64,000 nucleotides of DNA from an uncultured Pseudomonadota bacterium (GCA_903825645.1 CAIKBL010000042.1:117289-181288); one strand, 5' to 3'; numbered from the stretch's first letter, positions 1 to 64,000 are shown. The notes: a model not told the origin generated them from the letters alone. A program made the numbers and translations.

Positions 1-32
1 AGGCCCACGGTTCGCCGCGCGACCGTGGGTGG

Positions 33-1232
33 CTACGGGCTGGTCCGCCAGCGCAGCCGAAGATCTTTCATCGTCCTTAACTGCCCGCTTTCATACAGGG
101 GCTGGGTATCGGGTTCCAGTTCGAATTCCGGGATCTGTCGCAGGAACTCTTCGATGGCGATGCGGATTTCCAGGCGCGCGAGGTGCTCGCCAAGACAGCG
201 ATGTGGGCCCACCCCGAAGGCGGTGTGGACCACTTCGTGGCGATGAACATCAAAATCCTGCGGGTTCGAACACACGTCAGGATCCCGCGAGGCCGCCGCG
301 TAGTTCAGCGCAATCCGATCGCCCGGCTTCAGGGTGATCGCGCCGACGACGACGTCCGCGCGCACCGAGCGCCCGACCGCCACTACGGGGGCATACAGCC
401 GTACGGTTTCCTCGACGGCTGTCGGCAGCGTGGCCGGCTCCTCGCGTAGCATACGCCGCAGGGCGGGGGCCTGGGCGAGCGCCAGAATGGCCCCCGACAT
501 GGCATGGGTGGTCGTCGCGAGCCCGCCAAACACCACATCGAGCGCGACGTGCACTTTGTCTGCCCACGAGCAGGGCTCACCCACCTCATTTTCCACGCCC
601 GCTAAGATCACATCCACCAAATCACCCCGCGGCGGCTGGGTCGCGCGATCTTCGAGAAAATGTTGGAGATAGGTATACACCCGGCCGAACGCCGGTGTCC
701 GCGCCGCCATGTCGCCGAAGGAATACACATCAATATCAGCGAAAAGGGTTGGCAGATCCGCAACCGGCACCGGCAGGATGTGCCTGAACAGGATAAGGCC
801 GGGTAATTGGGCGGCGAAGTCGGCGACATATTCGCACTGCCCGCGGGCGGCAAAACGGGTGATCAGCGCGCCCGCATATTGGCGCGCCGCGGCCTCAAGC
901 GGGGCCACGGCCTCCGCGCTGAAAAACGGGTTGAGCACCCGCCGCCAGTGGCTGTGGTAAGGCGGATCCAGATCTTCCGGCAGAATCTTGATGTTGCCTT
1001 CGGGCGGATTCAACATCCAGCCATCGGCGCTGCTGAACGTGCGCCAATCCTGCGCACAACGGCGCACGTCCTGATAGCGGTTGAACACCGTGTAACCCGC
1101 CCCCCTGTCGCTGTGCGCCACCGGACACTGGGCCACCAGGTGATCCATGACCGCCTCGAAGCGCTCGGCAAAAACAGGATCGTCAATATCGAACTGGGTA
1201 TGCAGGCGATTGAATTCGTCGGAATTTTTCAC
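33..1232 (-). CDS. cytochrome P450 monooxygenase
   Basis: 399-aa ORF. Heme-thiolate signature FGVGPHRCLG near the C-terminus. Full-length P450 architecture. Confidence 0.85.
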   Translation of the reverse strand: MKNSDEFNRLHTQFDIDDPVFAERFEAVMDHLVAQCPVAHSDRGAGYTVFNRYQDVRRCAQDWRTFSSADGWMLNPPEGNIKILPEDLDPPYHSHWRRVLNPFFSAEAVAPLEAAARQYAGALITRFAARGQCEYVADFAAQLPGLILFRHILPVPVADLPTLFADIDVYSFGDMAARTPAFGRVYTYLQHFLEDRATQPPRGDLVDVILAGVENEVGEPCSWADKVHVALDVVFGGLATTTHAMSGAILALAQAPALRRMLREEPATLPTAVEETVRLYAPVVAVGRSVRADVVVGAITLKPGDRIALNYAAASRDPDVCSNPQDFDVHRHEVVHTAFGVGPHRCLGEHLARLEIRIAIEEFLRQIPEFELEPDTQPLYESGQLRTMKDLRLRWRTSP

Positions 1233-1426
1233 ACATCACCTAAAAACATCGCGGCAAACAATGAAGCGGGCTTGCAGGCAGGTCTTTTACCGGTACCCGA
1301 AGGGTCCGGAATAGTGTCGCGCTCGCCGGCGCAATACAAGCGCAATTCACAGACGGCGCGCAAGAAGCCGGTTATCGGACGATGAATGAACGATAATGCG
1401 GAATATTCCTCACTGGCGCTGGCCCC

Positions 1427-2281
1427 ATGAAAACCCCCAGGGATCTTGAAGCATTAATCGAAGACGGTGTGATCGACGAAGTCTTGTGGCCGCTTAGAAG
1501 CGGCAAGGAAGCCGCGGTCTATGCCGTGCGGGTCGGCACCGAGGTGCGCTGCGCAAAGGTCTACAAGGACCTGGCGCAGCGCAGCTTCCAGGCGCGGGCC
1601 CAATATCAGGAAGGGCGTAAGACACGCGGATCCCGACAGGCCCGCAGCATGGGTAAGGCGTCCCGTTTCGGACGACGGGAGTCGGAGACGCAGTGGAAGA
1701 ACACCGAAGTCGATGCCTTATACCGGTTGGCCAAAGCCGGAGTCTGCGTGCCGACGCCGCACGGCTTTTTCAATGGGGTGCTGATTATGGCGCTCGTCAC
1801 GGACGCGGAAGGTCAGGCGGCCCCGCGATTGGGCGAAGTGGACCTCAGCGCGGAGGAGGCCCGGGACTTTCATCACCGCTTGATTGGGGATGTAGTGCGG
1901 ATGCTCGCCCTGGGTCTTATCCATGGCGACTTATCCGAATACAACGTACTGGTCGCGCCCGACGGCCCGGTGCTCATCGATTTTCCGCAGGTGGTGAATG
2001 CCGCTGGCAACAATGCGGCGCGCGCGCTTTTGCTGCGCGACGTCCATAACTTGCGCGACACGTTGGGACGCTTCGCCCCCGAACTCAATGACACCCATTA
2101 CGGCGAAGAAATGTGGGCGCTCTACGAGACAGGCGAATTGCGGGCGGACAGCGTCCTGACCGGTCAGTTTGTCTTTGACACCGAGCTGGCCGATGTGGAG
2201 ACGATCATGCTGTCAATTGAGGATGCCCGACAGGAGGCTGAAGCGCGAGAGCTCGGGCGTAGCGCCAGCGCCGGTGACTAA
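1427..2281 (+). CDS. RIO1-family serine protein kinase
   Basis: 284 aa. Catalytic loop LIHGDLSEYNVLV and metal-binding IDFPQVV segments characteristic of RIO kinases. Confidence 0.65.
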   Translation: MKTPRDLEALIEDGVIDEVLWPLRSGKEAAVYAVRVGTEVRCAKVYKDLAQRSFQARAQYQEGRKTRGSRQARSMGKASRFGRRESETQWKNTEVDALYRLAKAGVCVPTPHGFFNGVLIMALVTDAEGQAAPRLGEVDLSAEEARDFHHRLIGDVVRMLALGLIHGDLSEYNVLVAPDGPVLIDFPQVVNAAGNNAARALLLRDVHNLRDTLGRFAPELNDTHYGEEMWALYETGELRADSVLTGQFVFDTELADVETIMLSIEDARQEAEARELGRSASAGD

Positions 2282-3326
2282 CGTGTCCACACTCAGCACC
2301 CGTTTTACCACCCTGCTCGGCATCACCCATCCAGTGATGCAGGAAGGACTGGGGCCCTACAAGACCGTTCATCTGGCCGCCGCGGTCTCGAATGCCGGCG
2401 GACTCGGCACCGTGAGCATCCCGGGGATCAGCGAGGCACCGGCGGCGGGTGCGCGGAAATTGCGCGGTTACATCGAACAGGCCTGCGCGCTCACCGAGCG
2501 TCCCTTTGCCGTGAACATCCCGGTGGGCGCCGACAAACACGGCAATGTTCTGCCCTTCAGCGCGGCCTACGTCGGCGCCGTGGTTGAAGCCGTCCGCGAT
2601 CGGGAGATTGCCCGACGACTGCGGGTCATTACGACGTCAGCCGGTCCGCCGGCCGCCGCACGGCGCCTGATCGCCGATTCCGGCCTCGTGCATATCCACA
2701 AGGTGGGCGGGACACGCCAGGCTGTTCGCGCCGCCGCAGAGGGGGTCGATATGGTGATCGCCTCCGGCTACGAAGCCGGTGGTCATACCCACGCCCGCCC
2801 GGTCCACACCTTTGTGCTCGGCCCGAGTGTCTCCGAAGCGGTGCGTTGCCCCGTGATTTTGGCCGGCGGGATCCGCGACGGACGCGGCCTCGCCGCCGCG
2901 CTCGCCCTCGGTGCCGATGCCGTCGCCTTGGGAACGCGCTTTGTCGCCAGTCACGACAATCCGGATTGGCATCCCGCCTATGCAGAGCGCATCTTGCGGG
3001 CGCGCGAAGGCGAAGACATCGTGTTTCAGGCGCTCTATGGGCCTTCCCGTGCGCTGATGAGCGCCGCAATTGACGAGTTGGCCGCCATGGAGGCGACGGG
3101 GAGCTGGTCAGAGGAAGCCCTAACCCACTTCAAGGACGAACGCCTGATCGCCGCACAGCAAGCGGGTGACATGACAGGGGGGATCCTACCCTGTGGACAG
3201 ATTGCGGGTGCTCTGCAGGATCTCATCCACGTCGCCGAGTTCGTGCCCGGCATGGTGCGGGATGCGATCGCGGTGCTGGCACAGGTGCGCGCGCACATCG
3301 TCACTGTGAGCCCGTTGCCCGGATAG
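2282..3326 (+). CDS. nitronate monooxygenase (NMO, FMN-dependent 2-nitropropane dioxygenase family)
   Basis: ORF 2169..3326. Conserved NMO blocks GITHPVMQEGLGP, VIASGYEAGGHTH, PVILAGGIRDGRG. Start placed at the GTG just after the upstream stop; exact start uncertain. Confidence 0.75.
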
Positions 3327-3341
3327 CCGCGCGCCCTGACG

Positions 3342-4364
3342 CTAGCCGGCCGGATTGAACGCGGCCGCGGCGAAAACCTCAGCACCCCGCATAAATTCCG
3401 CAGCACTCGTGGCCTGCGGGCTGATGACGAGGGTATCGATGCCCTGTGCGTAGTGGGCGCGTAACTGGGCGTGGCAGTGGGCGACGGATCCAAACAGGAA
3501 AATACGGGACACCATCTCATCCGTGATGGCACGGGTGACGCGCGCCCGATCGCGCGCGGCATAGCCTGCCCGCACCTCGGCGACCGCCTCCGGGTAGCCC
3601 AGCTGTTCGATCATCGTCTGATAGACCGGTGCCGAGGCATAGAAGGCAAAATGTTGTCGGAAGAATTCACGTGCGTGGACTTCTTCTTCGGGACTGGAGA
3701 TCACGACCACCGCGCGACGTTTCACAATTTCGAGATCTTCCGCCCGACGCCCACGCCGCTTGGCCCCGAGATCAAGCTGCTCCATCGCCCAAGCCAGCCG
3801 ATCGAGGGGGGTGAAGTCATTGAGGACGACGCCATCGGCGACTTCACCGGCGAGTTGCAACATCTTCGGCCCCATCGCCCCCAGATGAATCGGTAAGGCG
3901 ACACCCGGCAGGGCCTGCAAACGAAAGCCCTCACTGCGGAGTAGCTCGCCTTTGAAATGCGTTTTTTCGCCGGCGAAAATCTGTCGCAGCAGGGCGACGT
4001 ACTCTCGCACGTGCGTCAATGGACGCTTGAAGGGTACGCCGTACCAGCGATCGACCATGTTGCTCGTGGACGAGCCCAGGCCAAGCACAAAACGGCCGGG
4101 CGCCTGCTCGGTAATCACACTGACGCCGGTAGCCAGCACCGCGGGGGGGCGATTGAACACCGGGACCACCCCGGTGCACAGCCGGATGCGGCGGGTCGAC
4201 ACCGCCAGCGCAGCCGCCAGCGAAATCGGATCTTGCATGCCCTCTGCATCCGGAAACCAGAGATCGTCAAAACCAGCGTCCTCCGCCCACCGGCCCCGGG
4301 CAAAACCCGCATCCAGACCGGGCACCGGCCACAGCATCAGACCAAGGCGTTTCGAGCGTGTCAT
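3342..4364 (-). CDS. LLM-class (luciferase-like) flavin-dependent oxidoreductase
   Basis: TIM-barrel luciferase-like N-terminus (GLMLWPVP...FDDLWFPD). About 340 aa. Start chosen at MTRSKRLGLML; the ORF extends to 4415. Confidence 0.75.
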   Translation of the reverse strand: MTRSKRLGLMLWPVPGLDAGFARGRWAEDAGFDDLWFPDAEGMQDPISLAAALAVSTRRIRLCTGVVPVFNRPPAVLATGVSVITEQAPGRFVLGLGSSTSNMVDRWYGVPFKRPLTHVREYVALLRQIFAGEKTHFKGELLRSEGFRLQALPGVALPIHLGAMGPKMLQLAGEVADGVVLNDFTPLDRLAWAMEQLDLGAKRRGRRAEDLEIVKRRAVVVISSPEEEVHAREFFRQHFAFYASAPVYQTMIEQLGYPEAVAEVRAGYAARDRARVTRAITDEMVSRIFLFGSVAHCHAQLRAHYAQGIDTLVISPQATSAAEFMRGAEVFAAAAFNPAG

Positions 4365-4431
4365 CAGGGACTCTCCCGTGGCGTGCACCGGCGCCCCTTG
4401 GCGCACCGCAGACATCGATTAAATTGAGATC

Positions 4432-5076
4432 TCAGACTACCCCAGCCGAGAATACCGACAAATCCTGCGGGCCACCGCGCTCGAGTGCCCGACGATAAGC
4501 CGGCCGCGCGCGAAGGCGCGCCAGATAGGCCTGTATGGCGGGCAACGCCTTCGTTCGACCCCGCGCCTCGCTGAATTCAAGCGACCAGCCGAGGTTGATA
4601 TCCGCCGCCGAAAAGCCGCTTGGCAGAAGGTAGGCCTGATCCGTTAACGCCGCTTCGACGTACTGATGGTTTTTGGTGATTTCGACCTCGAAGAAGCTCA
4701 TGAAAACGGCGTTGCCGCCGCCGGTCCAGGCGTAGATGAGATCAACGCCGAGCCCGGGGAACAAGGTTCCTTCCGAGAAGGCGAGCCATTGCAGATATTG
4801 GCCGTAATCGGGCGCGCTGGGCGCCCGGCTGAGGCGTCCACCGGCACACACCTGGCAGATGTATTCGATGATGGCATCGGTTTCGATGATCGTCTGCCCA
4901 TCGTGCTCAATGGTCGGCGCCTTGCCGAGGACATGCACGGCCCGCAGCGAATCCGGGGCCCGCAGTGTTTCCGCATCCCGCTGGTGGTGCACCAGCGTGT
5001 AATCGATACCGAGCTCTTCGCATAACCACACGATGCGTTGCGAACGGGAGTTATTGAGATGATGCACGGTCAGCAT
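4432..5076 (-). CDS. glutathione S-transferase
   Basis: 214 aa. Thioredoxin-like N-terminal GST domain (RSQRIVWLCEELGIDY) plus a C-terminal helical domain. Confidence 0.8.
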   Translation of the reverse strand: MLTVHHLNNSRSQRIVWLCEELGIDYTLVHHQRDAETLRAPDSLRAVHVLGKAPTIEHDGQTIIETDAIIEYICQVCAGGRLSRAPSAPDYGQYLQWLAFSEGTLFPGLGVDLIYAWTGGGNAVFMSFFEVEITKNHQYVEAALTDQAYLLPSGFSAADINLGWSLEFSEARGRTKALPAIQAYLARLRARPAYRRALERGGPQDLSVFSAGVV

Positions 5077-5105
5077 AATTTTTCCTCGAAAAAAATAAGG
5101 GTGCG

Positions 5106-6338
5106 CTAACGACGATGGGCTTTTAATTTGACCGGCAGATGTTTAAGTCCGCCGACGAACGTGGACTGCACCCGTTCGACGGGTCCGGAGATTTCGATGC
5201 CGTCATGGCGTGACAGCAGGGCTTCCAGGGCAAGCCGGATCTCCAGCTTGGCGAGCGGTCCGCCGAGACAAAAGTGCGGCCCCGCACCGAAACCCAGGTG
5301 AAGATTCGGATGCCGGGTCACATCAAAATCATAAGGCCGCGCGAACACTGCCGCGTCCCGGTTGGCCGACGGAAACCACAGCATGACCCGCTCGCCTTCG
5401 CGAATGCGTTGCCCCGCCAATTCGGTATCTGCGGTGGGCGTGCGCATCAGCGAGATGACCGGGTCCGACCAGCGGATAATTTCTTCTGCCGCGAGCCGCA
5501 GACGGCGCGGATCTTCCCGCAGCAGCGCCATTTGTGCCGGATGTTCCAGCAGCGCCAAGACGCCCCCAGAAAACGCATTGCGGGTGGTTTCAAAGCCGGC
5601 CAGGATAATCTGGGCCGCGTTGTGCGCCACCATCGAGGCGGGCAACGCCTGTGCCTCGAGGGTGGCATTGGCCAGCAGGGTGAGGGGATCCGAGCGCGGA
5701 CATCCCCGCCGCTCCGCGGCCCGCCGCAGGCCATAGGCATGGAGCTGCTCGAAGCCGTAACGCACGGTTTGTGCCACGGTGCCCTGCCGGTATTCGGGAT
5801 CGGTGCCTCCGATCGCCATTTTGCCCCAGACGAGCATGTCGTCCCAATCCTCCGCCGGCAATTCGAGGATGTCACAAATCACCGCCATCGGAATGCGCAC
5901 CGCGAGATCGGCGACCAAGTCGATTTCGCCATGAGCGGGGATGTCATCGAAGATTTTGCCGATGAGCGCCCGCGTCCGCGCCTCGCTACCGGCCAACGCC
6001 TTGGGCAGAAAAGGGGCCGAGATGACCTTGCGGACGGCCGTATGCCGGGGCGCATCAATCATGGCGACGTTCTGACCCACCCCCCAGGCCTCTGCCGCGA
6101 TCGCCGCCATCTCGGCGTCTATCACGGGCGCCACGCCTTCGCGTTCAGAACTGAACAGATTCGGCGCGTTCAGGATGGTTTTCAGATCCGCGTGGCGGAA
6201 GATGGACCAGTAACCTCGACCATCGGGGCTCTGCGTCCAGTGGATCGGATCTTCGGCGCGTAGGCGGTCAAACAACGCGTAATGCGCGCCGGTGGCAAAA
6301 AACGCCGGATCGTTCAGCTTCTCGTCGACGTTTATCAC
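5106..6338 (-). CDS. cytochrome P450 monooxygenase (paralogue A)
   Basis: 410 aa. FGAGPHFCLGGPLAKLE heme-binding loop. N-terminal 190 aa nearly colinear with the P450 at 40310..41563. Confidence 0.9.
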   Translation of the reverse strand: MINVDEKLNDPAFFATGAHYALFDRLRAEDPIHWTQSPDGRGYWSIFRHADLKTILNAPNLFSSEREGVAPVIDAEMAAIAAEAWGVGQNVAMIDAPRHTAVRKVISAPFLPKALAGSEARTRALIGKIFDDIPAHGEIDLVADLAVRIPMAVICDILELPAEDWDDMLVWGKMAIGGTDPEYRQGTVAQTVRYGFEQLHAYGLRRAAERRGCPRSDPLTLLANATLEAQALPASMVAHNAAQIILAGFETTRNAFSGGVLALLEHPAQMALLREDPRRLRLAAEEIIRWSDPVISLMRTPTADTELAGQRIREGERVMLWFPSANRDAAVFARPYDFDVTRHPNLHLGFGAGPHFCLGGPLAKLEIRLALEALLSRHDGIEISGPVERVQSTFVGGLKHLPVKLKAHRR

Positions 6339-6424
6339 GCACAGCTCCTCGCCCGGAATCGGGCCAATCCCCCCGGGTTCGCGGGAGTGCCGACTTGAAG
6401 GGCGAAACTAATAATCCCATACTC

Positions 6425-6444
6425 GATTTGTCCGAACAAGTTGA
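6425..6444. promoter_or_regulatory. GntR/FadR-type operator-like palindrome GATTTGTCCGAACAAGTTGA
   Basis: TTGTCCGAACAA near-palindrome (the core on which the GT-N-AC FadR/GntR-type consensus is read) in the divergent P450/GntR intergenic region. A near-identical site lies at 11218..11238. Confidence 0.45.
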
Positions 6445-6534
6445 CTTGTGGCGGACGTGATCCCGCCACGCGGGTGCGTGATGGGCGGCCTCGCGCCGCC
6501 CCCCTCTTCTCGTTGTTCGGACAGGAGCCTGCCC

Positions 6535-7323
6535 ATGTCGACGTCACCGCCGGCCGCGTCCATCACCACCCCAACACCGCGCCGGCGTGGCGCATCGAAA
6601 CACAGTACGGTGGCGGCGCAACTCCTCGAGCAGATCCGATCAGGGCATTTCCCACCTGGCGCACGCCTACCCTCGGAGCCTGACCTGTGTCGCCACTTTG
6701 GCGTAAGCCGACACACCGTCCGAAGCGCCTTACGTTCCCTCTATGAGAAGGGCCTTGTGCTGAGTCAGCAAGGCCGCGGAACCGTCGTCCAAACCGCCGC
6801 GGCGACGCCGCGCTATGCCTTCGCCTGTAACTCGGTTGACGATCTCCTCCAATATGCCGCAGCGGCCCCGCGCGAACTTCGCCAAACGAGTCGGCGCCAG
6901 GTCGATCCGGCGCTTGCCCAATGGCTGGGTTGCGGGCCGGGCGAGGACTGGTGGGAAATGCGGACCTGCCGGATCGAAAAACAAGGCCAGACGGTCATTG
7001 CGGCCTCCCGCATCTACGTGCCCGATCGCTTCGCGGAGGCCGTGGCCGAGCTCGCCACCAGTCCGTTGCCGCTGTTTGCTCTGATCGAACAACGCTACGG
7101 TCATCACATCGCACAGGTTCGGCAGAATTTTTCAGTGGCCCACGCGACCCCGGACGAAGCCACTGATCTCGGGCTGACGGTCGGCGCGGCAGTGATGTGC
7201 GTCGAACGCCGTTTCTTCGACGAGCGTGGCAGCCTGCTGGAAGTGTCCTGTTCGGTCCATCCGCCGCTCGGGTTTCGCTACGAAATGACCGTGCGCCAAA
7301 TCATCGGTCAGGGTAGCGCCTGA
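6535..7323 (+). CDS. GntR/HutC-family transcriptional regulator (wHTH plus UTRA effector domain)
   Basis: N-terminal GntR helix-turn-helix (PSEPDLCRHFGVSRHTVRSALRSL) followed by a UTRA-like C-terminal domain. Start set at MSTSPP within ORF 6448..7323. Confidence 0.75.
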   Translation: MSTSPPAASITTPTPRRRGASKHSTVAAQLLEQIRSGHFPPGARLPSEPDLCRHFGVSRHTVRSALRSLYEKGLVLSQQGRGTVVQTAAATPRYAFACNSVDDLLQYAAAAPRELRQTSRRQVDPALAQWLGCGPGEDWWEMRTCRIEKQGQTVIAASRIYVPDRFAEAVAELATSPLPLFALIEQRYGHHIAQVRQNFSVAHATPDEATDLGLTVGAAVMCVERRFFDERGSLLEVSCSVHPPLGFRYEMTVRQIIGQGSA

Positions 7324-7353
7324 GGCGCCACCCTGACGCTTTCCACGCCCCCA

Positions 7354-10300
7354 CTAGGCCTCGGCGGCGCGGGCTAACGCCTCGCCGAGATCGAGCGAAC
7401 CATAGCCCAACGTCCGCTCGAGATCGTGCCAGACCGGCAAGGCAGCCCGCAGGGCCGCCTGCTTCACATGACCAAAGCCCCGAATGCTGTCCACCACCTG
7501 CGCCAGACTGACCAGCTGGGAGTAGCTCGCTGGGGTCAGGTGTTGCAAGCCCATTTCAATCGACTGCCGGTAGGCTTCAATCAGACGCCGCTCCAACTTG
7601 CGCTCTGCCGTATAGCCGAAGGGATCGAAGGGTGTCCCCCGGAGACCTTTAAAGTGCTGTAACACCTGTAGCACCGGGCGCAACCAGGGGCCAAACGCCT
7701 GCTTCTGGGGCCGCCCCGCCGCATCGCGGCGCCCCAGTAGCGGGGGCGCAAGGTGAAAATTAAGCTTCGGGCTCCCCCCAAACGCGGTGTTCAGTTGCTG
7801 CTGAAAGGCCGGGAGGGAAAAAAGCCGCGCCACCTCATACTCATCCTTGTAGGCAAGCACCCGGTAGTACCCTTCCGCCACCGCCTGCGTCAGGGCATAG
7901 TCCTGCGCCGCGCTATCGCGCTGGCGCACCGTCTCCACCAATTGACGGAAGCGGTTGGCGTAACCCCGGTGCTGATAGGCGCAAAGCCGTGTCGCCAAGG
8001 CCTCCACGCGGTCTTGCAGCCGCGTCAGCGGATCGACCGCCGCGGCCGCCTCGGTCTCGGCGGTCACTGCGAGGGCGTCAACGCGCGCCACCGCGGCCCG
8101 ACGACCCAACGTAAAGGCCTGAATATTGTCCTTGACCGCCACACCATTCAGATCAATGGCCCGCAGCAAAGCGCGGGCACTGAGCGGAATGTGGCCGCGC
8201 TGAAAGGCAAACCCCAGCAGTAGCAGATTCCCGCTCTGGGTATTGCCCAGCAAAGATTCCGCCAGATCGGTGCTATCGAGCGCGGTATAGCGACCACTGA
8301 CTGCGGTGGTCAGCAAGTCGACGAGCTCAGCCCGGGGAAACGTCCATTCGCGATCCTGCGCAAAAGCCCCGGTCGGTTGCTCGAAGGTGTTGACCACCGC
8401 GACCGTGCGATCGGCATGGATGCGGGCGACGACTTCGGGATCGCCCGCCGTGATGAGATCATAGGCGAGCAACAGATCGGCTTCGCCGGCGGCGATACGC
8501 TGGCCGCGCAGATGGGTGTCATCATCGGCAATGCGGATGTGGGACATCACCGCGCCGTTCTTCTGGGACATGCCGGTCATATCGAGCACGCTGACTCGCT
8601 TGCCCTCCAGATGGGCCGCCATGCCGAGCAAGGCGCCGACGGTAATCACGCCGCTGCCGCCGACCCCGGTGACCAGGATATTGAAGGGGCGCGGGAGTGT
8701 CGGCACGGGCGGCTCTGGGAGCTCAATTTCCGCGCTCAGTACCGACACGTCGGCGCGCCGCCGCGCCGGGGTTTCGACCTCGACGGTCACAAAGCTAGGG
8801 CAAAATCCCTCGACGCAGGAAAGATCGCCATTACACGCATCCTGATCGATGGCCCGCTTACGTCCCAATGTCGTCTCGAGCGGCAGGATTGCCGTGCAGT
8901 TCGACGCCCGACCACAGTCCCCGCAGCCCTCGCAGATCTCGGGATTGATAAACACCCGGCGAGGCGCTTTAGGAAACTGTCCCTGTTTGCGTCGGCGCCG
9001 CTTCTCGGCCGCGCAGGTCTGATCGTAAACCAGCACGCTGACCCCGGGATAATCCCGCAAGGTCTGCTGCACCGCCTCGAGCTCGGTGCGGTCATGCACG
9101 GTCACCAGCGGGGCTGACATCGCCTGCGCACGGTGCGGCGCTGGGTTTTCGGCCACGACCGCGATTCGGCGCACCCCTTCGGCCGCCACCTGATGGACGA
9201 TGTCGCGCACCGATAGCGGGCCGTCAATCGGTTGTCCGCCCGTCATAGCGACCGCATCGTTGAATAGAATTTTGTAGGTAATGTTGACCCCGGCGGCGAC
9301 CGCCGCCCGGATCGCGAGACTCCCTGAATGGTAGTAAGTCCCGTCGCCGAGGTTCGCGAAGACATGCTCAAGCGTGGAGAAGGGAGCCTGTCCGATCCAG
9401 GTCACCCCTTCACCCCCCATCTGGGTCATGGTCCGGTTCGACTCAGGGAAGATGGCGGTCGCCATCACGTGGCAGCCAATCCCAGCCAGCGCAATGCTGC
9501 CCTCGGGTGTTCGCGTCGAACGGTTATGGGGACAGCCCGCGCAGTAGTAAGCGGATCGCGGCGGGGGCTTAAAGGTATGCACCAAGGCCGCCTCCTTGGC
9601 TTCCAGAAAATGGAGCCGGGCCGTGATGGCGTCACTGTGGTGAAAACGCTGTAGGCGATTGGCCAGCACCCGGGCTATCTGCGCAATCGAAAAATCGCCC
9701 TTCGCCGGCAGCAGCCATTCCCCACGGGGGGCCACCCACTCGCCGTGCTCGTCGAATTTTCCGATCACCCGCGGGCGCACATCGTCGCGCCAGTTGTAGA
9801 GCTGCTCTTTCAGTTGATATTCAATAAGCTGGCGTTTTTCCTCCACCACCACGATTTCTTCGAGTCCAGTGGCGAATTCACGGATGCTCTCCGCTTCCAG
9901 TGGCCAAGGCATCGAGACCTTGAACAGCCGAAGCCCGATCTGCTGGGCCGCGCGCTCGTCGATGCCGAGCTCTTCCAGTGCCTCGAGCACATCCACATAC
10001 GACTTGCCGGAGGCTACGACGCCGAGGCGGGCCGGCCGCGAATTCCACACAATCCGATTGAGATGATTCTCCCGGGCGTAGGCGAGCGCCGCATAGATTT
10101 TAAAATCCTGCATCAGCGCTTCCTGCTGGCGTGCCTGCCGCCCCAGGGGCTCGTTCGAGAGGCGCGCGTTCAGGCCTTGTGGCGGCAAATTCGGATAATC
10201 GGGGAACCGTGTCTCGACGAGGAAGGGATCCGCACTCACGCTCGCAGAGGACTCGACGGTATCGGCCAGCGCCTTGAACCCCACGGCACACCCGGAGAAG

Positions 10301-10878
10301 CGAGACATCGCCCAGGCATGCAGGCCGAGGGTCAGGTATTCGTGCACATCGCATGGATACAGCACCGGAATCATCGCAGCGGCGAACTGGTGATCGCTCT
10401 GGTGGGGCAGGGTCGAGGAGTAGGCCCCATGATCATCACCGGCCACGAGGATCACCCCGCCGTGGCGCGAGGTACCGGCATGATTCAGGTGTTTGAACAC
10501 ATCGCCGCAGCGATCAACGCCGGGCCCCTTGCCGTACCACAAAGCGAAAACGCCGTCATAACGGGCCGGTCCCAGCAGGGCGACTTGCTGGGTGCCCCAC
10601 ACGGCCGTCGCGGCAAGCTCTTCGTTCACGGCGGGCCAGAACTTGATGTGGTGCCGACCGAGATGGGGAGCGGCTTTCCAGGCGGCCTTGTCGAGCCCGC
10701 CGAGCGGTGAGCCGCGGTAGCCGGAAATAAAGCCGGCCGTATTGAGGCCGTCGGCGACGTCGCGCAGGCGCTGCAAGATCGGCAAGCGAATGAGCGCTTG
10801 CACGCCGCTGAGGTAAATTCTGCCCGCCGTTGCGGTGTACTTATCGTCAAGCGTCAGATGTGGGTCGATGACCGACAT
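7354..10878 (-). CDS. indolepyruvate ferredoxin oxidoreductase family protein (fused alpha/beta 2-oxoacid:ferredoxin oxidoreductase)
   Basis: 1174 aa. TPP/pyrimidine-binding N-terminal region, ferredoxin-like CxxCxxCxxxC (CEGCGDCGRASNC), C-terminal IorB-like region. Confidence 0.85.
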   Translation of the reverse strand: MSVIDPHLTLDDKYTATAGRIYLSGVQALIRLPILQRLRDVADGLNTAGFISGYRGSPLGGLDKAAWKAAPHLGRHHIKFWPAVNEELAATAVWGTQQVALLGPARYDGVFALWYGKGPGVDRCGDVFKHLNHAGTSRHGGVILVAGDDHGAYSSTLPHQSDHQFAAAMIPVLYPCDVHEYLTLGLHAWAMSRFSGCAVGFKALADTVESSASVSADPFLVETRFPDYPNLPPQGLNARLSNEPLGRQARQQEALMQDFKIYAALAYARENHLNRIVWNSRPARLGVVASGKSYVDVLEALEELGIDERAAQQIGLRLFKVSMPWPLEAESIREFATGLEEIVVVEEKRQLIEYQLKEQLYNWRDDVRPRVIGKFDEHGEWVAPRGEWLLPAKGDFSIAQIARVLANRLQRFHHSDAITARLHFLEAKEAALVHTFKPPPRSAYYCAGCPHNRSTRTPEGSIALAGIGCHVMATAIFPESNRTMTQMGGEGVTWIGQAPFSTLEHVFANLGDGTYYHSGSLAIRAAVAAGVNITYKILFNDAVAMTGGQPIDGPLSVRDIVHQVAAEGVRRIAVVAENPAPHRAQAMSAPLVTVHDRTELEAVQQTLRDYPGVSVLVYDQTCAAEKRRRRKQGQFPKAPRRVFINPEICEGCGDCGRASNCTAILPLETTLGRKRAIDQDACNGDLSCVEGFCPSFVTVEVETPARRRADVSVLSAEIELPEPPVPTLPRPFNILVTGVGGSGVITVGALLGMAAHLEGKRVSVLDMTGMSQKNGAVMSHIRIADDDTHLRGQRIAAGEADLLLAYDLITAGDPEVVARIHADRTVAVVNTFEQPTGAFAQDREWTFPRAELVDLLTTAVSGRYTALDSTDLAESLLGNTQSGNLLLLGFAFQRGHIPLSARALLRAIDLNGVAVKDNIQAFTLGRRAAVARVDALAVTAETEAAAAVDPLTRLQDRVEALATRLCAYQHRGYANRFRQLVETVRQRDSAAQDYALTQAVAEGYYRVLAYKDEYEVARLFSLPAFQQQLNTAFGGSPKLNFHLAPPLLGRRDAAGRPQKQAFGPWLRPVLQVLQHFKGLRGTPFDPFGYTAERKLERRLIEAYRQSIEMGLQHLTPASYSQLVSLAQVVDSIRGFGHVKQAALRAALPVWHDLERTLGYGSLDLGEALARAAEA

Positions 10879-11217
10879 GGGAGTTCTCCAAAATTGTGTT
10901 CTGGGTGGAGCAGGCGAAGAGCATCGGGTGGATGCTCGCCAGCCTCGGGCGTTCAGATCTTCGGATAGAAAATCGTCGCGCGGGGTCGATTGCCCTCGGC
11001 GGTAGGCGCGGGGTGATCGAAGGGGCCAACACGTTAATAAAGAGACACGGTCTTGCTGGGCAAATCACCTCCGGAGTAAAGCATGCGGCCGACATCCGGG
11101 CCATCGATGGCAGAGTATCGCAGGCGCTCCGGTTCGTACAACGTGGAAACCCGCCGTGGGGACCGCGAAACGCCAGCAGCCGGCATCAGCTGCGGCGATC
11201 GCCGCCGGCCCCAGCTT

Positions 11218-11238
11218 GATTTGTCCGGACAAGATCGG
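11218..11238. promoter_or_regulatory. GntR/FadR-type operator-like perfect palindrome GATTTGTCCGGACAAGATCGG
   Basis: TTGTCCGGACAA perfect 12-bp palindrome about 130 bp upstream of the citryl-CoA-lyase-like gene, between divergent genes. Matches the site at 6425. Confidence 0.45.
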
Positions 11239-11364
11239 GCATTCTCGCGCCAGCCGTCAGGGCCTCCCGAACTTCACTCAACTCCCGCGCGCGCCGCCGC
11301 CAGGCGATCTCGCGCCCCGCCGTGCGGGCGCCGCACCGCTGGCCAGACCACAGGAACTACTCGC

Positions 11365-12132
11365 ATGTATAAAAAAGCCAATCCGGTCACCCGTCTGTGC
11401 ACGAGCGACGTCGATAACATCTTGATCCGAGGTAGAAATCTGTGTGACGAGCTGATCGGGAAAGTGACGTTTACCGATTTCATTCTGTTTCATTTCTTCG
11501 GTAAAGATCCGACTCCCATGCAGCGTACGATTGTGGACGCGGTCATGGTGTGCATCATGGAGCACGGCATGACTCCCTCCGCCGTTGCCACGCGCATCAC
11601 CTACCTCGGCGCCCCCGAATCGCTCCAGGGCGCAGTGGCCGCCGGACTCCTCGGCGCCGGGACGCGGTTCGTCGGCGCGGCCGATGAAGCCGCTAAACTC
11701 CTCACGCGCATCACCGCCCAGCCGCTCGCCGCGCGGGCCGCGGAAGCCGCCGCAATCGCACAGGAATACACCGCTGCCAAGAAATTCCTGCCGGGTTATG
11801 GTCACCCGATTCACGTCAACGGCGATCCGCGCGTGACCCGACTCAACGCAGTGGCGCGTGCGGCCGGCGCCCAGGGCGACTATCTCGATGCCATGTTTCT
11901 GCTCGGGGACGCCATCAAGGTCGCCAGCGGTAAAAATATCGTGATCAACGTCAATGCCGCGATCGGCGCCGTGCTGCTCGAAGCCGGGATCCCGCCCAGT
12001 ATCGCGCGCGGTTTCAATCTCATCGCCCGTTGTGCCGGTCTGGTCGGTCACCTGCTGGAAGAGCAGGAAGAGCCGGCCGGCTACCACATCTGGCAACTGG
12101 CGGACGAAGGCGTGCCCTACGAGGCACCCTGA
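11365..12132 (+). CDS. citryl-CoA lyase / citrate-synthase-like small domain protein
   Basis: About 255 aa from MYKKANPV. The GYGHPIH motif resembles the citrate synthase / ATP-citrate-lyase C-terminal fold. Upstream part of ORF 11083 is an Arg-rich GC artefact. Confidence 0.6.
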   Translation: MYKKANPVTRLCTSDVDNILIRGRNLCDELIGKVTFTDFILFHFFGKDPTPMQRTIVDAVMVCIMEHGMTPSAVATRITYLGAPESLQGAVAAGLLGAGTRFVGAADEAAKLLTRITAQPLAARAAEAAAIAQEYTAAKKFLPGYGHPIHVNGDPRVTRLNAVARAAGAQGDYLDAMFLLGDAIKVASGKNIVINVNAAIGAVLLEAGIPPSIARGFNLIARCAGLVGHLLEEQEEPAGYHIWQLADEGVPYEAP

Positions 12133-12181
12133 TCGCGCGCGCCCATTCTTGCCTTACGACGGCCCTCGGAGTAACCACACC

Positions 12182-14494
12182 ATGACCCAGACCAAAACGT
12201 CACCTGAACACCAGGAACTCGAAACCATGCTGCGCGACAGCGCCGCCGACTTTTGCGCACGGGCGCTGAAGCGGGAGCGTCTGCGGGCGCTCCGCGGGGC
12301 GGCCCCCGCCTATGATCGGGCACTCTGGCGCCAAATGGCCGAACTCGGCTGGACCGAAATTTTGGTCCCCGCCACACAGGGCGGCCTCGGTCTCGGCGTG
12401 ACGGCCATTGCCGTGGTGTCCCGCAAGCTGGGCAGCGTCATCGCCCCGGAGCCGCTGCTCGAAACCGCGGTGGCGGCCGTGAGCGTGCTCTGCAGTCTGG
12501 GCGATCCGAGTCCGTGTCTGCCCGCCCTGACCGCCGGCACGCACGTGATCGTACCCGCCCTCGGCCAGGTCGGCGGGGACGCTTTTGCCGCCCTACACGC
12601 CACCGCGGTCGATCAATCGCATACCTTGGACGGCACCGTGACGGCACTGCCTCTGGGTCCGGACGCCGATCAGTGGTTGCTGCCAGCAACGCTGGCCGGG
12701 CAGCCGGCCTGGTTCCTCGTCAGCGCCCAGGCCCCCGGCGCCCACTGCGTCTCCCGAGAACTGGCCGACGGCAGCCGGGACGGCCATCTCACCCTGACCG
12801 CGTGCGCCGCCCAACTGCTCGGGCACGGCGAGCCTGCCCGCGCCGCGCTGGCGCTTGCCCGCACCCGAGTTGAAATCGCCTCCGGCGCCTATCTGCTCGG
12901 GCTGGCGGAAACGCTGTTCGCCATGACGCTCGATTATGTCGGGACCCGCCGCCAGTTCGGACAGGCCATCGGCAGCTTCCAGGTGCTGCAACACCGACTG
13001 GTCGACTTGTATATCGGGCTGCGGCTCACGGATGCGGTGCTCTCCGAGAGCTGTGCCACCATCGCGGAGGGGGCGGATGCACAAACCGCCGCCAGTCGCC
13101 TGCGGTACCGCGCCTGCGAAACCACCCTGGCGGTTATCCGGGAGGCCGTACAGATGCACGGCGCCATGGGCTACACCGACGAATGCGATGTCGGGCTCTA
13201 TCTGAACCGGGCGCTGGTGGTGATCACCCGTTACGGCAATGCCCGCGAACACGTCGCCGCGCTATCCGGCAACGGCACCCTACTCGCCGGGAGCGCGCAA
13301 GGGGCGGTCCTCCCCACGGTCAACATCAACTGCGCGACCCCCTCCGACGGTTGGAACAGTCTCGACAACGACACCTTCAGAGCGATCGTGCGCGGTTGGC
13401 ACGAAACACACTATCCGAGCGCGCTGCGCAATCCGCGCTCGCGCCCCCGCTGGACGCAATGCCGCGACTGGTATGCCACCCTGTATGCGCGCGGCTGGGC
13501 CGCGCCGGGCTGGCCGGCCGAGCATGGCGGGATGGGGCTCAGTCCAGACAAGCTCCTCATCTTCATCGAAGAGCGAGAACGCTGGGGGGTGGCGCGCACG
13601 CCGGATCAAGGGATCGTCATGGTCGGGCCGGTGTTAATGCAGCACGGCACGCCCACACAGCTCGCGCAGTATCTCCCCAAAGCCTTAAGCGGCGAGCACA
13701 TCTGGTGTCAGGGTTACTCGGAGCCGAACGCCGGATCTGACTTGGCCTCGTTGCGCACGAGCGCCGTGCGGGAAGGCGACGAATTCGTCATCAATGGACA
13801 GAAGATCTGGACCACCATGGCGCAAGATGCGACCCATATGTTCTGCCTGGTGCGAACCGATCCCCAAGCCAAACCCCAGCGGGGAATAAGCTTCGTGCTC
13901 ATCGACTTCAAGAGCCCGGGGATCACGGTGCGCCCCATCCGCAACATCTCGGGAGATTCGGAATTCTGCGAAGTCTTTCTCGACAATGTCCGCATCCCGG
14001 TCGACAGCGTAGTCGGCGCGCTGCATGACGGCTGGACCATTGCCAAAGCCTTGCTGGGCTTCGAGCGCCTGTTCATCGGCAGCCCCAAATATGGCCAGTA
14101 CGCATTGAACCGGCTACGCAGTCTTGCCGCGGCCCGCGGCCTGCTGGCCGATCCGGTGTTCGTCGACAAACTCACGCGCTTCACGTTGGACGTCGCTGAT
14201 CTGGAGGCCCTGTACAAGGTATTTGCGGACGTCGTAAAGCGCGGCGAGACCCTCGGTGCGGATGTCTCAACGCTCAAAATCTGGGCCAGTGAAACTTTTG
14301 CGCGGCTCAGCGAATTTCTGATCGAATCCGCCGGCCAGATGGGCGCCCAAGTGGGCGACATTGCGTTCGGGGACACTACTGTCGATGTGATGACGCAGTA
14401 TTGGAACGCGCGACCCACGACCATCTATGGCGGCAGTAACGAAATCCAGCGGAACATCATCGCCAAGCAGGTGTTGCGGCTGCCGGCGAATTAG
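12182..14494 (+). CDS. tandem-fused acyl-CoA dehydrogenase (two complete ACAD folds in one 770-aa polypeptide)
   Basis: First half 1-390 and second half 390-770 each contain ACAD N-alpha, beta-barrel and C-alpha domains (e.g. QGYSEPNAGSDLASL, FVINGQKIWTT, IYGGSNEIQRNIIA). Start ATG preceded by GGAG. Confidence 0.8.
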   Translation: MTQTKTSPEHQELETMLRDSAADFCARALKRERLRALRGAAPAYDRALWRQMAELGWTEILVPATQGGLGLGVTAIAVVSRKLGSVIAPEPLLETAVAAVSVLCSLGDPSPCLPALTAGTHVIVPALGQVGGDAFAALHATAVDQSHTLDGTVTALPLGPDADQWLLPATLAGQPAWFLVSAQAPGAHCVSRELADGSRDGHLTLTACAAQLLGHGEPARAALALARTRVEIASGAYLLGLAETLFAMTLDYVGTRRQFGQAIGSFQVLQHRLVDLYIGLRLTDAVLSESCATIAEGADAQTAASRLRYRACETTLAVIREAVQMHGAMGYTDECDVGLYLNRALVVITRYGNAREHVAALSGNGTLLAGSAQGAVLPTVNINCATPSDGWNSLDNDTFRAIVRGWHETHYPSALRNPRSRPRWTQCRDWYATLYARGWAAPGWPAEHGGMGLSPDKLLIFIEERERWGVARTPDQGIVMVGPVLMQHGTPTQLAQYLPKALSGEHIWCQGYSEPNAGSDLASLRTSAVREGDEFVINGQKIWTTMAQDATHMFCLVRTDPQAKPQRGISFVLIDFKSPGITVRPIRNISGDSEFCEVFLDNVRIPVDSVVGALHDGWTIAKALLGFERLFIGSPKYGQYALNRLRSLAAARGLLADPVFVDKLTRFTLDVADLEALYKVFADVVKRGETLGADVSTLKIWASETFARLSEFLIESAGQMGAQVGDIAFGDTTVDVMTQYWNARPTTIYGGSNEIQRNIIAKQVLRLPAN

Positions 14495-14583
14495 CCCGAC
14501 GCGCTTCCCCCCGTTGCGGGGCGGTAGCGCGGGTTCACCCGACACCCCGGGCCGTGACGGTCCGGGGGATCTCCCACGGGGAC

Positions 14584-15825
14584 TTATCGGTAGTGGGGCA
14601 TGACCTCGCGGCCAAAGCGCTCCAACATCCGCTTCATGTCATCCATCGGCAAGTAGCCTTGATCCGACTGCCAGATGAACCATTCTGGGTTCGCGGTCTC
14701 CACCAGCAAGTCCATTTCCTTGCGCACATCTTTTTCATTCCCGACCAAGCAGAAATGGGATTTTTCGAAGCGCTCCATCGTCGCTTCCGATACCGGCAAG
14801 GGCTGGTTCGGGAAGTTGATGTCATCCTCAGGCAACCGGAAGGCGTCGGTGAAACCGAAGTCGTGCGCCCAGCCCGGCCAGCCCGTGCCCATCAAGCCTT
14901 TCATGGCCAGATCGCGCGCCTGCTGACGGGTGTCGGCCATGTAGACGCCCCGGAACACCCCAAAGTTCTCGCCAAGGGCGAGCGCGCGACCATGCAGGGC
15001 GGCCTCTTCGACATGGACCTCGGCAAAACGCCGCAAAATCGCCGGATCGGAGGTCAACACCGTCGGGATTGAGCCTTCCTTCGCCGCCCAGCGGATGGTG
15101 CTTTCGCTCTGGGAGAATGCCTGGAAAAGTGGCGGATGCGGCTTCTGGTAGGGCTTCGGCACCACATCAATCAGCTGGATGTTGCCAGCATCATCGACTT
15201 CCCCTGGCGAGCCGTATTTACGGGTCCAGTTGTGCGCCGGCCACGGGGTCCCGGTCTCGTAGGGATAAGGATATTCGTAGTACTTGCCCTTATAGCGGAA
15301 ACCGCCGTCTTTCCAGGCCAGCTTGATGATGTCAAAGACTTCCTGAAACGCTTCGCGGTTCACCGCATCATTGGTCGGTTGGCTTTCCTTGGTATTCATG
15401 GCGGCCGCACCGACGTGCAGATGTTGGGCCATCTGGTTCAGCCAGCGCGCCTGGTAACCCCGGGCGAAGCCGACAATCGTGCGTCCCTTGGTGATTTGAT
15501 CAAGCCAGGCGATTTCCAGGGCGAGTCGCAGTGGATCCCAACCCGCGAGGACATAGCCGATCGGACCGGCCTTGATAGTTTTGGTGTTGGCCAGAACATG
15601 CTGCGTCAGCAGCGGCAGGCTGCCCATTTCACCGCCCTCGGTGTGCAGGTGATGTTCGGGATAGGTCACTGCGGTGAAGCCGAGATCTTCGGCCATCTGC
15701 GAGAGCTCGACGACCTCGTCGAGCATCTGTTGGAACTTGTCCGTGCGACTGGCAATGGGGCGCAGTTTTTCACGCTCGTCCAGGGTTGCCGGAATCGCCG
15801 GGTAGAAGAAAAAAACAAATTTCAT
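14584..15825 (-). CDS. LLM-class flavin-dependent oxidoreductase
   Basis: 413 aa luciferase-like monooxygenase fold (TAVTYPEHHLHTEGG...). Confidence 0.8.
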   Translation of the reverse strand: MKFVFFFYPAIPATLDEREKLRPIASRTDKFQQMLDEVVELSQMAEDLGFTAVTYPEHHLHTEGGEMGSLPLLTQHVLANTKTIKAGPIGYVLAGWDPLRLALEIAWLDQITKGRTIVGFARGYQARWLNQMAQHLHVGAAAMNTKESQPTNDAVNREAFQEVFDIIKLAWKDGGFRYKGKYYEYPYPYETGTPWPAHNWTRKYGSPGEVDDAGNIQLIDVVPKPYQKPHPPLFQAFSQSESTIRWAAKEGSIPTVLTSDPAILRRFAEVHVEEAALHGRALALGENFGVFRGVYMADTRQQARDLAMKGLMGTGWPGWAHDFGFTDAFRLPEDDINFPNQPLPVSEATMERFEKSHFCLVGNEKDVRKEMDLLVETANPEWFIWQSDQGYLPMDDMKRMLERFGREVMPHYR

Positions 15826-16268
15826 CGACAGTCTCCAGTTGGGCGGGGGATCGCCACGCGCTGTTGGTTTCGGGACTCGGCAAAAACCTCGAAACCATGT
15901 AACCGGTCACCGAGGCGATGGCAGAGACGTGACACTTCACGAATTTTTCGGGCAACATTGTCGCAAGATACGGAAGGAAGTACACGCCGCAAAATAGCGG
16001 CCTCTGCGCCGGACCGTAACCAAGGAGGCTGCCCGTAATCACCGGGATGTTCAGGCGCGCCACGCGGAAGTGGCCGGCGACACGTCAAAGTGCAGCGCCG
16101 CGCCCCTAAATGCCCTAAAATCTTTGCGCCCACCGGTCTGCCCTCCCACGAGGAGATCACCGGAGAGGGGATGGCAAGCCCGTCCGCGCCGGGCACGGAA
16201 AAACACCGCGTGCGCCTGACGCGGACTACCCGACCCGGCAATCCCGGGCGGCAAGCCAAGAGGTTCAC

Positions 16269-18107
16269 ATGAATCAAGACCCCGCGCGGCCCGCGGTCGA
16301 CAACATCACTTATGGCGACGTCGCCTCCGTCTCGGGCGCACCCCTGTCGGCGATCCGCGAGGAAGACCGCGGACACGCTAAGCGCGGCGCGCAAATTCTC
16401 GCCGCGGCCCTGCGTGCCGAAGGCGTCGAATGTCTGTTCGGTTATCCGGGCGGCGCCAATCTCGAAATCTTCGATGTGCTGTCCGAATTCGGCATCCTGT
16501 GTTACCGCACCGAACACGAGCAGGGCGCCATTCATGCGGCCCAGGGCTACGCGCGCGCCACCGGTCGGGTCGGCGTGTGTCTCGCGACCTCTGGCCCCGG
16601 CGCCTGCAATCTAGTCACGGGTCTTGCCGATGCGAAAAGTGACTCGACGCCTATTGTCGCCATCACCGGCAACGTCCCCAGCTACCTCCTCGGCAAAAAT
16701 GCCTTCCAGGAGGCTGACATCGTCGGCATCACGCGGCTGATCACCAAGATCAGCATTCTGGTCGGCAGTGTGGCCGAGATCCCGGCGGCCGTGCGCAAAG
16801 GGTTTGCGCACGCCGTCATCAATCGCCCCGGGCCGGTGCTGATTGATCTCCCCAAAGACATCCAGCAGCATTTTCCACGCGATCCCGAAGGCCGTTATGT
16901 CCCACCTCGGATCCCGGCGGTGATCGATTCACCCGAAGTCGTGGTGGGCGCCATTCCAGAGTCCCAGCTGAAGCAATGCTTGCGCATGATCGCCGAAGCC
17001 GAGCGCCCCGTGATCTATGCCGGTGGTGGCATCGTCTCGAGCGGCACGGAAGCACGCCTCGTCGCCCTCGCGGACAAACTCGGCTGCCCGGTGACCACGA
17101 CGATCATGGGCTTGGGCGCGGTGCCTTCCGACCACCCCCTGTGGTTACATGTGCTGGGCATGCACGGCAGCTACACCGCGAATGTGGCCGTCAACGAGGC
17201 CGATCTGGTGATCGCCCTGGGTGTGCGGTTTGACGATCGCGTGACGGGCAACGTGAAGGAATTCATCAAGGATGGCCAGATCATCCATATCGACGTCGAT
17301 CGCGCCGAACTTAATAAGAATAAGGGCGTGACGCTCGGCATCGCGGCCGATCTCAGCACGGCCCTCGAACAGTTGATCGAGGCCGCCGTGCCCGGCGACT
17401 ACGCCGCATGGCGGCGACGCCTCGAGGCGATGAAAGCGCAATACCCGCTCAAGGCCCGCACCCGCGAAATCCTCGGCGGGCCGGCGGCCATCGAGCTGCT
17501 CTCGGATATGACGGCGGGTGACGCGCTGGTGACCGTCGGCGTCGGACAACACCAGATGTGGGCCATGCAGCACTACGCCATCAATCGCCGGCGCTCCTTC
17601 CTGTCCAGCTCCGGCTTCGGCACCATGGGCTACGGGCTGCCCGCCGCCATCGGCGCCAAGGTGGGCTGTCCAGATCGGCTCGTCATCGATATCGACGGCG
17701 ACGGCAGCCTCAACATGAGCATTCACGAGCTCTCCACCTGCCACCGTTATGGCATTGGCGTGAAAATCGTGTGCATCAATAACCAGTGGCTGGGGATGGT
17801 GCGTCAGTGGCAGGACATGATCTATTCGGGACACCGGGCTAATTCCTCGCTCGGCGATCCGATGGCGGTGAAGGCCGTCAGCGATGACGACATTTATCCC
17901 GATTTCGTGACCATTGCGGCCGGTTACCGAATCAAGGCCGAACGCGTCAGCACGGCGCGCGATCTGCCGGCGGCCTACGCACGCCTGCTGGCCGATCCGC
18001 AGGAGCCCTATCTGCTCGATGTCATTGTCGATCGCGAGCAGAACGTCTACCCGATGATTCCGGCGGGCGGCAGCTATCGCGACATCATTCTGGAAGGCGA
18101 CGGTTAA
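16269..18107 (+). CDS. thiamine-pyrophosphate enzyme of the acetolactate synthase (ALS) large-subunit family
   Basis: 612 aa. Pyr domain (GYPGGANLEIFD, TSGPGACNLVTGLADA), central domain and PP domain with TPP GDG...N motif (DGDGSLNMSIHEL). Confidence 0.85.
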   Translation: MNQDPARPAVDNITYGDVASVSGAPLSAIREEDRGHAKRGAQILAAALRAEGVECLFGYPGGANLEIFDVLSEFGILCYRTEHEQGAIHAAQGYARATGRVGVCLATSGPGACNLVTGLADAKSDSTPIVAITGNVPSYLLGKNAFQEADIVGITRLITKISILVGSVAEIPAAVRKGFAHAVINRPGPVLIDLPKDIQQHFPRDPEGRYVPPRIPAVIDSPEVVVGAIPESQLKQCLRMIAEAERPVIYAGGGIVSSGTEARLVALADKLGCPVTTTIMGLGAVPSDHPLWLHVLGMHGSYTANVAVNEADLVIALGVRFDDRVTGNVKEFIKDGQIIHIDVDRAELNKNKGVTLGIAADLSTALEQLIEAAVPGDYAAWRRRLEAMKAQYPLKARTREILGGPAAIELLSDMTAGDALVTVGVGQHQMWAMQHYAINRRRSFLSSSGFGTMGYGLPAAIGAKVGCPDRLVIDIDGDGSLNMSIHELSTCHRYGIGVKIVCINNQWLGMVRQWQDMIYSGHRANSSLGDPMAVKAVSDDDIYPDFVTIAAGYRIKAERVSTARDLPAAYARLLADPQEPYLLDVIVDREQNVYPMIPAGGSYRDIILEGDG

Positions 18108-18160
18108 GTCACCGCGCCGCTTGGTTTACGTCCCTGTCTTTATCACGGTCACAGGAGAAC

Positions 18161-18490
18161 ATGATGGCTATCTATGAAATGCGTACCTACACCCTGCAGG
18201 TCGGCAAGATGAGTGAGGCGGTGAAGCTTTATACCGAAATCGGCTATCCCGTGCTGCAGAAAAGCGGCCTGGACAAGAAGCTCATCGGTTATTTCCAGGC
18301 CGACACGGGCCTGATCAATCAGCTCGTCCACCTGTGGAAGTTTGATGACGACGCCGACCGGCGCGCGCATTGGGCGGCGCTCTATGCAAATCCGGATTTC
18401 ATGGACGGTTTTGCCCCGAAATTCCGTCCGCTACTCGTCTCCCAGGAAGTCAAATTACTGGTCGCCGCGCCCTGGGGTCCACATCCCTGA
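18161..18490 (+). CDS. NIPSNAP-family protein
   Basis: 109 aa with a dimeric alpha/beta-barrel-like sequence (MAIYEMRTYTLQVGKM). 56 bp after the TPP-enzyme stop. Confidence 0.65.
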   Translation: MMAIYEMRTYTLQVGKMSEAVKLYTEIGYPVLQKSGLDKKLIGYFQADTGLINQLVHLWKFDDDADRRAHWAALYANPDFMDGFAPKFRPLLVSQEVKLLVAAPWGPHP

Positions 18491-18535
18491 TTGGCAAAGT
18501 TTGCGTCGGCAAACCGCGCATAAGGAAACTAGCCC

Positions 18536-19780
18536 ATGTCGACCCTGCCTGATCCCGACGCCTTGCCGCTGGACCAGATCGATGTCAGCAATCCGCGCCT
18601 TTATCAGGCGGATGTCATCGGCCCGTACTTTGCGCGGCTGCGCCGTGAGGCGCCGGTGCATTACTGTGCGGACAGCGCGTATGGGCCGTTCTGGTCCATC
18701 ACCCGCTACGAGGACATCGTGACCGTCAACGCGGATGATGACGCGTTTTCCTGCAGTTACGAAAAGGGTGGCCATATTCTCGGTTACGAGAAACTCTTTC
18801 GGCGCCATGGGGTCGACGCGCGGATGTTTCAATCGACCGATGCGCCGCTGCACACCGCGCAGCGCAAAGCCATCGCACCGATTGTCGCCCGTGCGAGCGT
18901 GCGCGACATGGCGCTCATCATCCGCGAGCGCTGCGCCGAGGTGCTGGACGGTCTGCCCGTGGGCGAGCCCTTCAACTGGGTCGAAGCGGTGTCCATCGAG
19001 ATCACCACGCAGGTGCTGGCCGCCCTCTTCGATTTCCCCTGGGCGCAACGGCGATTGCTGACCCGTTGGTCAGATGTGGCCGTGACCGAGCCCGGCTTCG
19101 GTATCATCGACAGCTGGGAGGCCCGCCGACAAGAGCTCGAGGCCTGCTTCACCACCTTCGCCGAACTCTGGCAAACGCGTTTGACTGGCCCCCCGCGCGG
19201 CGATTTGCTGTCACTCATGGTGCACGCCGAGGGGACCAAGGATTTAAGTCCCGAGGAATTTCTCGGCAACTTGATTAACCTCATCGTCGGCGGGAATGAC
19301 ACCACCCGCAACTCGATGACCGGCGGCATCGTCGCCCTCAATCGGTATCCGCAGGCCTACGCGAAACTACGCACCGATCAGACCCTCGTCGACAGCATGG
19401 TGCCGGAGATTATTCGCTGGCAGACCCCCATCTCCCACATGGCCCGCACGGCGCTGCGCGATTACCGACTCGGCGAGGCGGAAATCAAGGCCGGCGATCG
19501 GATCGCCCTGTGGTACCTCTCGGGTAACCGGGACGACACCGCCATCGATGATCCGGAAACCTTCATCATCGACCGCCCTCAGCCGCGCCGACACTTATCG
19601 TTCGGCTTCGGCGCCCACCATTGCGTTGGCTACCGACTCGCAGAGCTCCAACTTAAAATCGCCTGGGAAGAAATCTTGAAGCGTTTCCGTCACATTGAGA
19701 TGGTGGGCGAGCCGGTGCGGGTGTGCTCTAACATCATTCACGGTTACACCGCGCTACCCGTTATCGCACACCCCTGGTAA
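18536..19780 (+). CDS. cytochrome P450 monooxygenase
   Basis: 414 aa. FGFGAHHCVGYRLAELQ heme loop and AGxDTT-like I-helix (GGNDTTRNS). Confidence 0.9.
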   Translation: MSTLPDPDALPLDQIDVSNPRLYQADVIGPYFARLRREAPVHYCADSAYGPFWSITRYEDIVTVNADDDAFSCSYEKGGHILGYEKLFRRHGVDARMFQSTDAPLHTAQRKAIAPIVARASVRDMALIIRERCAEVLDGLPVGEPFNWVEAVSIEITTQVLAALFDFPWAQRRLLTRWSDVAVTEPGFGIIDSWEARRQELEACFTTFAELWQTRLTGPPRGDLLSLMVHAEGTKDLSPEEFLGNLINLIVGGNDTTRNSMTGGIVALNRYPQAYAKLRTDQTLVDSMVPEIIRWQTPISHMARTALRDYRLGEAEIKAGDRIALWYLSGNRDDTAIDDPETFIIDRPQPRRHLSFGFGAHHCVGYRLAELQLKIAWEEILKRFRHIEMVGEPVRVCSNIIHGYTALPVIAHPW

Positions 19781-19802
19781 CCCACAAGACCGGCGCCAAG
19801 GC

Positions 19803-20561
19803 TCACGCGCTGAAACCGCCATCCACGCCGATGATCTGGCCGTTGATGTAGCTGGCACCGGGGGAGACGAGGAAGTCGACCACTGCACTGACTTCTTCCG
19901 GACGGCCCATGCGACCCAGGGGGGTGTGACTGACCATCGCGGAAATGACGCCCTGGGCGAGCGGATCGTCGGCGAATTCGGGCGCATAGACGATGCCGGC
20001 ATCAATGACCGCAGGCGCGATGCCATTGCAACGGACGTTGAACGGTCCCATCTCGCGCGCGGCCTGCTTGACCAGTGCGCCCACCGCGGTTTTTGGGCAG
20101 CCGGACATCCCGTCATTCTCCAGCGTGCGCAGCACGGCGGTCGTCAGGAACATGACCAGACTACCGCCACCCGCCGCCTTGAGCGCCCGAGTGCCGTGCT
20201 TGATCACATTGAACGCGCCGCGCACGTCGATGGCATAGACCCGATCAAAATCCTCGTCGGTGACGTCGATCAGCGGCCGCAGCGGGATCGCCGGTCCGGT
20301 CGCGCACACAATGGCCTGCAGACCATCACCGATCCCCTCGGCACGAGCCAGAAACGCCGCCACCGAGGCGGCATCGCGGATATCGACCGGCGCGATGATC
20401 GCCTGTCCGCCGGCGGCCTCGACCTGTCGGGCGAGCGCTTCAGCTTTGGACCGACGCTGGCCATAGCCGATGCAGACCGGGGCGCGCAGCGCGAGGGTCG
20501 TGACCACATGTTCGCCCAGCCCGCCGGTCGCGCCCAGTATCGCAATGGATTTCATATGCAC
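19803..20561 (-). CDS. SDR-family oxidoreductase
   Basis: 252 aa. Gly-rich NAD(P) motif ILGATGGLG and a Rossmann fold. Confidence 0.85.
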   Translation of the reverse strand: MHMKSIAILGATGGLGEHVVTTLALRAPVCIGYGQRRSKAEALARQVEAAGGQAIIAPVDIRDAASVAAFLARAEGIGDGLQAIVCATGPAIPLRPLIDVTDEDFDRVYAIDVRGAFNVIKHGTRALKAAGGGSLVMFLTTAVLRTLENDGMSGCPKTAVGALVKQAAREMGPFNVRCNGIAPAVIDAGIVYAPEFADDPLAQGVISAMVSHTPLGRMGRPEEVSAVVDFLVSPGASYINGQIIGVDGGFSA

Positions 20562-20592
20562 CTCGGATTAGTTATTTCGGAAAAGCCGCGCC

Positions 20593-22140
20593 TTACGGCG
20601 CGGCGAGTTCAAACGTGTGTCGGCCCGCTACGCAGCGAATATCGATGGAGCGCCCGATAACCGTCTCTTCGAAAAGACTGGCCAGACTCGCCGGATGCGC
20701 GCGCCCGGCCCAAGCCAGACAGCGCGCGCCATCGGCCTCGAGACGGGCTACCACAAAGCCTTCACTCGGCACCCCTTTGGCGTAGATGGCTGCATAGGTT
20801 TCGATACGGGCACGTCCTTCAGCGTGCTCGTCAATTCGCACGCCACTGTCCGCCTTGGCGCGCGCCTGGGCTGCGGACGAGGACACCGGGGCCCAGCTCA
20901 CGGGTGCGCGCCCGCTATACACGGCCGCGGCATGTTTCGACAGATATCCCCCGTTGGCGACGATGAGACCGTGCGCTTCCCGGTCCGCCCGCAGGCGTTC
21001 CACCAGCGTGGCGATCGCATGCAGGCTGTAGTTGTTGCCGGGTCCGCCAAAGAAGGGCAATCCGCCGGTCAGCGTCAGCGGACGACTGCCGTCGAGCGGC
21101 AGACCGAGCGATGCGGCAACGCTCGATACCGCAATCGGAAAACAGCTATAGATGTCGAGATATTGAATCTCCGCGATATCGCGCCCGGCGGCCTCCAGCG
21201 CTGCATGCACCGCCAGTCGCTGGGCTGGGGAGTCCGCGAGATCTGGCCGTTTCAGCACCGTGCGCTCGTCTACATCCGCATACCCCGAGAGATAGACCCA
21301 GCGTGAGGCCGGGATCCCCAGCTCGCGCGCGACGCCGACCGACGTCAACACCACCGCCGCCCCCTGATTGACCGCATCCTGCGCCACCATCCAGCGCGTA
21401 TAGGGTTCGCAGAGTGCGTAGTTCTGAGCCGACAGCGTCTGCAGAAACTCAGGCGTCTGCGCGTGGGGAAACTGGGCGTACGGATGGGCGGCGGCGACCG
21501 CGCTGAATGGCGCAAAAAGCTGCGCCATATCCGCCCGATAGGCCGCGCTTGACAACCCGCGTTGGGCGCGTCGGACCTGCTCGAACAGGGCATAGACATG
21601 GATGGGCCACGCGATACCCTGTGCCTGCTCGTAGGGCGTCACGAAGGGTACGCCTGGCCAGTGATCTTCAAAGGCCCCTTCGACTTCCTCACGCCAATCG
21701 AGGGCGATCCCCTGCCGGGTCGCCTGTCGGATCGTCGCGATGGCTTCAGCCCCCGTCAGCACCGCGAGTCGGACCTCGCCCGCGTGGACTCGCTCGGCCA
21801 GCCGGTTGATCAGCCGCTGAGGAGATTGTCCCCCGACTTCGGCGTAAATGGCCTCCCGCGGATGCAACCCGGTGCGCTGAGCGACCGACCAGGGGACGTT
21901 ATTCGTGCAGCCGAAAGGGTTCGGCCACATGGAGGCGTCAGCGATCGAGTGTTCGAACAGACGCACCACCGCGAGCACATCCACCTCGGCGCGCGCGGCG
22001 GCACTGAGGCCCGCGTCATCAAGCGCGCGATGGGTCGCGAGCGCCGCGAGTTCAATCGGCGAGCGGAGCTGCGCCGGGCGGCTGAGGTCGCGCTCCACCA
22101 CCTGACCGACGCCGACCAGAATAGGCAACTTGTCTTGCAT
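20593..22140 (-). CDS. thiolase-like protein with C-terminal extension (lipid-transfer/SCP-x-like family)
   Basis: 515 aa. N-terminal region has thiolase-fold character (LVGVGQVVERD...). About 120-aa extra C-terminal domain. Canonical thiolase Cys motifs not confidently identified. Confidence 0.55.
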   Translation of the reverse strand: MQDKLPILVGVGQVVERDLSRPAQLRSPIELAALATHRALDDAGLSAAARAEVDVLAVVRLFEHSIADASMWPNPFGCTNNVPWSVAQRTGLHPREAIYAEVGGQSPQRLINRLAERVHAGEVRLAVLTGAEAIATIRQATRQGIALDWREEVEGAFEDHWPGVPFVTPYEQAQGIAWPIHVYALFEQVRRAQRGLSSAAYRADMAQLFAPFSAVAAAHPYAQFPHAQTPEFLQTLSAQNYALCEPYTRWMVAQDAVNQGAAVVLTSVGVARELGIPASRWVYLSGYADVDERTVLKRPDLADSPAQRLAVHAALEAAGRDIAEIQYLDIYSCFPIAVSSVAASLGLPLDGSRPLTLTGGLPFFGGPGNNYSLHAIATLVERLRADREAHGLIVANGGYLSKHAAAVYSGRAPVSWAPVSSSAAQARAKADSGVRIDEHAEGRARIETYAAIYAKGVPSEGFVVARLEADGARCLAWAGRAHPASLASLFEETVIGRSIDIRCVAGRHTFELAAP

Positions 22141-22167
22141 GGTGAAACGCTCCTCGCGGGTCGTGGA

Positions 22168-23631
22168 TCAGGCCGTCATCGTATATTCGTTGAAATCGGG
22201 CGCCGCCATTTCAGCTTGGAAACGCTCCAGCGTCCACGGCCACAGAATTGGCTGCCCGGATTTGTCCAGGTACCAGCTCCGACAGCCACTGACCCACACG
22301 GTGTCCTTCATTGCCGCACGCAGATCTGCGTTGAAGGCGGCGCAGGCCTCCGCGCGCGGCGCCACGGCCCGACAATGCCCCGCGCGTAGCGGGGCCAACA
22401 GCTGGAGCAGATAGGCCACCTGCATCTCGGCCACCATGATGAGCGAGAAGTTGCCAATGGGGCTGTTCGGACCAATCAACATGAAAAAATTCGGGAAGCC
22501 CGGCACCGAGAGGCTGCGATGGGTGGTCAGCCCCGTGGCCCAGGTCTGTTCGAGTCGGTGACCGTCGGCACCGATGATGTCGATTGAACGCACGAAGCGG
22601 TGGGCATCAAAACCGGTGGCGTAGACGAGCACATCGAGCTCGCGCAAGGTGCCATCGCTGAGCCGGATCCCGCGCGGTTCAATGCGCGTAATCGGCGTGG
22701 TCTCAACCGCCGCGTGCGGACGCTGGATAGCCGCATAAAAGGTTTCGGACATGATGAGCCGCTTGCAGGCCACCTGGTAATCCGGCGTCAGCTTGGCCCG
22801 CAAGTCCGGATCGGGCACGTGCTGCATCAGGTTGTCGCGACAGGCCTGAGCAATTTTCGCAAGCTGCTCTTGATCGCCAATCACCGCCCGCGCGAGGGTG
22901 GTCCTGATGCGATCGAGCCACTGCTGATAGGCCTGCTGGAGGGTCTCGGGATGTGCCCGGAAATGTATTTTCTGGGCTTCGGTAAACACCGGGTTGGGCA
23001 GCGGCAAGACCCATTGGGGGGTTCGCTGGAACAGCGTCAGGGCCGCGACTTCATCGACGATCGCGGGCACCAGCTGAATCGCGGTCGAGCCAGTGCCGAC
23101 GATCCCGACACGTTTGCCGGCCAGGCTCACCCCGGTCTGCCAGCGGGCGGTGTGAAAGGCCGGTCCCGCGAAATCGCTGCGTCCCGGGATGTCGGGCAGG
23201 ATCGGGTGGTGCAAAACGCCGGTGGCCGCAATCACCACGTCGGCCTCGGCCTGTGTACCATCCGTGAACGTCAGCTGCCAGACTTCGCCCTGACGCGCCG
23301 CCGCGCATAACGTCTTGCCGAAGCGAATGTGATCGGTGATCGCATGTTTATGCGCCACCGCGTCCAGATAACGGAGGATTTCGCTGCCCGGCGAAAACAA
23401 ACGGCTCCACTCCGGATTGAGTTCGAAGGAATAACAGTAGTGCTGTGAGGGCACATCGCAGGTCAACCCCGGGTAGACGTTATCCCGCCAGGTGCCCCCT
23501 AAGCGATCGGCCTTCTCGTAGACCGTCACCGCGGTATAGCCGGCTTCCCGAAATTTGAGGGCCGCAAGAATGCCGGACATGCCGGCGCCGATGATGGCTA
23601 CCCGTAAGGGAGTCGTGTTCGCGGAAATCAT
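22168..23631 (-). CDS. Baeyer-Villiger (flavin-containing) monooxygenase
   Basis: FAD GxGxxG (AIIGAGMSG), BVMO fingerprint FAGPAFHTARW, second Rossmann (VGIVGTGSTA). Start at MISANTTP within ORF 22168..23751. Confidence 0.85.
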   Translation of the reverse strand: MISANTTPLRVAIIGAGMSGILAALKFREAGYTAVTVYEKADRLGGTWRDNVYPGLTCDVPSQHYCYSFELNPEWSRLFSPGSEILRYLDAVAHKHAITDHIRFGKTLCAAARQGEVWQLTFTDGTQAEADVVIAATGVLHHPILPDIPGRSDFAGPAFHTARWQTGVSLAGKRVGIVGTGSTAIQLVPAIVDEVAALTLFQRTPQWVLPLPNPVFTEAQKIHFRAHPETLQQAYQQWLDRIRTTLARAVIGDQEQLAKIAQACRDNLMQHVPDPDLRAKLTPDYQVACKRLIMSETFYAAIQRPHAAVETTPITRIEPRGIRLSDGTLRELDVLVYATGFDAHRFVRSIDIIGADGHRLEQTWATGLTTHRSLSVPGFPNFFMLIGPNSPIGNFSLIMVAEMQVAYLLQLLAPLRAGHCRAVAPRAEACAAFNADLRAAMKDTVWVSGCRSWYLDKSGQPILWPWTLERFQAEMAAPDFNEYTMTA

Positions 23632-23837
23632 ACGGCATCCAATCCCGGGTGCGAGGCATACGCTTTGCCGGGAAGTTCGAGCACCGCGCCCGGCGCATCG
23701 CCGTCGGTTCCGACCGCGCGGTTCTCTGCGTACAACGCCGGTTCCGCGCAATTTTTATAAATAAAACAGGGCCTACGCGGGGCGCTATCGATTTCCATGC
23801 ATGGTCTCCGTTCCCCAGTCTGGCGTGGGGGGTCAAT

Positions 23838-24323
23838 TCAATTCCGGGTCAAGGCCTGCAAATTGGCCTTGATAAGGCCGAGGATCCGCAGACCTGCCCG
23901 GACGTCGGCCGGTTCAAGCCCAGCCAGAATGCGCGCATTGAGCCCGAGGGCGACCCCCCGCAGCGTGACGACGGCGTGTCGGCCCGCCGGAGTCAGAAAC
24001 ACCGCCCAAATGCGCCGATCCGCGGCGCTGCCGCGTTTTTCCACCAAACCGGCACTACTCAGTCGCTCCACACATTCACCCACGGCGACCTTGCCGAGCT
24101 CGAGCTGCTGCGCCAGTGCTGATTGAGACAAGCCGTCCCGCTGCGAAAGATGACGTAAGACCGACGCCTGCGCCGTGGTGAACCCGACAGGCCGGAGGGC
24201 GTCGTCGAACACCTGTCGACGCAAGCGTGCCGCATCATTAATCGCGAAGCCGAGTTTGAGCGCCTGCTGCTCGTCGAGCGACTCCGCCGTGGCGGGCTGG
24301 CAAGGGGGGGAGGGAAGCGGCAT
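23838..24323 (-). CDS. MarR-family transcriptional regulator
   Basis: 161 aa. Winged-HTH region TTAQASVLRHLSQRDGLSQSALAQQLELGKVAVGECVERL. Confidence 0.8.
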   Translation of the reverse strand: MPLPSPPCQPATAESLDEQQALKLGFAINDAARLRRQVFDDALRPVGFTTAQASVLRHLSQRDGLSQSALAQQLELGKVAVGECVERLSSAGLVEKRGSAADRRIWAVFLTPAGRHAVVTLRGVALGLNARILAGLEPADVRAGLRILGLIKANLQALTRN

Positions 24324-24324
24324 G

Positions 24325-24360
24325 CTTCAATTATAGTGCGGTACCGTACTACAATTGAAG
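24325..24360. promoter_or_regulatory. 36-bp near-perfect palindrome abutting the marR start codon (putative MarR operator)
   Basis: CTTCAATTATAGTGCGGTACCGTACTACAATTGAAG has 32/36 positions self-complementary with a central CGGTACCG core. It sits between the divergent marR and MDR-reductase genes. Confidence 0.5.
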
Positions 24361-24447
24361 CCGCAAACGGGCCGAATACGGCGCCGTTCCCCTATCCCCG
24401 GGCGGGTCCGGCGCGACGTGCCCGCCGCCAAGCCTCAGGAGCTACCC

Positions 24448-25461
24448 ATGTCCGAACCCCTCAATCGTCAGGTCGTGCTGGCGGCCCGTCCCAACGGGAT
24501 CCCGCAGGCCCATGATTTCGAGATCGTCACGCGCCCCATGCCCATGCCAGGCGACGGTGAAGTCCGGGTGCGCAACCTGTTTCTCTCCGTCGAGCCGGCG
24601 ATGCGGGGCTGGGTGTCGAGTGTCGGAAACTATTCCGAGCCGGTCGCGATAGGGGCGGTCATGCGCGCGCTCACCGTCGGACAGATCGAGGCGTCGAACC
24701 TCCCCGGGATGGCCGTTGGCGAGTACGTCACCGGCATGTTCGGCTGGCAGGAATACGCGCTCGCCAATGCCCAGACCATCGATCGCCGGGTCCCGCCGCC
24801 CGGACTGCCGATTGCCACCGCGCTGGGGATCCTCGGGATCAACGGCAATGCCGCCTATTTTGGTCTCCTCGACATCGGCCAGCCCAAGGCCGGCGAGACC
24901 GTGGTGGTCTCCACGGCTGCCGGCGCCGTCGGCGCCTGTGTCGGGCAAATCGCGAACCTCCAGGGTTGCCGTACCGTCGGCATTGCGGGCGGCGCAGTCA
25001 AAACGCGACTCTGTACCGAAATCTTCGGCTATGCCGCAGCCATCGATTACAAGACAGCCGATCTCGATACCGCCCTGCGTGCGGCCTGTCCGTCCGGGAT
25101 CGACGTCTATTTCGACAATACCGCCGGCCCCATCACCGACGCGGTACTGCGACACCTCAACCCGCGGGCACGCGTCGTCATTTGTGGGACCGCCGCGGTG
25201 GCGAGTTGGGATCCGCCGCCCCTAGGGCCGCGGATCGAACGTCATTTTTTAGTCAAACGGGCGCGCATGGAGGGCTTCGTCGTGTTCGATTACAAGACGC
25301 GCTACCCCGAAGCCTTGGCCGCCTTAACGCAGTGGGTCAGCGCCGGACAGATCCGCTACCGCGAAGACATCCTGCACGGCCTGGAAGCAGCGCCGGATGC
25401 CATTGCGGGACTCTATCGGGGCGAGAATCTAGGCAAACGACTCATTCAACTCGGCGCATGA
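24448..25461 (+). CDS. NADP-dependent oxidoreductase, MDR superfamily (alkenal/one reductase-like)
   Basis: 338 aa. GroES-like N-terminal domain plus Rossmann (AAGAVGACVGQIA). AGGAG RBS. Paralogue at 36172. Confidence 0.85.
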   Translation: MSEPLNRQVVLAARPNGIPQAHDFEIVTRPMPMPGDGEVRVRNLFLSVEPAMRGWVSSVGNYSEPVAIGAVMRALTVGQIEASNLPGMAVGEYVTGMFGWQEYALANAQTIDRRVPPPGLPIATALGILGINGNAAYFGLLDIGQPKAGETVVVSTAAGAVGACVGQIANLQGCRTVGIAGGAVKTRLCTEIFGYAAAIDYKTADLDTALRAACPSGIDVYFDNTAGPITDAVLRHLNPRARVVICGTAAVASWDPPPLGPRIERHFLVKRARMEGFVVFDYKTRYPEALAALTQWVSAGQIRYREDILHGLEAAPDAIAGLYRGENLGKRLIQLGA

Positions 25462-25536
25462 GCAGACTCGCCAGACCGGTCAGCGCGCGCCCATAATGCC
25501 CGACATACCCCGTTACTCCAGTTAGAGGAAGACTCC

Positions 25537-26412
25537 ATGCAAATCGGTTTTCTGCACATCGCGACCACCCAGGCCGGCGATCTCCCCACCCTCGCACGGC
25601 GCGCGGAGGCGATCGGCTTTGACTCGATGTGGATCCCGGAACATCCCGTCATCCCGGTGGAACGCACGACGCCTTACCTGTTGGGTGGAGAGCTGCCTGA
25701 GCATTACGGCCGTTGGACCGATCCGTTCATCTCGCTGACGATGGCCGCCGCGGTGACCACCAAACTCAAACTTGCGACCGGCATCTGCTTGTTACCTGAG
25801 CGGGAAACGCTGGTGACCGCGAAAACGATCGCGACCCTCGATTACTATTCGCGTGGCCGGGTGGTGCTGGGGATCGGCGCCGGCTGGCTCCGGGAAGAAA
25901 CGGAAGTCATGGGGGCCTCGTTCACCACCCGCTGGCGCCGGATGCGCGAGATGACCGAAGCCATGCGCCGCTTATGGACCGAAGACAAGCCCAGTTTCAA
26001 CGGAACCGAAATCAAGTTCCCGGCGGTCCGCAGCGAACCCAAACCCGTGCAGGCCGGCGGCCCACCGTTCCTCCTCGGCGGTCACGGCGAGAAGGCCTTG
26101 ACCCGGATCGCGCGAACCTACGACGGCTGGTGTCCCATCGTAGCGGGCCCGGATGAGTTCGCGGCAGAAGCCGCGCAACTGCGCGAGATGATGCGCGCCA
26201 ACGGTCGCGATCCGGCCAAGCTCATCCTGAGCCCGTTTGTCGATCCGGAGGACGGCAAATTATCCGAGGCAACCCTCAAAGCGTATCGCGCCGCCGGCGC
26301 GCACCGCATTGTCCTTTTCTCAATACAAATGTCGGAAGAAATCGCGAACGGTGCGGCGGGTGACTGGCTGGAGAAAACCGCCAACATCGTGAGCCGTAAC
26401 GCCGCCCTGTAA
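25537..26412 (+). CDS. LLM-class F420/flavin-dependent oxidoreductase
   Basis: 291 aa luciferase-like TIM barrel (GFDSMWIPEHP). RBS GAGGAAG. Confidence 0.75.
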   Translation: MQIGFLHIATTQAGDLPTLARRAEAIGFDSMWIPEHPVIPVERTTPYLLGGELPEHYGRWTDPFISLTMAAAVTTKLKLATGICLLPERETLVTAKTIATLDYYSRGRVVLGIGAGWLREETEVMGASFTTRWRRMREMTEAMRRLWTEDKPSFNGTEIKFPAVRSEPKPVQAGGPPFLLGGHGEKALTRIARTYDGWCPIVAGPDEFAAEAAQLREMMRANGRDPAKLILSPFVDPEDGKLSEATLKAYRAAGAHRIVLFSIQMSEEIANGAAGDWLEKTANIVSRNAAL

Positions 26413-26500
26413 GCTGCGCGGCAACGTCCGTCCCCTGACCGACTGGCCGGGGACGGATCGCGCGATCAACCCTGCGTCCCCACCACCGAGAGAGGACCGT

Positions 26501-26863
26501 ATGACCTGGGCCACCACTTTTGCCACTCGCTGGCAGGACTTCTACAACCATGCCGTCGAACGCCTCGTCAACGAGTGTTACGCCACAGACTGCGCCATCC
26601 ATGCCATGGGCGCAGGAGTGTTCCACGGCCGCGCCGCGCTGCTCAAAATAGAGCGGGCCGTCTTACGTGCCGCCCCGACACGTTTCCTGAAGCTGGACAC
26701 GGTGCGCGGCGATGACACGTGCATCATCATCGAGGCGACCCTGCAGGAAACACCCGAAGTCGGCGCCTGGCAAATCCCCTTCTGCGCCGTCCTCACGCTG
26801 GAGAATGGATTGGTGGTGCGAGATCACACCTACGCGGACTGGTCAAAGTGGCCAGGTCTCTAA
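26501..26863 (+). CDS. SnoaL/NTF2-like small protein
   Basis: 120 aa with the size and hydrophobic pattern of an NTF2-like cone fold. No stronger signature. Confidence 0.45.
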   Translation: MTWATTFATRWQDFYNHAVERLVNECYATDCAIHAMGAGVFHGRAALLKIERAVLRAAPTRFLKLDTVRGDDTCIIIEATLQETPEVGAWQIPFCAVLTLENGLVVRDHTYADWSKWPGL

Positions 26864-26915
26864 CCCCCGATCGCCCTAGCGCGCACGGCTTCTTTACCGC
26901 GCCCGCGGATCCCGC

Positions 26916-28493
26916 TCAGAACGGGTGGTATTGGTAAAGCCAGGTTTCGGACAGCACCGTCGCGCCCTGTTTCAGAAACAACCGCATCTCGACGGGTTCG
27001 GATCCCGCGACCGTCAGGTCAAACTGAATCCGCCAGTGACCGGGCACATCGTCCGGGATGGCTTCGGTCAGGATATAAGAGAACGTTCCACGCGACGCCC
27101 ATAAAACCGGCGACGGCCGCGTGCCGTAGGCCAGTCCCGCGAGCGGCGCGCCCAGAAACTCCACCATGAATTTTCGCACGCCGTGCGGACGCGCCCGGCC
27201 GGGCTGACCGCCGTTGCCGAGCCGCGTCGCGACGCAACGCGCCAGTGGCGTGGGATAAGGCTCATCGGCCAGCCAGTGGAGCCGATAGGCGTATTCGAAA
27301 GTGGCGCCCGGCACCGCCGACTTCTCGGGCACCCAAGTGGCCACGACGTTGTCGTGGATCTCGTCATCCGTCGGGATCTCGATGAGATGGATAGCACCCT
27401 TGCCCCAATCACCCTTAGGCTCGACCCACACACTCGGGCGCCGATCATAGAGAACGCCGTCGAGGTAATGGTCGAAATTGCGATCCCGCTGCAAGAGTCC
27501 GAACCCGCGCGGGTGCTGATCCCCAAACGTCGAGACGGTCACGGTGTCTGGATTATTGATCGGCCGCCACAGATGTTCGCCCTCCCCGGTCCAGACGCTC
27601 AAGCCGTCGGAGTCGTGGACCTCGGGCCGCCAGTCGACAGCCGTTCGCTTCACCGTCTCGGAAAACCAGTACATGGAGGTCAGCGGCGCGATGCCGAAAC
27701 GGCTGATTTTTTCTCGCAGGTAAAGGGCACAGTCGATGTCCATCACCACCCCCTTGGCGCGGGTCATGAGGAATCGGTAGGCGCCGACAATAGACGGGCC
27801 TTCCAGCAGCGCGTGCAAGATCACCCCGTCAGCGGTTTCCGGACCGAGATAGAAATGGGTGAAGTCCGGGAACTCTTCGTTCACGCCCGCCTGCCAGGTG
27901 TCTAGCGCCACCCCGCGAGCGGACAATCCATACTGTCGCAGCTCACCAATGGCCCGAAAATAGGACGCCCCAAGGAACGCGACCCAATCATTCTTTTTCC
28001 AGTCGAGCGCGCCGTCCTTGGACTCCTGGATGCGGAAGCCGGCAAAGCCGGCACCCTGCGGTAACTGATGGGCGACGGAATCCGCGGGCATGTTGAAGTA
28101 GCGCGCGTCATAGAGCACTTCGGCCGATTCCCCGTCCGCGACGACGTGCAGATGCACAGCCTTCTGGAAGAACCGTCCGAGATGGAAGAATTCAATCGGG
28201 AAACGTCCTGCCGTCTCGGCAAATAGCGCGTAATCGGTGTTACTGGTGATCTGGCCCCATTTCTCGTAGTCGATTTGCTCGGTGATCTCCGGCGCCGGAA
28301 GAACGGGCTTGCGGTAAGGCAGGTTGACGAGCCGTTGCGCTTCCCGCTTCAAGATCTCATAGGAAAAAGCGCGCGAGGTCCCGAGTTTGAGTTGGGCGCT
28401 GCTCGCCGCTGCGCCGGCAGGTCCGGCACCGAGCGCCGCGAACGCTGCGGCCATCAGCTTGAGGAAAGTGCGGCGAGCGTGTGGCTCGTTCAT
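26916..28493 (-). CDS. opgD: periplasmic glucan biosynthesis protein OpgD/OpgG family (Tat-exported)
   Basis: 525 aa. Twin-arginine signal RRTFLKLMAAAFA. MdoG/OpgG-like body. Confidence 0.8.
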   Translation of the reverse strand: MNEPHARRTFLKLMAAAFAALGAGPAGAAASSAQLKLGTSRAFSYEILKREAQRLVNLPYRKPVLPAPEITEQIDYEKWGQITSNTDYALFAETAGRFPIEFFHLGRFFQKAVHLHVVADGESAEVLYDARYFNMPADSVAHQLPQGAGFAGFRIQESKDGALDWKKNDWVAFLGASYFRAIGELRQYGLSARGVALDTWQAGVNEEFPDFTHFYLGPETADGVILHALLEGPSIVGAYRFLMTRAKGVVMDIDCALYLREKISRFGIAPLTSMYWFSETVKRTAVDWRPEVHDSDGLSVWTGEGEHLWRPINNPDTVTVSTFGDQHPRGFGLLQRDRNFDHYLDGVLYDRRPSVWVEPKGDWGKGAIHLIEIPTDDEIHDNVVATWVPEKSAVPGATFEYAYRLHWLADEPYPTPLARCVATRLGNGGQPGRARPHGVRKFMVEFLGAPLAGLAYGTRPSPVLWASRGTFSYILTEAIPDDVPGHWRIQFDLTVAGSEPVEMRLFLKQGATVLSETWLYQYHPF

Positions 28494-28746
28494 CTTGAAG
28501 TCTCCGGAAATGCCATCGAAAGGACCGTCACTGCCACCCCAAGGATACGTCGTCTTCCCGACGAGTGGGAGGTGTTTCTCGGAAAGATCTGGCCGGGCTC
28601 ACCGCGGTGCCGCGAAAAGAACCCGACCTGCGAAGGCACCCCGGATGCACGTGGTCGCGCCGAGGATGACACCGCGCTGTCTGCAACGCCGGGTGTCCTG
28701 CGAAAGCGCGCGGGTTCCCTTGAAACAGACGGCGCGCGTTCGCCGA

Positions 28747-29913
28747 TTAATAGCTTTTCGGTAACTCGAGTACCTTCTCAGCAATGAAACACTTGATGAG
28801 CTGCTCGGTCACCGGTGCGATGCGCATGATGGTGACTTCGCGGAGCAGCCGCTCGACGTGATATTCCTTCGCATAGCCAAAACCGCCATGGGTCAGGACC
28901 GCTTGCAGACACGCCTCATGACCGGCTTTCGCACCCAGGTATTTGGCGGCGTTGGCCTCTGCACCACAAGGGCGCTCATTGTCGTACAACCAGGCCGCCT
29001 TCATGACCATGGTGTAGGCCGCCTCGAGATCCATCCAGTTCTCGGCCAACGGGTGTTGAATGCCCTGATTCATGCCGATCGGGCGGCCGAAAACGACGCG
29101 CTCGCGCGCATAGCGCGTCGCGCGACGAAGCGCGTCCTGCCCAATGCCGATGGCTTCTACCGCGACGAGGATGCGCTCGGGATTCAGGCTGTGCAGGATG
29201 TAAGAAAAACCTTTGCCCTCTTCGCCGATACGATCGCTTTCAGGGATGAACAAGTTGTCGATGAAAACCGTGTTCGAATCGACTGCCTTGCGGCCCATCT
29301 TCGGAATGCGTTTCACGTCGATTTTGGTGCGATCGAGATCGGTATAGAAAATCGTGATCCCGTCGGTCGGGCGCTTGCAATCCTCCAGACGGGTAGTCCG
29401 GGTCAGCAGCATGATTTTGTTGGCCACCTGCGCGGTGGAGGTCCACACTTTCTGGCCATTGACCCGATACCCCCCCTCAACCTTCTGGGCGAAGGTCTTG
29501 ATGTGGGTCGTGTTGAGCCCGGCGTCAGGCTCCGTGAAGCCAAAGCAGCACTGATCGGTGCCGGCAACCAGGCGCGGCAACCAGCACGACTTCTGCGCTT
29601 CCGTGCCGAACAGTACGATCGGATGCGGCCCGAACAGGTTCACGTGGACAGACGACGCGGCCGCCATCCCGCCCCCGTGACTCGCCACCTCGTGCATCAT
29701 GATCGCCGCCTCTGTCACGCCAAGTCCCGAGCCGCCATAAGCTTCCGGCAGGGTGATCCCGAGCCAGCCCGCGTCCGCCATCGCCCGATGGAATTCCCGG
29801 GGGAAAACTCCATCCTCATCACGCTCGAGCCAGTAATCCGGCTCGAAACGTTTGGCCACGGTGGCAACGGCGTCGCGGATCGCGCGATGTTCTGGCGAGA
29901 TATCGAAATTCAT
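28747..29913 (-). CDS. acyl-CoA dehydrogenase
   Basis: 388 aa. ACAD N-, middle- and C-domains (CFGFTEPDAGLNTT, YRVNGQKVWTS). Confidence 0.9.
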   Translation of the reverse strand: MNFDISPEHRAIRDAVATVAKRFEPDYWLERDEDGVFPREFHRAMADAGWLGITLPEAYGGSGLGVTEAAIMMHEVASHGGGMAAASSVHVNLFGPHPIVLFGTEAQKSCWLPRLVAGTDQCCFGFTEPDAGLNTTHIKTFAQKVEGGYRVNGQKVWTSTAQVANKIMLLTRTTRLEDCKRPTDGITIFYTDLDRTKIDVKRIPKMGRKAVDSNTVFIDNLFIPESDRIGEEGKGFSYILHSLNPERILVAVEAIGIGQDALRRATRYARERVVFGRPIGMNQGIQHPLAENWMDLEAAYTMVMKAAWLYDNERPCGAEANAAKYLGAKAGHEACLQAVLTHGGFGYAKEYHVERLLREVTIMRIAPVTEQLIKCFIAEKVLELPKSY

Positions 29914-30060
29914 GGAATGACTCCTTATGGCATCAACGGGCTTGTGTCATCGCCGCATTATGCCTCGCAACGGCAAGATTGCACGTGAGGCGCGCCCCTC
30001 AGCGCTGCCGGGATGAGCCGGGACGCGAGGAACCGTGGCGCGTCGGGTGCCGCGAAGGAC

Positions 30061-30088
30061 GGGGCGCACCGGGCGCCCCGTTTTCGTT
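30061..30088. terminator. GC hairpin GGGGCGC-ACCGG-GCGCCCC followed by GTTTTCGTT
   Basis: Lies immediately beyond the ahcY stop (30092). The T-run is on the plus strand, so it may act bidirectionally or terminate an unannotated plus-strand transcript. Confidence 0.3.
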
Positions 30089-30091
30089 CAC

Positions 30092-31535
30092 TTAGTAGCG
30101 GTAGGTGTCGGGCTTATACGGGCCCGTTTTGTTGACCCGGATGTAGGCCGCCTGCTCGTCCGTCAGTTCACTCAGCATGGCGCCGACCTTCTGCAAGTGC
30201 AGACGGGCGACTTTCTCATCCAAGTGCTTCGGCAACACATACACCTGACCCGAGGCGTAGGATTCCGGCCGGGTATAAAGTTCGATCTGCGCAATCGTCT
30301 GATTCGCAAAACTCGAAGACATCACGAAACTCGGATGACCGGTCGCGCAGCCGAGATTCACCAACCGGCCCTTGGCCAGCAGGATGATCTTCTTCGCCGG
30401 CATCCCGTCCATGGCCGGGAAGCGGATGTGATCGACCTGCGGCTTGATCTCGTCCCATTCGTATTTCTCGATTGAGGCGATATCAATCTCGTTGTCGAAA
30501 TGACCGATGTTGCAGACGATCGCCTCATCCTTCATCGCCACCATGTGCGTGTGCGTAATGACCCGCTTGTTGCCCGTCGCCGTGACGAAAATATCCGCCT
30601 TGTCGGCGGCATATTCCATCGTCACCACCTTGTAGCCTTCCATCGCGGCCTGCAGGGCATTGATGGGATCAATCTCGGTCACCCACACCTGCGCACTCAG
30701 GGCGCGCAGTGCTTGGGCAGAGCCCTTGCCCACGTCTCCGTAGCCGGCGACCACCGCGACCTTGCCGGCGATCATCACATCGGTCGCCCGCTTGATGGAA
30801 TCGACGAGTGATTCGCGGCAGCCGTAGAGGTTGTCAAACTTGCTCTTGGTAACGCTGTCATTGACGTTAATGGCGCGGAACAACAGTGTGCCCGCCGCGC
30901 TCATTTCCTTCAGGCGATGGACCCCGGTCGTGGTCTCTTCGGTCACGCCGATGATCGCGGCGGCCTTGCGCGAATACCAGGTCGGATCCACCGCAAGTTT
31001 GGCTTTGATGGCGGCAAACAGACAGGTTTCTTCCTCGCTGGTCGGATTTTCAAGCACCGACGGATCCCCTTCGGCCTTCTTGCCAAGATGCATCAATAGA
31101 GTTGCATCCCCGCCATCATCCAGAATCATGTTCGGCCCTTCCGTCGCCGTCCCCTTGGCGCCGAAGTCAAAAATGCGATGGGTGTACTCCCAATAATCGG
31201 TCAGCGTCTCGCCTTTGTAGGCGAAAATCGGGGTGCCTTCGGCCACCAGTGCGGCGGCCGCATGGTCCTGGGTCGAGAAAATATTGCAGGAGGCCCAGCG
31301 CACCGAAGCGCCGAGTGCTTCCAGAGTCTCAATGAGTACCGCCGTCTGGATGGTCATGTGAATACTGCCGGCGATGCGCGCGCCTTTCAGCGGCTGGGTG
31401 GCGGCGAATTCATGGCGAATGGCCATCAGCCCCGGCATCTCGGTCTCAGCGATTTTGATTTCTTTTCGACCCCATACGGCGAGCGCGAGATCGGCCACTG
31501 CGTGATCGGGTTGCGTTTTCAGATTAGCGTTCATG
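30092..31535 (-). CDS. ahcY: adenosylhomocysteinase (S-adenosyl-L-homocysteine hydrolase)
   Basis: 481 aa from [10 protein letters not shown]. Highly conserved SAHH sequence and NAD-binding region. Upstream part of the six-frame ORF covers the riboswitch and is not coding. Confidence 0.95.
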
Positions 31536-31584
31536 TCAGGCTCCAGTGTTGAACGGAAACCCGCACGGCCGGCAGAGGAGTCGA

Positions 31585-31630
31585 CAAAAAAATCACAGGA
31601 CTCACCCACGAGGACTCGTACGGGTGAGCG
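31585..31630 (-). terminator. riboswitch expression platform: hairpin CUCACCC...GGGUGAG plus U-run (alternative terminator)
   Basis: Minus-strand RNA CUCACCCGUACGAGUCCUCGUGGGUGAG followed by UCCUGUGAUUUUUUU. Its 5' arm overlaps the 3' half of the riboswitch P1 stem. Confidence 0.45.
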
Positions 31631-31695
31631 CGGTTGCTGCAGATCTCCGAGCCTAGGGCACTGGCGTGCCTTGCAACGCTCCTCGGAGGTGGCGC
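31620..31695 (-). ncRNA. SAH riboswitch (S-adenosylhomocysteine-sensing leader of ahcY)
   Basis: Minus-strand RNA CCGAGGAGCGUUGCAAGGCACGCCAGUGCCCUAGGCUCGGAGAUCUGCAGCAACCGCGCUCAC matches the SAH-element consensus (CCGAGGAGCG ... GGCUCGGA ... CAACGGCGCUCAC). Confidence 0.8.
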
Positions 31696-31776
31696 GATTG
31701 TAAGCGGAGCAGCCCGCGGCTGCCAAGTGGATCGCGGGGCACCTGCGCACCACCGATATGCACGAGCGCGCACTCG

Positions 31777-32567
31777 ATGTCACCGCAAGAAACCGCAGAC
31801 GCGCCGGGTCCGGCTAGCGTGGGGGACTTGTTTCGTCTGACCGGAGGATCCCCTGGACACTCACCTCATCCCGCAAATCGAGACCTATGATTGGGCCGCG
31901 TGCGTCGAGACACTCGAGGCCCGAGGTTCCGCGCTGCTGCCGGGGCTACTTGACCCGCTGACGTGCACCATACTGGCCGGGCGTTATGCCGAGGATCCGT
32001 TGTTCCGCAGCCGCGTCATCAGGGCCCGCCATGGCTACGGACGGGGCGAGTACCGTTATTTCGGCTACCCGCTGCCGTCGCCGGTCGCGACGCTCCGCAG
32101 CGCGCTGTATCCACACCTCGTGGCGATCGCAAACCGCTGGCAGGTCGCGCTCGGTCGCGAACCGGCATTTCCGCCCACACACGCCGCGTTCATCGAACGC
32201 TGCCACGCCGCCGGGCAACAGCGCCCGACACCCTTACTGCTGCAATACGGGTCCGAGGACTACAATTGCCTGCACCAAGATCTCTACGGCGCGCAGGTTT
32301 TTCCCCTGCAAGTGGCTATTCTGCTCTCCACGCCTGGCGCGGACTTCGCCGGCGGCGAATTCGTGCTGACCGAGCAGCGTCCGCGCCAGCAATCACGGGT
32401 GGAAGTCGTGTGGCTCAACCAGGGCGATGCCGTTGTGTTCGCCGTCCATGAGCGGCCCGTACAGGGCAGCCGTGGCACCTATCGGGTCAATATGCGACAT
32501 GGCGTAAGCCGCATTCAGCGGCGGACAACGCCACACCCTCGGCGTCATTTTCCACGACGCCACTTGA
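31777..32567 (+). pseudogene. Fe(II)/2-oxoglutarate-dependent oxygenase (prolyl-4-hydroxylase-like), apparently frame-disrupted at both ends
   Basis: Core ORF (track 32000..32917) carries HxD (CLHQDLYG) and distal His (NMRHGVS). Conserved-looking N-terminal 50 aa lie upstream of the first ATG/GTG/TTG after an in-frame TGA at about 31838. The +1 frame after about 32513 gives SGGQRHTLGVIFHDAT-stop (DSBH R-x-T-L..F motif) ending at about 32567. Confidence 0.5.
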
Positions 32568-32575
32568 CGCGGCCC

Positions 32576-34369
32576 TCAGTCGTGCGTGCGCGCGAACACG
32601 GCGAGGAACGCCTCCCCATAACGCTCGAATTTGGTCTGGCCAACCCCACTGACCTGCAGCATATCCAGTGCGCTCACCGGGCGCAGTACCGCCATTTCGA
32701 GCAGCGTCCGGTCATGGAAAATGACGTAGGGCGGGACCCCCTGTGCATCCGCCAGCCGTTTGCGACAGGCGCGGAGCCGCTCCCACAGCGCTACATCGGC
32801 ATCGGCCACGACATCGTTGCGGCGTTTCCGCGGCGGGCGGGCTTCGACAATGTCTTCCCGCAGCATCACGGCTTCCTCGCCACGCAGAATGGGTCGAGCA
32901 TCCTGCGCAAGGCGTAACGCGCCAAAACGCTCCACGTCGGCGAAAACGGCCCCGCGCACCATCAGTTGCCGCAACACCGAGCGCCAGTGATCGGCCGAAT
33001 CCTGCGCCCCTATCCCAAAGGTACTCAAGGTTTCGTGCCCGTGCTGGCGGGTTTTGTCGCTCCCAATCCCCCGCAAGACATCAATCACATGCGCGGCGCC
33101 AAAACGCTGGCCGGTGCGGTAGATGCAGGACAACAGCTTTTGCGCCGCCTCACTCGCATCCCACGTTTTCGGCGGTTCCAGACAGTTGTCGCAGTTCCCG
33201 CAAACCAGCGCGGGCGTCTCCCCGAAATAGGCCAACAGCGGTCGGCGCCGGCATTCGCTCGTCTCGCACCAGGCGAGCAAGGCATCGAGTTTGTGTCGCT
33301 CGATGCGTTTGTGCTCTTCGTCCGCCGCCGATTCGTCCACCATCTGCCGCAAGCGGACAACGTCCTGCAGCCCGTAGATCATCCAGGCATCCGCCGGCGC
33401 GCCATCCCGCCCGGCACGCCCCGTCTCCTGATAGTAGGCTTCCACACTTTTCGGCAAATCGAGATGGGCGACAAAACGCACGTCGGGTTTATCGATCCCC
33501 ATGCCGAAGGCGATGGTCGCGACCATGATGACGGCGTCCTCCCGGAGGAAGCGCTCCTGATGCCGCGCGCGCGTACGCGCGTCGAGGCCGGCGTGGTAGG
33601 GCAAGGCCGCGTAGCCTTCACCGGCGAGCCAGGCGGCCGTCTCATCGACTTTCCGGCGCGACATACAATAAACAATGCCCGCCGCCCCGGTCTGGGTGCC
33701 CAGAAACTGCGTGAGCTGGTGGCGCGCCTGCCCACGGGCGCGGACCGTGTAGCGGATGTTGGGACGGTCGAAACCGTCGACAAAACACGCCGGATCATCC
33801 AGCGCCAGTCGAGCCGCAATATCCACGCGCGTGCGGGCATCAGCGGTCGCTGTGAGGGCCATACGGGGGACACCCGGGAAATGGCTGCGCAATTGTCCGA
33901 GTTCGAGATAGTCCTGCCGAAAATCGTGCCCCCATTGCGACACGCAGTGGGCTTCGTCGACGGCGATGAGGATGGGCTGGGCCCGTACCAGCTCGGCAAG
34001 CGTCTTGGCCTGCAGAATGCGCTCGGGAGCGACGTAAAGCACGCGTAGGCTACCGGCCGCGAGTTGTGACCGCACAGCCGCCTGCTCGGCGCCACTCAGG
34101 CTCGAATTGAGACAGGCGGCCGCGACGCCCAGCTCCCGCAGCGCCATGACCTGGTCGTGCATCAACGCAATGAGCGGCGAGATGACGATGACCAGCCGTT
34201 GCGCCACCAGCGCCGGGATTTGGTAGCACAGGGACTTGCCCCCCCCTGTCGGCATCAGCACCACGCTGTCCCGACCGGCCATGGCTGTCGCAATCGCCGC
34301 TGCCTGCTGGCCGCGGAAGGCATCGTAACCATAGACCTGTTTGAGCACGGCGAGGGTGGGTGTGGACAT
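32576..34369 (-). CDS. recQ: ATP-dependent DNA helicase RecQ
   Basis: 598 aa from [11 protein letters not shown]. Walker A ([10 protein letters not shown]), DEAH ([15 protein letters not shown]), Zn-binding Cys cluster (CGNCDNC), RQC and HRDC regions. Confidence 0.95.
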
Positions 34370-34582
34370 GGATCCTGATTGGCGGCGGACGGCATCCGCG
34401 GGACGCGACATTATAGCCGTTCGCGTGACCCAACCGCGCAACACATCCGACAGCGGCTTCCCGGACCGGTGAGGGATGGTTATTCTTGTCGGCACCGCCA
34501 GGCGCCCTGTCGCCTAGGCACCCCACGGCGACGCCCGTCGCCCGCAACGCCCGCCAACCCCTAACCCATAAGGATCACTTCG

Positions 34583-35254
34583 ATGGGACAACGACAACTG
34601 ACCGCGTCCGATGGTTTCACCTTCGGCGCCTATGAAGCGCTACCAGCCGGCAAACCCAAAGGGGCCGTGCTCGTGATTCAGGAAATCTTCGGCGTCAATG
34701 CACACGTCCGGGCCGTTGCCGACGGCTATGCGCAAGCCGGTTACGTCGCCCTCGCGCCGCAGATCTTCGATCGCGCAGAGGCGAATGTCGAACTCGGTTA
34801 CACCGATCAGGACGAGTTCCAGAAAGGGATCAAACTGGCCTTCCAAGATCTCAAAATGCCACAGACCCTGCTGGATCTGCAGGCCGGCATTGATGCCCTG
34901 GCCGGATACGGCAAGGTGGGCGTCGTCGGCTATTGTTTCGGCGGGCTGCTGACTTGGCTGTCGGCCTGTGAGTTAAAAGGCGTCGTGGCCGCGTCGGCCT
35001 ATTACGGCGGCGGCATAGCCAAGGAAGCCACCCGCGCCCCGAAATGTCCGGTCATGATGCACTTCGGCGAGCGCGACGCCCACATCCCGCTGACAGACGT
35101 CGAGACGATCCGCGCGGCCCAGCCGGGGGTTCAGATTTTCGTTTATGCCGCCGACCATGGGTTCAATTGTGATGCCCGTGGCAGCTATGACGCCCCAAGT
35201 GCCAAGCTGGCCCTTGAACGCACCCTGGCGTTCTTCGGTCAGCACCTCGGCTAG
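34583..35254 (+). CDS. dienelactone hydrolase family protein
   Basis: 223 aa. Nucleophile elbow GYCFGG and a DLH-like alpha/beta fold. Confidence 0.8.
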   Translation: MGQRQLTASDGFTFGAYEALPAGKPKGAVLVIQEIFGVNAHVRAVADGYAQAGYVALAPQIFDRAEANVELGYTDQDEFQKGIKLAFQDLKMPQTLLDLQAGIDALAGYGKVGVVGYCFGGLLTWLSACELKGVVAASAYYGGGIAKEATRAPKCPVMMHFGERDAHIPLTDVETIRAAQPGVQIFVYAADHGFNCDARGSYDAPSAKLALERTLAFFGQHLG

Positions 35255-35296
35255 GCGCACGTGTGCGAAGGCGGACTGACGCCCGCCTTCGCCCCG

Positions 35297-36016
35297 TTAG
35301 TCTCGACCGGCCTCGAGGATAGCCTGCGCCAAGCGGGTCGGATTGGTGAAACACAACTCATGGCTGCCGGGCGTCTGGACGAGTCGGAACAAGCCGAGCT
35401 TTTGCGATAACCGCGGATGCCACGGGAATGCATGTGGCATCGAGGTATCTTCGGTCGCGTTGATATAGGACTTCCCGCACGTAAAATCCGCGGGACTCCG
35501 GGTCAGCTGGATGGCATCCGTAAAGGTCTTCCAGGGGTGCCGGTTCAGTTGCGCATGGGCGGCTTGGGCCTGTTCGAGCGAGGCGTCGTTCATGAAAGCC
35601 TCACGCCACACCGGGAACGGAATCATCATCCCGCCGTCCGGCGCGACCAGAGACTGGAACATCTGCACGTAATGCGGAGGCACTAAATCGTTCAGGGATT
35701 CCCCGTGGTGGGGTACAAACGCATTCCAGTAGACCAGTCGGCGAATGCGCGCAGGCACCCGATCGGCTACCCCGGTAATCACCATTCCCGCGTAGCTGTG
35801 TCCGACCAAGACAATATCCTGCAAATCATCCGCTTCCAAAATCTGGACCAGCGAGTCAATGGCGGCTGACAACCCCACTGTGCGGGAATCGCCCGGCCGA
35901 TTCCCCGCGAGCGTCGGCAAGTGAACCGTATGGCCGGCCACACGCAGTGGCGCGGCCGTCGCCTCGAGCTGCGCGCCGGTATGCCAGGCTCCGTGCACGA
36001 ACACAAAGGTACTCAT
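35297..36016 (-). CDS. alpha/beta hydrolase (methylesterase/SABP2-like)
   Basis: 239 aa. FVFVHGAWH start and GHSYAG nucleophile elbow. Confidence 0.75.
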   Translation of the reverse strand: MSTFVFVHGAWHTGAQLEATAAPLRVAGHTVHLPTLAGNRPGDSRTVGLSAAIDSLVQILEADDLQDIVLVGHSYAGMVITGVADRVPARIRRLVYWNAFVPHHGESLNDLVPPHYVQMFQSLVAPDGGMMIPFPVWREAFMNDASLEQAQAAHAQLNRHPWKTFTDAIQLTRSPADFTCGKSYINATEDTSMPHAFPWHPRLSQKLGLFRLVQTPGSHELCFTNPTRLAQAILEAGRD

Positions 36017-36171
36017 CTAATTCTCCTCTTCAGCGGCGGCCCTCAGGGGGCGCTTTGCGGGAGCGGATTATAGGCATAACCGAGCACCAAGTCCTTTTGT
36101 GCTAAGGTCTCGCGCGCGGCACGGGCACACCTGCGCCGTCTCCACTCTTACCCCCCAACGGGAGAACGACT

Positions 36172-37179
36172 ATGACTGACATGAATCGAGTATGGCGCCT
36201 GCGTAAGCGACCGGTTGGCGTCATTGGTGACGATATCTTGAGCTTCGATAAAGAAGCGATGCCGGTGCCGGCAGACGGCCAATTTCTGTTTCGCCTCAAC
36301 TATCTCTCTCTCGATCCGACCAATCGGGTCTGGATGAGCGATATGGATCAGTACATGCCTCCGGTTGCCATCGGGGAAGCCATGCGTGGCGTGGTGTGTG
36401 GGACCGTCGTCAGCTCAAAACATCCCGACTTTGCGGCTGGGGATGTCGTCAGCGGGCTGGGCAGCTGGTCCGAATATCAACTGGGCAGCCCGCCCTTTTT
36501 GAATAAGCTGGGTCCGCTCGGCGGTGCTGCCGTGGCGGATGCGTTTGGTTTGTTTGCGGTGGTCGGTCCGACCGCATATTTCGGGCTTATCGATCTCGGG
36601 CAACCTAAAGCCGGCGAAACCGTCGTGGTCTCTGCCGCGGCGGGCGCGGTGGGCTCCATCGTCGGCCAAATCGCGAAGCTCAAGGGCTGCCGTGCGGTGG
36701 GTCTGGCCGGCAGTGCCGAAAAATGTGCCTGGCTCGTCAATGATCTCGGGTTCGATGCGGCCATCAACTATAAGACGGAAGACGTCAGCGCCGCGCTCAA
36801 GCGCGCCTGCCCCAAAGGCATCGATATCTATTTTGACAATGTCGGCGGTGACATCCTCGACGCGTGCCTGAAGCAGATGAATTACAAAGGACGGATCCCA
36901 ACCTGTGGGCTCATCTCGCAGTACAACGCGACCGACGAGGTCCCAGGTCCTAAAAACTACCCGATGATCCTCATGCAACGCCTGAAGGTGGAAGGATTCA
37001 TCGTGCTCGACTACGCGAACCGGTACCCGGAAGCGGTGGGGGCCCTGGGGGAATGGCTGGCGAAAGGCCAGATCAAATTCCGATTGGATATGCAGGAAGG
37101 CCTCGAGAACGCCGTGACGACGCTGCGCAAGCTCTACACGGGCGAGAATCAGGGCAAGCTGATGTTGCATGTGAGCTAG
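36172..37179 (+). CDS. NADP-dependent oxidoreductase, MDR superfamily (paralogue of 24448..25461)
   Basis: 335 aa. Same domain layout and many colinear blocks with the 24448 gene (AAGAVGSIVGQIAK). Confidence 0.85.
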   Translation: MTDMNRVWRLRKRPVGVIGDDILSFDKEAMPVPADGQFLFRLNYLSLDPTNRVWMSDMDQYMPPVAIGEAMRGVVCGTVVSSKHPDFAAGDVVSGLGSWSEYQLGSPPFLNKLGPLGGAAVADAFGLFAVVGPTAYFGLIDLGQPKAGETVVVSAAAGAVGSIVGQIAKLKGCRAVGLAGSAEKCAWLVNDLGFDAAINYKTEDVSAALKRACPKGIDIYFDNVGGDILDACLKQMNYKGRIPTCGLISQYNATDEVPGPKNYPMILMQRLKVEGFIVLDYANRYPEAVGALGEWLAKGQIKFRLDMQEGLENAVTTLRKLYTGENQGKLMLHVS

Positions 37180-37195
37180 CCTAAACAGGCTCTTC

Positions 37196-37233
37196 GGGGG
37201 CTTCCTTTGGGTATCCACGCGAAGGAAGCCCCC
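37196..37233 (+). terminator. 12-bp perfect stem hairpin GGGGGCTTCCTT-loop-AAGGAAGCCCCC
   Basis: 17 nt after the MDR-reductase stop. No clear U-run, so it may be a Rho-dependent or RNA-stability element. Confidence 0.4.
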
Positions 37234-37325
37234 GGATCTGGCGACTATGGCGTGACCGGCACGAGCGCCGCAAAACGCGGTAGCTGTCGAGCGCACGATA
37301 AAGATGAGCTAATGGTGCTTGCTAC

Positions 37326-37679
37326 ATGTTTTACCGATTTTTGATCGTGGGCTCCACCGGTTTTTTGATCGACTCAAGTGTCACCCTGCTGTTGATTTCT
37401 TTCGGGTGCAAGCCGCTTATCGCCCGAGTTCCTGCCCTTGCCTTATCGATGGCGATGACGTGGCTCATGAATCGTTTCTACACCTTCAAAGTCGGCGCAT
37501 ACAGGACTGGGGAGGTGACCAAATATGTGTTGGTGAGTATTTCCATTGCCTGCCTTAACTACGTGCTCTACGCGATGTTGGTCGCGCGCGGGGTAGCACC
37601 CTTTTTTGCCGTGGCCTTGGCCACCGCCACCCAAGCCGGCATTGCATTCGTAGCCTACCGCAACATCGTATTCAAATAA
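37326..37679 (+). CDS. GtrA-family membrane protein
   Basis: 117 aa. Four predicted TM helices. GtrA-like FLIVGSTGFLIDSSV start. Confidence 0.65.
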   Translation: MFYRFLIVGSTGFLIDSSVTLLLISFGCKPLIARVPALALSMAMTWLMNRFYTFKVGAYRTGEVTKYVLVSISIACLNYVLYAMLVARGVAPFFAVALATATQAGIAFVAYRNIVFK

Positions 37680-37870
37680 GTCAGATGAGTGCGGTAATCG
37701 TCTCAATATTTTTCGCAAACAAAGGGACTGTCTTCGTCGTTGCCTTATTTATAGGCATCGATCCTTGGTTCGCGACACGCCAGCAGCACTCTTTAAAAAA
37801 GTTCACCTAGTTCGCTTGATCAAACACTTCGCGATCTGCGGAACCCCGTGTGCGGTGCCTTCCGCTATCG

Positions 37871-37897
37871 CACAAAAAAGCCGCCCGAAGGCGGCTT
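37871..37897 (-). terminator. Rho-independent terminator of the RRM-protein gene
   Basis: Minus-strand RNA AAGCCGCC-UUCG-GGCGGCUU followed by UUUUUUG. Confidence 0.75.
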
Positions 37898-37955
37898 AAT
37901 TGATGATTCGTCTTGCGACGAATCACATATCGAGCGCGAACGCTCGATACAATCC

Positions 37956-38231
37956 TCAGTAAGAGTTGCGGCGCGGTGCGCTGTTCGTCTCGCGGGGACG
38001 TGCTTCGTTCACGCGCATATTGCGCCCCTTCAAAGGCTGCTCGTTCAGCGCCTTGATGGCCGCTTCGCCCTGCTGCTTGTTCGGCATTTCGACAAAGCCG
38101 AAGCCTTTCGACTCACCCGAAATCTTGTCCATGATGATCGTCGCGCTGCTGACTTCGCCGGAGGCCGCAAAGGCATCACGCAAATCACCATCAGTCACGC
38201 CGTAGGCCAGATTTCCAACATATATATTCAT
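37956..38231 (-). CDS. RNA-binding protein with a single RRM domain
   Basis: 91 aa. RNP2 IYVGNL and RNP1 KGFGFVEM motifs. Confidence 0.9.
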   Translation of the reverse strand: MNIYVGNLAYGVTDGDLRDAFAASGEVSSATIIMDKISGESKGFGFVEMPNKQQGEAAIKALNEQPLKGRNMRVNEARPRETNSAPRRNSY

Positions 38232-38516
38232 TCATATCTCGCAAATTAAAACGTGCGTTGTCCACAATCGCGATCCCGGCAGCCAGCGTCACAAGTAATG
38301 CAGGAATCGATTTGCCGGAAGCCGGCGAATGCTTTGAGGGCCCAGTCAGAGTTGTCGTGAAAATTTGGAAATGGGGCGGCTCGGTGAAGGGTTTGACGGT
38401 GCGGGACCTGAACGTACGCACCTGTTGAATGTCAAGGAGCATACGCGCCATCGCCGGCAAAAGATAGGACTTTTTGCAACACCGCACTTTGGCGACATCC
38501 ACGGGGCTCGCTTATA

Positions 38517-39431
38517 GTGCAGATAGGTTTCTCAGCAGGGAGCAATCTCTTGGGTGTGCTCGCGGGTAAACGGGTGGTCATCACAGGCTCATCGCGCGGT
38601 CTCGGTCGAGCCTTTGCCGTCGAGATGGCAAAAGAAGGCGCCATGCTGGTCGTGAACGGCACCCAGGCGGACGCGCTCGCGGAGACGGTCGCGCAGATTG
38701 ACGCGAGTGGGGGTCGCGCCGTCGCCGTACTCGGCTCAGTTGCGGACGCAACACTCTGCACACGACTCGTACAAACCGCCGTCGATACGTACGGTGGTAT
38801 TGATGTCCTCAGCAATAACGCTGGCGTGGTGCGAGATCGCACCCTTTTCAAGATGACCGAGGCGGAATTCGACGAGGTGATCGCGGTCCATTTACGCGGC
38901 CCCTGGGCGTGCGGCAAGCAGGCCGCGATCGCAATGCGCGCGCAGGGCGGCGGCCATATCATCAACGTGATTTCGAACTCAGGCCTCAGCGGAGGCTTCG
39001 GGCAGAGCAATTATGCGGCCGCTAAAGCCGGCATGATGGGCCTGCAACGTACCTGGCTTCTGGAATTGTCCCGCGTTGGGATCCACTGCAATGCCTTCTG
39101 GCCGGTGGCGCAAACCGAGATGACCCAGATCATCTTCGACCGCGCAGCCCGGGACGCGAGTCTGCAAGGCGCGCCACCACCGACGCCCGTCGACATGGGC
39201 TTCGGCACCGCGGCGGAAGTGGCGCAAGGCATGATCTGGCTGGCGAGTGACGCGGCCAATCATTTCAACGGACAGTGCATCACGTTTAACGGTCGCAAGA
39301 CCGCCCTGTGGACTCATCCCGAAGAGTCCCAGATAGCCGTGCGTCCGAACGCATGGACACATGCGGCGTTAGCGGCCCACTACGCCAACATAACCCCACT
39401 GCGGCAACCTCAAGCGCGGCTCGCGGACTAA
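38517..39431 (+). CDS. SDR-family oxidoreductase
   Basis: TGSSRGLG cofactor motif and YAAAK catalytic motif. Start may be a downstream TTG/GTG. Confidence 0.8.
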   Translation: MQIGFSAGSNLLGVLAGKRVVITGSSRGLGRAFAVEMAKEGAMLVVNGTQADALAETVAQIDASGGRAVAVLGSVADATLCTRLVQTAVDTYGGIDVLSNNAGVVRDRTLFKMTEAEFDEVIAVHLRGPWACGKQAAIAMRAQGGGHIINVISNSGLSGGFGQSNYAAAKAGMMGLQRTWLLELSRVGIHCNAFWPVAQTEMTQIIFDRAARDASLQGAPPPTPVDMGFGTAAEVAQGMIWLASDAANHFNGQCITFNGRKTALWTHPEESQIAVRPNAWTHAALAAHYANITPLRQPQARLAD

Positions 39432-39459
39432 CGGTCGCGCGATCTACCCGGAGTCTTTC

Positions 39460-40212
39460 ATGCAAAACCCTCGCATCCTACTCATCACCGGCGGTAGCCG
39501 CGGCATTGGCGCCGCTACCGTGCGACGCGCCGCAGCCGCAGGTTATACGGTCCTTTTCAGTTACGTGCGTGCTGGCGCTGCCGCCGAAACGCTTTGCCAG
39601 GAGATCGCCGCGGCCGGCGGCAGTGCCTATGCGGTTCAGGCCGACATGACGGTGGAGGCCGAAATCCTACGGCTGTTCGAGACCATCGATACGCGCTACG
39701 GGCCGCTGTGCGCGCTGGTCAACAATGCGGGCATTGCCGAGCGCCAGATCCGGGTAGACGAAATGGACGCAGCCCGCCTGACGCGGGTCTTTGCCACCAA
39801 TGTCATCGGTCCGTTCCTGTGCGCACGCGAGGCGGTCAAACGGATGTCGACGCGGCACGGGGGTAACGGTGGTGCCATTGTGAATGTCTCTTCGGCCGCC
39901 GCCCGGCTCGGCTCGCCGGGGGAATATGTCGACTACGCCGCCTCCAAAGGTGCACTTGATACGTTCACGACCGGGCTCGCCAAAGAGGTCGCGACAGAGG
40001 GGATCCGCGTCAACGCGGTACGACCGGGGCTCATTTACACCGAAATCCACGCGAGCTACGGCGATCCGGGGCGAGTCGATCGTGTCCGCGTCAGTGTCCC
40101 CATGCAGCGCGGCGGCACCGCCGAGGAAGTTGCTGAGGCCATTATCTGGCTGCTCGGGGAGCAGGCGTCCTATTGTGTCGGTAATTTTATCGACGTCTCG
40201 GGCGGACGCTAA
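39460..40212 (+). CDS. SDR-family oxidoreductase
   Basis: 250 aa. TGGSRGIG motif and YAASK catalytic tetrad region. Confidence 0.85.
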   Translation: MQNPRILLITGGSRGIGAATVRRAAAAGYTVLFSYVRAGAAAETLCQEIAAAGGSAYAVQADMTVEAEILRLFETIDTRYGPLCALVNNAGIAERQIRVDEMDAARLTRVFATNVIGPFLCAREAVKRMSTRHGGNGGAIVNVSSAAARLGSPGEYVDYAASKGALDTFTTGLAKEVATEGIRVNAVRPGLIYTEIHASYGDPGRVDRVRVSVPMQRGGTAEEVAEAIIWLLGEQASYCVGNFIDVSGGR

Positions 40213-40309
40213 AGGGGATCCGCCGTCGTGCCCTATCGCCTTGAGGCCACCCTCGTCTTCGGTGAGCTTTGCGTCTACAGTCGAGCCTCGACTATCCGGA
40301 TCGGGTGCC

Positions 40310-41563
40310 ATGACGACTGATGAGAAACTGAATGATCCCGCGTTCTTCGCGACCAACGAACACTATGCACTGTTCGATCACCTGCGCCAGCATGATCCGG
40401 TCCGCTGGACGGAGAGTCCAGATGGTCGGGGCTACTGGTCAGTGTTTCGACACGCGGACATCAAACACATCTTGAATGAGCCCGCGTTGTTCAGCTCTGA
40501 GCGCGGCGGGGTCATGCCGGTAATCGATGACGCCATGGGCGCAATCGCCCTAGAGGCGATGGGTGTCGGCGAAAATGTCCTGACCATCGACCCGCCTCGC
40601 CACGGCGAGATCCGGAAGGTCATGGCAGCGCCCTTCCTCCCGAAAGCCCTCGCGGACGGGGAAGCCCGCACTAAAACACTCATTGGTGAAATTTTCGATC
40701 AGTTACCCGCACATGGCGAGATCGATCTCGTCAGCGAGCTCGCCGTGCAGATCCCGATGGCCGTGATTTGTGACATTCTTAAATTGCCACGTGAAGACTG
40801 GGCCGCCCTCCTTGGCTGGGGCAAGATGGCTATTGGTGGCACCGATCCGGAATATCAGCAGGGCTCTGCCGCCGAGACGGTGAGCGGTGGCTTTCGCCAG
40901 CTTTATGAGTATAGCCTGCAGCGCTCTAGCGAACGCCGCGGTTGTCCCTTCTCCGATCCCCTGACGGCACTGGTCAACGCGACCGTCAACGCGCAACCGC
41001 TCACACCCTCGCAGATAGCCCACAACGGGGTGCAACTGATGTTGGCCGGTTTTGAAACCACCCGGAATGCTTTCTCCGGGGGCGTACTCGCGTTACTTCA
41101 ACATCCGGACCAGATGGCCCTGCTGCGAGCAGATCCCAAAGGTCTGCGTCTGGCCGTGGAAGAAATCGTGCGCTGGTCCGATCCCGTCATTTCATTGATG
41201 CGCATCGCCACCGCGGACACGGTCATCGGCCAGCAATCGGTGCGGGCGGGCGATCGCGTCCTGCTGTGGTTTCCCTCTGCCAACCGTGATGCCGACGTGT
41301 TTGAAAAGCCTTATACCTTTGATGTCACGCGTCACCCCAACCTGCATCTCGGCTTCGGGGCAGGTCCACACTTCTGTCTCGGTGGATCACTCGCTAAAAT
41401 CGAAATCCGGCTGGCGATGGAAGCGCTGATGGAGCGCTACGATGGGATCGAAATCATCGGCGAGGTATCGCGTGTGCAATCAAGCTTTGTCGGTGGCCTC
41501 AAACATCTGCCCGTCAAACTGATCCCGCACGCCGGCGGGCGGCGAAAAGCGATCGCCAGCTGA
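40310..41563 (+). CDS. cytochrome P450 monooxygenase (paralogue B)
   Basis: 417 aa from MTTDEKLNDPAFFAT. FGAGPHFCLGGSLAKIE heme loop. Strongly colinear with the 5106..6338 P450. Confidence 0.9.
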   Translation: MTTDEKLNDPAFFATNEHYALFDHLRQHDPVRWTESPDGRGYWSVFRHADIKHILNEPALFSSERGGVMPVIDDAMGAIALEAMGVGENVLTIDPPRHGEIRKVMAAPFLPKALADGEARTKTLIGEIFDQLPAHGEIDLVSELAVQIPMAVICDILKLPREDWAALLGWGKMAIGGTDPEYQQGSAAETVSGGFRQLYEYSLQRSSERRGCPFSDPLTALVNATVNAQPLTPSQIAHNGVQLMLAGFETTRNAFSGGVLALLQHPDQMALLRADPKGLRLAVEEIVRWSDPVISLMRIATADTVIGQQSVRAGDRVLLWFPSANRDADVFEKPYTFDVTRHPNLHLGFGAGPHFCLGGSLAKIEIRLAMEALMERYDGIEIIGEVSRVQSSFVGGLKHLPVKLIPHAGGRRKAIAS

Positions 41564-41860
41564 TCAGCCCGCTCATCCATTAAGCTGAGCTTTACAATAC
41601 CCCACCGGGAATGGCTAGCGGGGCTGCGGGGATCTCGTCAGGGGCCTTGGACTCGTGCATTCATTTTGGCGTGCACTGGCCCGTTCAGACACGTGCAGAT
41701 GGAAAGCCCGCGTTGAATCCCGTGAGAGTTAAATACGAGTCGGTACACGTTAAAATCTGTCTTGGTCTTGACAGCGTCGTGCCGAGAGGTTCACTTCCGG
41801 ACGTTCGCCTGGCGGATCCCCTTTCAAGTGTTTGAGAAACATCAGCGTGGAAACTAAATT

Positions 41861-42388
41861 ATGACCAACGGCCTGCCAGGATTTTCCCATATCGATCATG
41901 TCGGACTCACCGTGCCCGACCTTGATGCCGCCGCGCGTTTCTACTGCGAGATTATCGGTGGACACGAGCTCTATCGCATGGGCCCCTTCGATGCTGCGGA
42001 AATGCCGCGGATGGCAGATGGGCGTGACTGGGCCGAAGCCCATGTCAACGTCGCGGATGCCCGACTGACCATCGTCATGCTACAGATCGGGCCCCACTTG
42101 ATGCTCGAACTCTTCCATTACGAACGACCCGAAAACGCGCGCACAACACCGCCGCGCAATTGTGATTGGGGTGGACATCACATCGCGTTCAAGGTCACCG
42201 ATCTCGAGATTGCCAAGACCTATCTCGCCGCAAACGGCTGCAGGGTCATGGCCGGCCCTATCGTGCTCGAACAGGGACCTTGCGCACCCATGCGCGTCAA
42301 TTACGTGCTCGATCCTTGGGGCAACCAGCTCGAGTTGGTGGAATATCTCACGCAGCGGCTCGACCCTACGGCGCCCGCCAAGAGCTAA
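41861..42388 (+). CDS. VOC-family (glyoxalase/dioxygenase fold) protein
   Basis: 175 aa. Paired beta-alpha-beta-beta-beta modules (HIDHVGLTV ... HHIAFKV). Confidence 0.7.
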   Translation: MTNGLPGFSHIDHVGLTVPDLDAAARFYCEIIGGHELYRMGPFDAAEMPRMADGRDWAEAHVNVADARLTIVMLQIGPHLMLELFHYERPENARTTPPRNCDWGGHHIAFKVTDLEIAKTYLAANGCRVMAGPIVLEQGPCAPMRVNYVLDPWGNQLELVEYLTQRLDPTAPAKS

Positions 42389-42550
42389 CGGCGCTGCATT
42401 CACGCCGTGCGGAGCTTAGCGTGACATGCGCACTTGCGGCGGCGCACGGAACGTCTGGCACGCGGGATCACGCGTCGTCCAAGATCTCAACCTTCATTCA
42501 GGACGGGCCAGACCGCTTCCACACGCGCGCGGCCGCGGCGCGCGACGAAG

Positions 42551-43246
42551 TTAACCATCCCACTGGTCCCAGTAGGTCACGGTCTCCAGCGGGAGGCGAA
42601 CGGCCGGTTTGAGATCACCACCGGTCAACCAGGCCACTGGCAGCAACGCGGCTTGCGTAAAATCAGCCGGGATCCCGAGCATCTCGCTGATTTCACGTTC
42701 GTAGAGCAGGTGCAACGTTGTCCAGGCGGACGCAATTCTCCGTGCCCGCAGCGCGAGCATGAGGGACCAGGTCGCGGGCAGGATAGAGCCCCACATTGAA
42801 GCCTGGGTAAACACATCGTCCTGCTCGAAACGACCCTCGATACACGGAATAATCATAACCGGCACGCGCTGGAGGTTTTCCATCAGGAAACCACCCGACT
42901 TCATCATCGCCTCGCGCTGCTGCTGACGCAGATCGCTCGAGGCATATTCGCGCATCATCGTCACGCCAGTGCGTGAAAGGCCGGTCTTACCGCCGACATA
43001 CGCCTCGGCGGCGAGACGATAATAATCCGCGATTTTCGCCCGTTTTACGGGATCAGTGATCACCATGAACCGCCAAGTCTGGGTATTCGCACCGGTAGGC
43101 GCCTGGAGCGCGATATCAAGCGCTTCGCGGATGAGCGTGGCAGGGACCGGCCGATCGAGATCGAGTCGACGGCGCACACTGCGGGTGGTTTTCAGAACGT
43201 GATCGACGCTGGCCAGGTCGAACGTGGCGGGCGGTGGCGTTGTCAT
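42551..43246 (-). CDS. nitroreductase-family protein
   Basis: About 231 aa from MTTPPP. Conserved QAPTGANTQTWRF segment. Confidence 0.75.
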   Translation of the reverse strand: MTTPPPATFDLASVDHVLKTTRSVRRRLDLDRPVPATLIREALDIALQAPTGANTQTWRFMVITDPVKRAKIADYYRLAAEAYVGGKTGLSRTGVTMMREYASSDLRQQQREAMMKSGGFLMENLQRVPVMIIPCIEGRFEQDDVFTQASMWGSILPATWSLMLALRARRIASAWTTLHLLYEREISEMLGIPADFTQAALLPVAWLTGGDLKPAVRLPLETVTYWDQWDG

Positions 43247-43295
43247 AGGGTAATCGTCCTTGCGTAGAGAGCGGGGCGCGCGATGACAGGCGCTG

Positions 43296-43784
43296 TCAGG
43301 TTTCCCAGGTGGGTGCATTGGTGTGCTCCCACAGCTGAATCATGTTGCCTTCGGTGTCGTAGAAGAGGAACGAGCGACCAATGCTCGCGCACGGCCACAC
43401 GTACTCGGTCTGCGTCTGGTATCCGGCTTCCCGGACCTTCGTAAACCAACCATCGATATCTTTCACCACCAAGCCCAGTTCGTGGAAGCCGGTGTGGCCA
43501 TAGCGCAGATTCTCGGGCGGCGTTTTCTGGATGTTTGGCATTTCGCATTGCTGTAGCTCAATGAGCGCGCCTTCATCAGACGCCAGCAACACCATCTTGG
43601 AGCGGGCGCCCTTCACCTTGAAGATGTCATCAAGCAGTTCGGGGTACATGAACACCTTGGGCCCGGGCGCAGGACCGTCCGGGATCACGTTGTCCACCAC
43701 CACCTTGAACCCGAGGACATCCCGCCACAACCGGACGGCTTCGGTCATGTCGCTAACAAAAATCGCCATGTGATGAAAATTCAT
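43296..43784 (-). CDS. VOC-family protein
   Basis: 162 aa with glyoxalase-fold pattern (HHMAIFVSD ... GFHELGLVV). Confidence 0.7.
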   Translation of the reverse strand: MNFHHMAIFVSDMTEAVRLWRDVLGFKVVVDNVIPDGPAPGPKVFMYPELLDDIFKVKGARSKMVLLASDEGALIELQQCEMPNIQKTPPENLRYGHTGFHELGLVVKDIDGWFTKVREAGYQTQTEYVWPCASIGRSFLFYDTEGNMIQLWEHTNAPTWET

Positions 43785-43818
43785 GTCAGATCCCCCGGGT
43801 TTACGCGACTAAAACGAC

Positions 43819-44733
43819 TCAGGCGAGGCCAAGGTGCGGTTTCACCCACGCCGCGAGTTTCGCAATCGCGTCATCAGCTTCAGGTGCCCGACCTGCCATG
43901 AACTGGAAGACGTGCTGCATTTCAGGGTAGACATCACAGTGGCAGTCCACGCCGGCCGCTTTGGCGCGTTCGGTAAAGCGCAGCGAATCATCCAGCAGTG
44001 CCTCATACCCGCCGACCTGAATGTAAATGGGGGGCAGGCCTTTGCAGTCCGCGTACAGGGGATTGACGAGCGGATCTTTGGGCGACGTCTTGCCGATGTA
44101 CATCTGGACCATGCTGCCGGAGACCGCCGGCGTGACCAGTCGATCGACCTTAGCGTTGGTCGTCATGCTGGCCCCGAGCCCTTCCATGTCGTACCACGGG
44201 GACATCGGCATCAGGGCGGCCGGGAGCGGCAGTTTTTTGTCGCGGGCAGCCAGGACTACCGCCGTGCACAGATTGCCGCCGGCGGAATCGCCCACGGTCG
44301 CAATGTGTGCGGGCTTGATACCCTGTCCGAGCAGCCATTCGTAGGCCTTGAGACAATCACTCACCTGGGTCGGATGTTGTTGCTCCGGCGCGCGGCCGTA
44401 GTCGACGATCAGCGCCCGGCAACCCACCTGCTTAGCAATGTGGGCAAACAGCTTGCGATGGGTAAAACGATCGCCGGTGACACAGCCACCGCCGTGCGCG
44501 GACAGCAGCACGCGATCTTCGCGACACCCTTTGGGCACCGCCCACAGACACGGGATCCCGTCGGCGTCCGCTTCCAGGTAATCCACCCCACCCGGCTCGG
44601 CCGCCAGATCTCCACACTGGCCGAACAGATCGCGCAGAGTGTCGAGCGACATCCCCGGGTCTGCCGTCATGGCGGTAATAAAACTGTCGAACAGGCGATC
44701 AATCGCGGCGGCTTGTGGACTGGCCATGGTCAT
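43819..44733 (-). CDS. alpha/beta hydrolase, HSL-type esterase/lipase
   Basis: HGGG oxyanion motif (SAHGGGC) and GDSAGG nucleophile elbow. Confidence 0.85.
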   Translation of the reverse strand: MTMASPQAAAIDRLFDSFITAMTADPGMSLDTLRDLFGQCGDLAAEPGGVDYLEADADGIPCLWAVPKGCREDRVLLSAHGGGCVTGDRFTHRKLFAHIAKQVGCRALIVDYGRAPEQQHPTQVSDCLKAYEWLLGQGIKPAHIATVGDSAGGNLCTAVVLAARDKKLPLPAALMPMSPWYDMEGLGASMTTNAKVDRLVTPAVSGSMVQMYIGKTSPKDPLVNPLYADCKGLPPIYIQVGGYEALLDDSLRFTERAKAAGVDCHCDVYPEMQHVFQFMAGRAPEADDAIAKLAAWVKPHLGLA

Positions 44734-44869
44734 CTCCCCTCAAATGGTTGGAATAGTCAATTCAGTGGCCGGACTATACGGGGTGTGCACTGCGATGGAG
44801 AAGCACCCGACGCCCTATTTTCGATGCTCGACACTCAACTTTGGCCCGGCACTGCCGCTCCCTTGCAGC

Positions 44870-46135
44870 ATGAAACTCCTGCTCATCGATACCTCCCGCA
44901 CCTTCATGGCCGCCACCCGGCGGGCCTTGGCGGCCGGTATGCCTACACTCGAGATCACCGAATACGACGCTGAGCAGCAGGGTCCGCCGGGCGCTGATTT
45001 CCGCTGGCACGTCTATGGGGCCGCGCTCTTGAGCCATGAACTGGGCGCCGGTCAGACTGGGCTGCAATGGCTGCAGCGCTACCGCGGGGTAGCCGGGTTT
45101 CCGCCCGTGATCTTGTATGCCGCAAGCGGAGATGAATATTTGGCGGTGGCCGCCGTCAAGGCCGGCGCCGAAGATTATCTGCGGCGAGCGGATGTCCCGA
45201 GTGCGCGAACCCTCGAACGCCTGCGGGCCCTAGAAACGCGCCCCAGCGCTGGCGAGCCCTCCCTGCGGCTCGATCATTTCGCGCGCGAAGTGCTCGACTT
45301 CCCGATCGCCCCGGAGGGCCCGGCGATCGAAGCGTCGCCGCATCGTTTCGTGCGACTCATCGGCCAGGGGGGATTCGCCAGTGTCTACCTCGCAGAGCGG
45401 ACGCACGACCGCACCCCGATCGTGCTCAAGATCATCAACACCCAGGAAATACAGGAGCCGGCAGTTGTTCAGCGCTTTATGCGCGAAGCGACTATCGTGG
45501 CCGGCATTGACCATCCTCAAGTGGTCAAAATCTACGAGCAGGGATTCACGCCGGAGTACGGCTTCATCGCCATGGAGTTTTTCCAGCGCGGCGATTTGAA
45601 ACAACGGATGGAGCGCGGCCTGCCCACCGCGCTCGCGGTGGCCTACATGCGTTCGATTGCACTCGGCCTGCGCGCGATCCACGCTCAGCAGATTGTGCAT
45701 CGCGATCTCAAACCCGGGAACATCATGTTCCGCGCGGATGATAGTCTCGCCTTGGCCGATTTCGGTATCTCGAAGCGCCTGGATGATCCCTTGGATCTCA
45801 CCACCCGCTCCGGTCTCATCGGGACGCCGAGTTATTTGAGCCCGGAGCAGGCGCTTGGCGCGCCGACCGATCAGCGCAGCGATCTCTATAGCGCCGGAGT
45901 GATTTTCTACGAGTTACTGACGGGACAAAAACCCTTCCGGGCGGAATCCGCTGCGGCCCTCGTCTATCAGCACGTCCATGCCACACCGCCACGCCTGCCG
46001 GCCACGCTCGCGCCGATTCAGCCGGTGCTGGATCTGCTGCTGGCCAAAGATCCCGCCGATCGCTTCCACTCAGCGGACGAACTGCTCAGCGGTCTCGACG
46101 ACTGGCTGACGCCCGCTTTCCGCCGCGCCGCCTAA
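44870..46135 (+). CDS. Hanks-type Ser/Thr protein kinase with N-terminal degenerate receiver-like domain
   Basis: 421 aa. N-terminal 120 aa resemble a CheY-like receiver, but the phospho-acceptor position is ...ALLSHEL (no Asp). Kinase core HRDLKPGNIM, DFG (ADFGIS), APE-like SPE. Confidence 0.75.
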   Translation: MKLLLIDTSRTFMAATRRALAAGMPTLEITEYDAEQQGPPGADFRWHVYGAALLSHELGAGQTGLQWLQRYRGVAGFPPVILYAASGDEYLAVAAVKAGAEDYLRRADVPSARTLERLRALETRPSAGEPSLRLDHFAREVLDFPIAPEGPAIEASPHRFVRLIGQGGFASVYLAERTHDRTPIVLKIINTQEIQEPAVVQRFMREATIVAGIDHPQVVKIYEQGFTPEYGFIAMEFFQRGDLKQRMERGLPTALAVAYMRSIALGLRAIHAQQIVHRDLKPGNIMFRADDSLALADFGISKRLDDPLDLTTRSGLIGTPSYLSPEQALGAPTDQRSDLYSAGVIFYELLTGQKPFRAESAAALVYQHVHATPPRLPATLAPIQPVLDLLLAKDPADRFHSADELLSGLDDWLTPAFRRAA

Positions 46136-46142
46136 CGCGCGC

Positions 46143-47189
46143 TCAGTAGCCGAGATCGCGCGCCGCGCGTGCCAGCACAACGGGCACCGACCAGGCGGTC
46201 CGCGCGAGGCGGATATCCTGGCTGCGACCGCTGGCATAAAGGCCCGAAGCACTCATCCAGAACGCCACCGAGCGCATCGCATAGAGCGCGTTGTAGTAGC
46301 GGCAGGCCGCTTCATCAATGGCAAAACCGGTCGCGGCTTCGTAATCCTTGAAAAAGGCGTCACGGGCGACCAGATTCGAGAGCAAGGGCGTGCCTTCGCG
46401 GTTCAAGTCACTGAGGACGTAAGCCACGTCATACATCGGATCGCCAATGACCTGCAGCTCCCAGTCAAGCACCGCGGAGACGCGATCTTCATGGATAAGG
46501 AGGTTGCCGGTGCGGTAGGCCCCATGCACCAGGGTGAGACGGTCGGTCGCCGGGATATGGGTCTCCAACCAGCCGATGAGATCGGTGAGGATAGGCTCCG
46601 GCGGGGCCTCTGAAAGCGCGATAAGTGCGCGCCACTTGGCGATCTCCCGCCGCGTAAAATCTTCTCCGTTGGCCGGCACGCCCAGAAAATCGAGCCCCGC
46701 CGCGCGCCAGTCAAGGGTATGCAATGTCGCCAAGGTCCCGGTAAAACTGGTCGGCAAGATCGCACGATCCGCAGCCGCCTGATAAAACGCCCGACCCTCA
46801 CGCCCCCAGGGACTTGGGCAGGTTCCCGGGACCTTCTCCATCACCAGGAAAGGCGCGTCCAGAATCGCCGGATCCGCTTCGAACCAATACGCCTTAGGGG
46901 TTGGCAGCGCGGTACTTTCTAGACATTTGAGCACACGGAACTGCTCTTCCAGCGAGGACAGATGGCGCAGCAACGCGTTACCCGGATCGCGCCGCAGACA
47001 GAGTCCGCGCGTGCATGCGGTCCCGGCTTCGCGATACGTGAGATCGAACAACCAGGTTTCGTGCGACCAACCGACGGCAATCCGTTGGACGTCGTGTAGC
47101 GCCAGCGCGCTGGCCTGCGGCATCTGGCGTTTCAAGTAATCGAGAATGCGCGACTGCAGCACTTCGGTGCTATCGGTGGAGCGGCTCAC
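46143..47189 (-). CDS. phosphotransferase (APH/ChoK-like kinase fold) family protein
   Basis: 348 aa. Brenner-type loop LVHGAYRTGNLLI and LDWELQ (DFG-equivalent). GTG start overlapping the upstream stop (GTGA). Confidence 0.75.
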   Translation of the reverse strand: MSRSTDSTEVLQSRILDYLKRQMPQASALALHDVQRIAVGWSHETWLFDLTYREAGTACTRGLCLRRDPGNALLRHLSSLEEQFRVLKCLESTALPTPKAYWFEADPAILDAPFLVMEKVPGTCPSPWGREGRAFYQAAADRAILPTSFTGTLATLHTLDWRAAGLDFLGVPANGEDFTRREIAKWRALIALSEAPPEPILTDLIGWLETHIPATDRLTLVHGAYRTGNLLIHEDRVSAVLDWELQVIGDPMYDVAYVLSDLNREGTPLLSNLVARDAFFKDYEAATGFAIDEAACRYYNALYAMRSVAFWMSASGLYASGRSQDIRLARTAWSVPVVLARAARDLGY

Positions 47190-47602
47190 GCGGCGTACTC
47201 CATGCGCCGGTCGAGGGACCCCCGAAGCGTTTGTCGCACCCGACCGAGCACCTGAGTGAAGCGGACTTCGCCGAGCGCCTCACGGCCCGCATACAGGGCA
47301 GCGATGAAGTGACTCAGGGCGGCCGCGTCGCGGCTTTGCGTCAGCCGTGCGCGTGCGGCATTGACGTCTGCGACCGGTGCACCCGTCGACAACAGCGGCT
47401 CGAGATCCTGCAAGAGCGCATCAAGCGCGACCGTCTCGGCCGCCGTATGGACATCGCTCAGCGCGAGTTGCTGACCGAGCTTCTGCAACACCACACCGGC
47501 CATGAACGCCTGCGTTTTCGGATATTCGGCCTCAATGGCCGGCCCGATCTCCTGACGGAGCGTGCTGGCGATACGTTGCAGGAGTTCACCTTCTGTCATC
47601 AC
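47186..47602 (-). CDS. small hypothetical protein (138 aa), translationally coupled between acyl-CoA synthetase and APH-family gene
   Basis: No recognisable motif. Alpha-helical, Ala/Leu-rich. Stop and start overlaps on both sides. Confidence 0.5.
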   Translation of the reverse strand: MMTEGELLQRIASTLRQEIGPAIEAEYPKTQAFMAGVVLQKLGQQLALSDVHTAAETVALDALLQDLEPLLSTGAPVADVNAARARLTQSRDAAALSHFIAALYAGREALGEVRFTQVLGRVRQTLRGSLDRRMEYAA

Positions 47603-49278
47603 AGCTGTCCTTTGTCGCGTTCGAGACGCATCGGTGCCAGTGTTTTGGCGACCTCGCGCAGTTTGAATTTCTGAATCTTGCCACTCGGCGTCCGCGGAAA
47701 CTCGGCGATCACCTCGAGTCGCTCCGGCCAGTAGGGTTTGATGAGCCCCGCGCTGTCGAGATAGGCGAGCATGCCCGCGAAATCGAGCGTGGTTCCGGGT
47801 TGCAGGGTCACAAAAGCGCAGCCCCGCTCGCCGAGCCTGTCGTCAGGCATGGCGACAATCGCCGCGTCCTGAATCGCCGGATGACGGTAAAGGAGCTCTT
47901 CGACCTCCACGATCGGAATATTTTCGCCGCCACGGATGATGAGATCTTTCGAGCGGCCCGTGATCCGGATATAGCCATCGGCGTCCATACGGGCGTTGTC
48001 GCCGGTCTCGAGCCAACCGTCGGCATCCACCCCGTACGCCTCAGGTCGTTTCAGATAGCCGACGAAGGTCGTCGCGCAGCGGGCCTGCAACCGTCCCTCG
48101 GTGTCCGGTGGGACGCACACCCCCGCCTCATCCACCACACGAACGGCCTGATGGGGCAAGGCGCGGCCATCGGTGTCAATCACCTTGTCGAGCGGATCCC
48201 CCGGATAAGTGGCCGTCGCGATCCCCATTTCGGTCATCCCCCAAGCGCTCATCACATAGAGATTCGGGTGGCGTTCACGCGCGGCCTGGACCAGCACCCG
48301 GGGAATGGGCGCCCCGGCGCAGAGGAATAGTCGCAGACGGGAGAGATCGTAGCCCGCTATCTCCGGTGCATGAACTAAATCACGCAAAAACGGCGTCGAG
48401 CCCAGCGTCAGCGTACAGCCTTCCGCGGTCATGAGCCGCGCGGCGATCGCGGGCTCCCAGATATCCTGCAGCACACACTTGACCCCGTGATACATCGCCA
48501 GCACGGCGGCGTACATGAAGCCCGTCTGATGGGCGAGCGGCGAGCCCATGAAGATCACATCCTCGGCGGTAAAGCCGAACAGCGTCGTCGCAAGTTTGGC
48601 CTTGCACAGCAGCGTGTTGGCCGTGTGCATGACGCCCTTGGGCTCCCCGGTGGTCCCCGAGGTATACATGATCTCAGTGACCTCATCGGGGGTCGGTCGG
48701 CGGGCCGCGAAAAGCGCCGGCACATCGGTTTCGGTTTCCCACGCGCGGTCCAAAACACGACTTTCGAAGGCGCTCGCCGGATCGACTCCCCCCACCACCA
48801 GGATTTCGCGGAGCGCCGGCAAGCGGCTTTGCAGCTCGGCCGCCATCGGCGGGTAGGCGAAACCCCGAAACTCACGGGGCACGATGAGTACCCGCGCCTC
48901 GGCGAGTCCCAGCATGAACTCGAGCTCGCGTGCCCTAAAAATCGGCATCAACGGATTGATGACCGCACCAAGCCGCACACAGGCCGCGTGCAGGGCGGCA
49001 TAGTGCCACCAGTTGGGCAACTGGACGGCGACGACATCTCCGCGTTCCACCCCTAATGCCGCAAGGGCGCAGGCAATGCGAATGGAATGCGCCTGCAACT
49101 CGCGGTAGGTGAGGACGTTGCGCGAACCGTCCATGCTGTTGTGGTCGACGATCGCGACGGCGTCGGGCGTCGACGCCGCCACCGCATCCAGACAATCGAT
49201 GATCAGACGGTCCTGCCATAGGCCCTGGGCGGTCAACTCGGTCCGCCGGGCGGGCGTAATCAGGGGATCAAAATTCAT
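47599..49278 (-). CDS. acyl-CoA synthetase (AMP-forming, FadD-like)
   Basis: 559 aa. AMP-binding motifs TSGTTGEPKGV and a C-terminal invariant Lys region. Confidence 0.9.
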   Translation of the reverse strand: MNFDPLITPARRTELTAQGLWQDRLIIDCLDAVAASTPDAVAIVDHNSMDGSRNVLTYRELQAHSIRIACALAALGVERGDVVAVQLPNWWHYAALHAACVRLGAVINPLMPIFRARELEFMLGLAEARVLIVPREFRGFAYPPMAAELQSRLPALREILVVGGVDPASAFESRVLDRAWETETDVPALFAARRPTPDEVTEIMYTSGTTGEPKGVMHTANTLLCKAKLATTLFGFTAEDVIFMGSPLAHQTGFMYAAVLAMYHGVKCVLQDIWEPAIAARLMTAEGCTLTLGSTPFLRDLVHAPEIAGYDLSRLRLFLCAGAPIPRVLVQAARERHPNLYVMSAWGMTEMGIATATYPGDPLDKVIDTDGRALPHQAVRVVDEAGVCVPPDTEGRLQARCATTFVGYLKRPEAYGVDADGWLETGDNARMDADGYIRITGRSKDLIIRGGENIPIVEVEELLYRHPAIQDAAIVAMPDDRLGERGCAFVTLQPGTTLDFAGMLAYLDSAGLIKPYWPERLEVIAEFPRTPSGKIQKFKLREVAKTLAPMRLERDKGQL

Positions 49279-49336
49279 AGACGCTCACGTTGTCAGCTGC
49301 GGGCATTGAAACGACCATCATTGGGGTCGCGCGCGG

Positions 49337-50287
49337 TCAAGCGGTGCCGGACCGCGCTTCGCGTTGTCGCCTTGCCCAGCGGTGGACCGGCCACATGTCC
49401 TGATCTTCCCCCCAAGCCACGACACCCCCGCCGAGATCCCAGCGGATGAGACTATTGATGTCGATGAAAGTATGGCGGTTCAGGATGATTCGACTGACTG
49501 GCACGCCGATCGCGTGAAGCCGGCGACCCTCGGCGTCTTGGGCCGTCAACGTGATCCGAGTGATCCAGCCCTCGGTCGGATCCCGCTCGACCACTCGCTC
49601 ACCGCCGACGAGCGATACCGTCAGACTGTCCTGTCGCAGGAAGCCGTAGGAAACGGCATCCTGCTCCGGTTTGCCCTGGGTCACGGCCAGAAAGCCCGTT
49701 GCCGCATCAGCAGCACCGGTGATATAAGCCGCCTGACGCGGGCGATCCTCCGGGCGCCGTCCCCAAGTCCGATCGCGCATACCGATGCAGTCGATGGCAA
49801 TGCGCTCGCCGTGCAGCACCAGCGTGCCGGTCACGCGACCGAATTGGTCAAAGTGATGGGCACTGCCGAAAGTCGACCCGACGGCGGTCAGCGGCTCCGG
49901 CGGCATGACCCCTTCGAAGGTAAGATTAGCCTGGAGGCGATCGCCATCCGCGTAGCCCAGGGCATAGCGGTGGCAAGGCTCCAGTACCCGAATGGACACC
50001 CCGTTGGGCAACGTGCAATCGGCAAGATCGAGCGCACGCGAGAGTTGCTGCGCCGAATAATTCGCGGAATAAAGCGCTTCCCACGGCAGATGGGCCTGGT
50101 GGTCCCAGATCCAGACACCGCCGGCGACGGTGCCGATATTGGGACGCACCATCGTATAGAACCAGCCTCCCAGTCGGCGCTCGGGATGGTGGAAAGAAAA
50201 CCATGACGTCTCCGTCGCCCACCAGTCCTCGCCCATTTCGGCGAAATGAAAGTGATCGTCCCGCGCGGTAAATAACTGCGCGCTCAT
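49337..50287 (-). CDS. hypothetical protein (316 aa), possibly lipocalin/CrtC-AttH-like
   Basis: Trp-rich (WWATETSWFSF, GGWFY). No confident family call. ATGA overlap with the SMP-30 gene. Confidence 0.45.
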   Translation of the reverse strand: MSAQLFTARDDHFHFAEMGEDWWATETSWFSFHHPERRLGGWFYTMVRPNIGTVAGGVWIWDHQAHLPWEALYSANYSAQQLSRALDLADCTLPNGVSIRVLEPCHRYALGYADGDRLQANLTFEGVMPPEPLTAVGSTFGSAHHFDQFGRVTGTLVLHGERIAIDCIGMRDRTWGRRPEDRPRQAAYITGAADAATGFLAVTQGKPEQDAVSYGFLRQDSLTVSLVGGERVVERDPTEGWITRITLTAQDAEGRRLHAIGVPVSRIILNRHTFIDINSLIRWDLGGGVVAWGEDQDMWPVHRWARRQREARSGTA

Positions 50288-51231
50288 CGCTGCGCCGCCA
50301 GTGGCAGGCCCGGAACGGGGCTGCGCACATGAACCACATAGTCACTCACCACACTGCCGATGTAGAGATCGCGCATATCCGGGCCACCCCAGCTGACATT
50401 GGTTGGACTGCGCATCAGCACGCCATCGGGATCACTCAGCATCGTCACCACCGTGCCGGCGGGCGTGATCGCGACCACCTTGTTCGACATCACCAGCGTC
50501 ACCCAGAGATTCCCGTCCTGGTCGAACCCACAGCCGTCGGTGGCGCCCAGTTCGCTTCGCAGCGCCGGCGTCAGCGGGCGGCGATCTTGGACCTCATGGT
50601 GCGACAGGCCAAGTTGTGGTCCGTAACGCTCGGGCGCGCCCAGACTGCCATCCGCCAGAATCGGTAACCGCACCACATCGCAAGCCGACGTCTGGCACAC
50701 GAAAAGGTTTTTCTCTGCGGCGTCGAAGGCTATCCCGTTGGCGAATTTTAGGCCTTCGGCGAGCACCGTGGCTTGGCCATCGCCGTCATACCGAAAGATG
50801 CTGCCGTCATCGAGCCCATCGAAGGCGGCGCTGACGGGGCCGAAGGTCGAATGTGAGCACCACACGCGCCCGCGCGAATCGACAAGCGGATAATTCGCGC
50901 CGAAAAGCGCGCGACCGTTAAGCGCAGCGCAGAGCGTCGTGACTTCCCCGGTGCGGGGATCAAGACGTTGCAGGGGACCGACACCGTCTTCCGGTCCACC
51001 GAAGTTCGCGATAAGCACCCGTCCCTCGAGATCGAGATTGATGCCGTTGGGGGCACCCCCGGCGCGGCCGACACGATCGATACCGCCATCGGGTCGTACT
51101 CGGGCGCAAGCGCTGGCCTGGTCGGAAATCCAGACCGTGCCATCCCGCGCGACGGCCACATCTTCCGGCCGTTTGACCCCGACGCCGACCTTACGGCAAT
51201 CGGTAAGCCTGAGCGTTTTGAGTAGGCTCAC
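50284..51231 (-). CDS. SMP-30/gluconolactonase/LRE-family protein (six-bladed propeller lactonase-type hydrolase)
   Basis: 315 aa. Repeated propeller-blade motifs (PEDVAVARDGTVWISD, PNGINLDLEGRVLIAN). Confidence 0.8.
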   Translation of the reverse strand: MSLLKTLRLTDCRKVGVGVKRPEDVAVARDGTVWISDQASACARVRPDGGIDRVGRAGGAPNGINLDLEGRVLIANFGGPEDGVGPLQRLDPRTGEVTTLCAALNGRALFGANYPLVDSRGRVWCSHSTFGPVSAAFDGLDDGSIFRYDGDGQATVLAEGLKFANGIAFDAAEKNLFVCQTSACDVVRLPILADGSLGAPERYGPQLGLSHHEVQDRRPLTPALRSELGATDGCGFDQDGNLWVTLVMSNKVVAITPAGTVVTMLSDPDGVLMRSPTNVSWGGPDMRDLYIGSVVSDYVVHVRSPVPGLPLAAQR

Positions 51232-51261
51232 ACGGGGCTCCTTAGGGTTCGTGTCCGGGTT

Positions 51262-52032
51262 TTAGGGGTAATGGGGGGTGCGTTTCTCGCGGAACGCCGC
51301 CACACCCTCGGCAAAATCAGCCCCGGCCCGCACACGATCGCCCTGTGCCTGTTCGGCCGCCTCACGCGCCAGGGTGGCGAGCGCGACGCCCTCGCTGACA
51401 TGCTGTTTGACAGCCTGCACGGCGACCGGGCTGTTGGCCGCGATGACGGTCGCCAAATCGATCGCCCGTTGGAGCAAGCTATCCGCCGGGACTATCTCGT
51501 TGATGAGTCCAATGCGCAGCGCTTCGTTAGCGTCAATCATCTCAGCGGACAGGATGAGTCGCATCGCGTGCACATAATTAATCTGGCTGAAGAGCTTGGC
51601 AGTTGCCCCGCCGAAGGGGTAAATACCCCACTTGACTTCGGGCAACCCAAAGCGCGCGTGCGGCGCTGCAAACCGGATATCGGAGGCCAGCATGAGCTCT
51701 ACCCCGCCGCCCGCACACACGCCATTAATGGCGGTGATGATGGGTTTCGGATAAGCCGAGGTCTTCAGCAACGAGCGGTTGACCATGCGCGCGGTCTCCT
51801 CGCTGGCGCTCAAATCGCCGCTAATATCGGCCCCCGCGTTGAACGCCTTGTCACCGGCACCGGTTAACACGATGCAGCGACAGCTGGAGGTTTCAAGCTG
51901 ATCCCACAGCCCACAGAGCTCGGCCATCATCGCCCTGCTCATGGCGTTGCGTTTGGCCGGATTGTCGATGGTGAGCAGGGCGACGTGTGGGTGCGGAAAG
52001 TCGATCAGGATCGGCATACTCGAATTCCTCAA
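51262..52032 (-). CDS. enoyl-CoA hydratase/isomerase (crotonase) family protein
   Basis: 256 aa. Oxyanion-hole region LTGAGDKAFNAGADI. Confidence 0.85.
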   Translation of the reverse strand: MRNSSMPILIDFPHPHVALLTIDNPAKRNAMSRAMMAELCGLWDQLETSSCRCIVLTGAGDKAFNAGADISGDLSASEETARMVNRSLLKTSAYPKPIITAINGVCAGGGVELMLASDIRFAAPHARFGLPEVKWGIYPFGGATAKLFSQINYVHAMRLILSAEMIDANEALRIGLINEIVPADSLLQRAIDLATVIAANSPVAVQAVKQHVSEGVALATLAREAAEQAQGDRVRAGADFAEGVAAFREKRTPHYP

Positions 52033-52156
52033 AAGATGGGTCCAATCAGGACCGCGGCTGTCATTGCTGTGCGCCCGCCCCAGCCTGCTGGCGGGGGCGT
52101 CGAACCGGACGCGCAGTTTACACGCAAGTCCGGGCGCTGTTCGAACCTCGACCGGC

Positions 52157-53335
52157 TTAGCCGATCGCGCCTGCCTGGGTCAACGCGGCGATGTCCTGTG
52201 CCGTCCCGCCAATCGACTCCAGCACCTCGACGGTATGTTCGCCCAAGGCCGGCGAAGGTCGCCGGACCGTGCACGGCTCGCCGGCAAAAATGGCGGGCGC
52301 CCGTGCCTGGCGCATGCGGCCACCTTGCGGGTGATCGTATTCGATGATGCTGTCGCGATGACGCACGCGCGGATCCGTACAGACTTCATCCAGCGAATTC
52401 GCTTTGGCACACGGCACATCTTCCTCCAGGAGACGGGCGATGAGTGCATCACTCCCGAGATGCCGAGCCGCCTGCTCAAAGGCCGCGTGCATATCCGAGT
52501 AATTGGCAAAGCGATCTGAAAGGGACTTGAAGCGCGGATCGCCCAACAGAGACTCCAGGCCGAGGGCCCGACAGGCGCCGGCGAACTCCCCGTCACCGAC
52601 GATGATGATCATGATGAACCCATCGGCCGTGCGAAGCAGTCGATAGAACTCAGCGATCGTCGGCTTATTGGTCACCCCTTCGGTCCCGACAAAGCCATGG
52701 TTCCAGAACACTTCGGGCCAGAGGAAGGCAAGACTGGCATCCAGCATGGAGAGTTCAACATGATGTCCGCCCGCCCCACGGGTACGGGCGAACAGCGCGG
52801 CGGTGATCGCCTGCGCCGCGGTGAGCGCCGCGACCTTGTCGCTGGCGATGGTTTTCATCAGCGCCGGATCACCACCCGTGCCCTGGGCCGCCGCAAATCC
52901 TGCGACACATTGAATAACGGGATCGTAGACCCGTTGTCGGGCCCCGGGGCCGGTAGCGCCGAACCCGGAAATCGAGACATAGATGAGATTGGGGTTCACC
53001 TGGTGCAGCGCCTCATACCCGTAACCCGCCCGTTCAAGCGCACCGGGCCGAGAATTCTGTACAAACACATCCGCCGATTCGATCAGCCGGTAAATCCAAG
53101 GGCGTACCGCGGCGCTCTTCAGATCGACCGCCATCGAGCGCTTGTTCCGGTTCATGTAGGCACTGTAGGACGAGACCCCACCGCGGGTACCGCCGACATG
53201 CCGGGACGGATCGCCCGAACCTATCGGCTCCAAGCGAATCACGTCCGCCCCTTGATCGGCGAGCATGCCGACCGCCATGGGTCCCGAGGCATTGCTCGTC
53301 GCGTCGATGATCCGGATCCCCGTTAATGGCTCCAT
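52157..53335 (-). CDS. CoA-transferase family III (CaiB/BaiF-like)
   Basis: 392 aa. GIRIIDATSNASGPMAVGMLADQGADVI N-terminus typical of family III. Confidence 0.85.
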   Translation of the reverse strand: MEPLTGIRIIDATSNASGPMAVGMLADQGADVIRLEPIGSGDPSRHVGGTRGGVSSYSAYMNRNKRSMAVDLKSAAVRPWIYRLIESADVFVQNSRPGALERAGYGYEALHQVNPNLIYVSISGFGATGPGARQRVYDPVIQCVAGFAAAQGTGGDPALMKTIASDKVAALTAAQAITAALFARTRGAGGHHVELSMLDASLAFLWPEVFWNHGFVGTEGVTNKPTIAEFYRLLRTADGFIMIIIVGDGEFAGACRALGLESLLGDPRFKSLSDRFANYSDMHAAFEQAARHLGSDALIARLLEEDVPCAKANSLDEVCTDPRVRHRDSIIEYDHPQGGRMRQARAPAIFAGEPCTVRRPSPALGEHTVEVLESIGGTAQDIAALTQAGAIG

Positions 53336-53444
53336 GCTGACCTCTTTTCAGATGTGTAGACGGGGCTGCAGAATCGCGCCCCTTGCAATTGAACAGCACA
53401 TTAACCGCGCCTCCGCCGGAAGGCTAGCCACCGGCGGCGCTGAC

Positions 53445-54539
53445 TCAGGCGGCTTTCGCAATCTGCTGATTGATACGCGGCATGACTTCTTCGGCCATGA
53501 GACGCATCGAGTGGCGCATCGCGGTCCGGTCCTGCCAATCATGGGCCGCGTAGAGGAGCGTCCCGAAATCGCCGACCCGATCGCGCAGGCCTAAAAGCTT
53601 GGCGGCCACCGTCTCGGGACTGCCGTAAATGACGCACGCGTCGCGAATCTGCTGGTGATCCAGCTGCCTCGGATCATCGCCTTCCCGGGCGACGAAAGGG
53701 GCACGGTAATTCGTACGATCGAAAATCTTGAACAGATAATCGAAATAGTAGTCGTACGCGCCGCCCGGCGCCCGCACAAACGCTTCGGCTTGCGCGTCGG
53801 TGTCCGCCACGAAAATGCTGCGGGCGACATGCCAATCCGCGGACTTCGGTGTGTAGCCGGTACTCGCGGCGCCCGCGAGGTAGGTAGGCCAATGCGTCTT
53901 CAGGACCCACTCGGCAATAAAATTCGCGGAGACCGGCATATAGCCGTGTGCGCCCGCATAGCGGATGGAACCCGAGGATGGACTCATCGCCGACATGGCA
54001 ATCGGCGGATGCGGCTGCTGAAGCGGCTTCGGCACATACCCCATCTTGATGTCATGGTGGGTCCATTGGGTCATGTCGCTCGACCAGTACTTGCCCTTGA
54101 GCTGATACGGGGGATCCGTGGTCCAAAGCGCCAAGATTTGCTGCAGGGACTCCTCGACCATTTCGGTGCGGTTCTGACCCATCACGCCGAAGAGCTCGAA
54201 ATCCGAAGGCAGACCGCCCGGGCCCACACCCATGATGAAACGCCCCTGGCTGAGGTGGTCAAACATCGCCGCCTGGCCGGCGATCACGGCAGGATGGTAT
54301 TGCGGCAGACACATCACCCCGGTCGCAAATTTGATTTGCTTGGTCCGTGCGATGAGATTCGCGTGGAACAGGAGCGGGGAGGTGATTTGCTCGACCGCTG
54401 CCGAGTAATGTTCGCCCACCCAGGCTTCGGTAAAGCCTAATTCATCGGCGTACACCACCGCCTCGACATCGTCCTGCAGCGTCTGGTGATAGGCGCTGTC
54501 TGCGTGATGCAGCGGCATCATGAAATACCCTAAGTGCAT
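53445..54539 (-). CDS. LLM-class flavin-dependent oxidoreductase
   Basis: 364 aa luciferase-like (LGFTEAWVGEHYS). Confidence 0.8.
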   Translation of the reverse strand: MHLGYFMMPLHHADSAYHQTLQDDVEAVVYADELGFTEAWVGEHYSAAVEQITSPLLFHANLIARTKQIKFATGVMCLPQYHPAVIAGQAAMFDHLSQGRFIMGVGPGGLPSDFELFGVMGQNRTEMVEESLQQILALWTTDPPYQLKGKYWSSDMTQWTHHDIKMGYVPKPLQQPHPPIAMSAMSPSSGSIRYAGAHGYMPVSANFIAEWVLKTHWPTYLAGAASTGYTPKSADWHVARSIFVADTDAQAEAFVRAPGGAYDYYFDYLFKIFDRTNYRAPFVAREGDDPRQLDHQQIRDACVIYGSPETVAAKLLGLRDRVGDFGTLLYAAHDWQDRTAMRHSMRLMAEEVMPRINQQIAKAA

Positions 54540-54596
54540 AAAGATCCTCCGCGCACGACCTCGTGCCTGATTGATGAAAAGTCCCGCTCCCCGGCC

Positions 54597-55289
54597 TCAG
54601 ACATGGAACGACGCCCACGCCTCCAGCGGTGCGCGCTCGGTACGCAAGCTGTTTTCGACGGCCGCCGAATCCTCGTAGCCGAGGGAAAGCCCGCACAGTA
54701 CCTGCTCGTTATCCGGCAATTGCAGACTCGCTGCAATCACCCGTTGAAACTGGGCAAAGGCAAACTGCGGGCAGGTGTGCAACCCGCGCGCACGCGCCGC
54801 CGTCATGAGATTACCCATAAAAAGACCGTAGTCCACCCAGGCGGCATAACCGAAACTGCGATCGACGGTAAAAATCATGCCGACCGGGGCATCAAAAAAC
54901 TGGAAATTGCGCGCGTGCTGCGCGTGCGTCCGGGCGTGCTCACCCTTGCCGATCCCCAACAGGCCGTAGAGATCCCAACCGACCTTGCGACGCCGGTCAA
55001 GGTAGGGCGACACCCATGCCGAGGGATAAATCGAAAATTCGCTTTGATGTTGGGGCAGCGCCTCAGGATCGTTGAAGACCTGAAGGATGGCGCTGGAGAG
55101 GCGCGTCTTGGCCGCCCCTGTCACCACGTGTACCAGCCAGGGCTGGGTATTGGTGCCCGACGCCGCACGGGCCGCCACCCTCAGTAATTCCTCGACCGTC
55201 GCCTGCGGCACGGGGGTCGGCAGGAAGGCGCGCACCGAGCGCCGGGAAATGATGGCCTCATCAACCGGATTGGGGGCAGCAGCGTCCAT
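54597..55289 (-). CDS. nitroreductase-family protein
   Basis: About 230 aa from MDAAAPNP. IISRRSVRAF and SGTNTQPW motifs. Confidence 0.75.
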   Translation of the reverse strand: MDAAAPNPVDEAIISRRSVRAFLPTPVPQATVEELLRVAARAASGTNTQPWLVHVVTGAAKTRLSSAILQVFNDPEALPQHQSEFSIYPSAWVSPYLDRRRKVGWDLYGLLGIGKGEHARTHAQHARNFQFFDAPVGMIFTVDRSFGYAAWVDYGLFMGNLMTAARARGLHTCPQFAFAQFQRVIAASLQLPDNEQVLCGLSLGYEDSAAVENSLRTERAPLEAWASFHV

Positions 55290-55356
55290 GCAGTCTCTCT
55301 CAAGGCAAGGGTCAAAGGGCGGTATTGTAGTCACAATCCACCCCGCCGAGCGCCAC

Positions 55357-55368
55357 ACAACGCGTTGT
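55357..55368. promoter_or_regulatory. perfect palindrome ACAACGCGTTGT upstream of the long minus-strand operon
   Basis: 12-bp self-complementary site about 70 bp upstream of the nitroreductase start. A second arm-palindrome ATTGTagtcACAAT at about 55324..55337 shares ATTGTAGT with the marR palindrome half-site. Confidence 0.3.
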
Positions 55369-55536
55369 CGCATTGACACTTGGTCGCGAGTGAAGAATTA
55401 TCCGACACCGCCTGCCCAAATCAATCCTGGTGCGAGGAGACGTCCACGCCGAGGCGACTCGGCGGTGGAGGTGCGCAGCGGACAGCCCGTTCAATGAAAA
55501 GCCCGAGCATTCGGGCATTCTGGTGGGAGACTGGGG

Positions 55537-56127
55537 ATGTTCTTCAAGGTCTATGACGATCTCGTACCCGAGTGGCTGCAAGCGCATTACCAGTTATCGA
55601 TACTGGGCCGATCCGATGGTCATGCCCTGCACCCCACCGTTGATTTTCGCTGCAAGTACGAGGACACCGCGTTGGATAGCCGTGGAGAGCCCCCCATGTC
55701 TTTCTATCACGTGCTGAAATCCAGCGCGGCCAACTCGGTGCATTTCGATAGTTTTTATGAAATCCCGCGCTTGTTCTGCCGCGCCGAGAACCTCGTGCTG
55801 CAAGAGCTCCTGGCCGCGCGCATTTACTTGATCATGCCGTACGCGACGGAATTGCGTCACTATGCGCCGCATATCGACTTTCCGGTACCGCACACGGTGC
55901 TGCTCTACTATGTCAATGACGCGGATGGCAACACTGTGTTTTTCAACAAGAAAAAAGAAGTCGTCGAGGAAGTCCAGCCGAAAAAAGGCCGACTGCTCGC
56001 CTTCGACGGGACGGTCTACCATGGTGGGGGGATCCCCCGGACGGGTCCGCGCTGCGTGGTCAACTACAACCTCATCTGCCATGCCCGGCCACCGCCTGGC
56101 CAGGCCCCGAATCCCGCCGCCCGGTAG
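55537..56127 (+). CDS. small putative Fe(II)/2OG-oxygenase-like protein
   Basis: 196 aa. Candidate HxD (YAPHID) and distal His (VYHGGG). GC content visibly lower than neighbours. Confidence 0.4.
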   Translation: MFFKVYDDLVPEWLQAHYQLSILGRSDGHALHPTVDFRCKYEDTALDSRGEPPMSFYHVLKSSAANSVHFDSFYEIPRLFCRAENLVLQELLAARIYLIMPYATELRHYAPHIDFPVPHTVLLYYVNDADGNTVFFNKKKEVVEEVQPKKGRLLAFDGTVYHGGGIPRTGPRCVVNYNLICHARPPPGQAPNPAAR

Positions 56128-56277
56128 TGCCTTGCGCGGCGGAGGGCATAGCTACCCGGGTCATGCCCCAAATGCACTACCCCAATCGGGGATGCCGCCG
56201 CTCTCGCCGTGTTGCTAGTGTCGGACGCTGATGGTTGCCGAAGAGCGATCACACAGAGCCCCCGAAGAGTGACAACA

Positions 56278-57249
56278 ATGACAGCAGGCACCACCACGCC
56301 CGAAGGTCGGCTGCGCTACGGTCTCCAACAGGGAGATCCCGTGTGGCTGGCCTTTTCCCGCGTTGGCGGCCGACATCTCGGCGCCATCGCGGCCCTTATT
56401 CTAGTCCCGGCCAGCGGCCCGCTCGTGACATTGCTGCTGGTCAGTTACCTCCTGCGGATCTGGGCGATGGAAGCGGTGTATCACCGTTATTTCTCGCACG
56501 CCGCCTATCGGGCCGGCCGCCTCACCCAGTTTTTGCTGGCACTATGGGGCACACAATGCGGTCAGCGCGGCCCGCTGTGGTGGGCTGCCACCCATCGTGC
56601 CCACCACCGTTTTGCGGATCTGCCGGCAGATCCGCATTCACCCCGCGCAAAAGGTTTCCTGCACGCCCATGCGCGCTGGCTGACCGACGGGCGTTGGCTC
56701 TCCACGGATCTCGACGTCGTTGCCGACTACGCCCGTTTCCCGGAATTACGCTGGCTGAACAAGTACTACTACGTGCCACTTTATCTCGCCGTCCCCGCAC
56801 TCTATGGCATCGGACAGGCTGGTTGGTTGGGACCACACATCTCGGGGCTTGCGGCCGTTTTATGGGGCGGGTTCCTGCCGACTACACTCGCGCTCCACAT
56901 GACTTCATTCGTCAACTCACTGGGGCACCTACCGAGTTTCCCGGGTGGCTATCGCCGTTATCCGACCCTCCGGGATGATTCCATGAACCGACCGATCTTG
57001 GGCCTCGTCACCCTCGGCGCGGGCTGGCACAACAACCACCACCGTTACAGCGCAGCCGCCCGCACGGGGTTCGCCTGGTACGAAATCGATGGGGTGTATT
57101 GGTCTCTTCGTGCGCTGCAGGCGGCCGGCGTCATTTACGGGCTGAAAGGCGTAATCCCAGACGCCATTCTCCGCGAGGGCGGACTTGTATCCACCAAGCA
57201 GGCCACGCGGCTGCATGCAAAACCGGGCGCATCAGCCGAAACAGGTTAG
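56278..57249 (+). CDS. acyl-CoA (Delta9-type) fatty-acid desaturase, membrane di-iron
   Basis: 323 aa. Three histidine boxes HRYFSH, HRAHHRF, HNNHHRY. TM segments. Confidence 0.85.
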   Translation: MTAGTTTPEGRLRYGLQQGDPVWLAFSRVGGRHLGAIAALILVPASGPLVTLLLVSYLLRIWAMEAVYHRYFSHAAYRAGRLTQFLLALWGTQCGQRGPLWWAATHRAHHRFADLPADPHSPRAKGFLHAHARWLTDGRWLSTDLDVVADYARFPELRWLNKYYYVPLYLAVPALYGIGQAGWLGPHISGLAAVLWGGFLPTTLALHMTSFVNSLGHLPSFPGGYRRYPTLRDDSMNRPILGLVTLGAGWHNNHHRYSAAARTGFAWYEIDGVYWSLRALQAAGVIYGLKGVIPDAILREGGLVSTKQATRLHAKPGASAETG

Positions 57250-57369
57250 ACGGCAGACACCCGGCACCCGGGCTATCAAAACTCGGAGAGGGAAGAAGAA
57301 CTCTCCATCACAGCGCCGGCTATAATCGCTTTTCGCAAAAAGTGGCACCCAGCCTGTGCAGCGCGTCGT

Positions 57370-58161
57370 TCAGACAAGCGTGATGTTGATCCCCGCCAGC
57401 CTGAAATCCCGGGTGCCGCACGACAACCCGTAGCGCGCTGCGGTGGCGAGGATGTCCGTCATCCGGCGAGTCGCGAGAGAAAGACCCACGAGCGCGTCCG
57501 CGCGACCCGATGTTTGCGGCAGGAAATGTAGCCGGGCGTTCTCCAGCGCCAACACGGGGTGGCCCGTCTCTTTCAGCAACGGACGCACCGTTACGGCCGC
57601 CCAGCAGGCCGCCACTTTGTCCGGATCGGTGCACGCGATCGCGGCCGCCGCGATGCCCTCGACCCAACCTTTCCCCGGCGCGGCCCGCCAGTCGGAACCT
57701 GCCGGCATCCAGGGACCGTCCGGCGCCTGCGCGTGCGGGCCAAGCTGCTCGTCTATTTCCAGAAAGCTGCCGCCGGTGTCCCGGGGATGCAGTTGCATAT
57801 GGATGAACTCAGTCGTTTGAAAACTGTGCACGGTGCGCACCCCCAGCGCACTCGCCCGCGCACGGTAAGGCGCGTGTGGGCCGCATTGGGTGATGACCAT
57901 ATAGCCACCCGGTCCGCCCTGGCGCGCGAGTTGGCGGGCGCCGGCGCAATCTGCACGGACGGGCGCCACGATTTCAATGAACTGGTGGCCAATCGAAAAG
58001 AGCACATTCTCGAGCCCGAATTCCGCGACGGCCGGGTCGCGATGACACACCGAAAGCCCGAGCACGGCCTGAAACAGATCAATTAATGGCGGTAGGGCAG
58101 GTGCGAGTAGCGCTATCTGACGAAGTCGCAACCAAGCGGGGGAAGGAGGAGTGTCCGTCAT
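57370..58161 (-). CDS. glyoxalase-like (VOC) domain protein
   Basis: About 264 aa. Weak VOC-fold pattern. Confidence 0.45.
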   Translation of the reverse strand: MTDTPPSPAWLRLRQIALLAPALPPLIDLFQAVLGLSVCHRDPAVAEFGLENVLFSIGHQFIEIVAPVRADCAGARQLARQGGPGGYMVITQCGPHAPYRARASALGVRTVHSFQTTEFIHMQLHPRDTGGSFLEIDEQLGPHAQAPDGPWMPAGSDWRAAPGKGWVEGIAAAAIACTDPDKVAACWAAVTVRPLLKETGHPVLALENARLHFLPQTSGRADALVGLSLATRRMTDILATAARYGLSCGTRDFRLAGINITLV

Positions 58162-58208
58162 GCGTCGTTCAGGCACGACAAGAGGCAGCCGCCCGCGGGC
58201 ACCCGCGC

Positions 58209-58457
58209 CTAGCCCCCTTCGAGAAGCGGCAGGAAAAACACTTCGCTCGTCGGCCCGATGGGCTCGAGCAGGGGATCTTGATAAATCTGCCCGTCAATCG
58301 CGACGGCGGTGCGGATCGCCACGCCCTCGGCGAAACCGGGATAACGCTCATCGAGGGTATCGATGAGCGTCTGATAATCCGCAGCGTCTACCTCCAGGGT
58401 GATCACCCCATCGGTATAACGCCGCGCAAACGCGGGCTGCAGGATAACGGTCGCCAA
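58209..58457 (-). CDS. MoaD/ThiS-family ubiquitin-like sulfur-carrier protein
   Basis: 82 aa ending in Gly-Gly (…LPLLEGG). Confidence 0.7.
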   Translation of the reverse strand: MATVILQPAFARRYTDGVITLEVDAADYQTLIDTLDERYPGFAEGVAIRTAVAIDGQIYQDPLLEPIGPTSEVFFLPLLEGG

Positions 58458-58490
58458 AGCGTGCTCCCTGCAGCCCGATCAGGGCTAGCC

Positions 58491-60764
58491 TTACGCCTTC
58501 GCCTTCTGCAGCGCCGACAGCAACCGAGGGGGCGAGATCGGCAGATCATTCACCCGCACGCCACTGGCACGCGCCACCGCATTCGCCACCGCGGCAAGCG
58601 GGGGCACGATCGGCACTTCGCCGACACCACGCACCCCAAACGGATGGGTGGGGTTCGGGACTTCCACTATAACGGTGTCAATCATCGGCAAATCGGAGGC
58701 CACGGGCATCCGGTAGTCGAGGAAGCCGGCATTCTGCATTTGCCCCTGCTCGCTGTAGACATACTCTTCGTTCAGCGCCCAGCCAATGCCCTGGACCGCG
58801 CCGCCTTGCATCTGGCCTTCGACATAGGACGGATGAATTGCACGCCCCACGTCCTGGACGACCGTGTAGCGCACCACCGAAGTACGGCCGGTTTCCGGAT
58901 CGACTTCCACATCACAGATATGGGTGCCGAACGCAGCCCCTGCGCCGCCCACATTGAGCGCCGCCTTGCCGGTGATGGGTCCGCCTGTCCGCGCCGCACT
59001 GGCGGCGATTTCAGCCAGCGAAAGCTGGGTACGGGCATCCGTCTGGCCCTGCGCGGGATAGGCCACGCCGTCTTTCCAGATGACATCCTCGATACCGCAT
59101 TTCCAGAGCTTCGCCGCGCGGGCACGGAGCTGCTCGACGATGTCGTTAGCGGCTTCACAAACTGCCTTGCCGGTGGCAAACGTCACCCGGCTACCCCCCG
59201 TCAGGAAGGTGTAGCCGATCGAGGCGGTATCGCCGACCAGCGGCTTGACCTTGGCCAGATCGATACCGAGCACTTCTGCCGCCATCATCGCCATGGAAGC
59301 GCGCGAGCCGCCGATGTCCGGGCTACCGGTCACAACTTCCGCGGTGCCGTCTTCATTGATGTGAATTGCGGCGGTCGATTGACCTCCGATGTTGAACCAG
59401 AAACCCGACGCCACGCCGCGGCCCTGATTGGCCTTGAGTGGGGCGCTATAGTGCGGATGGGCCTTGGCCGCTTCAAGGGTCTCAACGAAACCGATGATCG
59501 GGAACTTCGGGCCGTAAAGGGCACGGGTCCCTTCCTTCGCCGCGTTCTTCAGACGCAAGGCCAACGGATCCATGCCAAGCTCAATGGCGAGCTCATCCAG
59601 CGCGGATTCCACAGCAAAGCTCGAAATCGGGGCGCCTGGCGCCCGATAGGCCGCACATTTGGCGCGGTTCGAAACGACGTCGTAGCCGACGGCTTTGGCA
59701 TTCGCCATGTCGTACGGGGCAAACGCTGTCATGCAACCCGGGACCGCCGGCGAGCCCGGGAAGGCGCCCGCCTGGTAGGCCAGCTCCAGCGATCCAGCAA
59801 CCAACGTACCGTCACGCTTGGCACCGATTTTGACCGTCATGTGGGCACCCGAAGTCGGGCCACTGGCGCGGAACACTTCGTCCCGTGACATCACCAGCTT
59901 GACCGGCTTACCCGTCTTACGGGAAAGCGCGACCGCGAGGGGTTCGAGATAAACCGTGGTCTTGCCACCGAAGCCACCACCGATTTCAGCGGGGATGACG
60001 CGCAGTTGGGCATCTTCAAGATGGAGCAGCTTGGCGCAGAACTCACGGATCATGAACTGACCCTGGCTGCTGCACCAAATAGTCGTCATGCCATCCGCCG
60101 CCATGCTGGCGATCGCCGCGTGCGGCTCGATGTAGCCCTGATGGACCGGCTGCGTGGTGTATTCGCGTTCGATCACAACATCAGAGTCTTTGAAGCCCTG
60201 CTCCACATCACCCATGTTGAATTCGGTACGGGCCGCGATGTTCGACGCTTTGGTCGGCTTCGGCTCAACGCCACTGGTGATCATGTCTTCATGCAGGATC
60301 GGCGCGTCGGGACGCATGGCCGCGCGGACGTCGATGACGTGCGGGAGCACTTCATAGTCGACGGTGATGAGCGCCAGCGCCGCTTCTGCGATGCTCGCAC
60401 TGATGGCGGCAACGGCCGCAACCGACTGGCCTTCGTAGAGCGCCTTGTGCCGGGCAATGACGTTCTCGGAGATGTGCCGATAGTTGACGGGCGATTCACC
60501 GCCGGCCACCACTTCGGACGGCAGTTCGGGGAAATCGGCGGCGGTGATGACCGCACGCACGCCCGGGAGGGCAAGGGCGCGCGAGGCATCAATCGACTTG
60601 ATGCGGGCATGGGCGTGGGGGCTGCGCAGCACCCGACCGGCCAACATGCCCGGCAACGTGAAGTCTGCACCGTAATTCGCCTGACCCGTGACTTTGTCCA
60701 CACCATCCGGACGCACCGGACGCGTGCCGACCCATTTAAATTGTTGTTTACCTTCATTACCCAT
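58491..60764 (-). CDS. xanthine dehydrogenase family molybdopterin-binding large subunit (CoxL/aldehyde oxidoreductase-like)
   Basis: 757 aa from MGNEGKQQFKWVG. MoCo-binding domains. GGAG RBS inside the upstream gene's end. Confidence 0.9.
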   Translation of the reverse strand: MGNEGKQQFKWVGTRPVRPDGVDKVTGQANYGADFTLPGMLAGRVLRSPHAHARIKSIDASRALALPGVRAVITAADFPELPSEVVAGGESPVNYRHISENVIARHKALYEGQSVAAVAAISASIAEAALALITVDYEVLPHVIDVRAAMRPDAPILHEDMITSGVEPKPTKASNIAARTEFNMGDVEQGFKDSDVVIEREYTTQPVHQGYIEPHAAIASMAADGMTTIWCSSQGQFMIREFCAKLLHLEDAQLRVIPAEIGGGFGGKTTVYLEPLAVALSRKTGKPVKLVMSRDEVFRASGPTSGAHMTVKIGAKRDGTLVAGSLELAYQAGAFPGSPAVPGCMTAFAPYDMANAKAVGYDVVSNRAKCAAYRAPGAPISSFAVESALDELAIELGMDPLALRLKNAAKEGTRALYGPKFPIIGFVETLEAAKAHPHYSAPLKANQGRGVASGFWFNIGGQSTAAIHINEDGTAEVVTGSPDIGGSRASMAMMAAEVLGIDLAKVKPLVGDTASIGYTFLTGGSRVTFATGKAVCEAANDIVEQLRARAAKLWKCGIEDVIWKDGVAYPAQGQTDARTQLSLAEIAASAARTGGPITGKAALNVGGAGAAFGTHICDVEVDPETGRTSVVRYTVVQDVGRAIHPSYVEGQMQGGAVQGIGWALNEEYVYSEQGQMQNAGFLDYRMPVASDLPMIDTVIVEVPNPTHPFGVRGVGEVPIVPPLAAVANAVARASGVRVNDLPISPPRLLSALQKAKA

Positions 60765-60766
60765 GA

Positions 60767-61243
60767 CTATGCACTCCTCATGACTGCGGCGGCCTTCTGG
60801 ACCGCGCGGACGATTTTGTCGTAACCCGTACACCGGCACAGATTGCCGGCCAACCAGAATCGGATCTCTTCTTCACTGGGATCAGCATTTTCCTCCAGCA
60901 GGGCTTTGGCCGCCACGATGATCCCGGGGGTGCAGATCCCGCATTGCAATGCGGCTTCATTCAAAAATACCTGCTGCAAAGGATGCAGTACGCCGGCCTT
61001 GGCGACACCTTCGATGGTCTCGACAGCGGCGCCGTTCAGCTCGGCACCCAGAACCAGGCAGGCACAGACCAGACGACCATCGACACGAACGCTGCACGCG
61101 CCGCAGTCACCGGAGCCGCAGCCCTCTTTCGAGCCCGTCAGACCAAGCTCGTCGCGCAGTACGTCGAGCAGGGTTTGCTCGGTCTCGCACAGGAACTCGG
61201 TCGGATCGCCATTAACCGTCAGACTGATGTGATGTTTGCTCAT
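60767..61243 (-). CDS. (2Fe-2S)-binding small subunit (CoxS-like)
   Basis: 158 aa. Plant-type CGSGDCGAC cluster and a second CxxC...CRCTGY cluster. Confidence 0.9.
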   Translation of the reverse strand: MSKHHISLTVNGDPTEFLCETEQTLLDVLRDELGLTGSKEGCGSGDCGACSVRVDGRLVCACLVLGAELNGAAVETIEGVAKAGVLHPLQQVFLNEAALQCGICTPGIIVAAKALLEENADPSEEEIRFWLAGNLCRCTGYDKIVRAVQKAAAVMRSA

Positions 61244-62106
61244 GCTCGGCTCCTCGCGCGCTCGTAGGCGATTATCGCGGCGCGTTTCGCGAGCACGCCG
61301 GCCACCTGGGTACGGAATTCAATGGTGCCCCGCTTGTCATTAATGGGGGCGCAGGCTGCACGGGCAGCGGCAGCTAGCGCTTCAAGCGCGGCCGCTTCAA
61401 CCCGGGTGCCGACAAGCGCATGGCTGGCGGCTTCCACCAGCAATGCGCGGGGGGCCACCGCACCGAGTGCCACGCGCGCGTGCGTGCAGACGCCGCTCGC
61501 GTCGAGCAGGAGATTCACCGCGGCACCGACCACGGCAATGTCCATTTCCGTTCGCGGAATGAAACGCAGGTAGGCATCGCCGCCCTTTGCGGCTTGCGCC
61601 GGCAGAAAGAAATCAACTACGAATTCGCCGGGAGCGAGGCTCGTCTTGCCGGGGGAAACGGCAATGGCGTCAACCGCGACCACCCGGCGTCCGCCTGGAC
61701 CGACGATCGTGCAGGTGGCGCCGGCCGCGATCAGGCCAGGCACGCCGTCCGCGGCGGGCGATGCATTGCAGACGTTGCCACCAAGGCTTGCTCGACCCTG
61801 AATCTGGGTTGAGCCGATCAGACGCGCGCCTTCGATCACGCCCGGCCACATGGTGGACAGGGCGGGATGTTCACCGAGCTCAGCCCCGCTGACGGCGGCG
61901 CCGATCCGGAAACCGCCGTTTTCGGTTCGGATAGTTCGCAACTCCGGGATACGCTTCAAGTCGACGACGCCCTGCGCCTGTATGCGGCCACTGCGTAGTT
62001 GCACCAGCAAGTCTGTACCGCCAGCCAGTACCCGCTGACGCGAGTCTGTCTTTTGCAGCAACGCCACGGCCTCTTCAACCGTGGTCGGGTTGTTGAAAGT
62101 CAGCAA
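61240..62106 (-). CDS. FAD-binding medium subunit (CoxM-like) of molybdenum hydroxylase
   Basis: 288 aa. FAD-binding PCMH-type AGGTDLLVQ motif. 4-bp overlap with the small subunit. Confidence 0.85.
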   Translation of the reverse strand: MLTFNNPTTVEEAVALLQKTDSRQRVLAGGTDLLVQLRSGRIQAQGVVDLKRIPELRTIRTENGGFRIGAAVSGAELGEHPALSTMWPGVIEGARLIGSTQIQGRASLGGNVCNASPAADGVPGLIAAGATCTIVGPGGRRVVAVDAIAVSPGKTSLAPGEFVVDFFLPAQAAKGGDAYLRFIPRTEMDIAVVGAAVNLLLDASGVCTHARVALGAVAPRALLVEAASHALVGTRVEAAALEALAAAARAACAPINDKRGTIEFRTQVAGVLAKRAAIIAYERARSRA

Positions 62107-62329
62107 GGGCTACCTCCCGATAATTCTGTATTATTTGTATTCCCTGGGGCGCGTCAGCGCGCGCCCCTCTCCCGCGCGAGAGCGGTGGGGGCTCTCAGGA
62201 TAAAGTGGATCGCGGCTTTAATACAGCCTTCGCGACCTGCCGAGCCCGATTAATCCCCGAATGGGGTTAAATCGCTCTGCCGGCCGTCTGTTCACGATGC
62301 TGAGGTCACGCCCTTTAAAGTTCTATTTT

Positions 62330-62356
62330 TTGCAACTTATTAGCACTTGGTTGCAA
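62330..62356. promoter_or_regulatory. TTGCAA-N15-TTGCAA paired palindromic hexamers in an AT-rich divergent promoter region
   Basis: TTGCAACTTATTAGCACTTGGTTGCAA lies between the cox-like operon and gmd. Also TGTATtattTGTAT at about 62130. Confidence 0.3.
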
Positions 62357-62488
62357 ATAACCTCGTCGCGACTGCGAAAGAACGGACTTTCTGCCTGCCG
62401 AACCGGACGCGCGCCCCGATCATCATCCCGTAACAATGCCCGAGGAGGATGACGGCTTTGTTACTCCCCGCGGGGTGGACTGTTCGTC

Positions 62489-63661
62489 TTGAAAAAAGCC
62501 CTTATCACCGGCATCACCGGCCAAGACGGTTCCTATCTCGCAGAGCTCCTGCTCGAGAAAGGCTACGAAGTCCATGGCATCAAGCGTCGTGCCTCCTCTT
62601 TCAATACCCAGCGGGTCGATCACCTCTATGAAGATCCGCACGCCCCGAACCCCCGTTTTTTCCTGCACTATGGGGATTTGACGGACAGCTCAAACCTGAC
62701 CCGCATTCTGGCTGAGGTAGCGCCCGACGAAGTCTACAATCTTGGCGCACAGAGCCATGTCGCAGTCAGTTTTGAGGCACCCGAGTACACGGCGGACGTC
62801 GACGCGATGGGAACCCTCAGGCTGCTCGAGGCCATCCGCTTCCTTGGATTCGAGAAGAAAACGCGCTTTTACCAAGCCAGTACTTCTGAGCTCTACGGCC
62901 TCGTGCAGGAGATCCCTCAGCGCGAGACAACCCCGTTTCATCCCAGAAGTCCCTATGGTGTCGCCAAGCTGTACGCTTATTGGATCACCGTGAACTATCG
63001 CGAGGCCTATGGCCTGTATGCCTGCAATGGGATCCTCTTCAATCACGAAAGTCCACGCCGGGGCGAAACTTTTGTGACGCGAAAGATCACCCGGGGGCTT
63101 GCCCACATCGCGCAAGGGCTCGACACCTGCCTTTATATGGGTAATCTGGATGCCTTGCGCGACTGGGGCCACGCCCGAGATTATGTCCGGGTGCAGTGGC
63201 TGATGTTGCAACAAGACGAACCCGCGGACTTTGTCATCGCGACCGGCAAACAGTATTCCGTGCGGGAATTCGTGCAATGGAGCGCCGCCGAACTCGGGGT
63301 GACGCTGCGCTTCGAGGGCAAAGGCATCGAGGAGAAAGGCTACGTGGACACCCTCTCGGGAGATCGGGCCCCCGCCCTCAAGCCCGGGGATTGCGTGGTC
63401 GCGATCGATCCGGGATATTTCCGCCCCGCGGAAGTCTCGAGCCTGCTGGGCGATCCGACCAAGGCCCGGGAGCGTCTCGGCTGGGTCCCGGAAATCACCG
63501 CCCAGGCGATGTGCGCGGAGATGGTCCGGGAAGATTTACAGGCTGCACAGCGCCTAGCGCTCCTGCACCGGCACGGTCTTCCGGCCTCGGGTAAGGCATT
63601 ACCGCCGACGGCTGCGGAGCCCACCTGCCAGTCGACCAAACGACGGATTCCGTATGGCTGA
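62489..63661 (+). CDS. gmd: GDP-mannose 4,6-dehydratase
   Basis: 390 aa. [26 protein letters not shown], catalytic YxxxK ([10 protein letters not shown]). TTG start per the ORF track. Confidence 0.95.
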
Positions 63662-64000
63662 GGCGGAACAGATCTTTGTTGCCGGCCATCGGGGAATGGT
63701 GGGCGCGGCCATTGTGCGGCGTCTCGAAGCACTCGGGATGTGCGATCAGATCCTGACCGCCGAGCGGGCAAGCCTAGATCTCACCTGTCAGGCGGCCGTG
63801 CGTCAGTTCTTCGAAACCCACCAGATTGCGCAAGTGATCCTGGCGGCTGCAAAGGTCGGCGGGATCCACGCGAACGATACCTACCCTGCGGACTTCCTGG
63901 TCGAAAACCTGCTGATCCAGACCCAGGTGATTCAGGCGGCCCACGCGACTCAGGTCGGGCGTCTGTTATTCCTTGGTTCGTCTTGCATTTATCCCAAAGA
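63654..64000 (+). CDS. fcl: GDP-L-fucose synthase (partial, runs off the window)
   Basis: [25 protein letters not shown]-terminus. Overlaps the gmd stop. Truncated at the window end. Confidence 0.9.

Follow-up and report, generated by a model that had tools for sequence, protein, structure and literature searches.

Gene content of the locus

The window analysed here is a stretch of 64,000 nucleotides from an uncultured Pseudomonadota bacterium (GCA_903825645.1, CAIKBL010000042.1:117289-181288). Between positions 46,143 and 55,289 it carries nine co-directional genes on the minus strand, which are listed below together with a downstream esterase gene.

43819..44733, minus strand: Abhydrolase_3 esterase, accessory (Abhydrolase_3, 1.2e-53)
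46143..47189, minus strand: APH-fold, kinase-like protein of the LvaA/ACAD10-11 clade, 348 aa (Pfam APH PF01636, 3e-30)
47186..47599, minus strand: small all-helical partner protein, 137 aa from ATG, translationally coupled on both sides
47599..49278, minus strand: acyl-CoA ligase, 559 aa, accessory (AMP-binding, 8e-79)
49337..50287, minus strand: DUF7065 protein, 316 aa, AttH/CrtC double-beta-barrel fold, candidate phosphate-eliminating lyase (Pfam DUF7065)
50284..51231, minus strand: SMP-30/gluconolactonase-type lactonase, 315 aa, frequent accessory (SGL, 1e-28)
51262..52017, minus strand: crotonase/enoyl-CoA hydratase, lineage-specific neighbour (ECH_1, 4.5e-53)
52157..53335, minus strand: family III CoA-transferase, lineage-specific neighbour (CoA_transf_3, 2.6e-100)
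53445..54539, minus strand: luciferase-like (LLM) oxidoreductase, lineage-specific neighbour (Bac_luciferase, 4.8e-49)
54597..55289, minus strand: nitroreductase-family flavoprotein, 230 aa from ATG and in the public gene call, lineage-specific neighbour (Nitroreductase, 2.9e-31)

Coordinates and families of the nine open reading frames, as given in a preliminary description of this DNA, were confirmed by Pfam and NCBIfam searches and by public gene calls on identical contigs, which agree. All nine represent real genes based on their strong family matches or, for the small protein, on 225 clusters of homologues with a mean column identity of about 62%. Stop/start overlaps occur at three junctions rather than at the four previously claimed, namely between the lactonase and DUF7065 genes (ATGA), the ligase and small genes (TGATG) and the small and APH genes (GTGA). 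Since the other five junctions are gapped by 30, 57, 58, 109 and 139 nt, the term "nine-gene translationally coupled operon" overstates the organization of the cluster. Promoter and terminator scans returned sites no more numerous than in shuffled sequence. As noted earlier, the operon is devoid of an ACAD; our family search found neither an ACAD nor an SDR in the cluster, and the nearest ACAD gene is 17 kb away. The closest match of the ligase is the cyclohexanecarboxylate-CoA ligase model TIGR03208 (668 bits, below the cut-off of 792), and it shares 32% identity with LvaE. A Baeyer-Villiger monooxygenase (BVMO) of the window is located 24 kb from the cluster and is not orthologous to the module-linked BVMOs of other loci described below. 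The window encodes only one Mo enzyme, which belongs to the xanthine-dehydrogenase type, and a convergent Ser/Thr kinase gene lies between the esterase and APH genes.

Conservation of a three-gene module

Our synteny survey of 80 genomes, with counts given per assessable loci, revealed that the conserved unit consists of the DUF7065 protein, the 137-aa protein and the APH-fold protein, and not of ligase, small protein and kinase as previously proposed. In 74 of 75 assessable loci the small gene precedes the APH gene and its stop codon overlaps the start of the latter, in agreement with the suggested co-occurrence of the two, and in 61 of 63 a co-directional DUF7065 gene lies no more than 3 kb away. 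The DUF7065 protein, set aside before as a "Trp-rich unknown", is the universal third partner. Proteobacteria-, Binatia- and Acidimicrobiia-type genomes all retain this trio, with the genes arranged in three different orders, and Vineibacter terrae is its one cultured host.

The remaining genes of the cluster are far less constant. The ligase is an accessory gene confined to the Proteobacteria-type layout, where it is found directly upstream in 23 of 30 loci, compared to none of the 22 Binatia-type and none of the 11 Acidimicrobiia-type loci. Similarly, an SGL lactonase is located upstream in 15/28 Proteobacteria-type, 1/22 Binatia-type and 0/11 Acidimicrobiia-type loci. The nine-gene order is shared by close relatives only, in full by locus L079, with about 74-83% identity for all genes except that of the small protein (57%), and in part by L011. 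The upstream four genes are missing from most related loci: crotonase orthologues (at least 63% identity) were detected in about six loci only (L007/L067, L011, L060, L079 and L088), CoA-transferase orthologues in L011 and L079, and LLM and nitroreductase orthologues in L079 only.

These distributions bear on the version originally put forward, in which an LvaAB-style kinase would act on a 4- or 5-hydroxyacyl-CoA as part of a ligase/small/kinase trio, the crotonase or LLM protein would eliminate, and the Trp-rich protein would be idle. Homology of the kinase to LvaA and ACAD11, translational coupling of the ligase, small and APH genes in the window and the presence of crotonase and LLM genes upstream are all consistent with it. 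However, the two proposed eliminating enzymes are restricted to about six loci and a single locus, whereas DUF7065 is nearly always present; the ligase is missing in all Binatia- and Acidimicrobiia-type loci; and no flavin-dependent LvaC equivalent, ACAD or SDR was seen among the recurrent neighbours of the module. We consider this version very improbable.

What does recur around the module points to catabolism. The esterase of the window is 66-77% identical to esterases adjoining the APH gene in six other loci (L010, L023, L065, L079, L081 and L083), where they are encoded directly downstream of it. A BVMO gene is found within 8 kb in 30 of 82 non-redundant clustered loci and, in most BVMO-bearing Binatia-type loci, is co-directional and just upstream of the trio. 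Acidimicrobiia-type loci carry a divergent CoA-transferase or ligase, and further neighbours include transporters, amidohydrolases and a Rieske oxygenase. Since lactonase, esterase, BVMO and CoA-activating genes recur in this way, the suggested succession from lactone via hydroxy acid, CoA ester and phospho-ester to elimination is still a coherent route, shorn of its ligase trio and of its crotonase or LLM elimination step. An alternative is that the trio is biosynthetic and carries out an ATP-activated dehydration or cyclisation towards a small natural product, comparable to the reactions of the Diels-Alderase relatives CghA and Fsa2. An adenylate-forming enzyme does adjoin the trio in the window, but the neighbourhoods, with BVMO, lactonase, esterase, crotonase, CoA-transferase and the other genes just named, are catabolic, and genes for a PKS, an NRPS or a terpene synthase were absent from those examined, which makes a biosynthetic role very improbable.

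An APH-fold protein with alanine in place of the catalytic aspartate

The earlier suggestion that the kinase-like protein is related to LvaA and ACAD10/11 proved correct. It is a full-length homologue of LvaA from the lva operon on a P. aeruginosa plasmid (BLASTP, 29% identity over 327 aa, E 1e-33; phmmer, 102.7 bits), and PDB matches include 3dxp (1.4e-27), ACAD11 (4.5e-23; kinase domain only, residues 63-255) and 9fsg (1.6e-18). Weak NCBIfam matches to APH(3') and Mph models might point to a kinase for antibiotic or xenobiotic resistance, acting on aminoglycosides or macrolides, whose gene is placed by chance among metabolic ones. Nevertheless, the matches come nowhere near the cut-offs (42.6 of the required 205 bits for APH(3'); about 17-20 of at least 550 for Mph), and the best relatives are members of the ACAD10/11 and LvaA clade. 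Given also that the gene invariably accompanies those of DUF7065 and the small protein and that its product lacks the catalytic Asp, we regard a resistance function as extremely improbable.

The catalytic loop reads V-H-G-A224-Y-R-T-G-N229, with Ala at the usual position of the catalytic Asp, and this Ala224 is present in 58 of 59 orthologues. In LvaA, the corresponding loop is HRDYRTGN compared to HGAYRTGN in the window, with YRTGN common to both. The Asp is kept in LvaA, 3dxp, 9o56, 9fsg and the kinases of related triads from Variovorax and Rhodococcus. The orthologue alignment shows no variation in the nucleotide and Mg motifs, among them the Mg ligands N229 and D242, and 37% of all its positions are invariant. 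An engineered D220A variant of ACAD11 has been reported to be kinase-dead (PMC12440821); since the natural Ala equals this change, classical base-assisted O-phosphorylation is doubtful for the APH-fold protein. The absence of the Asp had been overlooked in the preliminary description.

A DUF7065 protein resembling 25-phosphosteroid lyase

The DUF7065 protein matches its Pfam family with 38.3 bits (cut-off 27) and the NCBIfam model Rv3169_fam with 47.1 bits, below the cut-off of 150. Its best Foldseek match is the 25-phosphosteroid lyase (25-PSL; E 3.7e-13), which is also its only PDB profile match, at 15-17% identity. The invariant motif M-R-D172-R-T-W-G-R-R-P of DUF7065 falls within a G-x-R-D-R-x-W-G-x-R-P motif that aligns between the two proteins (common core RDRxWGxRP), and it is the Asp of this motif that was replaced by Asn for the product complex 9g4c. 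Based on this likeness, DUF7065 is the most plausible candidate for the eliminating enzyme, rather than an ACAD, crotonase or LLM protein. 25-PSL itself has a kinase of the APH family as its known partner (PMC8449060).

Together, the two proteins could be read differently. The APH-fold protein may not be a classical kinase: it might be a pseudokinase that, jointly with the small protein, binds the substrate or presents it to DUF7065, or a transferase that passes a phosphate or nucleotide to an acceptor for which no general base is needed (a carboxylate, enolate or phosphate, for example), with DUF7065 acting like a hydratase, dehydratase, cyclase or decarboxylase. In line with this, Ala replaces the Asp that related kinases keep, the equivalent ACAD11 change reportedly abolishes kinase activity, and other AttH-fold proteins do act as hydratases, dehydratases, cyclases or decarboxylase-like enzymes. 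On the other hand, the invariance of the remaining nucleotide and Mg motifs and of more than a third of the sequence would be unusual for a degenerate pseudokinase, both Foldseek and profile search place a phosphate lyase closest to DUF7065 among characterised proteins, and related triads carry canonical kinases. We take this alternative seriously while judging it unlikely.

A small helical protein distantly reminiscent of LvaB

The small protein has no Pfam or NCBIfam match at threshold. Among sub-threshold Pfam matches, DUF6285 is the commonest, being matched by 15 of the 47 members of the family with E values down to 0.0016, and hhalign against LvaB/DUF6285 gave E values around 1e-3 and probabilities of 22-34% for a weak, N-terminal likeness. 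In reciprocal HMM comparisons, 35 of 239 and 45 of 116 scores were above 10 bits, and none was for the reversed or shuffled decoys; in the NCBIfam copy used, no LvaB model was matched, not even by LvaB itself. The similarity to LvaB is weak, reproducible and above decoys, but it falls under every significance threshold, and the small protein is a possible distant relative of LvaB (DUF6285).

Discussion

Several known systems resemble parts of the module. In the lva operon, an LvaA homologue is likewise accompanied by an acyl-CoA synthetase and by a small helical protein whose gene overlaps that of the kinase. As stated before, the gene order differs from lva, with the small gene preceding that of the kinase. 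Furthermore, the window has an AttH-fold protein instead of the eliminating enzyme, with neither an LvaC-type ACAD nor an LvaD reductase, Ala stands in for the catalytic Asp, and the small protein stays under the Pfam DUF6285 threshold. ACAD10 and ACAD11 share the homologous kinase domain and the concept of phosphorylation and elimination on a hydroxyacyl-CoA, in 4-hydroxyacyl-CoA catabolism. However, they fuse the kinase to an ACAD, whereas the kinase-like protein of the window stands alone without a neighbouring ACAD. An APH-fold/DUF7065-type pairing as in the window is represented in Mycobacterium tuberculosis by Rv3168 (APH-fold, PDB 3ATS) and Rv3169 (DUF7064/7065), which, judging from locus numbering, are presumably adjacent. 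More distant triads on plasmids of Variovorax sp. SRS16 and Rhodococcus opacus have another gene order and kinases that keep HGD/HAD; these kinases match the APH-fold protein of the window with 181 and 154 bits, compared to 103 bits for LvaA. The 373-aa protein and the small protein of Variovorax match our DUF7065 and small-protein profiles (hhalign probability 92-93%), while no similarity to the window protein was detected for the small protein of the Rhodococcus triad.

For the elimination step, the closest analogue is the pair of 25-hydroxysteroid kinase (25-HSK) and 25-PSL from Sterolibacterium denitrificans, and not LvaC or ACAD10/11. This pair also combines an APH-family with an AttH-fold protein, and a non-oxidisable tertiary alcohol is phosphorylated before the phosphate is eliminated to yield an alkene (PMC8449060, PMC11061730). 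In S. denitrificans, the kinase gene has no lyase candidate nearby (PMC8449060), whereas the genes in the window are clustered and include an obligatory small third protein. The contexts also differ: 25-HSK/25-PSL serve steroid side-chain degradation, and around the window module, where Mo-dependent C25/C26 hydroxylases indicative of a steroid context were not found, the lactonase, ligase, crotonase, CoA-transferase and esterase belong to lactone, ester and acyl-CoA metabolism. Moreover, 9fsg, which from its name and neighbouring PDB codes is probably 25-HSK, retains the catalytic Asp that the window protein lacks.

We give about even weight to the reading that the module carries out an ATP-dependent dehydration, by phosphorylation and subsequent elimination, of a hydroxyacyl-CoA derived from a lactone or ester. 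A BVMO, whose gene adjoins the module in many relatives, would generate the lactone or ester in a preceding step, and in the window the substrate would be supplied by the AliA-like CoA ligase together with either the lactonase or the esterase close by. The APH-fold and small proteins, presumably forming a pair akin to the two-subunit LvaAB kinase, would use ATP to phosphorylate a hydroxyl group that is neither oxidisable nor directly beta-eliminable. This hydroxyl would be borne by a hydroxy acid or, more likely, by its CoA thioester; since the ligase is not universal, the thioester is not established as the substrate. DUF7065 would then remove the phosphate to form a C=C bond, as 25-PSL does after 25-HSK, and the alkene product could enter beta-oxidation via the crotonase.

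It is rather doubtful, though conceivable from the sequence features described, that the AttH-fold protein, together with the Asp-less APH-fold protein and the small partner of the latter, constitutes an enzyme complex of a previously unknown type. Such a complex may transfer phosphoryl or nucleotidyl groups without a canonical general base, using a residue provided in trans or a carboxylate or enolate acceptor, or the conserved pseudokinase may be a substrate-presenting subunit of a lyase or cyclase. If true, either form would mean that uncultivated Gammaproteobacteria, Binatia and Acidimicrobiia follow up Baeyer-Villiger oxidation with a new type of chemistry.

Gene content and junctions of the cluster

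Nine ORFs lie in one direction on the minus strand of the window (46143-55289/55379). Pfam and NCBIfam matches bore out the gene families of the preliminary description: a nitroreductase, an LLM oxidoreductase, a family III CoA-transferase, a crotonase, an SMP-30/SGL lactonase, a DUF7065 protein, an AMP-forming ligase, a 137-aa protein without a family in either collection (hereafter the small protein) and an APH-fold protein. The public gene calls for identical metagenomic contigs give the same set, with the nitroreductase start at 55289 and a crotonase of 251 aa. The genes most relevant here are the following.

50284-51231 (-), SMP-30/SGL lactonase
49337-50287 (-), DUF7065 protein, 316 aa, previously a "Trp-rich unknown"
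47599-49278 (-), AMP-forming ligase
47186-47599 (-), small protein
46143-47189 (-), APH-fold protein, 348 aa

The 316-aa protein also has a weak match to the NCBIfam Rv3169 family, and the top model for the ligase, cyclohexanecarboxylate-CoA ligase, scores 668 bits, below its cut-off of 792. The cluster had been proposed to be a nine-gene translationally coupled operon with four stop/start overlaps. Its genes are real and clustered, but we count only three overlapping junctions (lactonase/DUF7065, ATGA; ligase/small protein, TGATG, 1 nt; small protein/APH, GTGA), the other gaps measuring 30, 57, 58, 109 and 139 nt. When the cluster was scanned for promoters and terminators, the number of sites did not exceed that in shuffled sequence.

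A conserved three-gene unit

A large protein database holds 198 homologues of the small protein, about 137 aa long and none named. A profile run exhaustively over 1.84 billion representatives gave only 225 clusters, and the protein is present in 157 of 185,579 species genomes scanned. Most of the hosts are uncultivated members of the Gammaproteobacteria, Candidatus Binatia and Acidimicrobiia; in the 80 loci that the genome scan returned, Vineibacter terrae is the only cultured isolate and Pseudomonas does not occur. To count neighbours, the nine window proteins were all run by tblastn against these 80 loci. These counts were preferred to ORF clustering, where two clusters (6 and 8) were spurious antisense ORFs that depressed the apparent counts of real genes.

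Neighbours of the small-protein gene (tblastn; the three types are locus layouts)
APH gene immediately downstream: 74/75 assessable loci
DUF7065 gene within 3 kb, same strand: 61/63 assessable loci
Ligase adjacent, Proteobacteria-type: 23/30
Ligase adjacent, Binatia-type: 0/22
Ligase adjacent, Acidimicrobiia-type: 0/11
Lactonase upstream, Proteobacteria-type: 15/28

Crotonase orthologues accompany the unit in about six loci, CoA-transferase orthologues in two (L011 and L079), and those of the LLM oxidoreductase and nitroreductase in L079 only. From these counts, the invariant unit is DUF7065, small protein and APH protein (the module), not the ligase, small protein and APH kinase put forward earlier. 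The module occurs in three gene orders, DUF7065-ligase-small-APH, (lactonase or BVMO)-DUF7065-small-APH and small-APH-DUF7065. L081 and L083 are the only two assessable loci with DUF7065 away from the small/APH pair: in L081 it is absent within 8 kb, and in L083 it lies, with a lactonase, 6 kb off on the other strand.

An LvaA-related protein with an atypical catalytic loop

The closest solved relatives of the APH protein are 3dxp (1.4e-27) and the ACAD11 kinase domain (4.5e-23), followed by 9o56, 9fsg and Rv3168. A complete lva operon on a P. aeruginosa plasmid, with lvaB annotated as "4-hydroxypentanoyl-CoA kinase subunit LvaB", supplied the LvaA sequence; the window protein aligns to it over its full length with 29% identity (E 1e-33), and the kinase clade first proposed is thereby upheld. 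A reading as a resistance kinase was rejected on NCBIfam scores.

The catalytic loop of the window protein is HGAYRTGN. Its YRTGN portion is common to LvaA, and the catalytic Asp is replaced by Ala in 58 of 59 orthologues, while the Mg ligands N229 and D242 are invariant, as are 37% of all positions. The predicted active site is thus atypical, a feature that the preliminary description had missed. The highest-scoring ACAD11 entry, 8v3u, is itself a chain with Ala at this position. In the ACAD11 study, changing the catalytic residue to Ala abolished kinase activity (PMC12440821); the natural Ala of the window loop is therefore the residue state of an ACAD11 engineered to lose this activity.

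The small protein and LvaB

AlphaFold models the small protein with confidence (pLDDT 92.6) as a bundle of helices, whose structural matches are only generic. LvaB belongs to Pfam DUF6285; below threshold, this is much the most frequent Pfam match of the small-protein family (15 of 47 members). The two families align in hhalign with E-values of 4e-4 to 1e-3 and a probability of 22-34%, with the N-terminal 67 columns in register; they include a Met that never varies in the LvaB family and hardly varies in the small-protein family. Profiles searched reciprocally gave more than 10 bits for 35 of 239 and 45 of 116 sequences, whereas reversed and shuffled decoys scored 8.4 at most. Small proteins from two plasmid loci described below were tried as intermediate sequences and gave no bridge to LvaB: the Variovorax protein had no match to the LvaB profile, and the Rhodococcus protein matched neither this nor the window small-protein profile. 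The suggested likeness to LvaB is weak, consistent and sub-threshold, and we regard the two as probable, not proven, remote homologues.

DUF7065 as the likely eliminating enzyme

The DUF7065 protein is the most conserved of the three: for the 120 nearest homologue clusters listed, identities lie at 73-85%. Its AlphaFold model (pLDDT 83) is an AttH/CrtC-type double beta-barrel. When the family profile was compared with all PDB sequences, the top match was 25-phosphosteroid lyase (25-PSL), which was not significant (E 0.1); two unrelated lipid-binding proteins came next (E ~0.6). The profile alignment with 25-PSL pairs the motif F-x-Q-x-G...G-x-R-D-R-[ST]-W-G-x-R-P, in which the 25-PSL Asp corresponds to the invariant D172 of the window protein. 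In 9g4c, the product/phosphate complex of 25-PSL, this Asp is Asn, from which we infer that it is catalytic. The literature search found no paper on the 25-PSL structure, DUF7065 or DUF6285. As an invariant and 25-PSL-like module member, the protein that had been set aside as a Trp-rich unknown is the likely eliminating enzyme.

Distant triads on plasmids of cultured bacteria

Related triads occur on plasmids of two cultured bacteria. Variovorax sp. SRS16 encodes a 373-aa DUF7065-like protein, an APH protein and a 156-aa small protein, with hhalign probabilities of 92-93% to the window DUF7065 and small-protein profiles. On its plasmid 3 (L092, 2290-6475), a fatty-acid-CoA ligase is followed by two APH genes, two small-protein genes and one DUF7065-like gene, all in a row. 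A Rhodococcus opacus plasmid (L093, 4983-7535) carries genes for an APH protein, a 126-aa protein and a 381-aa DUF7065-like protein. The kinases of both triads keep the catalytic Asp (HGD/HAD), and the window APH protein scores 181 bits with Variovorax and 154 bits with Rhodococcus versus 103 bits with LvaA. Sequence comparison thus indicates that the triad architecture is older and broader than the window-type family, and that the Asp to Ala change is a derived feature of the latter.

On an Acinetobacter pittii plasmid (pApiHUM1c; L091, 3885-7676), genes for an SDR, an ACAD, an APH-fold kinase and a crotonase follow one another and a small-protein gene is missing, an lva/ACAD10-11-like arrangement without LvaB.

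Accessory genes and neighbourhood

The window holds the following genes around the cluster; those for the acyl-CoA dehydrogenase, the SDRs and P450, the second nitroreductase and the molybdenum hydroxylase are further catabolic genes.

20593-22140 (-), thiolase-like protein, adjoining the BVMO
22168-23751 (-), BVMO
28747-29913 (-), acyl-CoA dehydrogenase
38517-41563 (+), two SDRs and a P450
42551-43318 (-), second nitroreductase paralogue
43819-44733 (-), Abhydrolase_3 esterase
44795-46135 (+), eukaryotic-type Ser/Thr protein kinase (ORF listed 44639-46135; Pkinase 8.8e-47)
55537-56127 (+), small 2OG-Fe(II) oxygenase-family gene
58491-62106 (-), xanthine-dehydrogenase-type molybdenum hydroxylase and FAD subunit

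By neighbour-ORF clustering, a BVMO lies within 8 kb of the module in 30 of 82 non-redundant loci. It is co-directional and just upstream of the trio in most BVMO-bearing Binatia-type loci, and convergent and downstream in L001 and Vineibacter. The window BVMO, 59% identical to one in L026, was rejected as a module partner, being only ~33% identical to the module-linked BVMOs and 24 kb distant. In at least eight Binatia loci, the BVMO and DUF7065 genes flank one for a protein of 143 aa, for which a signal peptide is predicted (e.g. L035, 6544-6975). Acidimicrobiia-type loci have a divergent CoA-transferase or ligase paralogue.

In several loci an Abhydrolase_3 esterase directly follows the APH gene, and the window esterase is 66-77% identical to those of L010, L023, L065, L079, L081 and L083. 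Here the Ser/Thr kinase gene, convergent to the APH gene, separates the two, and therefore looks like an insertion into the module. At the other end, the 2OG-Fe(II) gene is divergent from the cluster; in L001 it stands, again divergent, upstream of the lactonase, and the four upstream window genes are absent, which suggests that these four were inserted between the two.

A proposed route

In steroid degradation, 25-PSL acts after an APH-family 25-hydroxysteroid kinase (25-HSK), the pair dehydrating a tertiary alcohol at the expense of ATP (PMC8449060, PMC11061730). LvaAB/LvaC and ACAD10/11 phosphorylate and then eliminate on 4-hydroxyacyl-CoAs, elimination being carried out by a flavin ACAD (PMC6692424, PMC12440821). 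In the window module, a 25-PSL-like protein instead joins an LvaA-clade protein and its LvaB-like partner, in a setting of enzymes that make or open lactones or esters and form CoA thioesters. A route from lactone through phospho-ester to alkene is the most economical reading; the homologies, the fold and the synteny are shown here, and the chemistry of every step is inferred from them. A BVMO would make a lactone or ester, which a lactonase or esterase would open to a hydroxy acid; a ligase or CoA-transferase would form the hydroxyacyl-CoA, the APH/small pair its phospho-ester, and DUF7065 would eliminate phosphate to give an unsaturated acyl-CoA that could enter beta-oxidation via the crotonase.

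The main evidence against classical kinase chemistry in the phospho-ester step is the missing catalytic Asp, which leaves three options for the APH protein: it may transfer without a base, use a residue that another protein supplies in trans, or serve as a pseudokinase. Overall, the preliminary description was partly confirmed in its observations and partly supported in its interpretation. Its kinase clade, small partner and lactone-to-CoA-ester logic hold, the last as proposed chemistry consistent with the enzymes around the module; its choice of trio and of eliminating enzyme does not.

Implications

Hydroxyl groups that can be neither oxidised nor beta-eliminated, for example those of tertiary or remote alcohols, stand in the way of degrading terpenoids, alicyclic compounds and Baeyer-Villiger products. 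To our knowledge, only three phosphorylate-then-eliminate solutions exist, LvaAB/LvaC, ACAD10/11 and 25-HSK/25-PSL. The module is an uncharacterised, widely distributed kinase-like/partner/phospho-lyase-like unit, spread over at least 157 species-level genomes of, for the most part, uncultivated lineages. Its catalytic loop, which by nature lacks the Asp, raises a well-defined question of mechanism, and experimental access is offered by the cultured host Vineibacter terrae CC-CFT640 and by the canonical-kinase triads on the Variovorax and Rhodococcus plasmids. If the proposed route is true, the module would represent a fourth such solution, in which a two-subunit kinase of the LvaAB type is combined with a lyase of the 25-PSL type, and would provide testable functions for DUF7065 and for the 137-aa family without a Pfam model, both of them orphan families.
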